DNA of 64,000 bases from an uncultured Methylomirabilota bacterium (GTDB lineage: Bacteria > Methylomirabilota > Methylomirabilia > Methylomirabilales > 2-02-FULL-66-22), in the NCBI GenBank assembly GCA_963705305.1, contig OY970067.1, forward strand, positions 1,184,001 through 1,248,000, read 5' to 3'. Of the stretch, positions 1 to 64,000 are shown piece by piece. The notes beneath the pieces were generated by a model. That model saw nothing but the letters and a program-made list of their open reading frames with translations. It ran no database searches and was not told the origin of the DNA. Position 1 is the first letter of the stretch, and every line of letters begins with the position of its first letter. The position numbers and the translations under genes are program-made.

Positions 1-348
1 GGGGCGGACTGCGCCCTCGTGTCCACCACCTGGAACTGGGGGCCCTACTACGTGGACGCGGTCAAGCGGGTCATGAGCAAGACCTGGAAGCCGCAGGAGA
101 TCTACTGGGGCTTCAAGGAGAACCTCATCGCGCTGTCGCCCTTCCACCCCTCGGTCCCCAGACCCGTGCAGGAGAAGGTCCTGGCCGAGCTCCGGAAGAT
201 GCAGCAGGGCCGGGACGACTCCTTCCTGGGACCGATCAAAGATCAGCAGGGGAAGATCGTCATCCCGGCGGGAATGCGGGCCACGGATAAGGAGCTCCTG
301 ACGATGAAGTGGTTCGTCGAGGGCGTGGTCGGAAAGATTCCGGAGTGA
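1..348 (+). CDS. BMP family ABC transporter substrate-binding protein (3' part; 5' end outside window)
   Basis: WNWGPYY and M.WFVEGV.G C-terminal motifs; first gene of a nucleoside-type ABC operon. Confidence 0.85.
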   Translation, partial: GADCALVSTTWNWGPYYVDAVKRVMSKTWKPQEIYWGFKENLIALSPFHPSVPRPVQEKVLAELRKMQQGRDDSFLGPIKDQQGKIVIPAGMRATDKELLTMKWFVEGVVGKIPE

Positions 349-409
349 CGCCCGGGGCGGGGCCTGGGCGCGGGCTGGCTGCGCCCGCGCCCGACCCGAA
401 ACCTGAGGG

Positions 410-1129
410 ATGCCCGTGGCCGAGCCGTCGGAATTCTTCGAGAGCGGCGAGCTGTGCAGGCTGGAAGTGCCCGGACTCTCCTACCCCCTGCTCCTCCCGT
501 GGGTCTGGCTCCGCGGCGAAGAGCGGGACGTCCGAATCGCCTCCCTCAACCTGGTGGGCAAGGTCGAGTGGAACCACGACCTCGGCCGGCTGCTGGCCGG
601 TCGGATTCAAGCGGCGTTCCCCGACCTCGGGGGCCTGTGCGTGATGACGGTGGTCGAGAAGGCCCTCCAGCTGGCCCAGGTGGTGGTCTCGGAATTGCGC
701 CTGCCGGATGTGGCGGTGGCCTACAGCCGGGTCAAGCCCCACATGGAGGCCGCGGACCGGCCGGTGATCCAGGTGGGGGCGGATTCCATCACCAGCGGGG
801 GGAAATGCCTGGCCCTGTACGAGCGGGACATCAACCTGCTGGTCGCGCGGGCAACGCGCGGGGTGATCCTGGTGGACAACGTCGTCACGACCGGGGGCAC
901 GGTCATGGGGGTGGTGGACCTGCTGGACCAGGTGGCCCGCCTGAAGAACCTCCCGCGCGGCATCCCCCTGCGGGGGGTCTTCTGTGCGGCCGAGGAGGGC
1001 CGGCGGACCCGCATGCTGCCCGCCTCCATCTCCTCGCTCGTCCGCCTTCCCGATCCGGTCGTCCGGCCGGGAAGCCTCCGATCGGCAGCCCGCCAGGGAA
1101 GGCTATGGCCAGGACCCTCACCTGCATGA
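410..1129 (+). CDS. type I phosphoribosyltransferase family protein (adenine/purine PRT-like)
   Basis: PRPP loop ILVDNVVTTGGT; SITSG motif; lies inside nucleoside ABC operon. Confidence 0.75.
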   Translation: MPVAEPSEFFESGELCRLEVPGLSYPLLLPWVWLRGEERDVRIASLNLVGKVEWNHDLGRLLAGRIQAAFPDLGGLCVMTVVEKALQLAQVVVSELRLPDVAVAYSRVKPHMEAADRPVIQVGADSITSGGKCLALYERDINLLVARATRGVILVDNVVTTGGTVMGVVDLLDQVARLKNLPRGIPLRGVFCAAEEGRRTRMLPASISSLVRLPDPVVRPGSLRSAARQGRLWPGPSPA

Positions 1130-2607
1130 CGGGAATCACCAAGCGGTTCCCGGGCGTCCTGGCCAACGACCGGATCGATTTCACCGTCGCGCCGGGCACG
1201 GTCCACGCCCTGTTGGGCGAGAACGGGGCGGGGAAGACCACCCTCATGAACATCCTCTCCGGCCGCTACGCGCCGGACGAGGGAGACATCCGCGTGGGGG
1301 ACGCGCCGGTTCGGTTCCGCTCCCCCCGGGACGCCCTCCGCTCCGGCATCGGCATGGTCCACCAGCACTTCATGCTTGTCCCCCGCCAGACCGCCGCCGA
1401 GAACATCGCGCTCGGGCTGGTCCGGCCGCGCCTGCTCCTGCGACGGCGCCGGATGGAAGCCGAGGTGCGGCAGGCGGCGGAGGCCTCGGGCCTCCCCATC
1501 GACCCCCAGGCCCGCGTCGCCGACCTCTCCCTGGGCCAGCAGCAGCGGGTCGAGATTCTGAAGCTCCTGGTCCGCGGAACCGACCTGCTCATCCTGGACG
1601 AGCCGACGGCGGTTCTGACTCCAGCCGAGACCGAAGAGCTGTTCTCGACCCTGCGGCAATTCGCACGCGCGGGGAGATCGGTCGTCTTCATCACCCACAA
1701 GCTGGAAGAGGTTTTGGAGGTCGCCGACCGGATCACCATCCTGCGCCGCGGCCGCCGCGTGGCCGACCTCGCCCGATCGGAGGTGGATAACCGCCGGGAG
1801 CTGGCCAGGCTCATGGTGGGGCGCGAGGTTGTCCTGAGCGTGGAGAAGCGCCCGGTGCCCCTGGGGGACGTGGTGTTGGAGCTGCGGAACTGCTCGGGTC
1901 CGGATGCCAGCGGGCATCGGGGATTCCGGCGCGTCAGCTTCGCCGTACGGCGCGGCGAGATCTTTTCCATCGTGGGCGTGGCCGGCAACGGCCAGACCGA
2001 GCTGGCCGCTGCCGTCACAGGGGCGAGCCGGATCTCGCGGGGGGAGCTTCGCCTGCTGGGCCGGCCGCTCGGCCCGGACGAGTCCCCGCCGATGGACCAG
2101 ATCGCATACGTCCCGGAAGACCGGATCGGCACCGGAACCGCGGCCGGCCTGACCCTCGTGGACAACCTGATTCTGACCACCTATCCGAGGTTTTTCCGGC
2201 GGGGATTCTTCCGGCGGGAGGCCGCCCGGGCTCACGCCCGGGAGCTGCTCGAGCGCTTTCGCGTGGCCGTCCCCGGCCCCGACGTCCGAGCGCGCCAGCT
2301 GTCGGGAGGCAACCTCCAGAAGGTGATTCTGGCGCGCGAGCTCTCGAAGAATCCCCGCCTGATTGTCGCCGAGCAGCCGACGCGCGGCCTGGATGTAGCC
2401 TCGACGGCGGAGATCTGGGAGGAGCTGCTGCGCCGGCGTGACCAGGCGGGGATTCTCCTGTTCTCCGGGGACCTGCGGGAGGTCCTGTCCCTGAGCGACC
2501 ACATCGCCGTCATGTTTCGGGGAGAGATCATGGGCGTCCTATCCGCGCACGACGAGGACGCCGTCGCCGAGATCGGGCCGATGATGGCCGGGGTGCGCCC
2601 GCGATGA
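1105..2607 (+). CDS. CUT2/nucleoside ABC transporter ATP-binding protein (two ABC domains)
   Basis: GENGAGKT Walker A, ILDEPT, LSGGNLQK; start taken at MARTLTCM. Confidence 0.92.
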   Translation: MARTLTCMTGITKRFPGVLANDRIDFTVAPGTVHALLGENGAGKTTLMNILSGRYAPDEGDIRVGDAPVRFRSPRDALRSGIGMVHQHFMLVPRQTAAENIALGLVRPRLLLRRRRMEAEVRQAAEASGLPIDPQARVADLSLGQQQRVEILKLLVRGTDLLILDEPTAVLTPAETEELFSTLRQFARAGRSVVFITHKLEEVLEVADRITILRRGRRVADLARSEVDNRRELARLMVGREVVLSVEKRPVPLGDVVLELRNCSGPDASGHRGFRRVSFAVRRGEIFSIVGVAGNGQTELAAAVTGASRISRGELRLLGRPLGPDESPPMDQIAYVPEDRIGTGTAAGLTLVDNLILTTYPRFFRRGFFRREAARAHARELLERFRVAVPGPDVRARQLSGGNLQKVILARELSKNPRLIVAEQPTRGLDVASTAEIWEELLRRRDQAGILLFSGDLREVLSLSDHIAVMFRGEIMGVLSAHDEDAVAEIGPMMAGVRPR

Positions 2608-3671
2608 CGCGGCTGGTGCTGGAGCGACGTTCCGCGCCGTCCCGGGCGGCCGAGCGCCTGGGGGTGTGCCTGTCCGTCCTGCTGGCCCTCGGCCTGGGGG
2701 GCGTTGTGTTCTGGCTGGCCGGGGCGAACCCTTTCGCCGCCTACCGGGTGATGGGGCAGGGCGCTTTCGGCAGCTGGTACAGCCTGTCCGAGGTGGTGGT
2801 GAAGGCCATCCCGCTTCTGCTCTGCGGGCTGGCGGTGGCCGTGCCGGCGCGCATCATGATCTGGAATATCGGGGGCGAGGGGCAGCTCGTCCTGGGCGGC
2901 ATGGCGGCCGCGGGCGTGGCCCTGTTCCTGGCCCCGACCCTGCCGCGGGCGCTGGTGATTCCCCTCATGGTGGGAGCCGGCTTCCTGGGGGGCGGGCTGT
3001 GGGCTTTGCTGGCGGGAGCCTTGCGGGCCCGGCTCGAGGTCAACGAGATCCTCACCACACTCATGCTCAATTACGTGGCGATCTTCTGGATGGAGCACCT
3101 GTACTTCGGCCCCTGGCGCGATCCCATGGGCATGGGATTCCCCGGAACGGCCATGTTCCCCCAGGCGGCCTGGCTGCCGCGGCTCCCCGGCACCCGGATC
3201 CATCTCGGGCTGGCCTTCGGCCTCGCGGCCGTCCTGCTGCTCTGCCTGGCCTATGGCCGCACCCGCTGGGGGTACGAGATGCGGGTCCTCGGCGAGAATC
3301 CCCGGGCCGCCCGGTACGCCGGGATGCACGTCGGGCGCCAGATCATCTGGGCAATGTTCCTGGGAGGGGGCCTGGCCGGGCTGGCCGGCATGGCCGAGGT
3401 GGCCGGCATCCATTACCGGCTGCAGCAGGGGTTGGCGGTGGGGGAGGGCTACACCGGGATCCTCGTGGCCTGCCTGGCGGGCCTTCATCCCGCCGGTGTC
3501 GCCCTGGCGGCGCTCGGCGTCGGCGCCCTCCTGGTCGGGGGCGATCAGCTGCAGGCGGTCCTGCACCTGCCGTCCTCGGTGGGGATGGTCCTGGAGGGGG
3601 CGCTCCTCCTCTTCGTGCTCGGCGGCCAGGCCCTGTCCGGGTATCGCTTGGCCCGGCGAGGGGCTCGCTGA
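2604..3671 (+). CDS. nucleoside ABC transporter permease
   Basis: hydrophobic; NIGGEGQ and NEILTTLMLNY motifs; ATGA coupling. Confidence 0.9.
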   Translation: MTRLVLERRSAPSRAAERLGVCLSVLLALGLGGVVFWLAGANPFAAYRVMGQGAFGSWYSLSEVVVKAIPLLLCGLAVAVPARIMIWNIGGEGQLVLGGMAAAGVALFLAPTLPRALVIPLMVGAGFLGGGLWALLAGALRARLEVNEILTTLMLNYVAIFWMEHLYFGPWRDPMGMGFPGTAMFPQAAWLPRLPGTRIHLGLAFGLAAVLLLCLAYGRTRWGYEMRVLGENPRAARYAGMHVGRQIIWAMFLGGGLAGLAGMAEVAGIHYRLQQGLAVGEGYTGILVACLAGLHPAGVALAALGVGALLVGGDQLQAVLHLPSSVGMVLEGALLLFVLGGQALSGYRLARRGAR

Positions 3672-4606
3672 TGGATGCCGGAACGCTGGTCTTCGTGCTG
3701 TCCATCACCATCCAGTCCAGCCTGGCCGTGCTGTTCGCCACGCTGGGAGAGATCTTCACGGAGCGTAGCGGGGTCCTCAATCTGGGAGTCGAGGGGATGA
3801 TGCTCATGGGCGCCCTGAGCGGGTTCGCGGCGGCGGCGGCGTCCAATAGTCTGGGATTGGGCCTGTTGGCGGCCATGGCAGTAGGCGCCCTCCTGGCGGT
3901 GATCCATGCGTTCTTCAGCATCACGCTCCGCACCAACCAGGTGGTGTGCGGCCTGGCGCTGGCTATCCTGGGGGCCGGCCTGTCAAGCTTTCTCGGCCGG
4001 CCGCTCATCGGCAGGGTGGGGATGCGCTTTTCGGCTTGGCCGGTTCCCGGGCTCCAGGCGATCCCCCTGCTGGGGCCGGTGTTGTTCAACCAGGTCCCGC
4101 TGGTCTACGTTGCCTACGTGCTGGTGCCGGCGGCGTGGTTTTTCCTCTTCCATACCCGCCCCGGATTGAATCTTCGAGCGGCCGGCGAGAACCCGGCAGC
4201 CGCCGATGCGGCGGGAATCCCTGTGGCTCGCCTGCGGTATGCCTGGACCGCCTTCGGCGGGATGATGGCCGGGCTGGGAGGCGCCTACCTGTCCCTCGCC
4301 TACACCCCCGGCTGGAAAGAGAATATGTCCGCCGGCCAGGGCTGGATCGCCATTGCCATGGTGATCTTCGCGCTCTGGAACCCCTGGAGGGCGGTTCTGG
4401 GAGCGCTGCTGTTTGGAGGGGTAAATGCCTTGCAGTTTGCCTTCGAGGCCCAGCAGGTCACGCTGATTCCCTCCTACATCCTCCGCATGCTGCCGTATCT
4501 ATTCACCATCGCCACGCTGGTGGTCATCACCCGCTCCAAGAAGCTCCGCCGCTTGGCCGGTGCGCCGGCCGCCCTGGGGCTGCCGTTCGATCGGGAAGGC
4601 ACGTAG
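3671..4606 (+). CDS. nucleoside ABC transporter permease
   Basis: ERSGVLNLGVEGMML and GENPAAADAAGI motifs; TGATG coupling. Confidence 0.9.
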   Translation: MDAGTLVFVLSITIQSSLAVLFATLGEIFTERSGVLNLGVEGMMLMGALSGFAAAAASNSLGLGLLAAMAVGALLAVIHAFFSITLRTNQVVCGLALAILGAGLSSFLGRPLIGRVGMRFSAWPVPGLQAIPLLGPVLFNQVPLVYVAYVLVPAAWFFLFHTRPGLNLRAAGENPAAADAAGIPVARLRYAWTAFGGMMAGLGGAYLSLAYTPGWKENMSAGQGWIAIAMVIFALWNPWRAVLGALLFGGVNALQFAFEAQQVTLIPSYILRMLPYLFTIATLVVITRSKKLRRLAGAPAALGLPFDREGT

Positions 4607-4759
4607 CAGACTGCTCAAAAAGGCCCATCTGCTGCGTTGGCCCGCTCGGGCGCTCGTTGCGGCGTACCGGAAGTACGCCTCACTCGGCCCTTTACGGGTC
4701 GCCTTGCATCTGGACCTTTTTGAGCAGCCTGGGCGAAGACGAGTATTTCAGCATCCTGC
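4607..4759. repeat. MITE/REP-like element with imperfect terminal inverted repeats
   Basis: CAGACTGCTCAAAAAGGCCCAT (4607) is the imperfect inverse of CTGGACCTTTTTGAGCAGCCTG (ends 4731); extra end-like TTTCAGCATCCTGC at 4746-4759. Confidence 0.6.
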
Positions 4760-5259
4760 GAGAGTGAATCGCGGGAGAAGTCGTATGGCGGAGACCGGCG
4801 CCACGGGTGGCTTCCGGCCCGTCGCACCGGATGTCTACCGACCGAAATGGTCTATATATCAGTAAGTTCTGTCATCGATTTGCCGCCTTTCGACCCAGGA
4901 AATCGTCGGGCTTGGCGGCAGAAATTCAACCAAGAAAGCACTTGACTTTTTGTTTTCCATAATAGAAGATTAGGTCGATCTAAATTATCACGCACCCATG
5001 AGTTAGCTGCGGGTGGATCCCTTGAAAAGGTTCAATCGTCTGATTCGAATAAGGGTTAAGCCTGCCGAACAGGCCGCTGGAGGCGCCCGGATCTTCCCCT
5101 CCGCCCATCCGGGAACTAAACTTACAGCTTCTCCCTGACCATTAGGAGACAGGACGGGGTGCACTTCCGGCGAATCGTTTGAATAGAAAGCGGACCAAAT
5201 AGGTAGTGACAGACGAGTTAAGGTAACCCTAGGCGAGCAACTCTGAGGAGGAACTAGAC

Positions 5260-5412
5260 ATGAAGCGGTCTTGGATGCCGGCTATCTTCGTAGGCGCAAT
5301 CCTGGTTTCCTTCGCCTGGTCCGGTGTGGCGACGATGCACCAGGTCAACAATCCACCGTATCCCCTGCCGACGGCACAGCATGCGGTGGTAAGCGGTTCG
5401 ATCCAGCGGTAA
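5260..5412 (+). CDS. 50-aa small exported or membrane peptide (absent from ORF track)
   Basis: GAGGAGG RBS; MKRSWMPAIFVGAILVSFAWSGVA signal-like N-terminus; downstream terminator. Confidence 0.6.
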   Translation: MKRSWMPAIFVGAILVSFAWSGVATMHQVNNPPYPLPTAQHAVVSGSIQR

Positions 5413-5485
5413 GGCTCCGCTCCGGAACCCCGCCCCGCCCGCAAATCGAGGACCCTGATCGTCGAGGGGCGGGCGACGAGAAGAA

Positions 5486-5540
5486 CAAACGGCCCGCGTG
5501 GTCGTGAGCAATGCGCCACGCGGGCCGTTTGCTTTTTGTT
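5486..5540 (+). terminator. intrinsic terminator (possibly bidirectional)
   Basis: perfect 16-bp stem CAAACGGCCCGCGTGG/CCACGCGGGCCGTTTG followed by a T-rich tail, between convergent genes. Confidence 0.8.
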
Positions 5541-5542
5541 TC

Positions 5543-6952
5543 TTACTGCCCCCCCTCACGACGGCTCCGCAGCGCCGACAGCAGCTTCTCGTGGATGTTA
5601 TCGAAGGCCCCGTTGGACATGACCAGGACCACGGACCCTTGCCCAAGCCGGCTGGACAGGTCTGCCACTACGGCGTCGGCATTCGGGAAGAGTATCGCTT
5701 TCTGGCCATTCTCTCGCAGGGTTGCCACCAGCGCCGCCGCGTCGAATCGCTCCGCCTCCGGGATCCTCTCCGCGTCGAAGGGCGGAACCAGGATGACCTC
5801 GTCGGCCGAGACAAAGGAGGCCGGATAGGCCTCCTGGAACACCTTCCGGCGGCTGGTGTTGGTGCGGGGCTCGAAGACCGCCACCAGGTACGACCCGGGG
5901 TAGCGCGCCCGAACCGCCCGCACGGTCTCTCGGACCTTGGTGGGGTGGTGGGCAAAGTCATCGATCACCGTCACCCCGCCCACATCCCCGCGCACTTGCA
6001 TCCGGCGCGCCACGCCCGCAAACCCGGCCAGGCATCCCGCGGCCCGCTCCGCCCCCACGCCCAAAGCCTCGGCGGCCGCCAACGCCCCCAGCGCGTTGGC
6101 CACGTTGTGCCGGCCGAAAAGCGGCAGGATCACGCTCGCGGCCAGGCTTCCATGGCGGATCAGCGAGAAACGCGTCGCGTCCTCTCCGGGCTGGATGTCG
6201 GCCGCCCTCCAGTCAACGCCCGGTCCCAGCCCGTAGGAGCAGACCCGGCAGGGGGCTGAGGCTGCCAGGGTCCCCACCTCTGGATCATCGGTGCAGGCCA
6301 CCAGCAGGCCGTCGGCCGGCAGTCGCGAGACCAGGCCGGCGAACGCGGCGCGGTAGGCCTCCATGTCGCGGTAGATGTCGGCATGATCGAATTCCACAGC
6401 CGTCAGCACGACGATCCTGGGACGATAATGCACGAACTTGGGTCGCTTGTCGAAGAAGGCCGTGTCGTACTCGTCCCCCTCGACCACGAACATGGTGCCC
6501 CGGCCGTGGTGAAAGCTCTTGCCGAAGTTTAGCGGAATTCCGCCCACCAGGAAGGAGGGGTCCAGGCCGGCCTCCACCAGGACGTAGGACAAGAGCGCCG
6601 CGGTGGTGGTCTTCCCGTGGGTTCCGGCCACCACCGCCGAGGTTTTGTCCCCGATGAAGAACTCCGACAGCGCCTGCGGGAAGCTCATCACCGCGAGGGC
6701 CCGCTGGAGGGCGGCCTGCGCCTCGGGGTTATCCTTGCGGCACACGTTGCCGACGATCACCAGATCGACCCCGGGATCCAGATGGGCGGGGTCGAAGCCC
6801 TGCCGGGTGGGGATTCCCCAGGCCCGCAGCCGCTCGGACATGGGCGGGTAGAAGGCCCGGTCGGAGCCCTGGACCTCGTGCCCGGCCTCCTTGAGGAGGC
6901 CGGCCAGCGCCCCCATCCCCGTCCCGCAAATGCCCACCAGGTGAACCTTCAT
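5543..6952 (-). CDS. mpl: UDP-MurNAc:tripeptide ligase (murein peptide ligase)
   Basis: GICGTGMG, YPPMS, GTHGKTTT, EGDEYDTAFFDKRPKF, DDFAHHP, FEPRTNT. Confidence 0.9.
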   Translation of the reverse strand: MKVHLVGICGTGMGALAGLLKEAGHEVQGSDRAFYPPMSERLRAWGIPTRQGFDPAHLDPGVDLVIVGNVCRKDNPEAQAALQRALAVMSFPQALSEFFIGDKTSAVVAGTHGKTTTAALLSYVLVEAGLDPSFLVGGIPLNFGKSFHHGRGTMFVVEGDEYDTAFFDKRPKFVHYRPRIVVLTAVEFDHADIYRDMEAYRAAFAGLVSRLPADGLLVACTDDPEVGTLAASAPCRVCSYGLGPGVDWRAADIQPGEDATRFSLIRHGSLAASVILPLFGRHNVANALGALAAAEALGVGAERAAGCLAGFAGVARRMQVRGDVGGVTVIDDFAHHPTKVRETVRAVRARYPGSYLVAVFEPRTNTSRRKVFQEAYPASFVSADEVILVPPFDAERIPEAERFDAAALVATLRENGQKAILFPNADAVVADLSSRLGQGSVVLVMSNGAFDNIHEKLLSALRSRREGGQ

Positions 6953-6989
6953 GCGCACTCCCCAGTCATTGCTCTTTGCCCCTTGCCCT

Positions 6990-8114
6990 TTACTCCATCA
7001 CTTCCACCACCCGGTCGTGGAGCGCGGGTCGAAACTGCTTGATGGCCTCGTTGGCTCGGGTGGGGTGGACCCGGTTCGTGAGAAGCGCCACGATCATCTC
7101 GCGGTCCGGATCGATCCACACGGAGGTGCCAGTGAAGCCCAGGTGCCCGACGGTCCGGGGGCCGAACCGGCTGCCTGTCTGCGAGCCGCGCGGGGACGGT
7201 GTGTCGAAGCCCAGGGTGTGCGTCGAGCCCGGCACCTTCGACCGCTGCCAGAACTGGCGGACCAGGTCCGACTCGAAGAAACCGCCGCTCTCGAGAAACG
7301 AGCCGAGCCAGACCTCGGCCAGGGCCGCCACGTCCTGGATGGTCCCGAACAGGCCGGCGTGCCCGCTCACCCCGCCCATGGCGTAGGCGTTGTCATCATG
7401 CACCTCGCCGACCAGGGTGCGCCCGCGCCAGGGGCAGCGCTCGGTCGCCGCGAACTCCCGCCCCTGCCGGGCGCGGGCGGCCCGGGCGGGCGATTTGAGG
7501 TCCACGAAGAACAGGCTCCCCAGCCCTAGCGGATCGGCCAGCCACGCTGAAAACAGCGCATCGACCGGCTGGCCGTTGACGCGCTCCAGGAGCCAGTCCA
7601 GCAGGATGAAGCCCAGGTCGCTGTAGACCGAGCGGCTGCCGGGCGGCGCCTCCGGCGCCTCCGCCGCCACCATCCGGCGGACGGCCTCCCGCCCCTCGAC
7701 GGTAGCCGGGCGGATGTCGCCGCGGGCCAGAGCCCCTGCTTCGTAGTAGGGCCGCCAGGCCGCCAGGCCGCTGCTGTGATCCAGGAGCATCCGCACCGTG
7801 ATGGCCTCCCGCCCCTGGCCGGTGTACCCCTCCAGCGCGCGGTGTACCGGCTCGTCGAGCGCCAGGCGGCCCCGCCGGATCGAAAGTAGGACCAGCGAGG
7901 CGGCGGCCAGCGGCTTGGTCAGGGAGGCCAGATCGAAGCAGGTGTGGGCATCCACCGGACCGCCGGCCGGCTCGAGCGATCGGCGCCCATGGAACGACAG
8001 GTGGACGGTCCGCCCCCGCGCCCGCACCAGCAGGGCCCCGCCGGAGAAGACCCCGTCGGCGACTGCCGCCTCCATCATCCGCAGCAGATTCGGATGGGAT
8101 TCAGGCTCGATCAT
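6990..8114 (-). CDS. serine hydrolase, beta-lactamase class C-like family
   Basis: FDLASLTK (SxxK), YSDLGF, GEVHDDNA, GHAGLF, GHLGFTG. Confidence 0.88.
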   Translation of the reverse strand: MIEPESHPNLLRMMEAAVADGVFSGGALLVRARGRTVHLSFHGRRSLEPAGGPVDAHTCFDLASLTKPLAAASLVLLSIRRGRLALDEPVHRALEGYTGQGREAITVRMLLDHSSGLAAWRPYYEAGALARGDIRPATVEGREAVRRMVAAEAPEAPPGSRSVYSDLGFILLDWLLERVNGQPVDALFSAWLADPLGLGSLFFVDLKSPARAARARQGREFAATERCPWRGRTLVGEVHDDNAYAMGGVSGHAGLFGTIQDVAALAEVWLGSFLESGGFFESDLVRQFWQRSKVPGSTHTLGFDTPSPRGSQTGSRFGPRTVGHLGFTGTSVWIDPDREMIVALLTNRVHPTRANEAIKQFRPALHDRVVEVME

Positions 8115-9045
8115 GCGGCTCCCGCACGGCGGGCTCGAGCAGGGTCAGGGTCCCCGTCCCGGCGTCGAGGTGCACCCGCACCCCGACCGGGAGGGCCAGG
8201 TTGCGGCGGCCGTGGCCGAACGCCGCGCCGGAGACGGCGGGAAGCCCGAGCGCAGAGACCGCCCGCTCCAGCACGCGCCGGGCGGAGTGCCTGCCGGCGC
8301 CCGCAGGCTTGCAGTCGACCAGCTCGCCCAGGACGACCCCGCGGGCCTGTCGCAGCAGCCCGGCCGAGGCGAGCTGCCAGAGCAGGCGGTCCAGCCGGTA
8401 GGCCTCCTCCCCGACGTCCTCCAGGCATACCACAGCACCGCGAAGGTCCGGGGCGAAGCGCGTCCCTGCCAGGCTGGCCAGGATGGAGAGGTTGCCGGCC
8501 ACCAGCCTCCCCTCGGCCGTCCCCGGGACCAGCGTGCGCGTCCGGCCAATCGGCACGCGCTCCGGCGCTCTCCCCTCAAAGAGCAGGGCCCTGAGCCAGG
8601 AGAGATCGGTGGCCGGGAGCCGAGGGAGCTGAGTCACGACCGGGCCATGGATCGTCACGAAACCGCCGGGTCGGGTCAGCTGCAGGAGCAGGGCGGTGAC
8701 GTCCGAAAAGCCCACCAGCAGCTTGGGGTGTCCCCGCAGCCGCGAGAGGTCGAGCGACGGCAGCAGACGGGCCGTCCCGTAACCGCCCCGGATGCACCAG
8801 ACCGCGCGAGTGCCCTCCTCCTGCAGGGCCCGCGTCAACGCTTCCGCGCGGCGGCGATCACTCCCGGCCAGGAAGCCGTCGCGCGCGAACTCGTCGCGCC
8901 TCACCAACGGGATCAGGCCGAGGCCTTCGAGCACCTTCCTCCCGGCCCTGAGCAGCGCCCGATCGAACGGCCCGGCCGGCGCGATCAGCCGAACGCGGTC
9001 TCCCGTCCTCAGGGGTTCCGGCTTCAAGAGTCTGGACCGTCCCAT
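8101..9045 (-). CDS. ldcA: LD-carboxypeptidase (peptidase S66)
   Basis: RGGYG, GFSDVT nucleophile motif, LEDVGE, FGHG. Confidence 0.9.
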   Translation of the reverse strand: MGRSRLLKPEPLRTGDRVRLIAPAGPFDRALLRAGRKVLEGLGLIPLVRRDEFARDGFLAGSDRRRAEALTRALQEEGTRAVWCIRGGYGTARLLPSLDLSRLRGHPKLLVGFSDVTALLLQLTRPGGFVTIHGPVVTQLPRLPATDLSWLRALLFEGRAPERVPIGRTRTLVPGTAEGRLVAGNLSILASLAGTRFAPDLRGAVVCLEDVGEEAYRLDRLLWQLASAGLLRQARGVVLGELVDCKPAGAGRHSARRVLERAVSALGLPAVSGAAFGHGRRNLALPVGVRVHLDAGTGTLTLLEPAVREPHDRA

Positions 9046-9403
9046 GCAGCGCCCCCGCCCGGGTGTCCCACGACGGCGCACCGACCCGGGCCCGCTGAAG
9101 TACTGAAGTGAACCGCGGGCGCGGCCCGCCTGTCAAGCGGAAATCGCCGGCCGCCCGCGAGGGGGCGGGCGTCCCACGACCCTCGGCACCGATCGGAGAC
9201 ACCGCGGCCGGCCCCTTGATGTTCGGGACGCGGCCGTAGAGACTCGGAGGGGGACCCACAGGAACGCCCCGACGATTCGGGCCGGCGGGGCATGGAGTGC
9301 GGGTGAGTGTGTCCCCGGGCCGGCCGGGGTCTGCTCGAGGATCCGGGGCGGCGGCCGGAGGCAATGAGCCGGGTCCCGCCGCGTCTGACCGGCGGTCGAG
9401 GCG

Positions 9404-9823
9404 TCAGCGCAGCTCGCTCTCGTCCTTGAACGTATCCCAGCTCGAGACTTTGACGTCGCCCAGGTCCGCGATGGCCACGACGGTGAAGGTGAGGGCGAGG
9501 CAGCCCTCCTCCAGGTGGCCGCCGAAGCCGTTGCGCTCGTCGGAGAAATCGATGTGGGCGTGGACGCGGCCGTCGATGATCATGCCGCCCACCGCCACGA
9601 TATCCAGGGGCTGGATACTCTTCGGGTAGCTCTCCGCGGGCGGCAGCTCGTTGCTCATCACCACGTGGAAATGGGAGTGCCGGACCGATCCGAATCCCGT
9701 CAGGATCACGGCATTCTTGATGGCGTGCTCCTTGACCGCCTGCCGGAGGCCCAGCAGGATGTCGTCCCCCGGATTGATCCGGACGACGACGACGCGCTTG
9801 ATGTCGGTGACGCGAGAGAGCAT
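9404..9823 (-). CDS. PPC/DUF296 domain protein
   Basis: RINPGDD, TGFGS, HAH, GGHL motifs. Confidence 0.8.
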   Translation of the reverse strand: MLSRVTDIKRVVVVRINPGDDILLGLRQAVKEHAIKNAVILTGFGSVRHSHFHVVMSNELPPAESYPKSIQPLDIVAVGGMIIDGRVHAHIDFSDERNGFGGHLEEGCLALTFTVVAIADLGDVKVSSWDTFKDESELR

Positions 9824-10714
9824 CGGGAGACTCCCTTCTCGAAGACGGAATGGCCCGCAGCATGAGGGCCGCGGGCTGCTCGGGCCGGAATCAATCACAC
9901 AGGTAGACAGACTGAAAAGCCCCGCGGCAGACCCCGTGCCGGGCCGGCGCCCGCCGCGACGCATCGGCGGGTGGAACTATAGTCAGTTGCCGCCTCTCGG
10001 TCAAGCTCTTCGCGGCCACGCTTTTCGCCGCTACGCACTCCGGCCCCGGAGCGCCGAGAACAACCCTGAGAGGCACCTGAGGGGGCGCAGCACTATCTGC
10101 CGAATCTCCTGAGCGGCACCCCTGCGGCATCTCCGCCTTATCGGATGCGTTCGGCCTTCAGAAGAAAGAGTCTCCTTGGTATCGCAGGAAAAACCGGGTC
10201 GCCTGTCCGGGCGTATGGAGCCCGCCGGGCCGCTGCAGTTGTGCGGTTTCCCTTAGTCGACGTAGCCAACAACGTCCCGCCTAGCGCAATAGCTGTAATG
10301 ACGATAGGATATCCAATCGTTGATGCGACGAAACCATGGTCAACAGCTATGTATCGTGACGCAACCGCACACCCTCGGCTGATCCACTACCCATCGCCGG
10401 GGGTGAGCTCTTGGCGCCCGAACCTATTTCGCTGATCGCCCCGGCCGCTATTGGTCTCGCTGAGGTGCAGGGGCGCCAAGGTCGTTTCTGGCGACTGCCC
10501 TATGCCTGCATGCGCCGCAAAGGGGACCGAGGGCTGTCTTTCCGGAAACGGCGCTGGCGGCACCTGCCGGCAACGAGCCGTCTGTGCCTCCATGTACCGA
10601 GCGACCAAACGGGTTGATCGAGCATGTCCTGCGGCCGCCGTGTTTATCAGGAGTTGCCTCGCCGCTTCGTGTCGCGTCTTGCAACGATACGGATATCAAT
10701 GCTATCCTATCGTT

Positions 10715-11239
10715 ATGCAGGCCAAGGCGAAGCAGCAACTGGCGATCCACAAGGCGCAGGCGCAGGCGCTATGTTGGCTGCTGCAGCAGCCGGCCGGTTC
10801 GGGCGGGGAGGTCCTGGCGGGGCTCACACGGACGCTGGCCTTCAGCAGACCGCTCCACGGGACGGAATGGTCTGCGCTGCCGCACGCGAACCGGGACCGG
10901 GAGGCGCGGGCCTTTCACCGGCGGGTGCTGCGGCTCTTCAACAAGGGCATCCCGATTCGCTGCTTGGTCGTGGCGAGGGTGTCGCCCACCCCACGAGGGC
11001 TGACGGTTGAGCGGTTCCGGGACGCGAGGGCGCGGGACCAGGGCCTGCTGCAACTGCTGGAGGCCCGGGGCGATCGCCTGCGTCGGTGTCGGCTCTGCGG
11101 GGCATGGTTCTGGCGCGAGCGCAGGCGAGAGTATTGCGAGCCCTGCTTCCATTCGGGCACGGCACGCAGCAAGGTCCACCGGGCGAAGGCGAGGGCGGCG
11201 CAGGCGGAGGGCGAGATCCCGGCGGCTGCGCCGCGGTAG
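10715..11239 (+). CDS. hypothetical protein with C-terminal CGNR-like zinc finger
   Basis: RLRRCRLCGAWF...REYCEPC followed by a basic helix; start uncertain. Confidence 0.55.
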   Translation: MQAKAKQQLAIHKAQAQALCWLLQQPAGSGGEVLAGLTRTLAFSRPLHGTEWSALPHANRDREARAFHRRVLRLFNKGIPIRCLVVARVSPTPRGLTVERFRDARARDQGLLQLLEARGDRLRRCRLCGAWFWRERRREYCEPCFHSGTARSKVHRAKARAAQAEGEIPAAAPR

Positions 11240-11375
11240 AGCGCGCCGGAGCGGAGGCGGAGCATGGAGAGCCGGGCGGACACCGGGCCCCTCGACTTCG
11301 CTCGGCGCCATTTCGCCGCGGCTCAAGGCGGGCTTACTCTTCCCACCGCGTGCTGCAGTGAAGCGACGCCTCCGC

Positions 11376-12020
11376 TCAGGCCGCATCGGTGACGGCGGTG
11401 GCTTGGGCGAGAGCGGCTTCGAGCTGCAGGCGCCAGTGCTCGATTCCGCCGGCGTCGAGATCGGCGGGCACCCGCAGCGGCTCGCCCGCATGCAGCAGCG
11501 CGGACGTGAATGGCCACGGGAGCTGAAAGCGGTCCCAGCTGTGGAGCGTCCAAAAGCGGCGGTAGGTCACGCTAAGGGGAACAAGAGGCAGGCCGCTGCG
11601 CGAGGCGAGGAACACCGCGCCCGGCTTGCACACCTTCGCCGGCCCGCGGGGGCCGTCCGGCGTAATCCCAACATCGCGCCCATCCCCCACCGCGTCCAGC
11701 AACCCGCGGACCGCCTCGGCTCCTCCCCGTCGACTGGAGCCCCGGACCGGCGCAAACCCGAGTCCCAGCAGCAGGCGCGCGATGATCTCGCCGTCACGCG
11801 ATTGACTCACGAGGACACGGCCGCCGCGCCAGCGATGCGTGTACACGAAACACAGCAGCCGCTGATGCCAGAAGACGAAGATCGTGCCCTGTCGGGCAGC
11901 CGGAGAGGCAGCGGCAGGGTCGCCGCCCGACCACCGCAGGCGAACGGTGGCGAACCAGAGGCAGAGGAGGGCGCTCCCCACATGCTGGATCAGCCATAGC
12001 AGGATGTCCTTCGGAAACAT
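11376..12020 (-). CDS. DUF374 lysophospholipid acyltransferase family protein
   Basis: FWHQRL, SQSRDGE, VRGSSRRGG, TPDGPRGP, SWDRF. Confidence 0.88.
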   Translation of the reverse strand: MFPKDILLWLIQHVGSALLCLWFATVRLRWSGGDPAAASPAARQGTIFVFWHQRLLCFVYTHRWRGGRVLVSQSRDGEIIARLLLGLGFAPVRGSSRRGGAEAVRGLLDAVGDGRDVGITPDGPRGPAKVCKPGAVFLASRSGLPLVPLSVTYRRFWTLHSWDRFQLPWPFTSALLHAGEPLRVPADLDAGGIEHWRLQLEAALAQATAVTDAA

Positions 12021-12112
12021 GGGGGCCTCCCTGTCCTGCAGTGCACCGAGGGGCCACGATGTCGTGACACGCCGCGCCGCCGAGCCGGCGCGCGCCCTGC
12101 TGCCAGCGGAGC

Positions 12113-12400
12113 TCAGAACCGCTGGTCCTGCAGGCGAGCGTCCCGGGCGACCGTACGCCGCGCCTGCTTGCGCCGCCGGCGCGCCGCCTCGCGTACCTTG
12201 CGCCGCCGGCGCGCCCCCGGCTTCTCATAGTGCGCATGGCGCTTGAGCGCCTGCAGGATTCCGTCCTTCAGGACCAACCGCTTGAAGAGCCGGATCGCCG
12301 CCTCGACGCCGCGCGGACCGACGATCACCTCCACCGGGCCATAGCGCGGCCTCGCCGGAACCTCATCCGCTCGTTCCCCTCGTCCGCTGTCATTGCTCAC
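12113..12400 (-). CDS. rpsU: 30S ribosomal protein bS21 (N-terminally extended)
   Basis: AIRLFKR...GIL..LKRHAHYEKP plus basic tail; AGGAGG RBS before GTG at 12400. Confidence 0.8.
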   Translation of the reverse strand: MSNDSGRGERADEVPARPRYGPVEVIVGPRGVEAAIRLFKRLVLKDGILQALKRHAHYEKPGARRRRKVREAARRRRKQARRTVARDARLQDQRF

Positions 12401-12819
12401 GGCTCCTCCTCGGGTGAGTCTCGGAACACAAGAGACGCCGCGAGCTGAGACCCCCCGCGTCTGGGTTGCACGCATGGCGGCGCGGCGCGTTCTGCTTGCC
12501 CTTTTATATCACTATGTATTATATAAATCATATAATTTCTTTCGCGAGTACCGCCGTGGACCCTTGGGGGAATGGGCTGCGGCTGGGAGAGCGCCGCGTG
12601 CTCGCCAGTGTCACAGGCAAGGCGCAGGCGCCGCCGGGCCGCCTCCCCGCCGGGAGGCCGGCGAGAACACCCATCGCGCAATGCAGATCGTGTCGGTCAA
12701 GGCGCTGATCGATACGCTGCTCGTCAAATGCCGGGCGGCATGAAAATGGCTGGGCCCCCGCCGTCCAGCTATTGGCGATGGGGCCGGTGCCCCCGCGCGA
12801 GTGCGGGGGGCATGCCCGA

Positions 12820-13038
12820 CTACGGTTTCTGGCGCAGTGGGGGCGAGTCGAATTGCGGCGGCAATGGCTGCGGGCCCGGGACGATCCCTGCAATGTCGGG
12901 GTCTTCGTCGGTCCGCGGGGCGGTGTTCGCCCGGCGCTCCTTCGTTTCAAGCCGACGAGCGTCCTTCTCCTTCCGTCGATCCTGTCGGGCCTTTTCCTTT
13001 GCCCGCTTCTGAAAACTCGGCCGCGAATTCTTGCCCAT
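12820..13038 (-). CDS. small basic protein ending in a DPDIAGIVPGPQP motif
   Basis: 72 aa; SFQKRAKEKARQDRRKEK basic helix; GGAG RBS; co-oriented with the RRM gene. Confidence 0.7.
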   Translation of the reverse strand: MGKNSRPSFQKRAKEKARQDRRKEKDARRLETKERRANTAPRTDEDPDIAGIVPGPQPLPPQFDSPPLRQKP

Positions 13039-13126
13039 TATTCCGACTCCTGGAGTTGACTTCTCGGGCCATTCCCCGGGGCGGGGCAGCCTGCTTCCCC
13101 ATGGTCCCATACCCGAGGCGCGCGCG

Positions 13127-13681
13127 TCATTCCTCTTCTTGGGTGTCTCTTGCCGCACGTGACCAGAAAGGGGTGTCATCTCCTCCCGGATCGTCCTGGG
13201 AGTCGTCCACGCCTCCCGCGAAGAATTGGCCCCCGCTGCGTTCGCGAATGGGTCCCTTCGGCCCCCGCTCTCCCTTCGAGCTGCCCCCCTTGGACTGGCG
13301 CCTGCCGCGCGCCGGCGCATCTGGGCCAAAGGTCCGCGTCGGCTGGTTCGGCCGCAGGGCGCCTTCCGGCGAACCCGGCGGCCCCGACCGCCCCCCCTGG
13401 GCAAACGCGCCCGACCTGGGGACGCCCCTCTCTTCTCGGGGGCGCGCCTCGTTGACCACGAGGGGCCTGCCCTTGAACACCTGCTGGTGGAAGCGGCGGA
13501 TGGATTCCTCCGCCTGCGCGGCATCGCTCCACTCGACGAACGCGAACCCTCGGGGTTGGCCGGTCGCCCGGTCGGTGGGAATCCGCACGGACAGCGGCGG
13601 TCCGACTGCGGAGAAGGCCTCTCGCAACTCGGCTTCTGTCACATCATACGCCAGGTTTCCCACAAAGAGTCGTACTGACAT
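13127..13681 (-). CDS. RRM RNA-binding protein with long Gly/Arg-rich tail
   Basis: RNP2 LFVGNL, RNP1 RGFAFVEW, LVVNEARP. Confidence 0.92.
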   Translation of the reverse strand: MSVRLFVGNLAYDVTEAELREAFSAVGPPLSVRIPTDRATGQPRGFAFVEWSDAAQAEESIRRFHQQVFKGRPLVVNEARPREERGVPRSGAFAQGGRSGPPGSPEGALRPNQPTRTFGPDAPARGRRQSKGGSSKGERGPKGPIRERSGGQFFAGGVDDSQDDPGGDDTPFWSRAARDTQEEE

Positions 13682-13838
13682 TGTCCCTCTCAGGTTGCCT
13701 CTTGCGCGCCTGCGGGCGCTCCGTGCCCGACCTTGCCGGGGTGCCCCTCTCGCCTCTCGACCCTACCAGGCGATCTCCGTGGCGTTCTTCACCGCCGGGG
13801 CCAGCCCCCGAACCTCCGGCTCCACCACGAGTCGCGCG

Positions 13839-14039
13839 TTAGCCCGCCTTTCCGCTGTCACAGAAAGCCTCCGCGGCGGCCTTCGCCTCCCGCTGGTTCC
13901 TCCAGGGGCCCCCGAGGACCGCACGATCGCCCCCCACATCCTTCTCCGCCGCGCGGGCCTTGGCCCACCACACGCCTTCGTCCCGGAGGGTCGTGATCGT
14001 GTACTGCTGATACGGATAGCTCATCCATTCCGCATCCAT
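13839..14039 (-). CDS. small hypothetical protein
   Basis: GAGGA RBS before ATG at 14039; Trp/Tyr-rich, non-shadow composition. Confidence 0.5.
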   Translation of the reverse strand: MDAEWMSYPYQQYTITTLRDEGVWWAKARAAEKDVGGDRAVLGGPWRNQREAKAAAEAFCDSGKAG

Positions 14040-14138
14040 GGCCGTCCTCATGCTGTGCCCGCGGGGCGAGTGCACCGGCCGCTCGTGGAGCCCAACAGAC
14101 CAGGGCAATCCCCGTGAAACTCAGGACCCCATATCCGC

Positions 14139-14351
14139 CTAGCTGCTCGCGGGGACCAATTTCATGTTCGCGGCCCGCGGTCCCTTGGCTCCCTTCTCGA
14201 TATCGAACTCGACGGTTTGTCCCTCCGCCAGGGTATCAAACGCCTCCCCCTGCAGGGCGGATCGGTGAAAGAAGAGCTCCACGCCGTCTTGCCCCTGGAT
14301 GAACCCAAAGCCCCGCTCTCGGACCAGTTTCTTGACCGTGCCTGTTGCCAT
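14139..14351 (-). CDS. cspA: cold-shock domain protein
   Basis: MATGTVK, RGFGFI, LFFHRS, KGPRAAN. Confidence 0.93.
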   Translation of the reverse strand: MATGTVKKLVRERGFGFIQGQDGVELFFHRSALQGEAFDTLAEGQTVEFDIEKGAKGPRAANMKLVPASS

Positions 14352-14473
14352 GAGAAGCGCTCCTTTCCGGATCTCCATCCGGCCTATCGTTCCTAGTTCA
14401 GTGCTGGCTCACCGCGCTGCTCGCGGTGCCTTTCTCATACGGTCTGCCCCCTCCCACCGCAGGACCGCCCCTC

Positions 14474-14800
14474 TTAAACGCGAACCTTCTCACCCCGCCG
14501 CCGTGGGCGTCCACTCGGTCTGCGCAGGGTTCCGGCGGGGAGCGTCCTCCGCTCGCCGTCGGTTCCCCCTTTGCGGGTGAGGCTCCGGATGCGGCGGACC
14601 GCATTGGCCTGGGCCGCGATGTTTGCGAGCAGATTCCGATCGCCCCCCCGCTTCAGCCCCTCCTCGATGAGGGCCCGGAGCACGATCTGCAGGCTGACCA
14701 TGAGCTTGAGCGTCATGGTTGCCTTCCCCGCCAAGGCCCGCGCCCGGTCCAGGACGTCTTGGGGGAGAATAAGCAAGACCCTGGACTCTTTCTCGAACAT
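14474..14800 (-). CDS. hypothetical protein (possible ribbon-helix-helix-like)
   Basis: strand-helix-helix pattern VLLILPQDVLDRAR...SLQIVLRALIEEGL. Confidence 0.5.
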   Translation of the reverse strand: MFEKESRVLLILPQDVLDRARALAGKATMTLKLMVSLQIVLRALIEEGLKRGGDRNLLANIAAQANAVRRIRSLTRKGGTDGERRTLPAGTLRRPSGRPRRRGEKVRV

Positions 14801-14925
14801 CGCGCGCCCCGCTGTCTACCGGCCGACCCGTTGCCCCCGGCCTGAGTGACCAGTACACACATCATACGAATTATATAAGTTATATGGTTTCTCGCGCCAT
14901 GTCAAGCGGAAGCGTCCGGTTGTTC

Positions 14926-14954
14926 TTGACAAGGTGCGGCCCATCGCATACACT
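14926..14954 (+). promoter_or_regulatory. sigma70 promoter
   Basis: TTGACA-17 bp-TACACT; a divergent TTGACA lies at 14905-14900. Confidence 0.65.
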
Positions 14955-14999
14955 TGATTCCTCTGGGATAAGGTTCTGTTCAGCTGTCAGTGCTGATGC

Positions 15000-15040
15000 G
15001 CGCTGCGGGGACCCCACCCCCCGTGGCGCTTTTGTTTTTT
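15000..15040 (+). terminator. leader terminator/attenuator hairpin
   Basis: 11-bp stem GCGCTGCGGGG/CCCCGTGGCGC (with G-U pairs) plus TTTTGTTTTTT. Confidence 0.6.
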
Positions 15041-15285
15041 GTGGGCCCAGTGCAAGTGGACGCACCTCCATCGAGAGAGGACCGCGAAGCGCGCCCTCGG
15101 CCCTGGAGGTCGCGGTCGGCGAGGACGGCCGGGCCGGCTGGCGCAAGGAACAGCCCGAGTGAACACCTGGGGACCGACGGTGCAATCGGCTCGCGGTGAG
15201 GGCGGACCGCGAGTGATTGATGAGGGAGTCAACCGCTCGAAGAGGGACAGCGCCCCGCCGAAGCGGGGACGAAAGGGGTAGCCAG

Positions 15286-15612
15286 ATGGGAACGCGATTG
15301 TACGTGGGGAATCTGCCGTTTGACGTGGATGAGTCACAGATCCGCACGCTCTTCCAGGAGGGGGGGCGGGAGGTGGCCGAGGTGAAGATCGTGATGGACC
15401 GCGACACGGGGCGCCCCCGGGGGTTCGCCTTTGTCGAGATGACGAGCCAGGCGGATGCGCAGGCGGCCATCGCGGCGATGAATGGCCGCGAGGTGGGCGG
15501 CCGGGCGTTGACCGTCAATGAGGCTCGCGAGCAGGCGCCGCGGGGCGGAGGCTTCGGGGGAGGATACGGCGGAGGGCGCGGCGGTGGTGGTGGCGGCCGG
15601 CGGCGCTTCTAA
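15286..15612 (+). CDS. RRM RNA-binding protein with Gly-rich tail
   Basis: LYVGNL, RGFAFVEM, LTVNEAR, GGGFGGGYGG. Confidence 0.93.
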   Translation: MGTRLYVGNLPFDVDESQIRTLFQEGGREVAEVKIVMDRDTGRPRGFAFVEMTSQADAQAAIAAMNGREVGGRALTVNEAREQAPRGGGFGGGYGGGRGGGGGGRRRF

Positions 15613-15710
15613 CCAGCGATGCATGGAGCTGCGGAAAGGCGTCCCGCTCATTTGTTCGACTGAACCCATTCGGTCCGGGGTGCTGCAGGCCGTCCTTGAG
15701 TAGATATCCG

Positions 15711-15744
15711 GCCTTCTCGGGCCTCTCGCGGGGCCCGAGAAGGC
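15711..15744 (+). terminator. hairpin, probable terminator
   Basis: perfect 13-bp stem GCCTTCTCGGGCC/GGCCCGAGAAGGC downstream of the RRM gene; weak U tail. Confidence 0.55.
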
Positions 15745-15930
15745 AGTGTCTTTCGCTGGCCTCTCTATGTCGGACCTCTCACCGCTGGCCGCCCTGAGGG
15801 CGCCATGCGTTCCCCTCCCCGATACCCCTGTCGCCTGCCCGCCGATCAAGGCGTCCCCCATCCGATCCTTCGGAGCTGTCCCTCTTGAAAAGCTGTCTCG
15901 AGCCGAACCTCACGCGGCACCCCATTCATA

Positions 15931-16039
15931 GCGGTTAATCTGCCGACGGCAGACTCGCTCCATGTTTAACAGCCTTTAGAATAAGGTACTTATAACATTC
16001 AAAAGGGCCGGTGGCGGTTTCAGTGGCGGCTCATTTTTC
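15931..16039. repeat. att-arm-like direct repeat, copy 1
   Basis: colinear with 26285-26393 (GCGGTTAATC.GCCGACGGC.GACTCGCTCCATGTT...CCTTTAGAAT...AAAAGGG.CGGTGG). Confidence 0.75.
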
Positions 16040-16498
16040 CCCTGAATGGGCCATTTCGGTTTATCGAGAATCACGCGCAGCAGTATCAGGCAGATCATGC
16101 CGAGCTCGTCCGCCAGCGGGCCGTGGAGCTAGTCCACGTGGCTGGGGTGGCCAAAGCGCTCTCGTACCTCTACGCGGCGATGACGCTTCACCTGGCGATT
16201 CGAACTGGGGACCCCCTCTCGGAGCTGGGCGTTCGTCTCGCCGATCGCACCGCGGAACTCGCGATCGACATCCCGAGTACGCACGACATCTGCGGCCACG
16301 GGGATGCCGTGCAGTGTATTCGGGTGATCGGCACCTTGGCCGCGCAGTATCGCAATCGATCCCTCGGATGGTGACACATCGAGCATCAGGCCGGGCGCGT
16401 GGGGAGTGCGAGTCGACGTGTGGCTCCGGCAGGTGCCGGGTGGCAGGCGGGCAGGGTCCCCCCTGAGGCGCCGTGCGATGCAAAAAGGAAGGGGAGAG

Positions 16499-16720
16499 GT
16501 CGTGCGCATCGACGAAATCCTACAGAAAACGCGAGCGGGCGAGGCGCTGGCCGGCGAGGACCTCATCGACCTGCCGAACCTCCCACCAGAGTCGCCCGGC
16601 ACGTACCTGGTCCTGGCAGAGGCAAATCGGAAGTCGAAAGCGCCTGCAGGCGGACAGGCCGAAGTCCATGCGCAATTGGCGGTCAATCTCGCCCCGTGTC
16701 CTGGCGACTGCCTCTACGGC
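16499..16720 (+). pseudogene. 5' fragment of a BioB/HydE-like radical SAM gene
   Basis: RIDEIL.K...AEVHAQLAVNLAPCPGDCLYG; CxxxCxxC lacks its third Cys and similarity stops there. Confidence 0.55.
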
Positions 16721-16837
16721 CTGCCGGTGGAGGGCGTCATGGAGCCACCCCAGGGAGCCGACGCTGGCCACGGCCAGGACCAAGGCCAGCACGAGCACCA
16801 CATACAGCCAGACATTGACATCGGTGAGCTTGGCCAT
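16520..16837 (-). CDS. small single-TM protein, 3' end probably chimeric
   Basis: GGAGG RBS; MAKLTDVNVWLYVVLVLALVLAV; C-terminal half is antisense to the radical SAM relic. Confidence 0.45.
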   Translation of the reverse strand: MAKLTDVNVWLYVVLVLALVLAVASVGSLGWLHDALHRQAVEAVARTRGEIDRQLRMDFGLSACRRFRLPICLCQDQVRAGRLWWEVRQVDEVLAGQRLARSRFL

Positions 16838-16938
16838 TGTCTGAACCTCCTGCCGCCCCAGCACTGAGCCCCTCTTCTCTTTCCTCACCCGGCCTCCGGA
16901 AGGGCGCACCCCCCGCGGCCGGACGGCCCGGGGGGAGG

Positions 16939-17772
16939 CTATACCCAGGCACCCCCGCCCCGCAGCTGCGTCCTGGTCACGAGGCCGTTCTCCACACCCC
17001 GGCACCCATCGATGGACCGGGCCATGATCGAGAGCGCGGCCTTCTCCTCCTCGCCCTCCACCAGGCCGTAGAGGTGGAGCACCCCCGCGCGGGCGTCGAT
17101 CCCCAGCCCCCGGTTCGTCACCCAGTCTTCTGCGGCGAGACGAGCCCTCATCGCCTGCACCAGCTCGCCGTCGCTCAGGACGCTCCCTGTCCCCTGGGGC
17201 GCATCCGCCACCACCGGGAGCAGGTCCGTCCGGCTGACGGTGCCGACGAGCCTCCCATGGGCGACGACGGGGACCTCGCGCACGTCGTGGGCCAGCACCT
17301 CGGCAGCCGCCTGGATCGCCATGGCGGGGTCCACCGGGGCCGGGACCGCGCCCATGAGCTCCGCGACGGTCTGCCCGGCGCGCAGCTGGTACGCCCGGGC
17401 CCCGGCCGCCGGCCCTTCGAACAGCCCGCGCCACCAGCTGCGGCGGCGGGGCCGGAGCCGGGCCAGCAGGGTGGCCTCGGCCAGCCACCCCACCAGCCGG
17501 CCCTGCGCATCCACCACCGGCAGGCCGGTCCGGCCGTGCTGCCGCAACCGCCGGGCGGCCACCGGCACGGGATCGGTTGGCCGCACGGTCACCAGAACCC
17601 GGTTCATCACGTCCGCGACCCGGCTGGGCTGGCGCGCGGCCGCGGGGGCGGGCCGCACCCCCACCGGCAGGGCCCGCTCCGACTTCCCGCCATTCGCCGG
17701 GGCTGAAGCCGGCAGGGTCGGGGTCGCTTCGCGCACGTCCCAGTCTTGGTGCAATGTCTCAAGGAGTTTCAT
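16939..17772 (-). CDS. CBS-pair plus BON domain protein
   Basis: VADVMNR, GLPVVD..GRLVG, VPVV..GRLVGTVSRTDLL; BON-like GVLHLYGLV...GVENGL. Confidence 0.8.
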   Translation of the reverse strand: MKLLETLHQDWDVREATPTLPASAPANGGKSERALPVGVRPAPAAARQPSRVADVMNRVLVTVRPTDPVPVAARRLRQHGRTGLPVVDAQGRLVGWLAEATLLARLRPRRRSWWRGLFEGPAAGARAYQLRAGQTVAELMGAVPAPVDPAMAIQAAAEVLAHDVREVPVVAHGRLVGTVSRTDLLPVVADAPQGTGSVLSDGELVQAMRARLAAEDWVTNRGLGIDARAGVLHLYGLVEGEEEKAALSIMARSIDGCRGVENGLVTRTQLRGGGAWV

Positions 17773-18422
17773 GGTCGTGGCACCTCTTTCGCGGGCCGAG
17801 AGCTGCCCGGGCGCCCTGCCGCATCCTGGCCAGGGCCCACCTCGGTTGTCACAGGCTCCCGACACGCAATGGCTGTTTCCTCTCCTGGGGCCTCGCCCCG
17901 CGGGCGGCTCTCCCGCCCGTTCCACGCTCACGATAGGCGGGCAGCCGCGCGGTGCCTACTAAAGTTACGCGCAAGAATGGGCCCCAACCCGTCAAGACCC
18001 GTCACCATCCCGGGCGGGCGGCGGGCGCCCGGCCGTGCCCCCGGTGCCAGGAATGGCGGGGCGTTGGGGCCGCCGACCCCCGCGGCGCGCACCCCGCTCG
18101 GGTGTAAAGATCCATCAAGACGGGGGACAGGATCGCCCGGCGCAGGCGGCCCTCGCCCAGGCCAGGCGACGGGCGGTGTGGGAACTGACGGAAGGAACTC
18201 CCGAGAGACGCGAACCGGCGGGAGACGGCCGGGTATTCTCGGTCCCCCTGTGGTACTGCGACGGGGGCTTTGTGATTGACACCACTCGGAGGGCTCGGTA
18301 CGCTCCCGTCAACCGAACTCCTCGCCTTTTCTCCTGCAATCCAGAGGGTGTTATTCGGAAACCATATAGGCGTAGTTAGTTCCACCAGGGCCGTCCCGCT
18401 CGACCCGGCAATCGGAGGTCCC

Positions 18423-18758
18423 ATGCGATTCTCGGCGCTCACCTATCTGTCCCTGATTGCAGCTGCAGTGCTGGAAGTCGCCGGCAACGCGGTCATCAGA
18501 CGAGGTCTGCGGGGCGGTACGCTCGTGCTGGTCGCGGTGGGCTTCGTGGTGCTCGGAAGCTACGGCGTCACACTGAACCTCGTGCACTGGGACTTCTCCA
18601 GACTGCTTGGCGTGTACGTGGCGGTGTTTGCGGTCACGGCGGTACTTTTCGGTCGCTTCTTCTTTCAGGAGATCGTCCCCATGTCGACTTGGGTCGGGCT
18701 TGCCATCATCGTCGCGGGAGCCGCTGTGATTCAGTTCGGTAGTGTCGCCGTGAGGTAG
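18423..18758 (+). CDS. 4-TM SMR/YnfA-like membrane protein (gene cassette)
   Basis: AAVLEVAG (TM1 Glu), LLGVYVAVF, WVGLAIIVAG; GGAGG RBS. Confidence 0.75.
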   Translation: MRFSALTYLSLIAAAVLEVAGNAVIRRGLRGGTLVLVAVGFVVLGSYGVTLNLVHWDFSRLLGVYVAVFAVTAVLFGRFFFQEIVPMSTWVGLAIIVAGAAVIQFGSVAVR

Positions 18759-18763
18759 CGTGC

Positions 18764-18849
18764 CCCTAACACCGGCATCGGGCAGAACGCCGGAGGCTCC
18801 ACTGTGCGGAGAGGGTATTGGGCGTCGGCTCATGCCAATTACGTTAAAC
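18764..18849 (+). other. integron attC-like recombination site
   Basis: CCCTAAC inverse core 5 bp after the stop codon, GTTAAAC core, internal GGCAT/ATGCC and ACGCC/GGCGT arms; 86 bp. Confidence 0.65.
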
Positions 18850-19152
18850 CTTCACGCCGGGGTGGGAAGCAATCGAGAGGAGAACCAGGGTCGCACGCGG
18901 TGATTTTGTATCACTCCCAGGAGGTCTTCTTGCTATCTCTCCACGTTTTCTGTATTCTCGATTCGCTACAGGCATCGGGCTGAAAAGCGCTGTGTGGTCG
19001 CCGGCCCTGGAGCCCCTCTTCCCGCACCTGGCGCGACGGCGCCTCGACCGGGGGGCTGCAGAGCCCTTGAGACATCCACCGAGGGCGGGTCAGGGGAAGG
19101 GCCAATCGCGCGTCCCAAGGCGTACCGATACCGAGGAGAGCGAGGAAGCAGC

Positions 19153-20328
19153 ATGACGATGAAGGCCGCCGCTCGCCACGCATTGTTGGGGTGCCTGGTG
19201 TTGTTGCTGGTGGCACCGCCCGGCGCCCTGGCGCAGGCTCCCCCCCCGCCCCCCGCGGGTGCCCCGGCTCCGCCGACCTTCTACGCGGAAGAGCTGGATC
19301 AGCTCCTGGCGCCGATTGCCCTGTATCCCGATGCCCTCCTGGCGCAGATCCTGATGGCGGCCACCTACCCGCTGGAGGTGGTCGAGGCCGCCCGCTGGGT
19401 CCAGGCCTATCCCAGCGTCCAGGGGCCGCAGCTCGAGGCGGCGATGCAGCAGCAGCCGTGGGATCCGAGCGTGAAGTCGCTGACGGCCTTTCCCCAGGTG
19501 CTCGCCATGATGAGTGCGAGGCTGGACTGGACCCAGAGGGTGGGGGACGCCTTCTTGGCCCAACCGCAGGACGTGATGGCCACCGTGCAGCTCCTGCGGG
19601 CCAAGGCGCAGGCCGCCGGCTACCTTCAGAGTACCCCTCAGCAGGTGGTCGACGTCGAGCCCCAGGGCATCCAGATCGAGCCGGCGGACCCGCAGGTCGT
19701 CTATGTGCCTATTTACGACCCCACCGTGGTGTACGGGCCGTGGTGGTACCCGGCCTATCCCCCCACGTATTGGTTGCCGGGGTACGTGGCCGGGGCCCCG
19801 GCGTTCTCGTTCGGCCTCGGCGTGGCCGTGGGGGCGGCGCTCTGGGGCGGCTTCGACTGGGGCCACCACAGCGTCCACATCAACGCCACCAACTTCAATG
19901 CCTTTAACCGGACCACCATCACAAGCCCCGCTTGGCACCATGACCCAAGTCACCGCCGGAATGTCCCCTACTATGCTCCCGGGGTGCGGCAGCAGTTCGG
20001 GCAGGGCCCGCGGCCGGGCGTGGACGCCCGGGAGGCATTCCGCGGCCGCGCGCCAGAGGCGCCGCAGCCCGCGGCGCCGCCTGCCGCCGAGCGTCGTCCA
20101 GGCAGCGGAGCGGCCGCGCGCGCCGGGGGCGGCCCGCCGGGCGGTCGGGGCGTGCTGCCGGCTCCCCAGGCGCCCGGCTTCCCTGCCGCGCTCGAAGAGC
20201 TGGGACGCGGCAGCGAGACCCGGAGCGCCAGCGAGCGCGGACGCCTGAGCCGTCAGAGCATGGGGGCGCCCCGGCCCGCCCCCAGCGCGCCGCGGCCGAC
20301 GGGCGGCGGGGGCGGACGGCGCAGGTGA
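19153..20328 (+). CDS. DUF3300 domain exported protein
   Basis: ELDQLLAPIALYPDALLAQILMAATYPLEVV, WDPSVKSL, VYVPIYDPTVVYG. Confidence 0.92.
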   Translation: MTMKAAARHALLGCLVLLLVAPPGALAQAPPPPPAGAPAPPTFYAEELDQLLAPIALYPDALLAQILMAATYPLEVVEAARWVQAYPSVQGPQLEAAMQQQPWDPSVKSLTAFPQVLAMMSARLDWTQRVGDAFLAQPQDVMATVQLLRAKAQAAGYLQSTPQQVVDVEPQGIQIEPADPQVVYVPIYDPTVVYGPWWYPAYPPTYWLPGYVAGAPAFSFGLGVAVGAALWGGFDWGHHSVHINATNFNAFNRTTITSPAWHHDPSHRRNVPYYAPGVRQQFGQGPRPGVDAREAFRGRAPEAPQPAAPPAAERRPGSGAAARAGGGPPGGRGVLPAPQAPGFPAALEELGRGSETRSASERGRLSRQSMGAPRPAPSAPRPTGGGGGRRR

Positions 20329-20416
20329 AGGGTGTCGCGGGCGCCCCGGGGATGAGCTCCCCAACGTCCACCCCGTGCGGAGCATTGAAAGCATGGCAGC
20401 TCTGGAGGAGTCCAGG

Positions 20417-21397
20417 ATGTCCTCACCCACTCGGCATGCGCGCCTCACCCTGACCCGGCGGCTCGCCATCGCCGCCGTGGCGGTGTTCCTCATCGGTGCG
20501 GTCGGCCCCCCGGCAGCGGTTGCCGCCAGCCCGGCGCAGCGGACCTTCGCCTCCCCCGAGGAGGCGGTGCAGGCCCTCGTGGCGGCCGTGAGAGCGGGGG
20601 ACACGAAGGCCCTCGCCGCGATCCTCGGCCCCGGGAGCAGGCCCCTGATCCGGTCGGGAGACAAGGTGGCCGACGCGCAGGCGCGGGAGCGGTTCGTCCA
20701 GGCGTATGAGCAGGCGAACAAGCTGGAAAACCCCACCGGGACGCGGGCGGTTTTGGTCCTGGGCCAGGACGAGTGGCCGCTGCCGATCCCGCTGGTGAAG
20801 GAGGGAGATGCCTGGCGCTTCGACACCGCCGCGGGGAAACAGGAAATCCTAAACCGCCGCATCGGGCGCAACGAGCTAAACACCGTGCAGGTCTGCCTGG
20901 CCTATGTCGATGCGCAGCGCGAGTACGCCCGGGTGCCGCGCGAGGCCGACGGGCTGCTCAAGTATGCGATGCAGTTCCGCAGCGACAAGGGCAGGCAGAA
21001 CGGCCTCTACTGGCGGACGCGCGCGGGCGAGACGCCGAGTCCGTTGGGCCCGCTCGTCGCGAATGCCAGAGCCGAAGGGTACCGCCACAAGCGGTCGGGC
21101 CGCAGGCCCACGCCCTACCACGGCTACCTCTTCCGGATCCTGCCGGCCCAGGGCCCGGCCGCGCCGGGCGGCGCCTACGACTACGTCGTCGACGGCAAGA
21201 TGATCGGCGGGTTTGCGCTCGTCGCGTTTCCGGCGCGATATGGGATCTCCGGGGTCATGACCTTCCTCGTGAACCACCAGGCTGTCGTCTACGAGAAGGA
21301 CCTCGGCCCGGACACCGGAAACATCGCGCGCGCCATGGAGGCGTACAACCCGGACGACACCTGGAAGAAAGTGAAAGAGCCGCCGCCCACCCAGTAG
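20417..21397 (+). CDS. DUF2950 family exported protein
   Basis: FASPEEA, WPLPIPLV, RRIGRNE, PYHGY, GFALVA.PA.YG.SGVMTF; adjacent to DUF3300. Confidence 0.92.
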   Translation: MSSPTRHARLTLTRRLAIAAVAVFLIGAVGPPAAVAASPAQRTFASPEEAVQALVAAVRAGDTKALAAILGPGSRPLIRSGDKVADAQARERFVQAYEQANKLENPTGTRAVLVLGQDEWPLPIPLVKEGDAWRFDTAAGKQEILNRRIGRNELNTVQVCLAYVDAQREYARVPREADGLLKYAMQFRSDKGRQNGLYWRTRAGETPSPLGPLVANARAEGYRHKRSGRRPTPYHGYLFRILPAQGPAAPGGAYDYVVDGKMIGGFALVAFPARYGISGVMTFLVNHQAVVYEKDLGPDTGNIARAMEAYNPDDTWKKVKEPPPTQ

Positions 21398-22010
21398 CCA
21401 TTTGCCCCGAGGTCTCCGTCGCGAGCGTTCCAGAATATTCATTGGCCATGTAGGAGCTCGGCCCTCCTGGACTCCTAACCAGCGCCAGCCACTTTCCATT
21501 GCCGGCCAGAGGCGGATCGAAAGGTTCGCTCCATTATGGGGCCGGGCCCCCGGCACCCCCATTGGGCAAAACAGATTCCTCGGCTCTCGTTCGAGTCCCC
21601 AGCGGGGTACGCTCGCGGGCGGCAGCGGCTCTCGCCTTCAATCTCCGGGGGCAGGCTTTTGGGGCGCAAGCCTCCCAACGCCGCAGAACCCCCTGTTACC
21701 TCATTGAGATCCCGAGGGGTTCTCCGTTTCGCGTTCGGTCACGGCAGGTCGTTTGTGTCGCTATCACACCGCCTCCCCTGGAGCCGTGCCGGTGGGGAAC
21801 GATGGGTACCCCTGGCGGACATCGCGACACCCTTGTACGCGCCCCCGAGGGTTCCACCCGGCGCGTCGGCGGGGCGCTTGACAGTGCGGCAAGGCGCGCG
21901 GTAGGCTCGCCCCCGCGGGTGGCCTCGGTGCACCCTCTGCCCGCGAATCGCTGGGAACGGTCAAGCCGTCTGCGGTTGACGGAACCATCGAGCGTCTCGA
22001 GGAGGCACCA

Positions 22011-22193
22011 TTGGCCAGATGCCCATACTGCGCAAGGGAACTGACAGGAACGCAGCCCGCGTGTCCGGATCATTTGCACCTGTGGCAGAAGGAGCCACGA
22101 CACGGCACCGCCCGGTCCGTGGTGCCCATACGCCCCACCGCCAAGCGCCAAGCCAGCCGGAGCGCAGGCCGCAGGGGAGGGCGAGGCCGTTAG
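22011..22193 (+). CDS. putative 60-aa zinc-binding small protein
   Basis: GAGGAGG RBS before TTG; CPYC...CPDH and basic tail. Confidence 0.4.
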   Translation: MARCPYCARELTGTQPACPDHLHLWQKEPRHGTARSVVPIRPTAKRQASRSAGRRGGRGR

Positions 22194-22564
22194 GAACCCC
22201 CCGCTCGGATGAAAGACCGAGGGCACGCTCTGACGGTCAGCGAGGGTGTCCCCAGCCCTCATCCCCGTCTTGCTGCGCGGTGCGCTCCCACCGGCCGGAG
22301 GCCGTTAGAACGTCCGGGCGCGGCTTCTTGGGAACGCTTCCCCCCCATCCATCGTTGGGTGCTCTGCCCTGCCGCTGCGGCCGGCGGCCTCCTCCTGGCG
22401 AGCGTGGCTCGCCCTTTGACGGTGGCTTCTCCGACGGCGTGCGGCGCCACGGCCGCTGCACAGCGGCGCGGCGGGGCACCCGAAGGCGCGCTCCTGGCCC
22501 CTGGGCGCGAGGCGGGGACCCCCGGTCATTGTGCCCGTGAGGAGGCCGGGGGGCGACTTCCGCC

Positions 22565-22660
22565 CAGCGGGTGCCCCTGAAGCTCCTGTGCGACGCCCGG
22601 CTCGACCCCGGGGTCGTCCGGAGCCCCGGCATGTCGGTCCCCCCCGTGACGGTGCGGCGA
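22565..22660 (+). pseudogene. degenerate 3' remnant of an EmrA/HlyD adaptor gene
   Basis: frame reads QRVPLKLL...PGMSV, the EmrA C-terminal signature, directly upstream of emrB. Confidence 0.55.
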
Positions 22661-22739
22661 GGGGGACACTCCATGCGCCGACGAGGGGGCCCCTCCTGCA
22701 GTCGGAGGGGGGGCCGGCACCGCTCGACTGAGGGATGAG

Positions 22740-24290
22740 ATGCCCGTGCCTCCGCGGAACCCGTGGCCGGTGGCCATCGCGGTCATGTCCAGCGCCGTCA
22801 TGGAGGTGCTGGACACTTCCGTGGTGAACGTCAGCCTGCCCCACATCGCCGGCAGTCTGTCCGCGACGGTGGACGAGGCGACGTGGGTGCTCACGTCCTA
22901 CATCGTCGCCAACGCGGTGATCCTGCCCATCTCCGGCTGGCTGGCCAACTACTTCGGCCGCAAGCGCCTCCTCCTGGCGGTGGTGACGGGGTTCACCGTC
23001 TCCAGCGCCCTGTGCGGCATGGCGCCCACCCTGCCGCTGCTGATCTTCTTCCGGGTCATGCAGGGCACGACGGGCGGCGGCCTGCAGCCTCTGTCCCAGG
23101 CCGTCCTGCTGGAAGAGTTTCCGGTGGAGGAACGGGGGAAGGCCATGGCCTTCTGGTCCCTCGGGATCATGGCGGCCCCCATGCTGGGCCCCACGCTGGG
23201 GGGCTATCTGACCGACACCTACTCCTGGCGCTGGGTGTTCTACATTAATTTGCCCATCGGCGTCCTCAGTCTGGTCATGATCTCCCTGTTCCTGTACGAC
23301 CCCCCCTACATCCAGCGTCACTCCACCCGCGTGGACCTCTGGGGGCTGGGGATGCTGGCCCTCGGGATCGGGGCGCTCCAGGTGATGCTGGACCGGGGAC
23401 AGGAGGAGGACTGGTTCGGGTCGCACTTCATCGTGACCCTGGCCATCACGGCAGCCATCATGCTGACGGCTTTCGCCCTCTGGGAGCTGCACGTCCCGGA
23501 CCCCATCGTGCACTTCCGCCTCGTCCAGTACCGGTCCTTCGCGGCCGGGATCCTGCTCGTCACGGTCCATGGCTTCATCGTGTACGGCAGCCTCGTGCTG
23601 CTTCCCCTCTTCATGCAGACGCTCTTGGGCTGGACCGCCGTCACGGCCGGCATCTGGACCAGCCCCCGGGGTGTCGGCACCGCCCTCTGCATGCCGCTGG
23701 TGGGTTATCTCTTGGGCAAGGGGTGGGATGGCCGCAAGATGGTCGCGTTCGGGTTCGCCGTGACGAGCCTGGCCTTCTTCGGCTACTCGCGCATGACCCT
23801 GGACTCCGGGACCTGGGACATCTTTTGGGACCAGATCAACCAGGGGGTGGGCATGTCGTTCATCTTCGTCCCCCTCACCACGCTGACCATGGACCCCATC
23901 CCGCTGACGGAGATGGGCTACGCGACCAGCCTGTACAGCGTGGTGCGCAACATCGGCTCCAGCATGGGCATCTCGTTCGTCACCACCTGGGTGGCCCGGC
24001 GGTCGCAGTTCCACCAGACCCTGCTCGCCGCCCATGTGACGGCCCTGAATCCCCGGGCCCAGCAGGCCCTCGCCCAGCTGCAGCAGTCCGTCTTCCAGAC
24101 GCACGCCGACCCTGTCACGGCCAGCCGCCAGGCCCTCGCCGCCCTCTACGCCATGGTCCAGCAGCAGGCCGCCCTCCTGAGCTATGGCGAGGTGTTCCAG
24201 CTGATGGGGCTCCTCTACCTGGGCGTGGTCCCCCTGGTTCCCCTCATGCGGCGGGCCCGGGCGAGGGCCGGAGCTTCCGGAGTGCACTGA
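22740..24290 (+). CDS. emrB: DHA2 family MFS efflux permease (EmrB/QacA)
   Basis: MEVLDTSVVNVSLP, WVLTSY, LGPTLGG, WRWVFYINLP. Confidence 0.92.
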   Translation: MPVPPRNPWPVAIAVMSSAVMEVLDTSVVNVSLPHIAGSLSATVDEATWVLTSYIVANAVILPISGWLANYFGRKRLLLAVVTGFTVSSALCGMAPTLPLLIFFRVMQGTTGGGLQPLSQAVLLEEFPVEERGKAMAFWSLGIMAAPMLGPTLGGYLTDTYSWRWVFYINLPIGVLSLVMISLFLYDPPYIQRHSTRVDLWGLGMLALGIGALQVMLDRGQEEDWFGSHFIVTLAITAAIMLTAFALWELHVPDPIVHFRLVQYRSFAAGILLVTVHGFIVYGSLVLLPLFMQTLLGWTAVTAGIWTSPRGVGTALCMPLVGYLLGKGWDGRKMVAFGFAVTSLAFFGYSRMTLDSGTWDIFWDQINQGVGMSFIFVPLTTLTMDPIPLTEMGYATSLYSVVRNIGSSMGISFVTTWVARRSQFHQTLLAAHVTALNPRAQQALAQLQQSVFQTHADPVTASRQALAALYAMVQQQAALLSYGEVFQLMGLLYLGVVPLVPLMRRARARAGASGVH

Positions 24291-24304
24291 CTCGGGCGGT
24301 TCCC

Positions 24305-24940
24305 TGTTCTCCGCAAATTCATTCGTTCGTCCGGTCGCGCTGCGCGCCTTTCCTGGCTGTATTCGTGATGGAGCCCACCGAGAATCGCTCGCGCCACGAC
24401 CCGGGTCTTCCGCGGGAGGCGATGCCCAGCCAGCAGGGACGCAGGCACCCCGGGCGATGGCTCCGGCAGGCCCGGACCGAGCCCGGCATGAGGGCGGCCG
24501 CGATTATAAGGGACTTTCCACACACCCAGGATTCGCCGCAGGTGATCCTCGCCGAAGGGAATCAGGTAATCGAGACACTCCCGGCGAAGCGTTCCGAGGA
24601 GTCGCTCGCAAGAGCAATTCGCCAGGGGCGCTTGGACCGGCGTGCGAAGGATGCGGACACCCATCGCGGTAACGCCCGCGTCCAGCCAGGGCGAATAGAT
24701 GCTGTCCCGCTCGTGGAGGACGAACCGGTAGCCGTGCGCCTCGGCGAGGATTTCCCGGACCTGCGGCAGGGTCCACGCCGCGGTTGGGTGGGTCGTGGCA
24801 CTGACGTGGCGTAGGCGGCGGCTCCCGATCTCGAGTGCGACAAAGACATAGAGGACGCGGAACGTCGCGGTCACCACGACGCAGAAATCACACGCCGCGA
24901 GCGTCTGGGCGTGATTCTGGACGAACGTCGCCCAGCGCTG
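24305..24940 (-). mobile_element. truncated integrase-core IS (3' half plus right TIR); relative of the element at 56439
   Basis: QRWATFV.NHA...GGLHHEY closely matches the C-half of 56564-57676; end TGTTCTCCGCAAA; stop codon reads CGA. Confidence 0.85.
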
Positions 24941-24964
24941 CTTGGTCGCGCGGGACGGGGCGCC

Positions 24965-26132
24965 TGTCGTTCCTGAAAACCCGTAATCAGCTTCCCGATT
25001 GACCTCTCCCTCAATTTGCGGCAAGCGGCCCGCCTCGAAGATCCCCTGCTTGACCAAAGGATCCTGCCTCATGATGCCCATCGTGCATGCCTGGCTCCGG
25101 TTCGTGGTCGGCACGTGTCGCTCGCGGATTGGTCTCCAACTCGAAATCGTGGCGCTGCGGCACCAGCTCGCGGTCTACCAACGAACCATTCGGCGGCCGC
25201 AGGTCCGCCCAAGCGACCGGATCTTCTGGGCATGGCTGGCCCGGCATTGGGGCCGGTGGCGAGCAGCCCTGGTCTTCGTCCAGCCGGCCACCGTGCTGGC
25301 CTGGCAGCGCCGACGGTTCCGGGACCACTGGGCGCGGCTCAGCCGGCGGACCACCCCGGGCCGCCCGGCGGTCAGCCCAGAACTCCGGAGGCTGATCCGG
25401 GACCTCTCGACCGCAAACCCGCGGTCGGGCTCGCCGCGGATCCTGGGAGAACTGCGGAAGCTGGGGATTGCCGTGGCGAAATCCACGGTCGAGAAGTACC
25501 GGGTCCGCCCGCGGCGCCCGTCCGACCCGACCTGGCGCGCGTTCCTGCAGAATCATGCGTCGGAGCTCGTCGCTCTCGATTTCTTCACCGTGTCGACCGT
25601 GAGCTTCAAGGTCCTCTTTGTGCTCGTCATCTTGGCGCATGTCCGTCGCCGCGTTCTCCACTTCAACGTGACGGAGCATCCGACCGCCCAGTGGACCGCG
25701 CAGCACCTGGGCGCGGCCTTCCCGTGGGAGGCGGCGCCCCGGGCTCTCCTCCGGGACCGCGATGGGGTGTATGGCGAGACCTTTCAGCAGCGCGTGGCGG
25801 GCTTGGGCCTGGCGCAAGTGCTCACCGCCCCGCGGAGTCCCTGGCAGCATCCGTTTGCGGAGCACCTCATCGGGGGCGTTCGGCGGGAGTGTTTGGACCA
25901 CGCGATCGTCTGCAGCGAGGGTCCTCTCCGCCGCGTGCTCGCGCAATGCTTCCGATGCTATCACCGCTGGCGCACGCACCTCTCGTTGGCCATGGACGCT
26001 CCTGATCGGCGAACCGCGCAGCCTCCAGAGCAGGGTGCTGTTGTCGAGGTCCCGGAGGTGGGTAGGCTACATCACCATTATGAACGGAGGGCCGCGTGAG
26101 GACCGACGTGCGATAGGTTTTCGGGAAGCACA
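24965..26132 (+). mobile_element. IS with TGT...ACA terminal inverted repeats (IS481-like ends)
   Basis: left TGTCGTTCCTGAAAACC versus right (reverse complement) TGTGCTTCCCGAAAACC. Confidence 0.8.
25071..26099 (+). CDS. integrase core domain transposase (probably decayed)
   Basis: LEIVALRHQL, VQPATV..W, ALDFF, RDRD, RRECLD, LHHHY; several odd substitutions. Confidence 0.85.
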   Translation: MMPIVHAWLRFVVGTCRSRIGLQLEIVALRHQLAVYQRTIRRPQVRPSDRIFWAWLARHWGRWRAALVFVQPATVLAWQRRRFRDHWARLSRRTTPGRPAVSPELRRLIRDLSTANPRSGSPRILGELRKLGIAVAKSTVEKYRVRPRRPSDPTWRAFLQNHASELVALDFFTVSTVSFKVLFVLVILAHVRRRVLHFNVTEHPTAQWTAQHLGAAFPWEAAPRALLRDRDGVYGETFQQRVAGLGLAQVLTAPRSPWQHPFAEHLIGGVRRECLDHAIVCSEGPLRRVLAQCFRCYHRWRTHLSLAMDAPDRRTAQPPEQGAVVEVPEVGRLHHHYERRAA

Positions 26133-26251
26133 GGTTCGCTACAGAATTTGGCCGTATTTCATCGTACTGGACCGTACACGTCCTCAAATGCCGAGGCCCG
26201 CGCAACCCCTTGTCGCGCGGGCCTTTTCCTCGAAAACCCCTATGAAACCTG

Positions 26252-26292
26252 TGACTCCCCGGGTAGGACTCGAACTACAACCCAGCGGTTAA
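26252..26292 (-). pseudogene. 3' half of tRNA-Asn (att core duplication)
   Basis: minus strand TTAACCGCTGGGTTGTAGTTCGAGTCCTACCCGGGGAGTCA: anticodon 3' side, T arm with one base missing, acceptor 3' strand; no 5' half. Confidence 0.75.
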
Positions 26293-26393
26293 TCCGCCGA
26301 CGGCGGACTCGCTCCATGTTGAGGAACCTTTAGAATCAGTCTGTTACAACATTGAAAAGGGTCGGTGGAGGTTTTGGTGGCGGTTCGTTTTTC
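26285..26393. repeat. att-arm-like direct repeat, copy 2
   Basis: colinear with 15931-16039; abuts the tRNA fragment. Confidence 0.75.
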
Positions 26394-26568
26394 ATGGGAG
26401 CGAGGTTTCGGTCATCTGACAACAATCTCAGGCTGGCCCTTGATGCAGGCCGTAGTAAGGATCAACCGGGAGGGCTATTTCGAGTATTCGGGAACCACAG
26501 GTCAACCGGTCAATGCGGCAGGACCACACGAGTTGACAGCTCTGCACCTTGGCTACTCAGCTCTTTGA

Positions 26569-26970
26569 CTATTTGACGTCGCCCTCATGCCCCTCGCTCG
26601 CCAGGAAGGCCTCGTAGGCCTTGACGTCCATCAGGGCGTCGAGGTCTTTCGGGTTCGCCATCTCGACCACGATGATCCACCCTGCGCCGTAGCAGTCCTT
26701 GTTGATCAACTCTGGACTGCTCTCCAAGGCAGCGTTCACCTCCACCACGGCCCCGCCCACGGGGGCGTAGACGTCGGAGACTGCCTTCACCGACTCGACG
26801 ACGCCGAATGCCTCCATCGGCTTGACGACCCGGCCGACCTTGGGCACCTCGATGAAGACCACGTCGCCCAGGGCGTGCTGCGCGTGGTGGGTGAGCCCGA
26901 TCCGCCCCCGCGTCCCCTCGACCCTGACCCACTCGTGCTCCTTGGAGTACCTGAGACCCGCTGGGTACAT
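26569..26970 (-). CDS. gcvH: glycine cleavage system H protein
   Basis: YSKEHEW, LGDVVF, VESVKAVSD lipoyl lysine, YGAGW. Confidence 0.95.
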   Translation of the reverse strand: MYPAGLRYSKEHEWVRVEGTRGRIGLTHHAQHALGDVVFIEVPKVGRVVKPMEAFGVVESVKAVSDVYAPVGGAVVEVNAALESSPELINKDCYGAGWIIVVEMANPKDLDALMDVKAYEAFLASEGHEGDVK

Positions 26971-27059
26971 GCGTCCTCCTCTGGTCAACGACCACCCCGC
27001 GCGCGACTGCCGCGGACTGACGCCCACGTCTGGCCAGTCGCCCCCACACACGATGGGTC

Positions 27060-29711
27060 CTAGATCAACGCATGGAGCTTCTGGATAAGTGGCTCGCATT
27101 CCGTGCCGGCGAAGCAGAACCGGAGCTCGCGGAAGCGAGACCGTATGGCCTTGACCTGTTCGGCGACATGTGCGCCGTGCACAACCACATCTCTGATGAG
27201 CTCGGCCACCCCGCGGAAGTCCTCGGCCGTCATGCCGAACCGCGTCATCTCGGCGACCCCCATCCGCAGGGCGCCGGAGGCGGTGAACCCCTCCTCATCC
27301 GGACAGGCTTGGAAGTTACAAATAATATTGTTGTCCTCGAGCCGGCGTGCGATCACCGGACCCTGGCTGTACCCGACACGCACCACGACTTGATGCGTCT
27401 CCGTGTACCCTATCTCGGGATCTCCAGCAACATCCAGCTTGTAGTCTTTCAAGGCCCGGGCGAAGGCCTTGGCGTTCGCCAGGACCTTCGGCTGGTAAAC
27501 GTCCTTGAAGTAATTCATCTCGTAGGCGGCCATGAGCAGCCCGAGCAGCGTCCCCAGGTGGTGGTTGGAGACGGCACCGGGGAAGGCGCGCCGGCGGACG
27601 GCCTCCCACAACTCATAGCGCTCCTCGTCTTCCCGGAACCGGCTTCCGATGACGCCGCGCTGCGTGCCGAAATAGGTCTTGTGCGTGGACCCCGTGACGA
27701 GATCGGCACCCTCCTGAAACGGCTGCTGAAAATGTGGACCAATGAGCCCGAGCACGTGGGCCATGTCGTACATAATGACGGTCGTCATCTTCTGCGCGTC
27801 CAAGAAGCGGCGGATCTCTGCCACTGGCTCCTTGTGGAGAACCATGCTCTTGCCAAAGATGATCATTTCTGGGCGATAGGCGTCGATGAGTTCCAGGCTA
27901 GCAGCGACGTCCATCTTGTAGGGGTTCCCTGCCAGCACGGGAAAATTGATGACCGCGGGGCGCTCGGTCTTCGGATCCCGTGCCACGAAGTCGCGGAGCG
28001 CCCCCATCGGCTGTGCACTGAGGTGCCCACCCTTACCAAGGTGGTTGTTCATCACATGGCGGATGCGCCGCTGCTCGGACCGGCGATCGGCGCGGTTGAG
28101 ATAATCGACCAGGGCGCTGAAGACCGTCGCGTTGGCCATCTGCCCGCTGATGACACGGGTTTCGACCTCGGGGCAGCCGAGGAACGCCCGCAGCTCCGCC
28201 TCGAGCAGCGCCTCGACCTCGCCAATGAAGTCGGTGCCCTGGTAGTAGAAAACCTCGGCCTCATAGAACGCCTTCGACTCCCGGTGTTCCGCATAGCGGA
28301 AGGCGGGATCCATCACGGAGAGGAGCCGCACGAGCGGGGACATTGTCATCTCGGATGGAATGAGATTAACGCACTCCTCCTGGCGCCATCGGGTGTTCGT
28401 CGCGCTCTTTTCCACGAGTGACGACACCTTTGCAGCAAAAGCAGCCGCCCCGGCTGGCTGCGTGGGCAAGAGGTGGTCGTACACGATGGGCCGCGCGTAG
28501 GGGGGCGCCTCGGAGCGCAGGTGATACGGGACGACGAGCCCGTCGACCGACTTCCCCCGGATGTCGATGGTCACACGATCGTCATCGACCAGGTCGCTGT
28601 CGAGATACGCCAAACAAAGCGCCCGCAACCCATGCTCCTCGGTACGTCGCGAGAGCAACCCGGCGTCTTCGAAGATCCAGTAGGGCACCATCGTCCCGCT
28701 GGTCACGTAGCCGACGTGCTTCCCCCCCTTGAAGACGCGCGCGCCGGGCCGCGCGATGCCCCTGCTTGCCACGACGAGGGCCTTGATGCTGCGCGGGAGA
28801 TCGCCGATGGCCGAGTAGTCCCGAACGAGATTCTTTGCAAATGCGGCGAACTGTGTGGTCAAGGCAGCCTGCCCGATGAAGTTCCCCTTGCGGGGGGATA
28901 GGCTGACGGCGAACTTGGCGAGCGGAATGGCAAAGATCGGGATCTCCTGCCCCTCGGGGTCGGTCCCTAACTCGTGGCCATAGAGCGGCAGGCCCGCCTC
29001 CAGCCGGAGTGTGTCTCGGGCGGCCAGCCCCACCGGCGTGGCGCCCTTGGCGACCAGGAGCGACCAGACCCGCGGGCCATCCGCACAGGGCACGAAGAGC
29101 TCGAAGCAGAGCGGCTCGCCGGTGTACCCGGTGCGGCCGACCATCACGGGGACCCCGGCGATCGTGACCGAGCCCACCGCGTTCCGCGTCGGCTCCGGCA
29201 TCTCCCCGGACTCGATGGCCCCCGCCAGGATGCCTCGCGATGCCGGCCCCTGGAGGGCAAGCATCGCCAGCCCCTCGGTCCGGTCGATCAACTCGACACC
29301 GGGAAATTCGGTGAGCAGGGATGTGAGATGCGTCCAGTCCTTCTGGCGGTTGGCGGCGTTGACGACCAACAGGTACTCCCCTTCGACAAAGCGGTAGAGG
29401 TACGCGTCGTCGACGGCCGCCCCGGACGGGGTGGGAATGAGCGTGTATTGCGCTCCGATGGGGTGCAAATCCAGCGCCTCAGCATTGTTCGTGAGGACGT
29501 GCTGGAGAAATGGCAGCGCGTTCCGGCCGCGGACGACGAAGCGGCCCATGTGCGAGACGTCGAAGAGCCCCGCCGCCTTGCGCGTCGCCAGATGCTCGGT
29601 GACGCACCCGGACGGATACTGGAGGGGCATCTCCCATCCGCCGAAGTTCACCATCTGGGCGCCGAGGCCCGTGTGGATCGGGTGAAGCACCGTCCTCTGG
29701 AGGTCCGCCAT
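27060..29711 (-). CDS. aminomethyltransferase (GcvT) fused to serine hydroxymethyltransferase (883 aa)
   Basis: N half GLFDVSHMG, RTGYTGE, ARDTLRLEAG; C half NLIPSE, GGHLS, DMAHVLGL, GSTHKTYFG, FPGAVSNHH; one continuous frame. Confidence 0.9.
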   Translation of the reverse strand: MADLQRTVLHPIHTGLGAQMVNFGGWEMPLQYPSGCVTEHLATRKAAGLFDVSHMGRFVVRGRNALPFLQHVLTNNAEALDLHPIGAQYTLIPTPSGAAVDDAYLYRFVEGEYLLVVNAANRQKDWTHLTSLLTEFPGVELIDRTEGLAMLALQGPASRGILAGAIESGEMPEPTRNAVGSVTIAGVPVMVGRTGYTGEPLCFELFVPCADGPRVWSLLVAKGATPVGLAARDTLRLEAGLPLYGHELGTDPEGQEIPIFAIPLAKFAVSLSPRKGNFIGQAALTTQFAAFAKNLVRDYSAIGDLPRSIKALVVASRGIARPGARVFKGGKHVGYVTSGTMVPYWIFEDAGLLSRRTEEHGLRALCLAYLDSDLVDDDRVTIDIRGKSVDGLVVPYHLRSEAPPYARPIVYDHLLPTQPAGAAAFAAKVSSLVEKSATNTRWRQEECVNLIPSEMTMSPLVRLLSVMDPAFRYAEHRESKAFYEAEVFYYQGTDFIGEVEALLEAELRAFLGCPEVETRVISGQMANATVFSALVDYLNRADRRSEQRRIRHVMNNHLGKGGHLSAQPMGALRDFVARDPKTERPAVINFPVLAGNPYKMDVAASLELIDAYRPEMIIFGKSMVLHKEPVAEIRRFLDAQKMTTVIMYDMAHVLGLIGPHFQQPFQEGADLVTGSTHKTYFGTQRGVIGSRFREDEERYELWEAVRRRAFPGAVSNHHLGTLLGLLMAAYEMNYFKDVYQPKVLANAKAFARALKDYKLDVAGDPEIGYTETHQVVVRVGYSQGPVIARRLEDNNIICNFQACPDEEGFTASGALRMGVAEMTRFGMTAEDFRGVAELIRDVVVHGAHVAEQVKAIRSRFRELRFCFAGTECEPLIQKLHALI

Positions 29712-29740
29712 GGGAACCCTTTCCTTCGACCGCCCGGCGG

Positions 29741-31039
29741 TCAGTACAGGTGCTCGCTTCTCTCGAGGAAGCGGCGAAAGCCGGCCGCATCCTGCGCCGC
29801 ATCCGCGATGCGCTGCACCCCCTCTTTGAGGGAGGCCATGTCGGTCGCAATGGAGACCCGCAGGTAGTGCAGCTCCTCCGTGCCGAGCCGGCCGAATGAC
29901 TTCCGGTCCAGCGTCGCGACTCCGTACTCGAAGAGCAGGAACATCTGGAAGAGGGTGGACGGACTGGTCCGCCACCTGACCTCCGGCTTGAGCGATCGGA
30001 ACGCCTCGAGAATCCCCAGGTTCTTGCAGACCCCCGCGATGTTCGGGAAGACGTAGAAGGCCCCCTTGGGCTTTTGGCAGCGGATGCCGGGGATCCCGTT
30101 CAGGGCCGCCACCACAACGTCACGGCGCGCCTGGAAGGCCGCCACCATCCGTGCAACCTCGGGCGCGATGCGCGGATCCTCGATGCCGACGCGGCACCCC
30201 TCCTGGTTGTAGGCCGGGACGCAGGAGAAGTAGTTGATGTTGAGGGTGCGGAACGCCTCGGCCTCCTCGGTCGTGGGAAAGAGGGCCCACCCGATGCGGC
30301 CGCCGGTCCAGGCGTAGCTCTTCGAGGCCCCGGACACGACGATCGTCTGCTCGGCCATCCCTGGGCACGAACTGATGCTAGCGTGCCGGCTCCCGTCGAA
30401 GAGGATGTGCTCATAGACCTCGTCCGAGTAGACGCGCACGCCGGGGCGGCACTTCGCCCGGATCACCTCGGCGATTCCCCGGAGCTGCTCGGCCGAGGCG
30501 ACGCCGCCGGTCGGGTTGCTGGGGAAGCAGAGGTAGATCAATTTCGTCTTCGCCGAGAGCAGCGGCGCCAGCTCCTCGCCCGTCAGGCTGAAGCCCTTCT
30601 CTTCGTCGAGGTGGATCGGCTTGGGGACCGCCCCCACATAGCGAATGAAGGACTCGTAGATGGGGAAGCCGGGGCTGGGGTACACCACCTCGTCGCCGGG
30701 GTCGCAGTAGGTCTGCTGGGCAAAGCCGATTGGGGGCTTGGCGCCCGGGAAGACCACCACCCGCTCCGGGGCGGCCGGGATCCCTCGGCTCTCGCCAAGG
30801 TAGGCGGCCACCGCCTTTCGCAACGGCAGGATGCCCTGCGGATCGCAGTAGTGCGTGTTGTCCCTGTCGAGCTGCCGCTTCACCTCGTCCTTGATGATGG
30901 AGGGGATGGGGAAATCCGGCTCGCCCAGGTTGCACTTGATGACCTTCTTCCCCTGCTCCTCCAACAACCGGATGTAGGGCCCAACCTTGAAGGCGTTCTC
31001 CGTGTCGATGATTCGCGACCGCTCAGCAAATACCGCCAT
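29741..31039 (-). CDS. class I/II PLP aminotransferase
   Basis: NLGEPDF, SNPTG, SDEVY, SKSYAWTGGRIG, GAFYVF. Confidence 0.9.
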   Translation of the reverse strand: MAVFAERSRIIDTENAFKVGPYIRLLEEQGKKVIKCNLGEPDFPIPSIIKDEVKRQLDRDNTHYCDPQGILPLRKAVAAYLGESRGIPAAPERVVVFPGAKPPIGFAQQTYCDPGDEVVYPSPGFPIYESFIRYVGAVPKPIHLDEEKGFSLTGEELAPLLSAKTKLIYLCFPSNPTGGVASAEQLRGIAEVIRAKCRPGVRVYSDEVYEHILFDGSRHASISSCPGMAEQTIVVSGASKSYAWTGGRIGWALFPTTEEAEAFRTLNINYFSCVPAYNQEGCRVGIEDPRIAPEVARMVAAFQARRDVVVAALNGIPGIRCQKPKGAFYVFPNIAGVCKNLGILEAFRSLKPEVRWRTSPSTLFQMFLLFEYGVATLDRKSFGRLGTEELHYLRVSIATDMASLKEGVQRIADAAQDAAGFRRFLERSEHLY

Positions 31040-31051
31040 GGCTCCTCCCCT

Positions 31052-31139
31052 TGCTCGCCGGGCTGACGACGACTCACGCTCCCCCGAGGCGTCCGCTTCG
31101 CGCCCGATACCGCCTCGCCGCGATCTCCAGCCGTGACTC
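31052..31139 (-). promoter_or_regulatory. candidate variant ZTP (pfl) riboswitch
   Basis: P1 GAGTCACG/CGTGAGTC, P2 CGAGGCG/CGCCTCG, GGGGAGCG junction, 3' GTCGTCAGCCCGGC next to the RBS of a one-carbon operon. Confidence 0.35.
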
Positions 31140-31262
31140 TTCCGTGAATTGCGCCTGCGTGCCACGACACGGAAGGGAGGCCCTCGCCCCCGGGGCGAGC
31201 CCTGGAGGGCCGCCGGCCGGAGGGGTTTTCGCGGCGCATCCAGCACTCGGAGACCGTCTTGG

Positions 31263-31979
31263 CTACGCGGCCGGCCCGATGCGGATGCGGCCATCGCGCA
31301 AAACGGGCACGACATCCGTCGTGTCGAGCCGGGCACAGACTTCGAGGTCCGGACCCAGCCCCATGGAGCTAATGTGCCTTCCCCATGCCGTGCAGGCAAG
31401 GAGTCCCGGGAGATCGCCCCCATATTCGCGCCAGAGCACCTGGCACGCCCGCGCCCCGTCTCCCAGCGCCACTCCGAACTCGGCCGCCCGGTCCGCGATG
31501 CCCCCGGCGCACACCGCATCCTCCAGCGAGAAGATCCCCTCGTAGCCGGAGCAGACCACGAGCGCGTTTCCAGCCTGCCGCACCAGCCAGGCCGCCACCG
31601 CCCCCCGGTTCATCAGGGCGCCGATGGCCACGCTCCGGCCGGAATCCACTGCGCGCAGCGTCCGGGTTCCGTTGGAGGTCGCCAGGATCAGCTCCCGGCC
31701 CGCCACCGCCTCCGCGCTGAACTCTCGCGGGGAGTTCCCGAGGGCGAAGCCCTCGATCCGCCTCCCCCCGCGCTCGCCGCAGAGGAGCGCCTGCGGATGC
31801 GCGGCCTGAAGGGCGAGGGCCTCCTCCACACTCTCCGCCGGCAACACCGTGCGGCAGCCGTGGGCGAAGGCTGTCACGATGCTGCTCGTGGCCCGGATCA
31901 CATCGACGACGACTATCGTCGGCTCCGGACGCGGCCGCCCGGCAAATTCACAGGGGATGAAGACAACGTCAAGGTGCAT
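31263..31979 (-). CDS. comB: 2-phosphosulfolactate phosphatase family protein
   Basis: VVDVIRATS, GERGG, GNSP.EF, TSNGT, FSLED.VCAG. Confidence 0.9.
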   Translation of the reverse strand: MHLDVVFIPCEFAGRPRPEPTIVVVDVIRATSSIVTAFAHGCRTVLPAESVEEALALQAAHPQALLCGERGGRRIEGFALGNSPREFSAEAVAGRELILATSNGTRTLRAVDSGRSVAIGALMNRGAVAAWLVRQAGNALVVCSGYEGIFSLEDAVCAGGIADRAAEFGVALGDGARACQVLWREYGGDLPGLLACTAWGRHISSMGLGPDLEVCARLDTTDVVPVLRDGRIRIGPAA

Positions 31980-32044
31980 GGCCTGCGCCAATTCCGACCA
32001 CGACGGCTCTGCGGCCCTCCGACGCACAGTCCTCTCCCGGCCGC

Positions 32045-33226
32045 TCAGCCGTGAAGGCGGGGCAAGATGGACGGCTCTGGCCCCCGCGCCTGCTCGTATG
32101 CGGCAATCGGATCGAAGTCCGGGGCAAAGCGATCGAGGCGGAACGCCTCCAGCGAGAGCGACGGCTTTCCAGTCAATATAAGCTCCGCGATGAGCTTCCC
32201 GATGACCGGCCCCAGCGCGAATCCGTGCCCGCTGAAACCGCAGGCATTGCAAAACCCCTTCGGGCTGTCAACGAACCCCAGGATTGGAATCCTGTCCATC
32301 GTTCTCCCGGAGATTCCGGCCCACGCCCGGACAGCCGTACTCCTTCCCAGCGCAGGGAGGAGCATACTCGATCGCCCCGCATACCGCATGATCGTGCTGC
32401 TGGTGTTCACTGCCTCGTAGCACAGCTGCTCCCAGGGACCGCTGCCACCGACGACAACACTCCCCCTGCGCGTCTGGGTAAAGTAGACCGTGCTTCCCGA
32501 GACGAACTGATCGAACAGGGGAGGGAGGGCCTCGGTGGCCATGATCTGATTCCGCCGGTGGATGACCGGAACATTGCACCCGGCCAGCCTTCCGACGTGG
32601 CGGGCCCAGGGGCCTGCGGCATTGACCACCACCGGCGCCCGGACAGTTCCCTTGCTCGTCCTGACTCCTCGCACCTCCCCGTCAACCAGCTCGGTACCCA
32701 CGACCTCCGTGTGGAGCATGAGCTCGGCGCCGTGCCGCTTGGCCGCCCGCCCGAGGCCGATCGTGGTCGCCATCGGATTCGCTTTCCCGTCGGTCGGGCA
32801 GTGACTCGCAGCGACCACGCAATCCGAGAGCGCGGGGCAGACCTCCCTTGCCTCTTTGCCACTCAGGAAGAAGACGGCGAGCCCCAGCGCCCGCTGCCGC
32901 GCCACGGCCGACTCGATCTGCCTCGCCTCTTCGTCGCTGGTCGCAACGATCAGGTTGCCGCCCCGCTTGTACTCGGTGTCGCACTCCAGCTCCTCGCTCA
33001 GGCTCTGCCACATGTTGATGGCTGCCATGGCCATGGGCAGCTCTCTGGAGTCGCGCCCCTGCTGTCGCACCCCCCCTGCGTTCCGGCCCGATTCCATGTA
33101 CCCGACGACTTCCTTCTCGATCAGCACGACCTGCCGGCCGGCTCGTGCGAGATGATAGGCGATCGAGCAGCCGGCAATGCCACCGCCGATGATCACCACC
33201 TCGGCCTCACCCAGGATCTGCGTCAT
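32045..33226 (-). CDS. FAD-dependent D-amino acid/sarcosine oxidase beta-like subunit (HcnC/OoxB-like)
   Basis: IIGGGIAG, SGRNAGG, NAAGPW, GFSGHGFALGP. Confidence 0.88.
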   Translation of the reverse strand: MTQILGEAEVVIIGGGIAGCSIAYHLARAGRQVVLIEKEVVGYMESGRNAGGVRQQGRDSRELPMAMAAINMWQSLSEELECDTEYKRGGNLIVATSDEEARQIESAVARQRALGLAVFFLSGKEAREVCPALSDCVVAASHCPTDGKANPMATTIGLGRAAKRHGAELMLHTEVVGTELVDGEVRGVRTSKGTVRAPVVVNAAGPWARHVGRLAGCNVPVIHRRNQIMATEALPPLFDQFVSGSTVYFTQTRRGSVVVGGSGPWEQLCYEAVNTSSTIMRYAGRSSMLLPALGRSTAVRAWAGISGRTMDRIPILGFVDSPKGFCNACGFSGHGFALGPVIGKLIAELILTGKPSLSLEAFRLDRFAPDFDPIAAYEQARGPEPSILPRLHG

Positions 33227-33245
33227 CTCACTACTCCGGATCCCT

Positions 33246-34667
33246 TCACTTGAAGAGCGTAACACTACCGGCTTCCGGTCTGGCCAGCGCGTGGAGCGGG
33301 ATGGGCTTTATGGGGGCCCGAGGCGTATCGAGCAGAATTTCACCCAGGGGAGTCCCAGTCTCCCTCCTGATAAGCTGGCGGATCAGAGCGCTGCACATCC
33401 TTCCTTGACATCGGCCCATGCCTGCCCGGGTGCGAATCTTCACCCCCCGCACGGTGGCGTCTCCGTCAACGAGCGCTTCCTTCACCTCGCGGACAGTGAC
33501 ACTCTCGCACCGACAGACTACCGTCTCGTCGGTCATGAGATCGAACAGGGCAGGCTTGAGAAGCATCATGTCCCCAATCAGTGCCGCAAATCGCTTGGCT
33601 GACGCGAGCCTCCGTCGGGCCTGCTGCTCCCGTCGCCGGCAGCCTTCGTCGGCGGTCCGTCCAAGAGAGCAGGCTGCCGCCAGGGCGGCAATCCGGCCCT
33701 CTTCCGCCGCCACTTCCGCGCCGCCAATCCCGCCCGCCTCACCGGCCACATAGACGCCCTCAACGCTGGTCTCTTGCTTCTCATCATGCCAGGTAATCCA
33801 CCCGCCTGAGCGCTCCGCAAAAAGCACCTTGCACCCGACGAGCCGTGCCAGATGGATCGAAGGCAGAAACCCGTAGGACAGGTACAGGGCATCGGCCTCC
33901 AGGGTTCGCTCTGTCCCCGGGACCACCTTCCAGGTCTCGTCCACCCGGGCGACAACGACCGCTTGAAGCTCCTCGTCACCGAGCGCCCGTACCGGTACTT
34001 GCCGGCGGTGGTATGGAACGCGAGCCCGCTTGAGTCTGATCCAGTACCCAAGCCCCTCTCGAAGCTTGGCCCAGTGCCCCATCGATCGAAGAGCATTCTG
34101 GATTGACGCCGGGAACCGGGCGGAGGCTTCCAGGATATCCGCCACGTCGACGCCCGCCTCCACAAGCTGGCTGGCCACCTTCAGCTGGAGGGGGCCCACG
34201 CCGGCAAGAACCACCCTGTGCGCCGGCCGGATGCGCTGCCGGACCAGGAGGCTCTGGCCCGCCCCACCCATCATCACACCGGGCAACGTCCACCCCGGAA
34301 AAGCGATCGGAACCTCCTGGGCGCCCGGAGCAAGGATCAGTCGCTTGGCCCGCAGGTAATCCGCCCGGTCGTTCCGGAAGAGCGCCACGTTCCTCTCGTC
34401 GAAGATCCCCCAGACGAGGGTATCCGGCATGAGCTCTACGTGCGTTCCGCGCAGCTGGTCGAGGATCTCGGCTCTCTCAATGCACTCGTCGCCTGCCTGC
34501 CCACGATCCTCGAAGGAGAATTCCTCCGGCACGTGCTTATAGAACTGGCCCCCGAGATCATGATATTCCTCAATCAGCACGACCTCCGCGCCGATCCTGC
34601 TTGCCTCAAGCGCCGCCGCCAGGCCTGCCGGACCTCCGCCCAGCACGGCAATCTCTACTTCTCGCAT
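33246..34667 (-). CDS. FAD/NAD(P) oxidoreductase with C-terminal BFD-like [2Fe-2S] (HcnB/OoxA-like)
   Basis: GGGPAG, FPGWTLPGVM, VCRCE...RAGMGRCQGRMC. Confidence 0.9.
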   Translation of the reverse strand: MREVEIAVLGGGPAGLAAALEASRIGAEVVLIEEYHDLGGQFYKHVPEEFSFEDRGQAGDECIERAEILDQLRGTHVELMPDTLVWGIFDERNVALFRNDRADYLRAKRLILAPGAQEVPIAFPGWTLPGVMMGGAGQSLLVRQRIRPAHRVVLAGVGPLQLKVASQLVEAGVDVADILEASARFPASIQNALRSMGHWAKLREGLGYWIRLKRARVPYHRRQVPVRALGDEELQAVVVARVDETWKVVPGTERTLEADALYLSYGFLPSIHLARLVGCKVLFAERSGGWITWHDEKQETSVEGVYVAGEAGGIGGAEVAAEEGRIAALAAACSLGRTADEGCRRREQQARRRLASAKRFAALIGDMMLLKPALFDLMTDETVVCRCESVTVREVKEALVDGDATVRGVKIRTRAGMGRCQGRMCSALIRQLIRRETGTPLGEILLDTPRAPIKPIPLHALARPEAGSVTLFK

Positions 34668-34971
34668 ATGAGCATTGTCTCCCCTGTAATCGGGGCAGGA
34701 GTACAAGCGGGACGGCCGAGACACACCTACACGGCGGATCGACATGCCCCCTTGCATCGCAAGGGACTGCCCGGACACTTCGCGGGACGAGACACCGCCA
34801 GCCCCACATCTGTACGACCCGCACTGGCGCCGATTCCGTTCACTGCGTCTCTCCGCTCCCCCGTAGCCCACCATCGCATACGCGCGACACCCCGGCCGCC
34901 CCCCCCGATACTCGTCCGGCCGTTCCGAGGAATCCCCGCCGCCGCATTCCGTACGGGACCAGACCAGCCGC

Positions 34972-35268
34972 TCACAATCCGCCCGTCGTCGATCTGCTGA
35001 TCTTCATCCCTTCCCGGACCGGGGTCACGCAGGCGCGCACATTGCCCAATCCTTCCACGGCCACCAGACACTCATAGCACTGCCCGATTCCGCAAAAGAG
35101 GCCCCTCGGCTCGCCGCTGCTCGTGCGGTGGAACGTTCGATGCCCCTCCGCCAGCAGCGCGGCGGCAACCGTCTCCCCCTGGAACGCGACTATTTCCTCT
35201 TCGTCTACAAACAGCCGCACGCGAACGCCCCGATGCACACGCGGGTCCCGCGAGAACGACTCCTCCAT
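34972..35268 (-). CDS. [2Fe-2S] subunit (HcnA-like)
   Basis: GETVAAAL, PRGLFCGIGQCYEC, VRAC. Confidence 0.9.
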   Translation of the reverse strand: MEESFSRDPRVHRGVRVRLFVDEEEIVAFQGETVAAALLAEGHRTFHRTSSGEPRGLFCGIGQCYECLVAVEGLGNVRACVTPVREGMKISRSTTGGL

Positions 35269-35332
35269 CGCTCTTCCCTCTCCGCCTTCCCGGACGGGCT
35301 CCGACCGGACCCCCTCCGCGTCCGTCACACCC

Positions 35333-36334
35333 TCAGCTGCTCTCCATCAGTTTTTCAATGTTCTTGGGATCGGCGATTCTTTCCCAGCGAGGTATCTTTG
35401 CCCCCTGCAAATTCTGCAGCTCGACTGCCATGAGATTGTCTCTTGCATCGCAGAGCCTATTTGCCCCCCAGAGGATCCAATGCATGGAGACGAGTGGGGT
35501 GCGAATCTTCACTTTCCGCCGAAACAGTTCGGGGTCCCGATTGCTCAGCCGGATGTACGTATCCAGCAGTACTTCATGCCCCTGCGGGCACAGGAGCTCC
35601 GTCGTGCACCACAGCTGGCACGGTTCGCTGAGGAAGCAGGCTACGTCGTATGTACAATCGTCCCACCGCGGCTTTTCCCAATCGATCAGCTTCAATCCTT
35701 CACTCGTACGGATAAAATTGTCCAACGCTGGATCGGTGTGGTTGATTCCGTCAGGCGCATACAGCCCACAATATTGCGACACCTTCGGCCTGATCTGCCT
35801 CATGAACTGTTTGGTCAGGGTCACAATCTTCGCATCGCGCGTCCTCTTGCCTTCATATTCCCGCAAGTCTGCATACACCATGTCGTAGTTATCCATCAGC
35901 GGGTTCGCCCAGATGATCAATGGCACATTGACCGGTCTCACCATATGCAGTCGCGCCAGCAATTCAGCAATCGCGGGCATCTCTTCCGGGACAAGGGAGA
36001 CGTACGGTCCTCGCAAGTATTCCTCGATCATGATGGCGTGCTCGATGTGCTTCCTGGTGCTATCAAGATAGTAACATTTCGGGGCAATTCCGTGCTTGTC
36101 CAAGAAGCGTATGGCGCGACCTTCATATTCGATCTGATCAGCCATCCCGCTCTGTTGTTCGATATTCACCCGGAATAGGTAGTCCCCGCCATCAACTTTC
36201 ACATGATAATTGAGATTATAGGCGCCATGGTACAGTTCCAAAACCTCTACGGAAGGACTTTTCCCGACTTCCAGCACGTGTGGAGGCAGATTCTTCAGAT
36301 ATCGGCCGATGACTTGCCGCATCTCATCCTGCAT
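35333..36334 (-). CDS. APH/choline kinase family phosphotransferase
   Basis: G.YNLNY, HTDPALDNF Brenner-like motif, LIDWE. Confidence 0.8.
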   Translation of the reverse strand: MQDEMRQVIGRYLKNLPPHVLEVGKSPSVEVLELYHGAYNLNYHVKVDGGDYLFRVNIEQQSGMADQIEYEGRAIRFLDKHGIAPKCYYLDSTRKHIEHAIMIEEYLRGPYVSLVPEEMPAIAELLARLHMVRPVNVPLIIWANPLMDNYDMVYADLREYEGKRTRDAKIVTLTKQFMRQIRPKVSQYCGLYAPDGINHTDPALDNFIRTSEGLKLIDWEKPRWDDCTYDVACFLSEPCQLWCTTELLCPQGHEVLLDTYIRLSNRDPELFRRKVKIRTPLVSMHWILWGANRLCDARDNLMAVELQNLQGAKIPRWERIADPKNIEKLMESS

Positions 36335-36469
36335 ATCCCGCTGCTCGCCCCCACTCGGCGTCATCGTCCCACCTGGGTCCGTGCACGAGAGCCATTCATC
36401 ATATGGATACCCATTGAGTATCTTTTCACTGCGTCCGGTCGACCCTGCGAAGGATCGCTCATGCCATTT

Positions 36470-37435
36470 TCACCTAACTTCCCTTTTCTTACACTTGGCC
36501 CCGATGGCCCACACCACCCCCGCCATCCCCCGGGGATAGAACACCATCACCGTAACCAGTAGGGCACCATAAATGATCAGGCGGATTTCCATTAGAGATT
36601 TCAAATACTCAAACACGGGGATGACCAACATGGCCGCCCACAGCCCCCCCCACACGCTGCCTCTGCCGCCGATGACATTGAGTGCGATGATTTCGATCGT
36701 GTGTTGCGTGTCCATCACGTCCGGCGTCAAGATTCCAATGAAGTGGGCGTAGAAAGCGCCCAGCAGGCCGGCAAACGCACATGAAAGGGTGAAGGCGATC
36801 ATCTTATATCGCGTCGGATTCACCCCGGAGGCTCGGGCATACTCGACATCCATCCCGATCGCGCGGAATGCAAGGCCGACCCGCGACTCGATGATGGTCC
36901 TTATCACGATGTAGATCAGTATCGTCATCACCAGCAGTGTATAGAAGGGCGGAAGAATGGAATCGGACGTAAACATGGGGTTGACGAATAGCCCCCAGGC
37001 ACCCCGGGTCACCTTGACCATGACCAGGGTCAATGCCTGGAGCGCCAATGCGATGAACCATGCCATGATCGACACGTAGAGCCCGCGAAGCCGCATCGTC
37101 AAAACGCCGGTAAAGATCCCCAATAATCCGGACATGACCATGCCGGCCACCAACCCCACCCACGGGCTGATCCCGAATTGCGTGGTGAGAATTCCGGTCG
37201 TGTATGCCCCCAGACCAAAAAACGCCGCAAAGCCGAAATTCGAGATATTTATGAACCCAATGGTGAAGTCCGAAACCATTGCCTGCGCTCCGAAGAGCAT
37301 CCCTATCAGCGTCAGGTGACGGATATAATCGTCCCTGACCACAAAAGGAACCCCCGCCAGCAGGACAATTCCTAACAAAGGGAGCCCCAGCTGGCAGACG
37401 TATTCCTTTGGGCGGACCGACATGACCCTATGCAT
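36470..37435 (-). CDS. branched-chain amino acid type ABC permease (LivM-like)
   Basis: AFFGLGAY, RLRGLY, IGGRGS. Confidence 0.88.
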   Translation of the reverse strand: MHRVMSVRPKEYVCQLGLPLLGIVLLAGVPFVVRDDYIRHLTLIGMLFGAQAMVSDFTIGFINISNFGFAAFFGLGAYTTGILTTQFGISPWVGLVAGMVMSGLLGIFTGVLTMRLRGLYVSIMAWFIALALQALTLVMVKVTRGAWGLFVNPMFTSDSILPPFYTLLVMTILIYIVIRTIIESRVGLAFRAIGMDVEYARASGVNPTRYKMIAFTLSCAFAGLLGAFYAHFIGILTPDVMDTQHTIEIIALNVIGGRGSVWGGLWAAMLVIPVFEYLKSLMEIRLIIYGALLVTVMVFYPRGMAGVVWAIGAKCKKREVR

Positions 37436-37441
37436 TCCTTT

Positions 37442-38341
37442 CTACCTTTCCCATACACCCTTGACGGCGCTGCCGAATATTCCAGACGGTTTGACCACCA
37501 GGACCAGGATGAGGATAACCGCGCTTATTACCGCCGGCCACCCTTCCCCAATCAATTGAAAAGAGATCGCCTCGACCATTCCGACGATCAGCCCGCCAAC
37601 GATGGCTCCGCCCACGTTTCCGAAGCCGGCGAGCATCACGACGAGCCAGGCGTAGTTATTCGGTGCCGTCCCCATGTATGGGTAGGCAGGCGTGATAGAC
37701 AGCATGCTGGCACCCGCTATGCCTTCCATCATGCACGCGATCGCAAAGGAGAGCGTGAATATCCTCCCGATATTGATCCCGGCCAGCATGGCCCCACGCT
37801 CGTCCTGGCTGACCGCCCGGATCGCACGCCCAACGTTCGTGCGCCGGAGAAACAATTGCAGCCCGACAATCGACAGGACGGCAATCAGCAGGGCCACCAG
37901 CCGATCCACAGAAATTCCCACGCTTCCCAGCACGTTGATCGTTCCTCCCCAATACCAGCGAATCCCGCGATACGTCGGTTTCCATAGCACCACCGCCCCA
38001 TTCCGCAGGAGGAATGAAAGGCCGACCGTGAGCAGGAATGTGTTCAGGTACCAGTCTTCGCCCGCACGCCGACGCATGTAGCGAAAGGGCCCCATCTCGA
38101 TCAGCGCGCCCACCAGGAAGGTGCCGACCGCCGCCACAAAGATGGCCCCCAGGGGGCCCGTCCTGAAGGAGGTGAAGCTGAAGTAGGCGATGTATGCCCC
38201 GATCATGTACAGCTCACCGTTGATCATGGAGATAATGCTCATTACCCCCAAGAGGATGGACAAGCCGATGGCAACTAGCGAATACAACCCTCCTCGCAAG
38301 AGGCCTACAAGAAGCGTGTTCCATATTATCGGGAAACTCAT
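37442..38341 (-). CDS. branched-chain amino acid type ABC permease (LivH-like)
   Basis: YSLVAIGL, GE.YM.GAY, GRAIRAVSQD. Confidence 0.88.
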   Translation of the reverse strand: MSFPIIWNTLLVGLLRGGLYSLVAIGLSILLGVMSIISMINGELYMIGAYIAYFSFTSFRTGPLGAIFVAAVGTFLVGALIEMGPFRYMRRRAGEDWYLNTFLLTVGLSFLLRNGAVVLWKPTYRGIRWYWGGTINVLGSVGISVDRLVALLIAVLSIVGLQLFLRRTNVGRAIRAVSQDERGAMLAGINIGRIFTLSFAIACMMEGIAGASMLSITPAYPYMGTAPNNYAWLVVMLAGFGNVGGAIVGGLIVGMVEAISFQLIGEGWPAVISAVILILVLVVKPSGIFGSAVKGVWER

Positions 38342-38470
38342 GGCCTCACTCCTGATCTCACACTCCCTTTGTGTCGTCTTTCCGGAAGGTGCTCTCCCCG
38401 CACGCGCCGAAGGCCGCTGCGGCCCCTGAGAGCCTCCCCCGTCCCTCGATCTCCCTTTCGAGACTGCCCC

Positions 38471-39175
38471 TCATCTGCCGAGATATATCTCCTTGACGCG
38501 CTCGTTCTCGATCAGAACAGAAGCCTCGCCTTCCATGACAACCTCGCCGTGCTCGATGATGTAGCCGCGATTGGTGATTTCGAGGGCTTTTGCCAGATGC
38601 TGCTCCACAAGCAGGATCGTGATTCCGGTCTTGTTCAGCGCCATGAGGGCGTCGAACGTGGTCTGGGTCATTACCGGCGACAATCCCAAGGAGGGCTCGT
38701 CCACGAGGATGAGTTTGGGGTTCGACATGAGTCCGCGCCCGATGGCCAACATCTTGCGCTCGCCGCCGCTGAGGGTCCCGGCAAGCTGGTTTTGACGTTC
38801 TGCCAGTCTGCCAAAGAGGCTAAAGGCCTGCTCTACGGACTTCCTGACATGCGCCCGGTCGTGGACGGCATAGGCGCCGACCAGCAGATTGTCCTTGACG
38901 GTCATCTTTGGGAACAGATTCAGGTCCTCTGTGATATAGCTGATTCCCAGGCGATTGATCTTGTGCGGGGGGAGGCCGACAATCGATTGCCCGTTCAGCT
39001 TTATCTCGCCCTGTATGGGCTTCACCACGCCGGAAATGGAGCGGAGAGTCGTGGTCTTTCCGGCTCCATTCGGTCCAAGCAGCACAATGAACTCACCCTG
39101 CTCGACCCGCAGGGAGATATTCCATAACACCTGGAGATCGCCGTAACCAGCTTGCAGGCCGCGCACCTCAAGCAT
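38471..39175 (-). CDS. ABC ATP-binding protein (LivF-like)
   Basis: GPNGAGKT, LSGGE, DEPSLGL. Confidence 0.92.
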   Translation of the reverse strand: MLEVRGLQAGYGDLQVLWNISLRVEQGEFIVLLGPNGAGKTTTLRSISGVVKPIQGEIKLNGQSIVGLPPHKINRLGISYITEDLNLFPKMTVKDNLLVGAYAVHDRAHVRKSVEQAFSLFGRLAERQNQLAGTLSGGERKMLAIGRGLMSNPKLILVDEPSLGLSPVMTQTTFDALMALNKTGITILLVEQHLAKALEITNRGYIIEHGEVVMEGEASVLIENERVKEIYLGR

Positions 39176-39178
39176 CAG

Positions 39179-39928
39179 CTACCCCTTTGAATTGCCAAGG
39201 ATGGGGTCTCTTCGATACTCCTCGCCCAGATAGGCCTCGATGACACGGCGGTTGGTGCCGATTTCGTCCGGGGAGCCCTCCGCAACCTTTTCCCCGTACA
39301 CCAATACCGCCATGCGGTGGCAGATGTTCATGATCATCTTCATCAGGTGCTCAACAACGATGATCGTGATGCCGGTCCCGTTGATCTGCCGGACCAGCAT
39401 CATGAGGCCCTCTAATTCCTTAGGGGTCAAGCCGGAGGCCGGCTCATCCAGCAGCAGCAGGGATGGATGGGAGGCCAATGCTCGGGCGAGATCCAGGCGC
39501 TTCAGCTCTGCGGCGTTCAGCGTGTTGGCCGAGGTCTCCGGAGATTTCCTGAAATGGACCAATTCCAGGGCCTCTCTCGCCAGCTGCGCAGGTGCCTTGT
39601 CCGAGTGCTGGACTCCGAAGGTGGAGGCCACGAGGACGTTCTCCAGCACGCTCATTTTGTAAAACTTTCTCGGAACCTGAAAGGTTCGGGATATGCCGAT
39701 ATTACATATCTTCTCGGGGGTGAACCCCGTGATATTCTGACCCTGAAAGAGGATGTGCCCCTGATTTGGTTTGTAGACACCGGCGATCACATTCAGCAGG
39801 GTCGTCTTGCCTGCCCCGTTGGGTCCGATCAGACCAAAGACCTCGCCCTTGTTGACGGTCAACGACACCTTGTTGACCGCCGTGAGGCCCCCGAACGTCA
39901 CCGTGACATTTTCAGCCTGGAGGATCAT
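39179..39928 (-). CDS. ABC ATP-binding protein (LivG-like)
   Basis: FGGL.AV, GPNGAGKT, RTFQ, LDEPASG, EAYLG. Confidence 0.92.
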   Translation of the reverse strand: MILQAENVTVTFGGLTAVNKVSLTVNKGEVFGLIGPNGAGKTTLLNVIAGVYKPNQGHILFQGQNITGFTPEKICNIGISRTFQVPRKFYKMSVLENVLVASTFGVQHSDKAPAQLAREALELVHFRKSPETSANTLNAAELKRLDLARALASHPSLLLLDEPASGLTPKELEGLMMLVRQINGTGITIIVVEHLMKMIMNICHRMAVLVYGEKVAEGSPDEIGTNRRVIEAYLGEEYRRDPILGNSKG

Positions 39929-40428
39929 GCAGAACCTTCCCTCGGAAAGAGTGTCAACAGACCCTGGACCCGATGCTCAGCGGCCCCCTTGGCGCCCGGC
40001 CCGCACTCTGCGGTACGGAACAGCGCCGCCGGCTTGCTGTCGACCCTGCGAAGCCGAGAGCCAGTTATCTCCAACGCCGCGACGGAGCCGCCGCTATCCC
40101 CTCGTGCATTTCCTTCCATGCGTACTCACCGAGCCAGGATGCACGCCGTCAGGTTGATTTCGGCCCATTCGCCCGATCCGGCTTCTCTCTGCCGACTGTG
40201 GAGCGCCTCGACCGAGGCCCTCTGCCCGGCCACGGCCTGGAGCCCATCACCCGTCGACGGATCATGCGTGCCGGACGGTCGCCGGTCCTCCAGGGGACCC
40301 GCCGGACACCGTTGCCCCGGAGGCACCGGCGACCATCCTGCGCAACACCTCCCGCCCGGAGGCGCGAGGGCCTCCCGTCCCTGCCCTGACAACAGGCCCC
40401 TTCGCGCTTTCCGGAAGAGAGCGCCCCG

Positions 40429-41688
40429 CTACTTCTTGATCTTCAGATCTCCCTCTTTCAAGTAATCGGGCCAGATGATCGTCCCTTCGCCCTTGAAGTA
40501 CTGGACGACTGGATCCAGGTAATACCCTTCCCCAACGACCATCTCTGGTACCGAATCCCGATCCCACTTCAATTCCTTGTACCAGAGCCCCCCTTTGTAG
40601 GTCAGCTTGCCGGTGCTCACCTCGTCATTGCCGATTCTGAAGATCGAGTCGCTATCCAGCTTGCCATGGACCTGAAGGGCCCGCTTGCAGATCTCGATGA
40701 AGAAGTTGGCATAATCGTAGGAGATGGCGAGGCTGGCGCTGGGGCTGATATTGAACTTCTGCTTGAAGGCGTCGCGATAGGCAATCTGCTGCGGCGTGCG
40801 GAATTTCTGCATCATGTCGAGGATGTAGTCGCCCGCCGGGCCCGTCATCTGATACCACTCCCCGATCCAGCCCAGCCCGTGGCTAATCACCAGGCCCTTC
40901 AGGCCGACCTCGTTCACCTGCTTGATGATGCCGGTGGCGATCGCCGGCGCGCTCATGGAGATGAAGATCAGGGACGGTGACTGGGACTGGAGCTTCGAGA
41001 GAATCGGATAGACGTCCGTGGCGTTCAGCGGCACGTAGTCCTCGCCCACGAGCTCCCAGCCTTTGCTCTGAACCATCTTCTTGAAGGAGGCGCAGAAGTC
41101 TCTTCCGTAATCGGTGTCTTCGCACATCACGGAGAACTTCTTGTTGGCCGGCTTCCAGATGCCCTTTCCGATAGCCTCCTTGAAGAGGGCAATGTCATAC
41201 CCCACGATGAGCTTGGTCGGATTCGGCCGGCCCTTCCACTGGTGGTACGCATACTTGACCGGGTCCGACTTGTACTTGTTCACGATGACACTGGATTCGT
41301 TCTGCGGAAAGAAGTAGGGAATCTTGTACTGGGCAATGAGGTCCATCAGGGCAACCGTCACGGAGCTGTGGTAGCCGGACAGGGCCGCCTGGATCTTCTC
41401 TCTCAGGACCGCGTCCTTGAAGGCGCGGACGGCTTTCTCGGGGTCGGATTCGTCATCGATCCACACCGGCACAATCTTGTAATCCCCGATCTTCCACCCA
41501 ATCTTGTCAAAGGCCATGATGTGGATGTCTTTCAGCTCTTCCCCGACTCGCGCATTCGGTCCCGTGTATGGAGCCACAATCCCGATCTTCAGTGTCTTTT
41601 CGGCTGCTGTTGCCGACGCGCAGGATACCAGCACAGCCAATCCGACTAACAGCGTGATACACAAGAGAGATCTCCAGACGCTTTTCAT
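40429..41688 (-). CDS. Liv-type ABC substrate-binding protein
   Basis: signal peptide, LKIG..AP.TG, DDESDP, EDTDYG. Confidence 0.88.
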   Translation of the reverse strand: MKSVWRSLLCITLLVGLAVLVSCASATAAEKTLKIGIVAPYTGPNARVGEELKDIHIMAFDKIGWKIGDYKIVPVWIDDESDPEKAVRAFKDAVLREKIQAALSGYHSSVTVALMDLIAQYKIPYFFPQNESSVIVNKYKSDPVKYAYHQWKGRPNPTKLIVGYDIALFKEAIGKGIWKPANKKFSVMCEDTDYGRDFCASFKKMVQSKGWELVGEDYVPLNATDVYPILSKLQSQSPSLIFISMSAPAIATGIIKQVNEVGLKGLVISHGLGWIGEWYQMTGPAGDYILDMMQKFRTPQQIAYRDAFKQKFNISPSASLAISYDYANFFIEICKRALQVHGKLDSDSIFRIGNDEVSTGKLTYKGGLWYKELKWDRDSVPEMVVGEGYYLDPVVQYFKGEGTIIWPDYLKEGDLKIKK

Positions 41689-42535
41689 GACCCTGTCCTC
41701 CTTTTGTGTTGTCCCTGGACTGCTTTTCGGGGCAACTCTCCCTGACCGGCAACATGGCTCAATGCACCTGCACGCACCCACCACGCTCTATTGATCGGGG
41801 CGGCGCATTCTCGGCCCCACTGGGGGCCGAATCATGCGCCGATCGAGCTCGGCTGCAACATGTGGGATCTCCTTCAGGCGCCGCAGCCAGATTGACGGGT
41901 CGACGCCGGAGTGCCCGTGCGGGCATCCGATCCGGATGAGGTATGCGGGGCCGAAGGCAACGAGGAGGGAAGGCCGGCGCCGTCCGCAAAGCCGCCGGCC
42001 GTCCCGCCGCCCGGAGGGCGCGCCTCCTCATCGGAGGCGCCGACGGATCGGGCCGGCTGGCGAGTGGCTGTCGCAGAGCAATCGGTTCGAGAGTCGTGGC
42101 TGTCGTGGGATGCGTACGGGGGGGGCGCGGTGCATGCGGCCGAGGCGGAATCGCCGGGATCTCTCGACCGCCTCTTCCCAGGCGGCACCTCTTTCCAAGA
42201 CGCGCCGGCACTCCCCGGACCGGCCACAGGTCCGCCGGCGGAATGCGTCCGCCGCAACCGATCCCGGGAGGGAAGGGGCCGGGGCGCTTCGCGGTCACTG
42301 CGATTAACCGGAGAACGCCTTTGCTGCTGTTCATACATCTCACCGCCAGGTCGGGCACAGACAATTGCACCGCGTCCGCATTCGTACGCGACTCGATTAC
42401 GCGGGAGTCCGGTTAATTACTTCCGATCGTCGCTTATGTGAGCGTCATTCACCTCCGACGAAATGCTGCTTCACCTCCGAGTCCCACTCCTCGCACGTGC
42501 GCCGCCCTCACGCTGGGAGGCGGCCATCTGGGGGA

Positions 42536-43663
42536 CTACCGATACCTGTTGGCAAATTCCTTGAACTTGCTGCTCAGCTCCTTGCTGCGCTCTTCGCTCT
42601 CGCTGAGCTTCATCACCTTGCATTCGTAACCGATCATCTCCCTCATGATGCCGACTGCATTCTCGGTAAAGTGCGCCGTCCCGTCCTGATCGATCCTCTC
42701 GATGCCATCGAAGCGCTGCCCTTCCTCGTTAATCTGGATGGCCTTCTCGAGGGTCAAATTCGCGGGAAGAACCACCTTTCCTCCCTTCCCGTCAACGCTC
42801 ACAGGGTACCCTCCAGGCAATCCCGCAGGGCCCGGAGCATGCATGAAGCCGCCCGTGTCGTCTGCCATGGCCAAGATGATGCTTGCGGCGGAGGAGGCCG
42901 TCAGAATTTGCCCATCCCTGCCGCCGGGCCGACGGAATCGGGTTGGAATGTCCTTGAACACCTCATCCACATTGATGTCTTTCGTGACATCCCGTCCGTC
43001 CACCACCGCGCTCAGGTGGTAGGGCGCGCCGCCGGATGTTCCAAAGCGCGGGATATAGTGGCTGACATAGTGCTGGGCAACGAACGATACCGTCACGTCC
43101 TTCAGGGGCCTTCCCAGCCTATAGGCGATCGACGCCCTGATGGCCGGGACGGGGTTGGCCACGTTCCCGATTCCGATGGCGGGTGCGAGACCGACCTTCC
43201 CAAGGATCGGATTCACCCCATCGGGGAAGGCGGAGTTGATCACGCGGATGTCGAGGCCCGAGGCCTTGACCGCCTGCATCAATTTGTAGACGAGCGTCAA
43301 CTGGAGGGGAAGCCAGGGGCCAAAGCGGGCCTTGTCCAGGCGCTCGAACACCTCTTTCGGCAGCGAATTGATCACCCACCATGCCTGCTGGCTCACCGCG
43401 CTATAGATGATTTCGGGCTTGTACTTGCGGATCGTCTCTGTTGCCTGATCCAGGTTGAAGAGATCGATCTTGGTAAATTCGACTTCCGGATAAAAGCCCA
43501 TCTGGCTTGCGCCGTACATCGCAATGTTGGTCTTCCGGTACCCCCAGTCCTCATTCGTGTCGGCTGTGATGATTCGTCGAGGTCCCGGGGTTCGGACCAG
43601 CATTTCGAGAACATGGCCCCCTAGATCGCCCACCCCGACCATCATGATTATTGTGCGTCCCAT
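42536..43663 (-). CDS. uncharacterised NAD(P)-binding Rossmann protein
   Basis: N-terminal VGVGDLG plus D at the end of beta-2; INSAFPDGVN; HAPGPAGLPGGYPV; strong coding pattern. Confidence 0.7.
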   Translation of the reverse strand: MGRTIIMMVGVGDLGGHVLEMLVRTPGPRRIITADTNEDWGYRKTNIAMYGASQMGFYPEVEFTKIDLFNLDQATETIRKYKPEIIYSAVSQQAWWVINSLPKEVFERLDKARFGPWLPLQLTLVYKLMQAVKASGLDIRVINSAFPDGVNPILGKVGLAPAIGIGNVANPVPAIRASIAYRLGRPLKDVTVSFVAQHYVSHYIPRFGTSGGAPYHLSAVVDGRDVTKDINVDEVFKDIPTRFRRPGGRDGQILTASSAASIILAMADDTGGFMHAPGPAGLPGGYPVSVDGKGGKVVLPANLTLEKAIQINEEGQRFDGIERIDQDGTAHFTENAVGIMREMIGYECKVMKLSESEERSKELSSKFKEFANRYR

Positions 43664-43987
43664 GCCTTTCTCCTTTCCATGCTACCAGGTGATCCCGTCG
43701 AGGAGCCTGACATCAGCCCACAAGTGGAAGAGCGTTCCGCGCCCAGCCGGCCTCCCAGACAGGAGCCGCACCGACCGCAGAAGATCCGGCCCCCTGCCCG
43801 CTCCCTGGGCCGGGGGATTCGAAGGCACAGCCACACCCCTGACAGGTGTCAGCGTTGGATGGCGCGCCGGCCGCCCTGAAGGGAGGAGGATTCACGCGGG
43901 GAGCAACCGCATCCGTGTCTCTGGTCTGTATGCGTCAATCGACGGATCTCGAATCCCGGCGCGTCCGTCTCACCCGGCAGCCGAACC

Positions 43988-44716
43988 TCAGTTCAACTTC
44001 TTCACGTCTGCGGCGTACTTCCCGGAGAGTTCCGCAAATGCTCCCGGCTGCGCCTTGACTGCGATGAGAGGCTCGAGGACCTTGCCCTTTATCGTATCGG
44101 CCATGGTCTGCACGTGGCTCCTCAACAACTCCCCCGCTGTCTTGCCGTCTCTCCTCTTGAGGGCTTCCAATATTTCTTCCGCCTCCTTGAATTGATCCAG
44201 CACTTCCTCTTTCGTGAGAACCCAGTAATACCAAAAGCGGGCGCACACACCGTGAAGCTCGTAAAGCGTCTCTTTCAGCTTCTCGTTATGGGTTGCTTCG
44301 TACAAGGTGTCATGAAAATCAAATTCGCACTGCGTCAGGGCCTTTATGATTTCGGAGGCGTCGGCACCCTTTCCGAGCTCCTTCACCTTGTCCAGTATCT
44401 CTGTCAGCGAGTCGAGCTGGTCCTTCGTGATTCTCTGGGCCGCCAGTGACCCCGTCAATTCTTCGAGGGTCAATCGGATTTCAATCACCTGCCCGAAGAG
44501 GCGAAGATCAATTGGCGTTACGAACGTTCCGGAGCGCGGGAATCTTTGGATCAGGCCGTCCCGCTGCAAGTTGATGAAGATCTCTCTGAGCGGGGACCTG
44601 CCAATTTGGTATTCCTTCAGGAGCTCCTTTTCGTTCAACAGCTCTCCGGGCCGTAGGTCATGGGTGATGATCCGGAATCGAAGGCTGCGATAGACTTTGT
44701 CTTTTTGATCTTTCAT
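43988..44716 (-). CDS. GntR family (FCD) transcriptional regulator
   Basis: LRPGE.L.E, RSPLRE, PRSGTFV, FH..LY. Confidence 0.9.
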   Translation of the reverse strand: MKDQKDKVYRSLRFRIITHDLRPGELLNEKELLKEYQIGRSPLREIFINLQRDGLIQRFPRSGTFVTPIDLRLFGQVIEIRLTLEELTGSLAAQRITKDQLDSLTEILDKVKELGKGADASEIIKALTQCEFDFHDTLYEATHNEKLKETLYELHGVCARFWYYWVLTKEEVLDQFKEAEEILEALKRRDGKTAGELLRSHVQTMADTIKGKVLEPLIAVKAQPGAFAELSGKYAADVKKLN

Positions 44717-44771
44717 AGATCCACCAGGCCACGGCGCGGCATCGCGGGAACGGCCACGTCCGCCGACCGGG

Positions 44772-45554
44772 CTAGCCAGCCAGTATCGCCTCCAGGTCAT
44801 CCACCGTGAAGTAGGCTGCGGGATGGGCAGCCGAGCGGTTGGCCAGCACCCGGCAGACCTCGTCGCCCGGATCGCCCAAGCAGGTCAGGACGATGGCCGC
44901 CCCGGAGAAATCCTCCTCCCGGGTGAAGCCGCTCACGGTCACCACGCACTTCATGCCCGCGCTGGCGGCGGATTCGACCCCATTGCTCGAATCCTCCACC
45001 ACCACGCACTGGGCCGGCGGGATGCCCAGCCGCTGAGCGGCCAGCAGATAGATGTCGGGCGCCGGTTTCTTGGCCTTCACACAATCGCCGGCCAAAACAC
45101 AGGCAAATCGTCCGGCCGTTTCTTCCCCCATCGCGTGGCGCAGCACCGCCTCGACCGACTCCTGCGCAGATGTCGAGGCCACCGCCAGCGTCCACCCGCG
45201 GCCGAGCGCCTCCCTGGAGAGTCGCCTGACGCCGGACCGCGGGGGGATCTTTCCGGAACCGATGATCTCCTTGTAGATGGCGGATTTCCGCTTGTGCCAT
45301 GCCGCCACCATCTCCTTCTGTTCCTCCGGCGCCGAGGGAGCCGCTGGATACGCCTTCAAGAACTCGGGCTCGCGGAACAGAACCGACATCCGCTCCTTGC
45401 CCCCGCCGATCTTGAGCTTCCGCCCATACTCTTCCGCGGACCACTCCCAGGGTACGCCCATCTCTTTCCACATCTGGTTGAAGGCCGGGAGGTGGCCGTG
45501 CCGCTCGGTGTCGGCCAGTACGCCGTCGCAGTCGAAAATGAGCGCCCTCTTCAT
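44772..45554 (-). CDS. HAD-IA hydrolase, CbbY-like sugar-phosphate phosphatase
   Basis: FDCDGVLADTE..GH, GGGKERM, KKPAPDIY, VEDS. Confidence 0.9.
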   Translation of the reverse strand: MKRALIFDCDGVLADTERHGHLPAFNQMWKEMGVPWEWSAEEYGRKLKIGGGKERMSVLFREPEFLKAYPAAPSAPEEQKEMVAAWHKRKSAIYKEIIGSGKIPPRSGVRRLSREALGRGWTLAVASTSAQESVEAVLRHAMGEETAGRFACVLAGDCVKAKKPAPDIYLLAAQRLGIPPAQCVVVEDSSNGVESAASAGMKCVVTVSGFTREEDFSGAAIVLTCLGDPGDEVCRVLANRSAAHPAAYFTVDDLEAILAG

Positions 45555-46405
45555 GCCGCCTTTCCCTCGCTGCCAAAGGTCCTCATGAACTCCGTCACCT
45601 TGGCCACCAGGCTCTTCTTCACCGCCGCCAGCAGTTTGGATGGATCGTACTCGGTCGGCTTCTCGGTCAGGTAGTCCTTGAAGCTGTCGGCAAAGGTGAT
45701 CTTCAATTGCGTCGAGATGTTGACCTTCGGGGCCCCGCGCCGGATCAGTTCCCGGAACGTCTCGTCCGATAGGCCGGTTCCCCCGTGAACCACCAGGGGA
45801 ATCGGCTCCGCCGCGACGATTTCCGAAACGCGGTTGAAGTTGATTTTCGGCGTCCCCTTGTAGAGGCCATGCGCCGTCCCGATGGCCGGGGCGAAGCTGT
45901 CGATCCGGGTCTCTCGGATGAAGGCCACGGCTTTGTCCAGGGCCACGACCGCGCTGCCGTACTCGTCTCCAACGCCGTCCTCCACGCCTTTGACCGCTTC
46001 CAGCTCCCCCTCCACGGCGACACCCCGCCTGTGGGCCAGCTCCACCAACGCTTTGGTCTGCGCCATGTTATCTTCGTACGTCAGCTTGGAGGCGTCGAAG
46101 AGGACGGAATTCCAGCCGGTCTCAATGCACTGCATGATGACACTCTGGTCGGGACAATGATCGAGGTGGAGAGTGGTTGGTATGGGGACCTTGCCCGCCA
46201 TTTCGGTGAACATCAGCTGGATCAGCTTTGCGCCCATCACCTTCACAGTCTTGACGGAGACCTGGACGATGACCGGGGACTTGGTTTCGGCGGCGGCAGT
46301 GAGAACCGCATCCATGGTCACCCAATCGACGATATTAAAGGCGCCCACCCCGTACCGCTTGCCGAAAGCGTCCTTTAAGATTGCCTGCATCGGGACAACT
46401 GGCAT
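45551..46405 (-). CDS. class II fructose/tagatose-bisphosphate aldolase
   Basis: GAFN, LHLDH, VEGEL, AIGTAHG, VHGGTG, KVNIST. Confidence 0.92.
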   Translation of the reverse strand: MPVVPMQAILKDAFGKRYGVGAFNIVDWVTMDAVLTAAAETKSPVIVQVSVKTVKVMGAKLIQLMFTEMAGKVPIPTTLHLDHCPDQSVIMQCIETGWNSVLFDASKLTYEDNMAQTKALVELAHRRGVAVEGELEAVKGVEDGVGDEYGSAVVALDKAVAFIRETRIDSFAPAIGTAHGLYKGTPKINFNRVSEIVAAEPIPLVVHGGTGLSDETFRELIRRGAPKVNISTQLKITFADSFKDYLTEKPTEYDPSKLLAAVKKSLVAKVTEFMRTFGSEGKAA

Positions 46406-46483
46406 AACGCGCCCTCCTCATGTTCGGCCTGACCTTCAGCCGAGCACTTGCCAACACTGCCTCCGATTCGTGTTCGCTTCCAT

Positions 46484-46568
46484 CTGATATATCAGTAGTT
46501 ACATTCTACTTGACTATAAGCATACCAATAATTTCTCAGTAAGATATCATTAGTTTAATAGGTGTCAA
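46484..46568 (-). promoter_or_regulatory. sigma70 promoter with downstream palindromic operator
   Basis: minus strand TTGACA(46568)-16 bp-TATCTT with extended TG; perfect palindrome CTGATATATCAG at 46484-46495. Confidence 0.6.
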
Positions 46569-47862
46569 GCAAAATGAAGAAACGAGGAGTGGTGGAATAA
46601 TAGGCGTCCAAGCCCCATACAAAACACAAGACATTCTGGGGATACTGAAATCCGTCTAACCATTCTATTTGATAGCTAACCTATCAATTCTAAACCATAT
46701 ATCAATATAGAAAACCAATACATGACAGGAACGTCATGGAAGTCTGTACGAAGCGGATCGATTGGCTAAACCATCAAGATCTGCCACACCCTAGGGTGGG
46801 TCTTGGTCGGTATTGATGTGCGCAAAAGAATCGGTGGTGCGAAGGGAGCGACGGAGCCATTTTCCGGAAGAGGGCGATAGGACCACACAAGAAGGAACAG
46901 GCAAGATCCAGCCGTGCGCCCCGGGGGTGAATGTTCCGGGAGCCGCCCATATCTCCGGCGCCAAAGCCACGCCGGGTCGAGGGAACAATGCGCGGGAGCC
47001 ATCCGGACGGAGAACGTCGAGGGGCCCGCCTTCCCGCCCCTACCCACTTCTCTCCGCCATCCGCGATTTCCGCATTTGACAGCCCCACGGCCGTTCGCTA
47101 GCTAGCTAGAGGATAGGAAGCCGATGTCCATGGATAAAGGCTCCCTGTTCTGTGACTACTTGAAATCAAGGCGGGTGTTTTCAGCGGGATCCGAACCCGC
47201 GCGCCCAAGAATGGCGTTGATGGCCCTAGGGATTGTCAACCACGAGGGCCTTCAGGGGGATTCTGAAGATCCACGTGGTTGAGAGCGTCTGCGGGGTTTG
47301 TCAGGCAGTTATGGTGGCAGTCCATCTATTCGCGCTAAATTCCGCGACAGGACTTCAGTAGAGGCGAAGATTCGAGGGGTTCCTATGTGGGCCCGGCGAT
47401 CCCTTGTTTGTAAGTTAGAACCACGCCTTTCGGCCTGTCCACGCCTGTTCTAGGCTGTTTTGGAGGCTCATGTTAGCCAGGAATCAGGCCCAAATGTCGG
47501 CACGGAACTCGATACGCAGGTTCATATCCCGAGCCGGAATCCAGCCCGCGGGATTCTATCGAAATTCAATCTTCTCGATGAGTTACGTCCAGGGGCGGAT
47601 ACTCGTCGAGGGGATACCACTTATATATACGTCGTGTGACTCCAGGGACATGCGAGCCCGCGTCTACAGGGTCAAGGAGTTAGAGGGCCGGCCAGCGCGC
47701 ACCTCCGTCGGCGGACCGCCCATTCCCAAGGGGCAGCGTGAATTCCTCCGCCCGGCGCCGCCGCAACCAGCCGCGCGGAAGATCGGCGAGAGATCCGGAA
47801 AGAATCCTGGACGGCAGCCGAATCAGCGACGGCGGTTGCCGGTCGGCCCAGCGGGATGAGGC

Positions 47863-49011
47863 CTACAGCGCCTGTTCAAAAATAGCCTGAACGTGCTCGC
47901 GGCGGACCTCGCGCGGGTTGTTGGCGAGGAGCCGCGTCACCCGCATGGCGCCTTCGACCAAATCCGGGAGATCTTCAGCTACGATCCCGACCGCGCGGAG
48001 CGTTTGGGGGATCCCGATGTCCCGTGCGAGGAGCCGGCACGCTTCGGCGCTCTGGGCGGCGGCGGCGCGAGGCGACATACCGGCGATCGGCTCTCCGAGC
48101 GCGCGGGCCACGGCGGCAAACTTTGGAAGGTTGCTGAGAGCATTGAACGCCAGGCCGTAGGGAAGGAGAAGGGAGTTCGCTACGCCGTGGGTGATCCGGT
48201 GTTGCCCCTGGAGCGGATACGCCAGGGCATGCACGATGTTGGTCCCCGCGTTCCCGATGGCGATCCCGGCGTACAGGCTGGCCCTGGCCATCCCCTCGCG
48301 CGCCGCCACGTCGCTCCCGTTGGCTACGGCCGTCCGGAGGTGGGTCCCGATCAGCTGAATCGCCTCGAGCGCGTAGAGATCGGTCATGGGTGAGCCGTTG
48401 CGCGACGTATACGCCTCCACCGCATGGCTGAGGGCGTCCATGCCGGTTGCGGCTGTCACCTTGTCGGGCACGCTGAGCGTGAGTAGCGGATCTATGATCG
48501 CCACGTCGGGGATCGTGTAAGGGCTCACGACGGCCTTCTTGTCCCGGGCGGCCGGCACGTAGAAAAGGGCGTTCGGCGTGATCTCGGCCCCCGTCCCGGC
48601 GGTGCTGGGCACGAGGATCGATGGAACGCCCCGCTGCTTGACCAGGCCGATCCCCAGGTAGTCTTCGAGGGCCCCGGGGTTTTGCAGGAGCATCGCCACT
48701 GCCTTGGCAGTATCGAGCGATGTGCCCCCGCCGACCCCAACTACCAGGTCGCACTGTGCCTTCCGAGCGGCGGCGGCGCAAGGGGCGACGCTCTGGACCG
48801 ACGGCTCGTATTCCGCCTCCACGTAGAGGGTCGACCGGATGCACTGTGAGGCCAGCGCGGCGAGAAGCTTCTCGGTGGTGCCCAGCTTCTCCAGGACAGG
48901 GTCGCTCACGACGAACGCGTTGGAGGCCCCCAGGCGCTTGGCCTCGTCCCCCGCGGTCTCGGCAGCACCACAGCCAAGCGTGATCTGCGCCGGCACTCGA
49001 AAAATCGCCAT
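47863..49011 (-). CDS. iron-containing alcohol dehydrogenase
   Basis: GGGTSLD, PSTAGTG.E, GMDALSHAVE, HALAY...HG. Confidence 0.92.
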   Translation of the reverse strand: MAIFRVPAQITLGCGAAETAGDEAKRLGASNAFVVSDPVLEKLGTTEKLLAALASQCIRSTLYVEAEYEPSVQSVAPCAAAARKAQCDLVVGVGGGTSLDTAKAVAMLLQNPGALEDYLGIGLVKQRGVPSILVPSTAGTGAEITPNALFYVPAARDKKAVVSPYTIPDVAIIDPLLTLSVPDKVTAATGMDALSHAVEAYTSRNGSPMTDLYALEAIQLIGTHLRTAVANGSDVAAREGMARASLYAGIAIGNAGTNIVHALAYPLQGQHRITHGVANSLLLPYGLAFNALSNLPKFAAVARALGEPIAGMSPRAAAAQSAEACRLLARDIGIPQTLRAVGIVAEDLPDLVEGAMRVTRLLANNPREVRREHVQAIFEQAL

Positions 49012-49087
49012 GTGGCCTCCCATATGCTGCCTCCCGTGCCCCCTCCCCGCGATTGCCGTTTGGCTGCGCAGGACTCCCGACCGGGGG

Positions 49088-50098
49088 CTAGACGGTGGCT
49101 GCCGACCCCCGCCGGGATCTGGAGAAGGTATCGGTGCGTTGTCCTTGCTTCGCAACCCTGCACCTGGCCTCGAGGTTCAGGCGGGCCATCTCCGCCCGGA
49201 TCACGACCTTGGCGTCGGTCGGGGTCGCCAGGAGGGGCGGCAACACCGCTTCTCCGCACAGCCCAAGCTCGCTCATCACGAACTTCAGCGCGGCGATGGA
49301 TTGGCTGAGAATCTGCCCTGTCCTACCGAGGAGTCTGAGGTAGTTCTGATACACGCTGGAGACCTCGTTCTGCTCCTCCTGGAGCCGGTCGGCGAGGTCC
49401 AGATCGCCCCCGGCCACGGCGTCCATGATCCGCACGTACAGGTCCGGATAGAAGTTGCCGGTGCTCGGCACTAGGCCGTCCGAGCCGAGCCGGAGCCCCT
49501 TCGTACAGAGCCCGGTTGTGCCCACCAAATGGCAGAAATCATCCCGTCCCCTCCAGAGGGGAATGCCCTTTTCGAAGCGCTGGGGGTCGTTTTCCGAATC
49601 CTTGAGGCCAACGATCCTGGGATGGTGGCCCAGCCGGTCGACGACCTCGAGGGGAATCGACAGGTGGGTCGTACTGGGAATGTTGTACAGCATAAGCGGC
49701 CCCGGGATCGCGTCGGCCAGCCTCTCGTAGAACCGGAGCATGTGATCGGGCGTGATCGGGTAGTAACATGGCAAGGCGGCGACTGCGCAGTCCGCGCCCA
49801 GGTCGAAATATCGCTTGGCTGCGTTGACGGACTCCGCGAGGCAGTTGCCGCCAATTCCGACGAACGTCTGCGCGCGGCCGTGGGCCACGCCAACCATGGT
49901 CTTGACCAGCCGTGCCCGGGTCGTCTCGGTGAGAGACGCCATCTCCCCCGTCGTCCCGAGCACAAAGGGATGGGCGCCTCCGCCGATGATATGCTCAATT
50001 ACCCGGCGCGCCCCCGCGACATCGAGATCCCCCTGCTCGGTGACGGGCGTCACCGCCGGCACCACGACCCCCGAGAACCTCTCCTGCTTCCAGAGCAT
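49088..50098 (-). CDS. DHDPS/NAL family aldolase
   Basis: GTTGE, LYNIP, GLKDS Schiff-base lysine. Confidence 0.88.
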   Translation of the reverse strand: MLWKQERFSGVVVPAVTPVTEQGDLDVAGARRVIEHIIGGGAHPFVLGTTGEMASLTETTRARLVKTMVGVAHGRAQTFVGIGGNCLAESVNAAKRYFDLGADCAVAALPCYYPITPDHMLRFYERLADAIPGPLMLYNIPSTTHLSIPLEVVDRLGHHPRIVGLKDSENDPQRFEKGIPLWRGRDDFCHLVGTTGLCTKGLRLGSDGLVPSTGNFYPDLYVRIMDAVAGGDLDLADRLQEEQNEVSSVYQNYLRLLGRTGQILSQSIAALKFVMSELGLCGEAVLPPLLATPTDAKVVIRAEMARLNLEARCRVAKQGQRTDTFSRSRRGSAATV

Positions 50099-50106
50099 GC
50101 GTCCCC

Positions 50107-50808
50107 CTAGCGCGCCAGCGCCATTGAGCTGATCGCGCGCTTGGCCGTGCTCGAGATGTGGGCCTTGAGTGCCTCCTGCGCCGCCGCCACATCCTTTCGG
50201 CGGAGCGCCGCAATGATGGCGGCATGCTCGGAGTTGTCCGCGGCCACCGCCTCCCCGGGTGGGACCGGCAGGGGACCCACCCGGAGACCGTGCACGTGGA
50301 TGTTGAGCCGTTGGTATGTCTCGGCCAGGGCGCGATTCTTGGCGAGGCCCACGATACGTTCGTGGAACAACTTGTCCCGGAGGACCTGCGCCAGCCGCTG
50401 CTTCGGTCCGGCGAGGCCGGCGCGGCCGGGAGTGATGATCACCTCGTCCAGTTCCCGGAGGAGCTCCGGGGTGACATTTTCGATCCCGCGCTCTATGGCG
50501 AACGACTCACACATCAGCCGCACGTCGTACAGATCCATCAATTCCTCGGGGGACACCTGCGTCACCCGAACCCCCGTCCGCCCCGCGGCCTGGACCAGCC
50601 CCTCTGCGGCGAGGCGCGTGAGCGCCGCCCGGATCGGCGTCCGGCTCACACCCAGGTGGGCGGCGAGGTCATCCAGGACCAGCCGTTGCCCCGGGGGGAA
50701 CCGGCGCTCCGTGATGGCCTCGAGGAGCGCCGTATACACCTGCTCGGTGATGCTCCGGAACTCTGCGCCAATGGACGGCATCTCGATCTCTGCGGTCTGT
50801 GCACACAT
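50107..50808 (-). CDS. GntR family (FCD) transcriptional regulator
   Basis: PGQRL, GVSRTPIR.AL, FH..I, EH.AII. Confidence 0.9.
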   Translation of the reverse strand: MCAQTAEIEMPSIGAEFRSITEQVYTALLEAITERRFPPGQRLVLDDLAAHLGVSRTPIRAALTRLAAEGLVQAAGRTGVRVTQVSPEELMDLYDVRLMCESFAIERGIENVTPELLRELDEVIITPGRAGLAGPKQRLAQVLRDKLFHERIVGLAKNRALAETYQRLNIHVHGLRVGPLPVPPGEAVAADNSEHAAIIAALRRKDVAAAQEALKAHISSTAKRAISSMALAR

Positions 50809-50834
50809 CGCTATCAGTCCTCGCTCGAGCGGGT

Positions 50835-51920
50835 TTAGGACCGCGATCTCTCTGCCGGCGGGCTGTCTGGCCGTACGAGCTCCTCCGCGTAAAGAAAGAG
50901 GAGCGGCGAACCGCCGGTATGAAGAAATACCACGGTGGAGCCGCCGCCGATCTCCCCCTGTCGGATCAGGTCCATGAGGCCGGCCATCGCCTTGCCCGTG
51001 TACACCGGGTCGAGGAGGATCCCCTCGGTCGCTCCGACCGTTCTCACGGCCTCGACAGTCTTGCGGTCGATGCGTCCGTATCCCGGCCCAACATATTTCG
51101 ACAGGTTGACCACATCGGCCGGACCGATTCCGATGTCGACGCCGATCCGCCGGGTGGCCAGCCTGGTCAGGCGCACGATGTCCCGCCCCACGTCGGGGTC
51201 GCGACCGGGGCGGTCGACCCGATGCATGGGCGCGATCCCGACGATCCGGCTGCGCACTCGGAGATACTTCCCGGCCACCAGGAGACCGGCCTGGGTTGGC
51301 CCATCCGAGCAGACCACAATGTGGTTCGGTTCGATCCCCTGCGCCTCGCACTGCGCACAGAGCTCCAGCATGCAGTCCGCATTGGCGAGGGTGCTGAGAT
51401 CGTAGTCGTCCACCCCCGTGACGTGGGGCCGCCGACCGGCGGCCCGAAGCCGATCGGCCAGGCCGTACATCTCGGCGATCTGCTCCTCCGCCGATCCTGC
51501 CGTTGTCACGATCCGGGCCCCCAGCACCTCGCTGAGCAGAAGGTTGCCCTGAGGCCCGGCCGGCCCGCCTTCCCGTCCGGATGTCTCCGCCTGCAAGACG
51601 AGATAGCAGTCGAGGCCGAGATGGCCGCAGGCGGCCGCGATCTGCCGGGCGTGGTTGGACTGGATCCCGTATCCGGCGACGATGACGTCCGCCCCCTGGA
51701 GCAGCTCCGGTGCCAGGCGGAACTCCAGCATGCGGGCCTTGTTCCCCCCCAGGGCGAGCCCCGTGAGGTCGTCCCGCTTGATGAGGATGCGCGGCCCCCT
51801 CAGACGCGCCGAAAGGTGCGGTGCCTCCTCGAGGGGGGTCGGCAGCGTAGCCAGGCGGGTCCGCGGCAACGCGTCGATCCGCCTCTTGAGATCCAGGTAC
51901 CGGTCTCGGTCGAAGAGCAT
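50835..51920 (-). CDS. D-cysteine desulfhydrase/ACC deaminase family PLP enzyme
   Basis: KRDD, GGNKAR, QSNHAR, EGILLDPVYTGKA, FLHTGG. Confidence 0.9.
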   Translation of the reverse strand: MLFDRDRYLDLKRRIDALPRTRLATLPTPLEEAPHLSARLRGPRILIKRDDLTGLALGGNKARMLEFRLAPELLQGADVIVAGYGIQSNHARQIAAACGHLGLDCYLVLQAETSGREGGPAGPQGNLLLSEVLGARIVTTAGSAEEQIAEMYGLADRLRAAGRRPHVTGVDDYDLSTLANADCMLELCAQCEAQGIEPNHIVVCSDGPTQAGLLVAGKYLRVRSRIVGIAPMHRVDRPGRDPDVGRDIVRLTRLATRRIGVDIGIGPADVVNLSKYVGPGYGRIDRKTVEAVRTVGATEGILLDPVYTGKAMAGLMDLIRQGEIGGGSTVVFLHTGGSPLLFLYAEELVRPDSPPAERSRS

Positions 51921-51940
51921 GTTGGCTGCCCGCGTCCCTT

Positions 51941-52675
51941 TCAGGGATGGAGGATCTGCCCGAGAAACCGCCGCGTCTCCTCGTGCTCGGGATGCTCGAA
52001 GAACTCCTGCGGCCGCTTCACCTCCAGGAAGTTCCCCCGGCTGAAGAACGCAATCCGGTCGGCGACCTCCTTGGCGAACCCCATCTCATGGGTGACCACG
52101 ATCATCGTCATGCCTCTTCTGGCCAGATCCCGCATCACGTCCAGCACCCCCTTGATCATTTCGGGATCGAGGGCGGAAGTGGGCTCGTCGAAGAGCATGA
52201 CGTCGGGCTTCATGGCGAGGGCCCGCACGATCGCCGCCCGCTGCTGCTGCCCGCCTGACAGCTGGTGGGGGCGGCAGTCGATCTTGTCCGACAGCCCGAC
52301 CATCTCCAAGAGGGCGGTAGCTTCGCGGACGACCTCTCCTTTCGGCCGCTTCATAATCTTAATCGGGGAGATGGTGGCGTTCTCCAGAACCGTGAGGTGG
52401 GGGAACAGATTGAAGGACTGGAAGACCATGCCGATTCTGGCCCGAATCTCCTGCAGGTTCTTCCGGGTGATGATCGTACCGTTGAAGGAGACGGTCCCCC
52501 CGTCGCTCGACTCCAGCCCGTTGATGCAGCGGATGAAGGTGCTCTTCCCCGAGCCGCTGGGCCCGCAGACCACCACGACTTCTTGGCGGTGGAGCTCGAA
52601 CGATACTTGGTCCAAAACGGTGAGGGAGCCGAAGCGTTTGACAAGTCGGTCGATGGAGATGATAACGTCAGCCAT
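51941..52675 (-). CDS. polar amino acid ABC ATP-binding protein
   Basis: [33 protein letters not shown]. Confidence 0.93.
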
Positions 52676-52709
52676 GTTCTTGATCCATCACGGCGAGCCC
52701 GGCACCGCG

Positions 52710-53384
52710 TCAGGCCAACTCGTGGACGGGCATCACGCCGACGATGCGCTCCTTGACCGTCCTCTCGCACCAATCTGCCAACATCTTGAGGAGGTGGCAT
52801 ACCACAAAGTAGAAGAGTCCGGCGTAGAAGAAAATCGGCAGGGGAGCCATTGTGGTCCCCATGAGATTCAAGGCCATCTTCGTCAGCTCCACGTACCCGA
52901 TGACAGAGGCGAGGGCGGTCACCTTCACCAACAAGACGACCTGCCCCACCAGGGCCGGCAGGACCAGGAGCACCGCCTGGGGAAGGATGATGTAGCGGAC
53001 GCTCTGCCAGAACGACATGGCCACCGCCTTGGCCGCTTCGTGCTGGCCCCTGTCGATGGCCTCGAGCCCGCCCCGCACGATTTCGATCATGTAGGCGCCG
53101 TTCGACAGGACCAACGCCAAGACCGCCGCCGCCATCGGATCGCTGCCCGTCGGGAGGACGAAGTAGCAGATGAACATCAAGAGGATGGTCGGGACCCCGC
53201 GCATCACATAGACATATGCCCCGAGCACCTGGTGCAGGACGGGCAAGCGAAGTACTCGGAGCGAGCCGCCGACAACGCCCACCAACAAGGCCAACACCAG
53301 GGCGGTCGGGATGAGCTTCACGGTCGGAATGAACCCCTTGAGGAACAGCACTCTGATGATGCCGAGATGCCACGCTAGGTCCAC
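52710..53384 (-). CDS. polar amino acid ABC permease
   Basis: RGVP, EIVRGG..AI..GQ.EAA, ILPQA; GTG start inferred. Confidence 0.88.
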   Translation of the reverse strand: MDLAWHLGIIRVLFLKGFIPTVKLIPTALVLALLVGVVGGSLRVLRLPVLHQVLGAYVYVMRGVPTILLMFICYFVLPTGSDPMAAAVLALVLSNGAYMIEIVRGGLEAIDRGQHEAAKAVAMSFWQSVRYIILPQAVLLVLPALVGQVVLLVKVTALASVIGYVELTKMALNLMGTTMAPLPIFFYAGLFYFVVCHLLKMLADWCERTVKERIVGVMPVHELA

Positions 53385-54046
53385 CGGACGAGTCCTCCGA
53401 GTCCCGCCGCGCGCTCCAGCCGGGAGCCCCCGTACTGGAGCAGCCAGAAAACCGCAATGTAGAGGGCCGCGGCCGATCCGAACGCGGTGAGCGAGCTGAG
53501 CGTCTGGTCGTTGATCTCGCCGGCCGCGCTGGTGAGCTCCTCGATCGCAATGACCGTGAGGACCGACGTGTCCTTGAGGATATACGAGCTGTGGCCGACC
53601 AGAGAAGGAATCACCTTCCGGAACGCCTGGGGCAGGACGATGTATCGCAGACACGCGAGCGGACCCATGGCCAGAGACCGGGCGGCCTCCCACTGGCCCC
53701 GGTGCACACCCAGCATCCCCCCGCGCACGATTTCGGCGATAAAGGCCCCCTCGTTCAATGTGATGGCCAGGATGGCCGCCTCCGGGGCCGAGAGCGTGAT
53801 TCCGATCGACGGCAGCCCGAAGAAGATGAAGTAGAGCTGAACCAGGAGAGGCACCTCGCGGGCGACATTGATGTAGGCAATCAATAAGGGCTCCAGAAGG
53901 GGGAGCGCAAACGCCCGCAGGATGGCCACGCAGGTTCCGAAGCAGAGCGAGGTCACGAGCCCGACCAGCGTATACTCGACAGTGACGACGAGCCCGCGCA
54001 GGAGCAGCGGATAGTACTTGGCAAGAACGTAGAACTCAAAATGCAT
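53375..54046 (-). CDS. polar amino acid ABC permease
   Basis: PLLVQL, AEIVRGG, GQWEAA, LKDTS. Confidence 0.9.
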   Translation of the reverse strand: MHFEFYVLAKYYPLLLRGLVVTVEYTLVGLVTSLCFGTCVAILRAFALPLLEPLLIAYINVAREVPLLVQLYFIFFGLPSIGITLSAPEAAILAITLNEGAFIAEIVRGGMLGVHRGQWEAARSLAMGPLACLRYIVLPQAFRKVIPSLVGHSSYILKDTSVLTVIAIEELTSAAGEINDQTLSSLTAFGSAAALYIAVFWLLQYGGSRLERAAGLGGLVRWT

Positions 54047-54148
54047 GGAGCCTCCCTCTGCGATCACCGCGGCGACCGGCTCCGCGAGCCCCCGCCGCGG
54101 GGGCCCGCGTGGACCGGCCAGAGCCGCGAGGACGGGCGGCCCGGAGCC

Positions 54149-54967
54149 TTAATCGCCGATGTAGCGCGGTTCCCACTTCACCTTGAACCACTTCTCGTAC
54201 AGCTCTTTGTACTCCCCGCTCAGCTTGATCTCCTCAAGGAAGATGTCCAGGCTTCGTCGCAGCTCCGTGTCCCCCGGGCGGCAGGCGAACCGGTACGTCT
54301 GGGGCATCAGGTTGTCCTTCAAAACCTTCAGCTTGTCCTCGTTCCCCTGCAGCCCCACAAAGAGGATGATGGTCTCGTCGTCGAGCGAAGCATCGACGCG
54401 GCCGACCTTCATGGCCTGGAGGGTGTCCACGAAGGTGTCGTACCGCTGGATCTTGGCCTTCGGGAAGGTTTTTTCCACAACCTGAATATAGTTCGAGCCC
54501 TTGGACTCCCCGAAGGTTATCTTCTCCGAGTTGAGATCGGAGAGCTTTTCCACCTTCACGTTCTTGCGGACGAGAATTCGGGAGCCGGTGAAGAGGAAGG
54601 GCTGGGACATGTCCAGCTTGGCGGTCCTGGGAATCGTGGTCGTGATGTGCGCCGCCAGGAAGTCGACCTTCTTCGTGTCGAGGGCAGGGAAGAGCCCGGC
54701 CCATTTGTAATCCATCAATTCGACCTGGACGTCGAGTTTCTTGGCATACAGCCGCACCAGATCCGGCAGCAGCCCCTCGATCTCGCCCGTCTGGGCATTG
54801 GTAAAGGCTAAGGGCTTGATATATGCCGCCACACCCACGATGACCTTCCCCCGATTGAGGATCTCCTGCAAGCTGTTGGCGGGCTCCCCCGCCTGGGCGC
54901 TGGAGATCATCATTGCTGCTAGGCCGGCGGCAATCGCCAGGATGCTTCGAAGATTGCGGAATCTCAT
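54149..54967 (-). CDS. polar amino acid ABC substrate-binding protein (family 3)
   Basis: signal peptide, W.GL.PAL...KVD, GRVDA, LYEKWF. Confidence 0.9.
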   Translation of the reverse strand: MRFRNLRSILAIAAGLAAMMISSAQAGEPANSLQEILNRGKVIVGVAAYIKPLAFTNAQTGEIEGLLPDLVRLYAKKLDVQVELMDYKWAGLFPALDTKKVDFLAAHITTTIPRTAKLDMSQPFLFTGSRILVRKNVKVEKLSDLNSEKITFGESKGSNYIQVVEKTFPKAKIQRYDTFVDTLQAMKVGRVDASLDDETIILFVGLQGNEDKLKVLKDNLMPQTYRFACRPGDTELRRSLDIFLEEIKLSGEYKELYEKWFKVKWEPRYIGD

Positions 54968-55058
54968 CGACGGTGCCCTCCTCTGTTGACTCGCAACTAC
55001 AGCTCACCTGCGACCTGGGACCCGACCCTGCCAATATGTTGCCGTCCCTCACCCCCTT

Positions 55059-56215
55059 CTACCGTTGCCTCTCCAGAAAGTCGAGCAGCCCTTGGAGCCC
55101 TTTTTTCAATTCCTCGATGCTCGTGCAGAAAGAGAGGCGGATGCAACCATCCGAGAGCGGACCGAACGTCCGACCGGGAGCCACGGCCACCCGCGCCGTG
55201 GAGAGGAGTTGCCTGGCAAATGCCTCCGAATCGAGACGGGAGGGGGAGATGTCCACCAGCACGTAGAAGGCCCCCTCGGGGACCGCGAATCGGAGGCCGC
55301 TCTGGCGGAGCATCTCAACAGCCACATCCCGGTTCTTTTGGTAGTAGGCCACCATGGAGCGTGTAAAGTCCTGAGGGCCCGTGACGGCCGCCTCGGCCGC
55401 CTTCTGCGACAGGAACGGCGGGCAGGAGATGTAGGCCTCCGAGAACTTGACCAGGTTCCGACAGATTTCCTCCTCGGCGAGGACATAGCCGATCCGCCAG
55501 CCGGTCATGGCATAGGTCTTCGAGAAGCTGTTCACCGTGATGAGCGATGCCGCATGTTTCAGGGTCGCCATGGGGACAAACTCGACTCCGTAGACGATCC
55601 GGTCGTACACCTCGTCAGAAATCAGGGTGAGCTGATGGGCATAGGCGAAATCGAGAAGCGCCTGGCACTCCGCCCGCGTGAGGACGGAGCCGACGGGGTT
55701 GCTCGGATTATTCACGATGATGACCCGGGTGTCGCGCGTGACTGCCCGCTCCAGGTCGTCCAGGTGGGGTCGGAAGCCATTTTCCGGGCGCATGGGGTAG
55801 TAGCGCGGGATCGCGTTGGCGGCAATCGCCTCCATCGTGTAGTTGGGCCAGCCCGGATCCGGGATCAGCACCCGCTCGCCAGGGTTGACCAGGGCGGCGA
55901 TCGAGATGGCCAGGCCGTAGACGCCCCCGACCGTCAGGAGGATGTTCTCCGCCGTCACGTCGAGCATCGGGTGGTCCCGCACGAGGCTCTCCGCAATCCT
56001 GTTGCGCACCTCCGGGATCCCCTCGTTCTTGGTGTACCGGATGTATCCGCTGGCAGCGGCCTTCGTGGCCGCCTCCACGATGAAGGCCGGGGTGGGGAAG
56101 TGAGGCTGGCCGATCTCCAGATGAACGATCTCCCCCCCATTTCGTTGGCGAGGTTGAGGATGGCTCGAATGCCCGAGCGTTTCATGTTCAGAATCCGATC
56201 CGTCACGGCTGGCAT
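55059..56215 (-). pseudogene. class I aspartate aminotransferase-like gene, frameshifted at a G7 run (56132-56138)
   Basis: MPAVTDRI...SGIR frame switches to EIVHLEIGQPHFPTP frame at the homopolymer; rest intact (NPSNP, SDEVY, SKTYAMTGWRIG). Confidence 0.8.
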
Positions 56216-56438
56216 TTCATCCTCCTCGGGAGTTCATCGGAGATCCGGTCGGCACGGGCGAACGCTCGTGCGAGCCCCACGTCAGCTGTGGCCATCTCGC
56301 CTCCGACCTAGCAGGGGCACGGTCGCAGGAGGCCCTAACCGCCGGCGTTCGGCAAGGTGCGGTCGCCTCCATCGGCACATCTGTAGTACCGTGTACGAAA
56401 CTCCGGATACGAAATTTGGATATACTCTTCAAGCAGTG

Positions 56439-57702
56439 TGTCATCCGCAAAAACTCCATCCGCTGGGCATTCCGTGCTGATAAACTCCCCCGTCTGCTGT
56501 TCGCCACGCTGCCGATGGCGTGTAGCCCCAGACCCAACCTGAAGCGGGGGAGTCCGCGTGGTTATGCAACGGGTCGAGCCGTTTCTTCATCTTGTTGGCC
56601 GGGTGCTGACCGGGCTGGGGATCGACCTCGTGCGGTTGCTGGGGACCAGCCTCCGGTCCCGGACCGCGCTGGCCGCCGAGGACTTGTTCCTCCGGAAACA
56701 GCTGGCCCTCTACCACGAGCGCCAGGTGAAACCGCGACGGGCGTCGGATCCGCTCCGGCTCACGCTCGTCCTCCTCGCGCGATGGTTCGCCTGGCGCGAG
56801 GCGCTCACGATCGTCCAGCCGGCCACCCTGATCCGCTGGCACCGCCAGGCGTTCCGCCTGCTCTGGCGCTGGCGGTCCCGTTCGGGGCGGCCACGCCTCC
56901 CGGCGGACCTCCAGCGCCTGATCATCGCGATGACCCGCAGCAATCCGACGTGGGGCGAAGAGCGGATCGCCGCGGAGCTGCTCCTGAAGCTCGGGATCCG
57001 GGTCTCGCCGCGCACCGTCCGCCGCTACATGGCCCGCGGGCCCCGCGGGGGAGGGCGCGGAGCGGCTCAGCAGCGGTGGGCCACCTTCGTCCGCAACCAC
57101 GCCCACGCCGTCGTTGCCTGCGACTTCTGCGTCGCGGTGACCGCAACGTTCCGAGTCCTCTACGTCTTCGTGGCGCTTGAGGTGGGCAGCCGCCGGCTCG
57201 TGCACGTCAATGTTACCAGCCACCCGACCGCGGCGTGGACCCTACAGCAGTTCCGAGAGATCCTCGCCGCGCCGCACGCCTATCGGTTCGTCCTGCATGA
57301 TCGCGACAGTATCTATTCGCCCTGGCTGGACTCAGCCGTGACCGCGATGGGCGTCCGCGTCCTCCGGACGCCGGTCCACGCGCTAACGGCGAACGCATTT
57401 TGTGAACGGCTACTCGGTAGCCTCCGCCGGGAGTGCCTCGAAGATCTGATTCCCTTGGGCGAAGACCATTTGCGGAAGATCCTTCACGTCTGGCGGCTCC
57501 ATTACAACCGCGGCCGCCCTCACGCGAGTCTTGGCCCGGGGCTTCCGGAGTCCCCACCCGGGCTTCCCGCGCCCTCGATCACCGGCCATCGGCTTCCGCG
57601 TGAGGTGCGCGTCGTGGCGCGACCGATCCTCGGTGGACTCCACCATGAGTACGGCCTGGAGAAGCTAGCAGCATGACGGAGCGGAGGTTTTTGCGGAGTA
57701 CA
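56439..57702 (+). mobile_element. complete-looking IS with TGT...ACA TIRs
   Basis: left TGTCATCCGCAAAAA, right (reverse complement) TGTACTCCGCAAAAA; no target duplication seen. Confidence 0.85.
56564..57676 (+). CDS. integrase core domain transposase
   Basis: FLRKQL, VQPATLIRW, WG.ERI, ACDF, HDRD, CERL.GSLRREC, GGLHHEY. Confidence 0.9.
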   Translation: MQRVEPFLHLVGRVLTGLGIDLVRLLGTSLRSRTALAAEDLFLRKQLALYHERQVKPRRASDPLRLTLVLLARWFAWREALTIVQPATLIRWHRQAFRLLWRWRSRSGRPRLPADLQRLIIAMTRSNPTWGEERIAAELLLKLGIRVSPRTVRRYMARGPRGGGRGAAQQRWATFVRNHAHAVVACDFCVAVTATFRVLYVFVALEVGSRRLVHVNVTSHPTAAWTLQQFREILAAPHAYRFVLHDRDSIYSPWLDSAVTAMGVRVLRTPVHALTANAFCERLLGSLRRECLEDLIPLGEDHLRKILHVWRLHYNRGRPHASLGPGLPESPPGLPAPSITGHRLPREVRVVARPILGGLHHEYGLEKLAA

Positions 57703-57705
57703 GCC

Positions 57706-58575
57706 CTATTTAATTGAACCGGCGACAAGGCCGCGCACGAGGTGCTTCTCCAGAAAGAGAAAGATGACGAGGACCGGGAGGCAGGCGAGCAGCGAGGCGG
57801 CCATCATGTCATTCCATGAGATGGTCGTGTCGCCAACGTATGTCGTCACGCCCGCGGTCATGGTTTCCATCTGCGTCGAATTAATCAACGTTCTCGCAAA
57901 AAGGAGTTCACCCCATGAGAATACAAAGCAGTACATGGCCGTGGCGACCAGACCAGGTCGAGATAGGGGTAGGGTGACTCGGACGAATGCTCCAAAGATA
58001 GTGCAGCCATCCACTTGAGCGGACTCCTCGATCTCTCTCGGGATTCCATCAAAGAAACCTTTCATCATCCAAACCCCAAACGGGATGATATAACTAGTGT
58101 TGGCGATCACCAGGGTCACGCGATTATCGATCAAGTGAAGCCCCTGGAAGACCACATAGAGAGGCACAATGAGAAGTGTGCCCGGAAGCATCCTGATCAA
58201 CAGAAGCATCCCCCCCATGAATCGTGACTCCGGAGTTTTAATCCGGGACAGGGAATAGCCACCCAGTGCGGAGATGCTTAGCGACACCACGGACGTCAGC
58301 ACAGACACATATGTGGAATTCAAAAGCCACCGAAAGATCGGGCGATTTACAAATATGCGAACGAAGGGGTAGAAAAACAGGCTCGATATATTTGGAATAA
58401 AGACAGGTGGATACAAGAGCAGTCGATCATCGTGGAGGGTGGCGGTGAGGAACATCCAATAGATCGGGAACAGCACGAGTACCAAGGCGAGACCGAGCAC
58501 GAGATAAATCGGAAGCATCCGCCATTGGAAGCTACTTGCTCTCCTCCGGACTGAGAGAGCTCGATACGGCTTCAT
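57706..58575 (-). CDS. carbohydrate ABC permease (MalG-like)
   Basis: FPIYWM, IP.EIEESAQVDG EAA loop. Confidence 0.9.
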   Translation of the reverse strand: MKPYRALSVRRRASSFQWRMLPIYLVLGLALVLVLFPIYWMFLTATLHDDRLLLYPPVFIPNISSLFFYPFVRIFVNRPIFRWLLNSTYVSVLTSVVSLSISALGGYSLSRIKTPESRFMGGMLLLIRMLPGTLLIVPLYVVFQGLHLIDNRVTLVIANTSYIIPFGVWMMKGFFDGIPREIEESAQVDGCTIFGAFVRVTLPLSRPGLVATAMYCFVFSWGELLFARTLINSTQMETMTAGVTTYVGDTTISWNDMMAASLLACLPVLVIFLFLEKHLVRGLVAGSIK

Positions 58576-59477
58576 GAATAGAATTCCCTACGCAGAGGCC
58601 TATGGCATGCGAGGACGATTGCTAGGCAGATTACGAACGTTACGATCCCGAGCGCCGATGCATGCCCCGCGTGAAGAAATCGGAAAGCCTCTTGATAGAT
58701 GGAGACCGCTAAGCTCTCGGTCATGCGGTCCGGGCCGCCGCCGGTCATGACATAAATCGTATCAAACTCCCGGAAGACCCAGAGGGCATTAAGCATGAGG
58801 GAAATTGTAATAAGGGAACGAAGCGCTGGGAGGGTGATCGAGGTGAACTGCCGTAAGCGGCCGGCACCGTCTACACGCGCCGCCTCATAGAACTCAGTGG
58901 GAACCGCTTGGAGGCCCGCTAGCAACATTAGCATGAAGAACGGGCAGTTCTTCCAGATCGTTGTGACAATGATGGTTGCAAGTGCGGTGGTCGGCGAGCC
59001 GAGCCAGTCAATGTTTCCGGGGACAAGATGGAGACGGATTAAAAGATAATTCGTTACGCCGAAAGAGCTGTCGAAGATCAGCATGAAAACCATGCTTCCC
59101 ACCGCCGTAGGAATTGCCCATGGCATGGCTAGCAACACCCGAAAAATCCGTCGGCCCCGGAGAGGTTGGTCGAGGAGGAGAGCCAAGCCAAGGCCGACCA
59201 GGAAGGTAAGTGGCGTGGCAAACAGCGTGTATAGCCCTGAGACCTTCAGAGATTGCCAGAAGGCACGATCAGAGAGCATGTCCGTGTAGTTCCGAAGGGT
59301 GGGCGATGACGTCAACGGCTTGGCAATATCGTACAGATCGACCTGGAAAAAGCTGAGTTTAAAGGTGAGATAGAGAGGGTAGAGAATGACACCGAGGACG
59401 AAAAGCGTTTCTGGCAACAGGACCAAGCTGCAAAAGAGGCGTTTACGCTGGTCAAGAGAGAGGACTGGCCACTTCAT
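58572..59477 (-). CDS. carbohydrate ABC permease (MalF-like)
   Basis: PWAIP, AGLQAVP..YEAARVDGA, TGGGP; start uncertain (59477 or 59522). Confidence 0.9.
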   Translation of the reverse strand: MKWPVLSLDQRKRLFCSLVLLPETLFVLGVILYPLYLTFKLSFFQVDLYDIAKPLTSSPTLRNYTDMLSDRAFWQSLKVSGLYTLFATPLTFLVGLGLALLLDQPLRGRRIFRVLLAMPWAIPTAVGSMVFMLIFDSSFGVTNYLLIRLHLVPGNIDWLGSPTTALATIIVTTIWKNCPFFMLMLLAGLQAVPTEFYEAARVDGAGRLRQFTSITLPALRSLITISLMLNALWVFREFDTIYVMTGGGPDRMTESLAVSIYQEAFRFLHAGHASALGIVTFVICLAIVLACHRPLRREFYS

Positions 59478-59631
59478 CGGATTACTCCCTGTCCGGTAGA
59501 TGGCCACGGGATTACGAAGCATCGCACTGGAATAGCAAGTACGCAGGTGCCATCGCGACCTGCGACACCGAGGTATCCGGCACCCCTGGATTGTCCTCCG
59601 GCAAGGAGCGCCGGATGCCTCGGATCCCCGG

Positions 59632-60861
59632 TCACTTCAAAGCAGCCTCGATTTTCTTCTGGGCGTCGTCAAGGATGGCTTTGCTGTCCCGATTGGTCGA
59701 AAGAGCCTCCGTGAAGTGGTCGATCAGGATCTTGCTATATACTTCGAAGGGTCGTTCGTACCCAACGGGGTATTCACTGACATCGGCCATGCTCATCGAT
59801 TTGGTGAAAGTCTCCAATTCGGGGACCTTGGCGACAATGACCGGCGTGACGCTTCCCTCAAGCATCGGAGGGCTTTTCACCAGTTCGGCTTGCTTTCTCT
59901 GCATCTCAGGTGAGGCAAGAATCTTCATGAAATCCCAGACCAGTGCCTTCTTGGCCGGATCCAATGAAGCTGGCATGCTGATGCTGGTAGCCTGACCGAT
60001 GGGGATCCTCTTGAACGGAGGGAGCATGACCCTGACATAGGGTTTCACTGTGTCAGGAGCATTCGCCTTCATGGCCAAGAGGAACGACCCGTCGATAATC
60101 ATGGCTGTTTTCCCAGTGAAGAAGAGGAGACGGGCGTTTGCCGCCAGCTGATTGCGCGGGGCATACCCTGCCTGCACCAAGTTCCGGTAGAAGGTCAGCG
60201 CCTGGACAGCTTCGGGGGAGTTGACCGTCAGTTTGCCCCCCGGAGTCCAGTCGCCGCCGAACCCAGCGAGAAAGTCAGTAAGCGCCAAGTGCATGTCGGT
60301 CGATGGAGCGGTCACCAGGGAAATCCCGTACCGTCCTGGACCGGTCGTCAGACGCTTTGCAGCTTGCCAGAGGTCGCCCATTGTCTTTGGCGGTCTCACG
60401 CCGGCTTCTGTGAACATTCGCTCATTGTAGTATAGGGCATACACATGGGCGAGGAGCAGCACACCGTAGGTCTTCCCCCCCACCACCATGGTCTTTTGCA
60501 GGGGAGGCCAGCCTTTCAGAATGTTATCCTTGGCAAGGTACGGGTCGAGGGGTTCGAGGAGCCCTCGAGCAGCTAAGTCAAAATAGAATCGCGTGGACAC
60601 GTGGACGATGTCGGGTGGGTTCCCTGCGGCGAAGCGGGCATGCATCTTGTCGTGATGCACTTCGAATTGCTCCTGCTCGGCCTGGATTTTGACGCCGGGG
60701 TGCTGGCTCTCAAATCGGGCGATCCCCTCCTTCCACCAATCAGCGAACCCCGGTTCAGTGATTTGATGACTCGGGAACTCCAGAATAGTTCCCGCCGATG
60801 CTACGCCTGTAAAGAGCAAGACAAAACCTAGTCCTATGAACACTCGTCTAGTCGTACCCAT
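59632..60861 (-). CDS. carbohydrate ABC substrate-binding protein
   Basis: signal peptide, FE..HPGVKI, PPDI, LYYN..MF..AG, F..GK.AM; AGGAGG RBS. Confidence 0.9.
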   Translation of the reverse strand: MGTTRRVFIGLGFVLLFTGVASAGTILEFPSHQITEPGFADWWKEGIARFESQHPGVKIQAEQEQFEVHHDKMHARFAAGNPPDIVHVSTRFYFDLAARGLLEPLDPYLAKDNILKGWPPLQKTMVVGGKTYGVLLLAHVYALYYNERMFTEAGVRPPKTMGDLWQAAKRLTTGPGRYGISLVTAPSTDMHLALTDFLAGFGGDWTPGGKLTVNSPEAVQALTFYRNLVQAGYAPRNQLAANARLLFFTGKTAMIIDGSFLLAMKANAPDTVKPYVRVMLPPFKRIPIGQATSISMPASLDPAKKALVWDFMKILASPEMQRKQAELVKSPPMLEGSVTPVIVAKVPELETFTKSMSMADVSEYPVGYERPFEVYSKILIDHFTEALSTNRDSKAILDDAQKKIEAALK

Positions 60862-61160
60862 GGTTGTTCCTCCTTTTGAGGACTGTTCCCATGATCCGCT
60901 AGCCTCAACTCTTTCTGCTTGCTCTAAACGATCCACCTCCTCTCACGCGCGTGTCCAACGAACCCACACACTCCCTCCGGTTGATAAAGAGCTGTCCGAG
61001 CCACCCATTCGGTTCGAACTAGCCGCGGGTCAAGCCACTCTATCGCAGCCCACGCAAAGCCGCTTATCCGGAGGCGTGCGCAAGCATGGTGCTACGTTAA
61101 CAATAAAATTTCATACAAACCTATGCAATTTCTCCCAGCGTTTTTGGAACCCATCTTTGC

Positions 61161-61172
61161 GGAAGCGCTTCC
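61161..61172. promoter_or_regulatory. LacI-type operator
   Basis: perfect palindrome GGAAGCGCTTCC upstream of the sugar ABC operon. Confidence 0.55.
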
Positions 61173-61804
61173 AGTGAATTCTTTCCATCTAAACCCTTGG
61201 CGCGAGGACGCATTCGGGCGTGCAAGCGTGATCCCGAAAGGGCCTTTTCGAGGCTAACCGGAATGCTGATTCACCCTGCGGGTCGCGGATGGCTCACATG
61301 AATTGACCCATATCGGATGAATTTGCGTCAGTCCTAGCTGCAATTCAACTTGCAGCCATTCGCGAAAGTGCGTTAGTCCCCCCATGTCAAAGAGCAACGC
61401 CTTACATTCTTTTGTTGGATTCTACCCCATGGTCGGTGTGATCTCCCAGAGAAAGGCCTTAACGAGTTATTGGCCGATCGACTGGACAGTCCTATGCTCG
61501 GTTTCATTGAAACGGATGGTTGGTCACATATTGTCCAGTGATACAATCTCTTTCTAAGATGCATCAATTGGCTTGCGATGAACCACACCCAATTTGCCTC
61601 GCCTTTGATAGATGACGCCCTAGCCGCTCGCTTCATGTCATCAATAAGGTCATCTCAAATAATAACAGGACAAGCGGAAACTGAATGGACTATTTGCGCA
61701 TCCAGACAGAAGGCAAGGGCTTCTACCGCTGTCATGGACCCAGACCCCGAGCCCGACCTGCGTGACGTGGGCCCCCTGGTGACCTCCTCGCCCGCAGTCG
61801 CTGC

Positions 61805-63703
61805 TCACCCGCCAAGATTAAAGGCCCTGGGCAGGGCTAGCGTGAACCAGGGCGCGAACGCTACGAACAGCAGCCCGATGCAGAGCACGACCAAGAACGG
61901 AAATATGACACGTATGGTCCCATCGATATCGGAATCACACACAGCGCAGGTGACATAAAACACCACCCCGACCGGGGGCGCGGAGGCCCCGATCCCCATG
62001 GCGATAAGCAAGACGATCCCGTAGTGCAGCGGGCTAATACCGACTTGGCCGGCGATTGGTACCAGCAACGGCGCCAAGACGAGCAGGGCTGGCAGCCCAT
62101 CCAGGACCGAACCGAGGACGATGAGAAGCACACCCGAACCCAGCATGAATAGCCACTGGGTCGCGTGCACGCTTTGCAAGAGTTCGACGAGACGTTGAGG
62201 CAGATATCCGATCGTAAGCGCCCATGAAAAACTCGTTGCGGCTCCCATAATGAAGAGAAGAACGCCAGCCATGTTCGAGCAGTCTACGACGCTACGAATA
62301 AACTGCGCCCTCCCAAGTTCTCTGTAACCGATCACTGAGAGCGCGAGGCCATAGACTACGGCAAAAGACGACACCTCGGTTGGCGTCGCTATGCCAAATA
62401 CAATTCCCATCACGATGCACACCGGCATGAGCAGGGGCAGCATCGCGCCGAGCGCGGAGCTAGCGAGCAACCGCAGGCTGCCGCGTGACGAGGCGTACGT
62501 TCGCGTGCGTCGGGCTCGCTCATAAATGAGGGCCATCAAGCAAAGCGCGAGCACCGCGGCCGGAACAAGCCCCGCGAGAAAGAGCGCTCCCATTGACAGC
62601 GTGGTGATCGAACCAAGTACCAGTATGCCGAGGCTAGGTGGGACGGTCTCTCCCATTGCCGCCGATGCCGCGAGCACAGCAGCACCCTCCTCGAGGCTAT
62701 ATCCTTCCGGTCGCAGCGTATCGCGCATGACTGAGCCTACAGCCGCAACGTCCGCTGCCTTTGAACCCGACAGACCGGAAACTATGTACATGCTTACTAC
62801 CATGACTTGCAGGAGCCCGCCCCGCCAGTGTCCCACAGCAGCATGCACAAAATGGATCAGACGCTTGCTGATGCCACCCTGCTCCATCAGAATGCCCGCG
62901 AAGATGAAGAAGGGAAGGGCGAGCATTACGAACATGCCCGTGCCCTCTATCATATTTTGTGGAAGCGCCACCATGGGCGCTGCCCCCGAGACATAGAGGT
63001 ACACAAACGTTCCCGTGAGCAGAGCGAAACCCACCGGCAGGCCAATTAGGATAGTCGCAAGGAAAAGAGCAAGTGTGAGGGCCATTGAGGCGTCGCCCGA
63101 GAACAAGGGCAGCCACTGCTCGCGAGTAAGCACGAGCAGTACCGTCATGCCGAGAAAGACTCCAGTCACGGTGACCGCGGTCGAACGGTGCTGGAGGAAA
63201 AGGTGCTCGATTGCCGTGAACGCGATCACCACCATCCCCACGATCAGAGGCAGCGCAATCCAGGTCTCGCGAAGTCCGAGCATCGGCGTGCGCATTTCCC
63301 AACGTGTGACAAGGAGCGGCCAGGAACTGAGTGCAGCCGTCACGGCGACCGTCAGCACCAGAAGATCGACGAGCACTTGGCAAACCCGGCGGTAGGGGAG
63401 TGGCAAGGCCGCGATCAGCGCCCGGAGGAACGCGTGACCGCCACGCCGGTAGCCAGCCGCGCCACCCAAGAATGCCATGACTGAGAGGGCAAGTTTTGCC
63501 GCGTCCTGAGTCCACAAGATCGGCGCGTTGAAGAGCGACCGTAAAAGAACGTTGAAAAATACCACGCCAAGCTCTGCAAGGAAGGCCAGACCGATGATCA
63601 GGTTGAGCGTGCGATCGACCAGCGATGCCAGCCGGTTGCCCGTGGTAGAGCGGGAAGTCAGCGGATCTACCTCCTTCGCAACTGATCGGACCTCGCTAGC
63701 CAT
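61805..63703 (-). CDS. TRAP transporter, fused DctQ-DctM permease
   Basis: N-terminal 4-TM DctQ-like part (V..R..F...I.W) then ALPFFI.AG, SGS..AD, VPPS, HYG...PPVG. Confidence 0.9.
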   Translation of the reverse strand: MASEVRSVAKEVDPLTSRSTTGNRLASLVDRTLNLIIGLAFLAELGVVFFNVLLRSLFNAPILWTQDAAKLALSVMAFLGGAAGYRRGGHAFLRALIAALPLPYRRVCQVLVDLLVLTVAVTAALSSWPLLVTRWEMRTPMLGLRETWIALPLIVGMVVIAFTAIEHLFLQHRSTAVTVTGVFLGMTVLLVLTREQWLPLFSGDASMALTLALFLATILIGLPVGFALLTGTFVYLYVSGAAPMVALPQNMIEGTGMFVMLALPFFIFAGILMEQGGISKRLIHFVHAAVGHWRGGLLQVMVVSMYIVSGLSGSKAADVAAVGSVMRDTLRPEGYSLEEGAAVLAASAAMGETVPPSLGILVLGSITTLSMGALFLAGLVPAAVLALCLMALIYERARRTRTYASSRGSLRLLASSALGAMLPLLMPVCIVMGIVFGIATPTEVSSFAVVYGLALSVIGYRELGRAQFIRSVVDCSNMAGVLLFIMGAATSFSWALTIGYLPQRLVELLQSVHATQWLFMLGSGVLLIVLGSVLDGLPALLVLAPLLVPIAGQVGISPLHYGIVLLIAMGIGASAPPVGVVFYVTCAVCDSDIDGTIRVIFPFLVVLCIGLLFVAFAPWFTLALPRAFNLGG

Positions 63704-63943
63704 CTCGCCTTTCCCCCCGCATTATTGAAGCAGGAAGACGCCGAAACAGGAAAACGCTAGCACCAAGGGGTAGGACCGCATGATAAAATAGGGTAAAGTA
63801 CCATTCCTTCCATTAGCCATGCTCGGCCGGTGGTGTGGGGAAGCGCCTCCGGTGTGGACGCTGTGGCAGTGGGGAGTCCTGGCGTTGCTCTCGGGGCGGG
63901 CACTGATGCGCGTGGTGCCGGTACGGCTGAGAGCCGGCCCGCC

Positions 63944-64000
63944 GGCGCCCGGGTCGGTTACAATCGGAAGAAGCCCGGCCGACGCTCCTATCATCCCATC
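63944..64000 (+). mobile_element. IS1380-family transposase fragment (continues beyond window)
   Basis: frame reads GARVGYNRKKPGRRSYHPI. Confidence 0.55.

What the first reader, a model, noticed from the sequence alone, without database searches (positions are those of the whole stretch)
26569..31039. P-protein-less glycine cleavage-like operon: aminotransferase, GcvT/SHMT fusion and GcvH
Seen: one 883-aa frame joins a complete GcvT to a complete SHMT fold. It is flanked by lipoyl-Lys GcvH and a class I aminotransferase, and there is no gcvP or lpd in the window. Known: GcvT and SHMT share methylene-THF, and both act in glycine cleavage and the reductive glycine pathway. Inference: the fusion may channel C1 units between glycine and serine, possibly fed by glyoxylate or hydroxypyruvate transamination. 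The P protein may be supplied in trans, or the H-protein arm may be loaded another way.
Basis: partly seen in the sequence, partly recalled or inferred. Interest (0 to 1): 0.8.

Follow-up and report, generated by a model that had tools for sequence, protein, structure and literature searches.

The report
Truncated glycine-cleavage operon with fused GcvT-SHMT
The fused glycine-cleavage T-protein/serine hydroxymethyltransferase gene is real and belongs to a widespread, unstudied enzyme family, but the missing P-protein genes were cut off this copy by a mobile-element rearrangement and an intact set lies elsewhere in the genome.

Summary
On the minus strand lie a class I aminotransferase (29741-31039), one 883-aa GcvT-SHMT fusion (27060-29711) and a lipoyl-type GcvH (26569-26970). 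The window holds no gcvP or lpd.

The "P-protein-less system" reading is not supported.
- The fusion family nearly always occurs with gcvP: adjacent in 29 of 78 genome loci, and elsewhere in the genome in 46 of the other 49.
- In 21 of 40 carrier genomes the fusion is the only gcvT-model match, and all 21 have gcvP.
- The closest relative (contig L104, fusion 88% identical) reads fusion-gcvH-gcvPA-gcvPB.
- Homology with the window ends exactly at the gcvH stop codon. After that come repeats and two transposase frames.
- The window's own genome has a canonical gcvT-gcvH-gcvPA-gcvPB locus, an lpd and an ordinary glyA.

So this is a truncated second glycine-cleavage operon that depends on P and L made elsewhere. 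The fusion gene is of Syntrophobacteraceae type and sits between a genus-type aminotransferase and a genus-type gcvH. None of 40 relatives searched carries it.

The likely chemistry is 2 glycine to serine + CO2 + NH3, with folate recycled between the two domains. This is inferred, not shown.

This scan has already noted the same fusion in at least eight other genomes. My literature searches found no paper describing it.

The parts
29741..31039 (-). Class I (AspAT Ib-like) aminotransferase, 432 aa, first gene of the trio
   Evidence: Pfam PF00155 scores 186.5 bits. No NCBIfam equivalog cut-off is reached; the best is 215 bits against 575. The nearest solved structure is 6f35, 'aspartate aminotransferase B', at 193 bits. 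The gene is genus-type: 75-81% nt identity to homologues in congeners, and 74% aa identity to the genome's own paralogue at C1:5430637. The last 49 residues of the same lineage precede the fusion in L105.
28497..29711 (-). GcvT (aminomethyltransferase) part of the fusion, residues 1-405
   Evidence: GCV_T 239.5 bits and GCV_T_C 33.7 bits. TIGR00528 scores 235.6 against a cut-off of 235.85. The best solved matches are 1yx2 (189 bits) and 1woo (173 bits). D101, D102, N118 and N121 are invariant in 31 fusions. Identity to the genome's own canonical GcvT is only 38%.
27063..28439 (-). Archaeal-type SHMT part of the fusion, residues 425-883
   Evidence: Pfam SHMT 109 bits. The bacterial GlyA model NF000586 scores 223 against a cut-off of 335. 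The best solved matches are 4bhd and 4uqv (146 bits), against 57 bits for 1dfo. The GSTHKT PLP-lysine motif is present. E454, Y489/Y490, H563, D649, K678 and R816 are invariant in 31 fusions. Identity to the genome's own GlyA is 28%.
27060..29711 (-). Whole GcvT-SHMT fusion gene (883 codons plus stop), a foreign insert between two genus-type genes
   Evidence: The frame is uninterrupted. A Shine-Dalgarno-like GAAGGAAAGGG precedes the ATG. No congener DNA matches 26981-29730 apart from weak (65%) SHMT-like matches and short matches at the gcvT end. In the tree it nests with Syntrophobacteraceae MAGs. dN/dS against L104/L105 is 0.09-0.10.
26569..26970 (-). GcvH, 133 aa, lipoyl-lysine K62; its last 5 codons and stop are read from foreign DNA
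   Evidence: GCV_H 150 bits. TIGR00527 scores 154, above its cut-off of 115.85. It aligns with 1onl. It is 91% identical to L104 GcvH, 85-88% to the single GcvH of congeners G010, G004 and G005, and 70% to the genome's own canonical GcvH. L104 GcvH ends ...SEGH*, whereas the window's reads on as EGDVK*.
26133..26583 (.). Rearrangement breakpoint and short repeats directly behind gcvH
   Evidence: Colinearity with L104 ends at window 26581. The alignment diverges right after the GGGCA(T/C) His codon. Stretches 26133-26292, 26247-26393 and 26352-26500 recur elsewhere in the genome at 82-90% identity. An X1 contig spans 26430-26763 with 0 differences.
24215..26099 (.). Two overlapping, opposed transposase-like frames (rve_3 integrase core): 24215-25114 (-) and 24999-26099 (+)
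   Evidence: Pfam rve_3 scores 38.2 and 31.4 bits. Several 74-83% identical copies lie elsewhere in the genome and in congeners.

Best explanation
The trio aminotransferase / GcvT-SHMT fusion / GcvH is the surviving front part of a second glycine-cleavage operon. Its ancestral form was (aminotransferase)-fusion-gcvH-gcvPA-gcvPB. A rearrangement tied to transposase genes and repeats cut it exactly at the gcvH stop codon and removed gcvPA and gcvPB.

The fusion is a functional bifunctional enzyme. Its N-terminal half is a normal T-protein. That half takes the aminomethyl group from lipoyl-GcvH, releases NH3 and makes 5,10-methylene-tetrahydrofolate. Its C-terminal half is an archaeal-type PLP-dependent SHMT that interconverts glycine plus methylene-folate with serine plus free folate.

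With P-protein (from the canonical gcvPA/PB locus at C1:3.837 Mb) and L-protein (lpd at C1:4.565 Mb) made elsewhere in the genome, the net reaction would be 2 glycine + NAD+ -> serine + CO2 + NH3 + NADH. The folate would cycle between the two domains. The same parts could run in reverse, as in the reductive glycine route. The aminotransferase most likely links the product or substrate to a 2-oxo acid: serine to hydroxypyruvate, or less likely glyoxylate to glycine.

Shown: the gene anatomy, conservation of catalytic residues, co-occurrence with gcvP, the truncation, and the mosaic origin. Inferred: enzyme activities, direction of flux, folate hand-over between domains, and the aminotransferase substrate.
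For: Domains and residues:
- Both domains pass the Pfam cut-offs.
- The T half resembles solved T-proteins 1yx2 and 1woo. The SHMT half resembles 4bhd and 4uqv, with the PLP-lysine motif intact.
- Catalytic-type residues of both halves are invariant in 31 fusions that are 53-74% identical to the query.
- dN/dS against the nearest relatives is 0.09-0.10 in each half and 0.11 for gcvH.

Dependence on P:
- gcvP lies beside the fusion in 29 of 78 genome loci, and in 19 of the 38 loci with at least 5 kb on both sides. It lies beside it in 43 of 78 metagenome loci.
- Of the 49 genomes without an adjacent gcvP, 46 have it elsewhere.
- In 21 of 40 carrier genomes the fusion is the only match to the gcvT model TIGR00528 at E<=1e-30. 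All 21 have gcvP.

Truncation:
- L104 (fusion 88%, GcvH 91% identical) reads fusion-gcvH-gcvPA-gcvPB.
- It is colinear with the window only from 29609 to 26581. Its gcvPA/PB instead match the genome's canonical locus at 78% nt identity.
- The alignment breaks at the gcvH stop codon. Repeats and two rve_3 frames follow.

P and L supplied from elsewhere:
- The genome holds a single gcvPA/PB set and one lpd above the cut-off.

Mosaic origin:
- None of 40 relatives (20 of the same genus, 20 of the same order) has the full-length fusion.
- The fusion nests among Syntrophobacteraceae MAGs.
- The GcvH lies inside the genus clade, in a starred 5-row subclade with G004, G005, G010 and L104.
- Aminotransferase DNA is 75-81% identical to congener homologues.

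Direction of flux:
- Glycine riboswitches sit upstream of the fusion operon, on the same strand, in 9 of 20 loci scanned.
- One of these, L066, reads riboswitch / glyoxylate-hydroxypyruvate-reductase-like dehydrogenase / aminotransferase / fusion.
Against: - No biochemical or expression data exist for any member.
- The window itself has no glycine riboswitch.
- 11 of the 20 loci scanned lack a riboswitch, so direction may differ between lineages.
- SerB-like phosphatases occur beside the fusion in 6 of 78 loci, and a published proposal for Acetobacterium (PMC8407422, section 8 read) has serine going to two methylene-folates. Both would fit the opposite use of the SHMT half, in which folate is not recycled.
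- Here the fusion is redundant with a canonical gcvT and a canonical glyA. Thirty-seven of 40 carriers also keep another SHMT-family gene. Its specific benefit is therefore unclear.
- The time of the truncation is unknown, so purifying selection measured against L104/L105 may predate it.
- L104 and L105 are short contigs. The continuous order aminotransferase-fusion-gcvH-gcvPA-gcvPB is pieced together from two contigs of near-identical fusions.
- The nearest solved SHMT uses tetrahydromethanopterin rather than folate, according to passages of PMC3697235. That 4bhd and 4uqv are the M. jannaschii enzyme is my recollection.
Confidence: 0.7

Rival explanations
1. One reading: a dedicated P-protein-independent system. 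The GcvH arm would be loaded some other way, for instance by the sarcosine-oxidase-like flavoenzyme trio encoded just upstream, and the fusion would pass that C1 unit on to serine.
For: There is no gcvP or lpd in the window. On the same strand upstream lie three frames:
- a SoxB/ThiO-like DAO enzyme (32045-33265);
- a frame matching SoxA positions 168-601 (33246-34874);
- a Fer2_4 frame matching SoxA positions 7-96 (34972-35328).
The T half of the fusion matches SoxA positions 608-945. Together they cover the parts of a sarcosine oxidase alpha subunit.
Against: - The loss of gcvP is explained by a breakpoint at the gcvH stop codon.
- None of 78 fusion loci elsewhere has the DAO, Pyr_redox_2, Fer2_4, ComB or APH genes nearby.
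- The genome's two paralogous oxidase sets (C1:1.676 Mb and 4.02 Mb) have no GCV_T gene beside them. The genome has only three GCV_T matches, none at those places.
- The T half scores far higher on GcvT models (292 bits) than on SoxA (107 bits).
- 75 of 78 carrier genomes have gcvP.
- A 223-nt gap separates the ComB-like gene from the aminotransferase.
Confidence: 0.05
2. The trio is a recently acquired, functionally redundant remnant on its way to decay. It is still intact, but has contributed nothing since it lost its P genes.
For: - A canonical gcvT, gcvH, gcvPA/PB and glyA are all present.
- The copy lies in a variable region with transposase frames and repeats.
- The neighbouring APH kinase is found in none of 40 relatives, and the fusion in none of 40.
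- The gcvH C-terminus has been altered by the breakpoint.
Against: - The 883-codon frame is intact, and it carries every residue that is invariant in 31 fusions.
- dN/dS is 0.09-0.11 against relatives at dS of about 0.75.
- Ribosome-binding-site-like sequences precede both the fusion and gcvH.
- P and L made elsewhere can in principle serve a second T/H pair.
Confidence: 0.15
3. The C-terminal half is not a serine hydroxymethyltransferase in function. It would be a folate-independent aldolase or transaldolase for another beta-hydroxy amino acid, or it would use a pterin other than folate.
For: - It is divergent: 109 bits on Pfam SHMT against 564 bits for the genome's own GlyA.
- It scores below the bacterial GlyA cut-off, 223 against 335.
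- It has weak matches to fluorothreonine transaldolase and to the 'threonine aldolase' structure 7k34.
- The nearest solved relative uses tetrahydromethanopterin (PMC3697235 passages).
Against: - It is permanently fused to, or encoded beside, a folate-dependent T-protein inside glycine-cleavage operons.
- These operons often carry glycine riboswitches.
- The SHMT-type residues are all conserved: the Glu of the SE(M/N) motif, the Tyr pair, the His that stacks on PLP, Asp, Lys and the carboxylate-binding Arg. The roles of these residues are recalled, not tested here.
Confidence: 0.1

Closest known systems
Canonical bacterial glycine cleavage system operon (gcvT-gcvH-gcvPA-gcvPB plus lpd), such as the copy at C1:3835033-3840201 of this same genome
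   Same: It has the same H-protein type; the window's GcvH is 70% identical to the canonical copy. The T half has the same fold and conserved residues as solved T-proteins 1yx2, 1woo and 3a8i. In relatives the gene order is the same, T(-fusion)-H-PA-PB.
   Different: The T-protein carries a 460-residue SHMT-type domain at its C-terminus. Here the P genes have been cut off and an aminotransferase precedes the fusion. The T half is only 38% identical to the genome's own GcvT.
Archaeal serine hydroxymethyltransferase (solved chains 4bhd and 4uqv; recalled to be the Methanocaldococcus jannaschii enzyme, described as tetrahydromethanopterin-dependent in passages of PMC3697235)
   Same: It is the best solved match to the C-terminal half: 146 bits across residues 20-448 of the domain, sharing the GSTHKT, GGH, YD-AHVLG and FPG-VSNHH motifs.
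   Different: The archaeal enzyme stands alone and uses a different pterin. The domain here is fused to a folate-type T-protein in bacteria. It also has a 7-residue insert before the YYQG motif. Its cofactor has not been tested.
Glycine decarboxylase plus SHMT coupling in plant mitochondria (photorespiration; established knowledge, no call)
   Same: The proposed net chemistry is the same: 2 glycine -> serine + CO2 + NH3 + NADH, with methylene-folate shuttling between the T-protein and SHMT. It is followed by a serine aminotransferase and hydroxypyruvate reductase. This parallels the order dehydrogenase-aminotransferase-fusion in L066, L033 and L077.
   Different: In plants the two enzymes are separate proteins sharing a folate pool. 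Here they are one polypeptide. The aminotransferase is class I, AspAT Ib-like.
Other natural fusions of a GcvT-like folate domain: sarcosine oxidase alpha subunit, dimethylglycine oxidase, TMAO demethylase
   Same: In all of them a GcvT-type folate-binding domain is joined to a partner enzyme so that a C1 unit is captured as methylene-folate. All appear as weaker matches to the T half.
   Different: Those fuse the folate domain to the enzyme that produces the C1 unit, and they do not use H-protein. Here the partner would consume, or make a second, methylene-folate, and a lipoyl H-protein is retained.
Acetobacterium woodii gcvHTP operon, expressed in Eubacterium limosum (PMC8407422, section 8 read)
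   Same: It has the same H-T-P gene order as A. wieringae loci L044 and L045, where 'T' is the fusion. Fourteen of 27 genomes of that genus hold a full-length fusion.
   Different: The paper calls the gene simply aminomethyltransferase. I could not verify that the A. woodii gene is the fused form.

Membership tests
Glycine cleavage T-protein (GcvT; PF01571 + PF08669; TIGR00528) | Folate-binding aminomethyltransferase domain plus C-terminal barrel, above the Pfam cut-offs | tested here: met
   GCV_T scores 239.5 bits (cut-off 25.6) and GCV_T_C 33.7 bits (cut-off 25.9).
Glycine cleavage T-protein (GcvT; PF01571 + PF08669; TIGR00528) | Reaches the NCBIfam equivalog cut-off | tested here: inconclusive
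   TIGR00528 scores 235.6 against 235.85, and NF001567 292.2 against 300. It misses by a fraction of a bit. The TIGR00528 match stops at model position 319 of 362.
Glycine cleavage T-protein (GcvT; PF01571 + PF08669; TIGR00528) | Conserved active-site Asp (VDD motif) and NAxN motif (their roles are recalled from the literature, not from a call) | tested here: met
   D101, D102, N118, A119 and N121 are invariant in 31 fusions and align with 1yx2 and 1woo.
Glycine cleavage T-protein (GcvT; PF01571 + PF08669; TIGR00528) | Acts with the H- and P-proteins | not testable with these tools
   There is only indirect support. gcvP was found in 75 of 78 carrier genomes. The fusion is the sole gcvT-model match in 21 of 40 carriers, and all 21 have gcvP.
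Serine hydroxymethyltransferase (PF00464) | SHMT fold above the Pfam cut-off, with the PLP-binding T-H-K-T lysine motif | tested here: met
   SHMT scores 109 bits (cut-off 27) over model positions 14-399 of 399. The GSTHKT motif aligns with 4bhd. T676, H677 and K678 are invariant.
Bacterial GlyA-type SHMT (NF000586) | Reaches the subfamily cut-off | tested here: not met
   It scores 223.2 bits against a cut-off of 335. Identity to the genome's own GlyA is 28%. The best solved relatives are 4bhd and 4uqv, not bacterial enzymes.
Serine hydroxymethyltransferase (PF00464) | Tetrahydrofolate-dependent serine-glycine interconversion | not testable with these tools
   This needs an enzyme assay. Whether the cofactor is folate or methanopterin is open.
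Glycine cleavage H-protein (TIGR00527) | Equivalog cut-off reached and lipoyl-lysine motif present | tested here: met
   It scores 154 bits against 115.85. VESVKA with K62 aligns with 1onl.
Complete glycine cleavage operon (T, H, P) | P-protein genes in the same operon | tested here: not met
   The window has none. They are present directly behind gcvH in the nearest relative L104. The break lies at the gcvH stop codon.
Heterotetrameric sarcosine oxidase (SoxABDG), considered because of the upstream genes | SoxA and SoxB subfamily cut-offs reached, with the GcvT-like domain inside SoxA | tested here: not met
   soxA TIGR01372 scores 142.9 against 1164, and soxB TIGR01373 151.3 against 529. The pieces are separate genes. 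SoxD and SoxG were not searched for.
Named aminotransferase specificities (AspAT, LL-DAP aminotransferase, alanine aminotransferase and others) | Reaches any NCBIfam equivalog cut-off | tested here: not met
   The best scores are 215 bits against cut-offs of 575-617. Only membership in the class I/II fold family is established.

The most novel reading that the evidence does not exclude
In this genome the fusion and its GcvH, having lost their own P-protein genes, have been recruited by the neighbouring strain-specific cluster. That cluster holds a LIV-type importer, an APH-type kinase, a sarcosine-oxidase-like flavoenzyme trio and a ComB-like phosphatase. The T half would then serve as the missing folate domain of a split sarcosine-oxidase-type enzyme, turning an imported N-substituted glycine directly into serine without glycine decarboxylase. 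A less radical version is much more likely (about 0.5): the fusion family is a folate-recycling glycine-to-serine enzyme that can replace gcvT in an ordinary operon.
Probability: 0.05. Interest if true: 0.8.

Novelty: new variant of a known kind. Interest (0 to 1): 0.45.

Why it matters
The glycine cleavage system and SHMT are the two enzymes that link glycine, serine and the one-carbon pool. They are also the core of the reductive glycine pathway, which is being engineered for formate and CO2 assimilation.

A natural single-polypeptide version is widespread in anaerobes, yet databases label it only "GcvT". In 21 of 40 carrier genomes examined it is the only match to the T-protein model. It is therefore a ready-made candidate for testing whether folate is handed over between the two active sites, and a possible part for pathway engineering.

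This window adds three points:
- The fusion gene alone can be moved into a foreign lineage and placed in front of a native-type gcvH (with native-type gcvPA/PB in L104). This suggests it works with unrelated partner proteins.
- An aminotransferase has been recruited next to it more than once.
- An apparent "P-less" system can be a simple truncation, which is a caution for reading novelty from gene absence in a single window.

Tried and rejected
- Riboswitch search of the window. There were no matches at gathering score over 64 kb. In 26000-32500 at E<=1 there was only a chance-level IRES match.
- Promoter and terminator scan of 24000-36500. No promoter-like sites were found, and terminator-like sites were at the shuffled expectation. 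It therefore cannot say whether the trio is co-transcribed with the ComB-like gene across the 223-nt gap.
- Sequencing runs. No RNA holder was listed. One DNA run held as contigs, X1, held 0.34 of the sampled words. Parts of the stretch had no contig cover, which shows nothing.
- Conservation of the upstream cluster beside the fusion. None of 78 loci has it, so I rejected it as part of the conserved unit.
A complex prediction of the T half against the SHMT half was not available. The geometry between the domains, and so any folate channel, remains untested.
- Literature. Six searches found no paper describing the fusion. Passages of PMC12674515 mention no fusion. Papers in subscription journals are outside the library searched.
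- Third GCV_T-family gene at C1:2004012. It is a divergent stand-alone paralogue beside an SDR gene and is unrelated to this locus.
- Naming the organism. I did not pursue this beyond noting that neither its 20 congeners nor 20 relatives of the same order carry the fusion.
Full report
**What is there**

Three minus-strand genes occupy 26569-31039.
- A 432-aa class I aminotransferase lies at 29741-31039.
- One uninterrupted 883-aa frame lies at 27060-29711.
- A 133-aa GcvH lies at 26569-26970.

Pfam places GCV_T (residues 9-251, 239.5 bits), GCV_T_C (311-343, 33.7 bits) and SHMT (439-839, 109 bits) on the long frame. It places GCV_H (150 bits) on the short one.

NCBIfam puts the N-terminal half a fraction of a bit under the gcvT equivalog cut-off: 235.6 against 235.85. 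It puts the C-terminal half well under the bacterial GlyA cut-off: 223 against 335. GcvH passes its cut-off, and the aminotransferase reaches no named specificity.

The window has no gcvP and no lpd. The whole genome has one GDC-P locus and one lipoamide dehydrogenase above the cut-off, both far from the window.

**The fusion is real and both halves look active**
- The best 120 database relatives listed are all 861-941 aa, carry both domains, and are 68-100% identical. Where they have a name it is only "GcvT" or "aminomethyltransferase".
- The T half aligns with solved T-proteins 1yx2 (189 bits) and 1woo (173 bits).
- The C-terminal half aligns best with 4bhd and 4uqv (146 bits). I recall these as the M. 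jannaschii enzyme. It aligns far less well with E. coli 1dfo (57 bits). The GSTHKT PLP-lysine motif and the other SHMT motifs are intact.
- In an alignment of 31 fusions (53-74% identical to this one), the residues that I recall as catalytic in each family are invariant.
- Against its nearest relatives, dN/dS is 0.10 for the T half, 0.09 for the SHMT half and 0.11 for gcvH.
- Shine-Dalgarno-like sequences precede the fusion and gcvH.
- A contig of run X1 crosses the linker without a difference. That run may be the source sample, so I give it little weight.

**The family is not P-less**

Among 78 loci from species-representative genomes, neighbour clustering gave these counts beside the fusion:

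| Neighbour | Loci of 78 |
|---|---|
| GcvH | 34 |
| gcvPA/PB | 29 |
| Lpd | 15 |
| Lipoyl synthase | 11 |
| 2-hydroxyacid dehydrogenase | 11 |
| Lrp/AsnC regulator | 11 |
| SerB-like phosphatase | 6 |
| Class I aminotransferase | 6 |

- Among the 38 loci with at least 5 kb on both sides, 19 have GcvH and 19 have gcvP.
- Of the 49 genomes without an adjacent gcvP, 46 have it elsewhere. The three without are MAGs of unstated completeness.
- In 78 metagenome loci, 49 have GcvH and 43 have gcvP nearby.
- I examined 40 carrier genomes, chosen as the longer loci. In 21 of them the fusion is the only match to the gcvT model at E<=1e-30, and all 21 have gcvP. In those organisms the fusion must be the working T-protein of an ordinary, P-dependent system.
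- By contrast, 37 of the 40 keep another SHMT-family gene. The SHMT half is therefore an extra, dedicated copy rather than the housekeeping enzyme.

**Why P is missing here**
- The two closest relatives are metagenome contigs L104 and L105. Their fusions are 88% and 87% identical to the window's and nearly identical to each other.
- L104 reads fusion, gcvH (91% identical), gcvPA, gcvPB.
- L104 is colinear with the window from 29609 down to 26581 only. Its gcvPA/PB instead match the genome's canonical locus, at 78% nt identity.
- The pairwise alignment diverges immediately after the His codon that ends L104 GcvH (...SEGH*). The window's gene reads five further codons (EGDVK*) from unrelated DNA.
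- That unrelated DNA consists of short repeats found elsewhere in the genome, followed by two opposed rve_3 transposase-like frames.
- The simplest reading is that a mobile-element-associated rearrangement removed gcvPA/PB from this copy.
- The genome retains a canonical gcvT-gcvH-gcvPA-gcvPB locus at C1:3835033-3840201, an lpd next to lipA at about 4.565 Mb, and a canonical glyA (564 bits).

**A mosaic operon**
- None of 20 congeners and none of 20 further genomes of the same order has a full-length fusion. Three congeners have a stand-alone SHMT-like gene that is 50% identical.
- In a FastTree of 59 fusions, the window, L104 and L105 form a clade nested within an 8-row clade of Syntrophobacteraceae-labelled MAGs. 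I do not claim a donor, because the tree is unrooted.
- The flanking genes, by contrast, are native in type. The window's GcvH sits inside the genus clade in a starred subclade with the single GcvH of G004, G005 and G010, apart from the genome's own canonical copy and apart from all fusion-associated GcvHs of other phyla.
- The aminotransferase DNA is 75-81% identical to congener homologues, and 74% (aa) to a paralogue near dapF.
- Congener DNA homology stops within about 20-80 nt of each end of the fusion gene. A fusion of foreign type thus stands in place of gcvT in front of a genus-type gcvH, and in L104 in front of genus-type gcvPA/PB as well.

**What it probably does**

The anatomy supports a T-protein that hands methylene-folate to, or receives it from, a covalently attached SHMT.

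Glycine riboswitches lie upstream of the fusion operon, on the same strand, in 9 of 20 loci scanned. In textbook gcvT operons such switches turn genes on when glycine is abundant (established knowledge, not tested here). This favours glycine consumption.

In L066 the switch precedes a glyoxylate/hydroxypyruvate-reductase-like dehydrogenase, an aminotransferase and the fusion. This suggests the route glycine to serine to hydroxypyruvate to glycerate, as in photorespiration.

An aminotransferase stands directly upstream of the fusion in the window and L105 (one lineage), and in L009, L033, L066, L077, L108 and L109 (another lineage). In L035 a 66% identical copy follows gcvPB. Recruitment of an aminotransferase more than once argues for a functional link. 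Its substrate is unknown, because the enzyme is simply AspAT Ib-like.

The opposite use, serine to two methylene-folates, has been proposed for the Acetobacterium gcvHTP operon (PMC8407422, section 8). It would fit the SerB-like neighbours in 6 loci, and it cannot be excluded.

**The upstream genes**

On the same strand lie a ComB-like phosphatase, a SoxB/ThiO-like DAO flavoenzyme, a SoxA-N-terminal-like Pyr_redox_2/BFD/A3 protein, a Fer2_4 ferredoxin-like protein, an APH-type kinase and a LIV-type ABC importer.

It is tempting to combine them with the T half into a split sarcosine oxidase, but several results argue against it:
- None of 78 other fusion loci has any of these genes nearby.
- The genome's two paralogous oxidase sets have no GCV_T gene beside them.
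- The kinase is found in none of 40 relatives.
- The region 34-48 kb has lower G+C than its surroundings.

I treat this cluster as an adjacent, separately acquired unit.

**Comparison, novelty and limits**

The fusion works like an ordinary glycine cleavage system plus SHMT. It belongs to the GcvT, SHMT and GcvH fold families, but not to the bacterial GlyA subfamily.

This scan has already noted the same fusion in at least eight other genomes. Those notes supplied the "archaeal-type" wording and the riboswitch and sole-T leads, which I re-tested here.

Six searches of the paper library found no description of the fusion.

My verdict: this is a real member of an unstudied variant of a known system. 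In this window it is present as a truncated, trans-dependent copy, and the "P-less" hypothesis is not supported.

Noticed in passing
window 31263-41784 (-): A same-strand cluster lies upstream of the trio. It holds a ComB-like 2-phosphosulfolactate-phosphatase-family protein, a SoxB/ThiO-like DAO flavoenzyme, a Pyr_redox_2+BFD+SO_alpha_A3 protein, a Fer2_4 protein, an APH/choline-kinase-type kinase and a five-gene LIV-type ABC importer. The kinase is found in none of 40 relatives, and G+C drops to 0.56-0.62 over 34-48 kb. The substrate is unknown. The oxidase trio has two paralogous sets in the genome.
   Followed up: partly
window 24215-26568: Two opposed, overlapping rve_3 transposase-like frames are followed by three short repeats. 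Each has several 74-90% identical copies elsewhere in the genome and in congeners. This looks like an active or recently active insertion-sequence family.
   Followed up: partly
L099 9237-10724 (G020:C2) and L100 13670-15184 (G006:C88); also G019:C396: Three congeners carry a stand-alone SHMT-like gene, 50% identical to the C-terminal half of the fusion, with no gcvT beside it. In G020 it lies next to a DDE transposase and a LIV-type ABC importer. In G006 it lies next to an MFS transporter.
   Followed up: partly
window 42536-43663 (-): A 375-aa frame with coding-like composition has no Pfam or NCBIfam match. A 39% identical paralogue lies at C1:1661037-1662152.
   Followed up: no
window 43988-50098 (-): A sugar-acid-like catabolic set: a GntR/FCD regulator, a beta-phosphoglucomutase-family HAD hydrolase, a class II ketose-bisphosphate aldolase, an Fe-type alcohol dehydrogenase and a DHDPS-family aldolase. 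Its function is not worked out.
   Followed up: no
window 26572-26970 compared with 27063-29711: Synonymous divergence from L104 is about half as large in gcvH (dS 0.38) as in the fusion (dS 0.75), even though the two genes are adjacent. This could reflect different histories of the two genes or gene conversion. It is unexplained.
   Followed up: no
L072, L074, L077, L080, L081, L082: In 6 of 78 genome loci the fusion is read in two or three frames, that is, frameshifted. These may be pseudogenes or assembly errors. L078 and L079 hold only the SHMT-like part, and L075 only the T part.
   Followed up: no
L044/L045 (Acetobacterium wieringae), about 9360-15500: These loci read glycine riboswitch, gcvH, fusion, gcvPA, gcvPB. 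This is the same H-T-P order as the A. woodii 'gcvHTP' operon that was expressed in E. limosum (PMC8407422). If that gcvT is the fused form, the fusion has already been moved into another host without being recognised. I could not verify this.
   Followed up: partly
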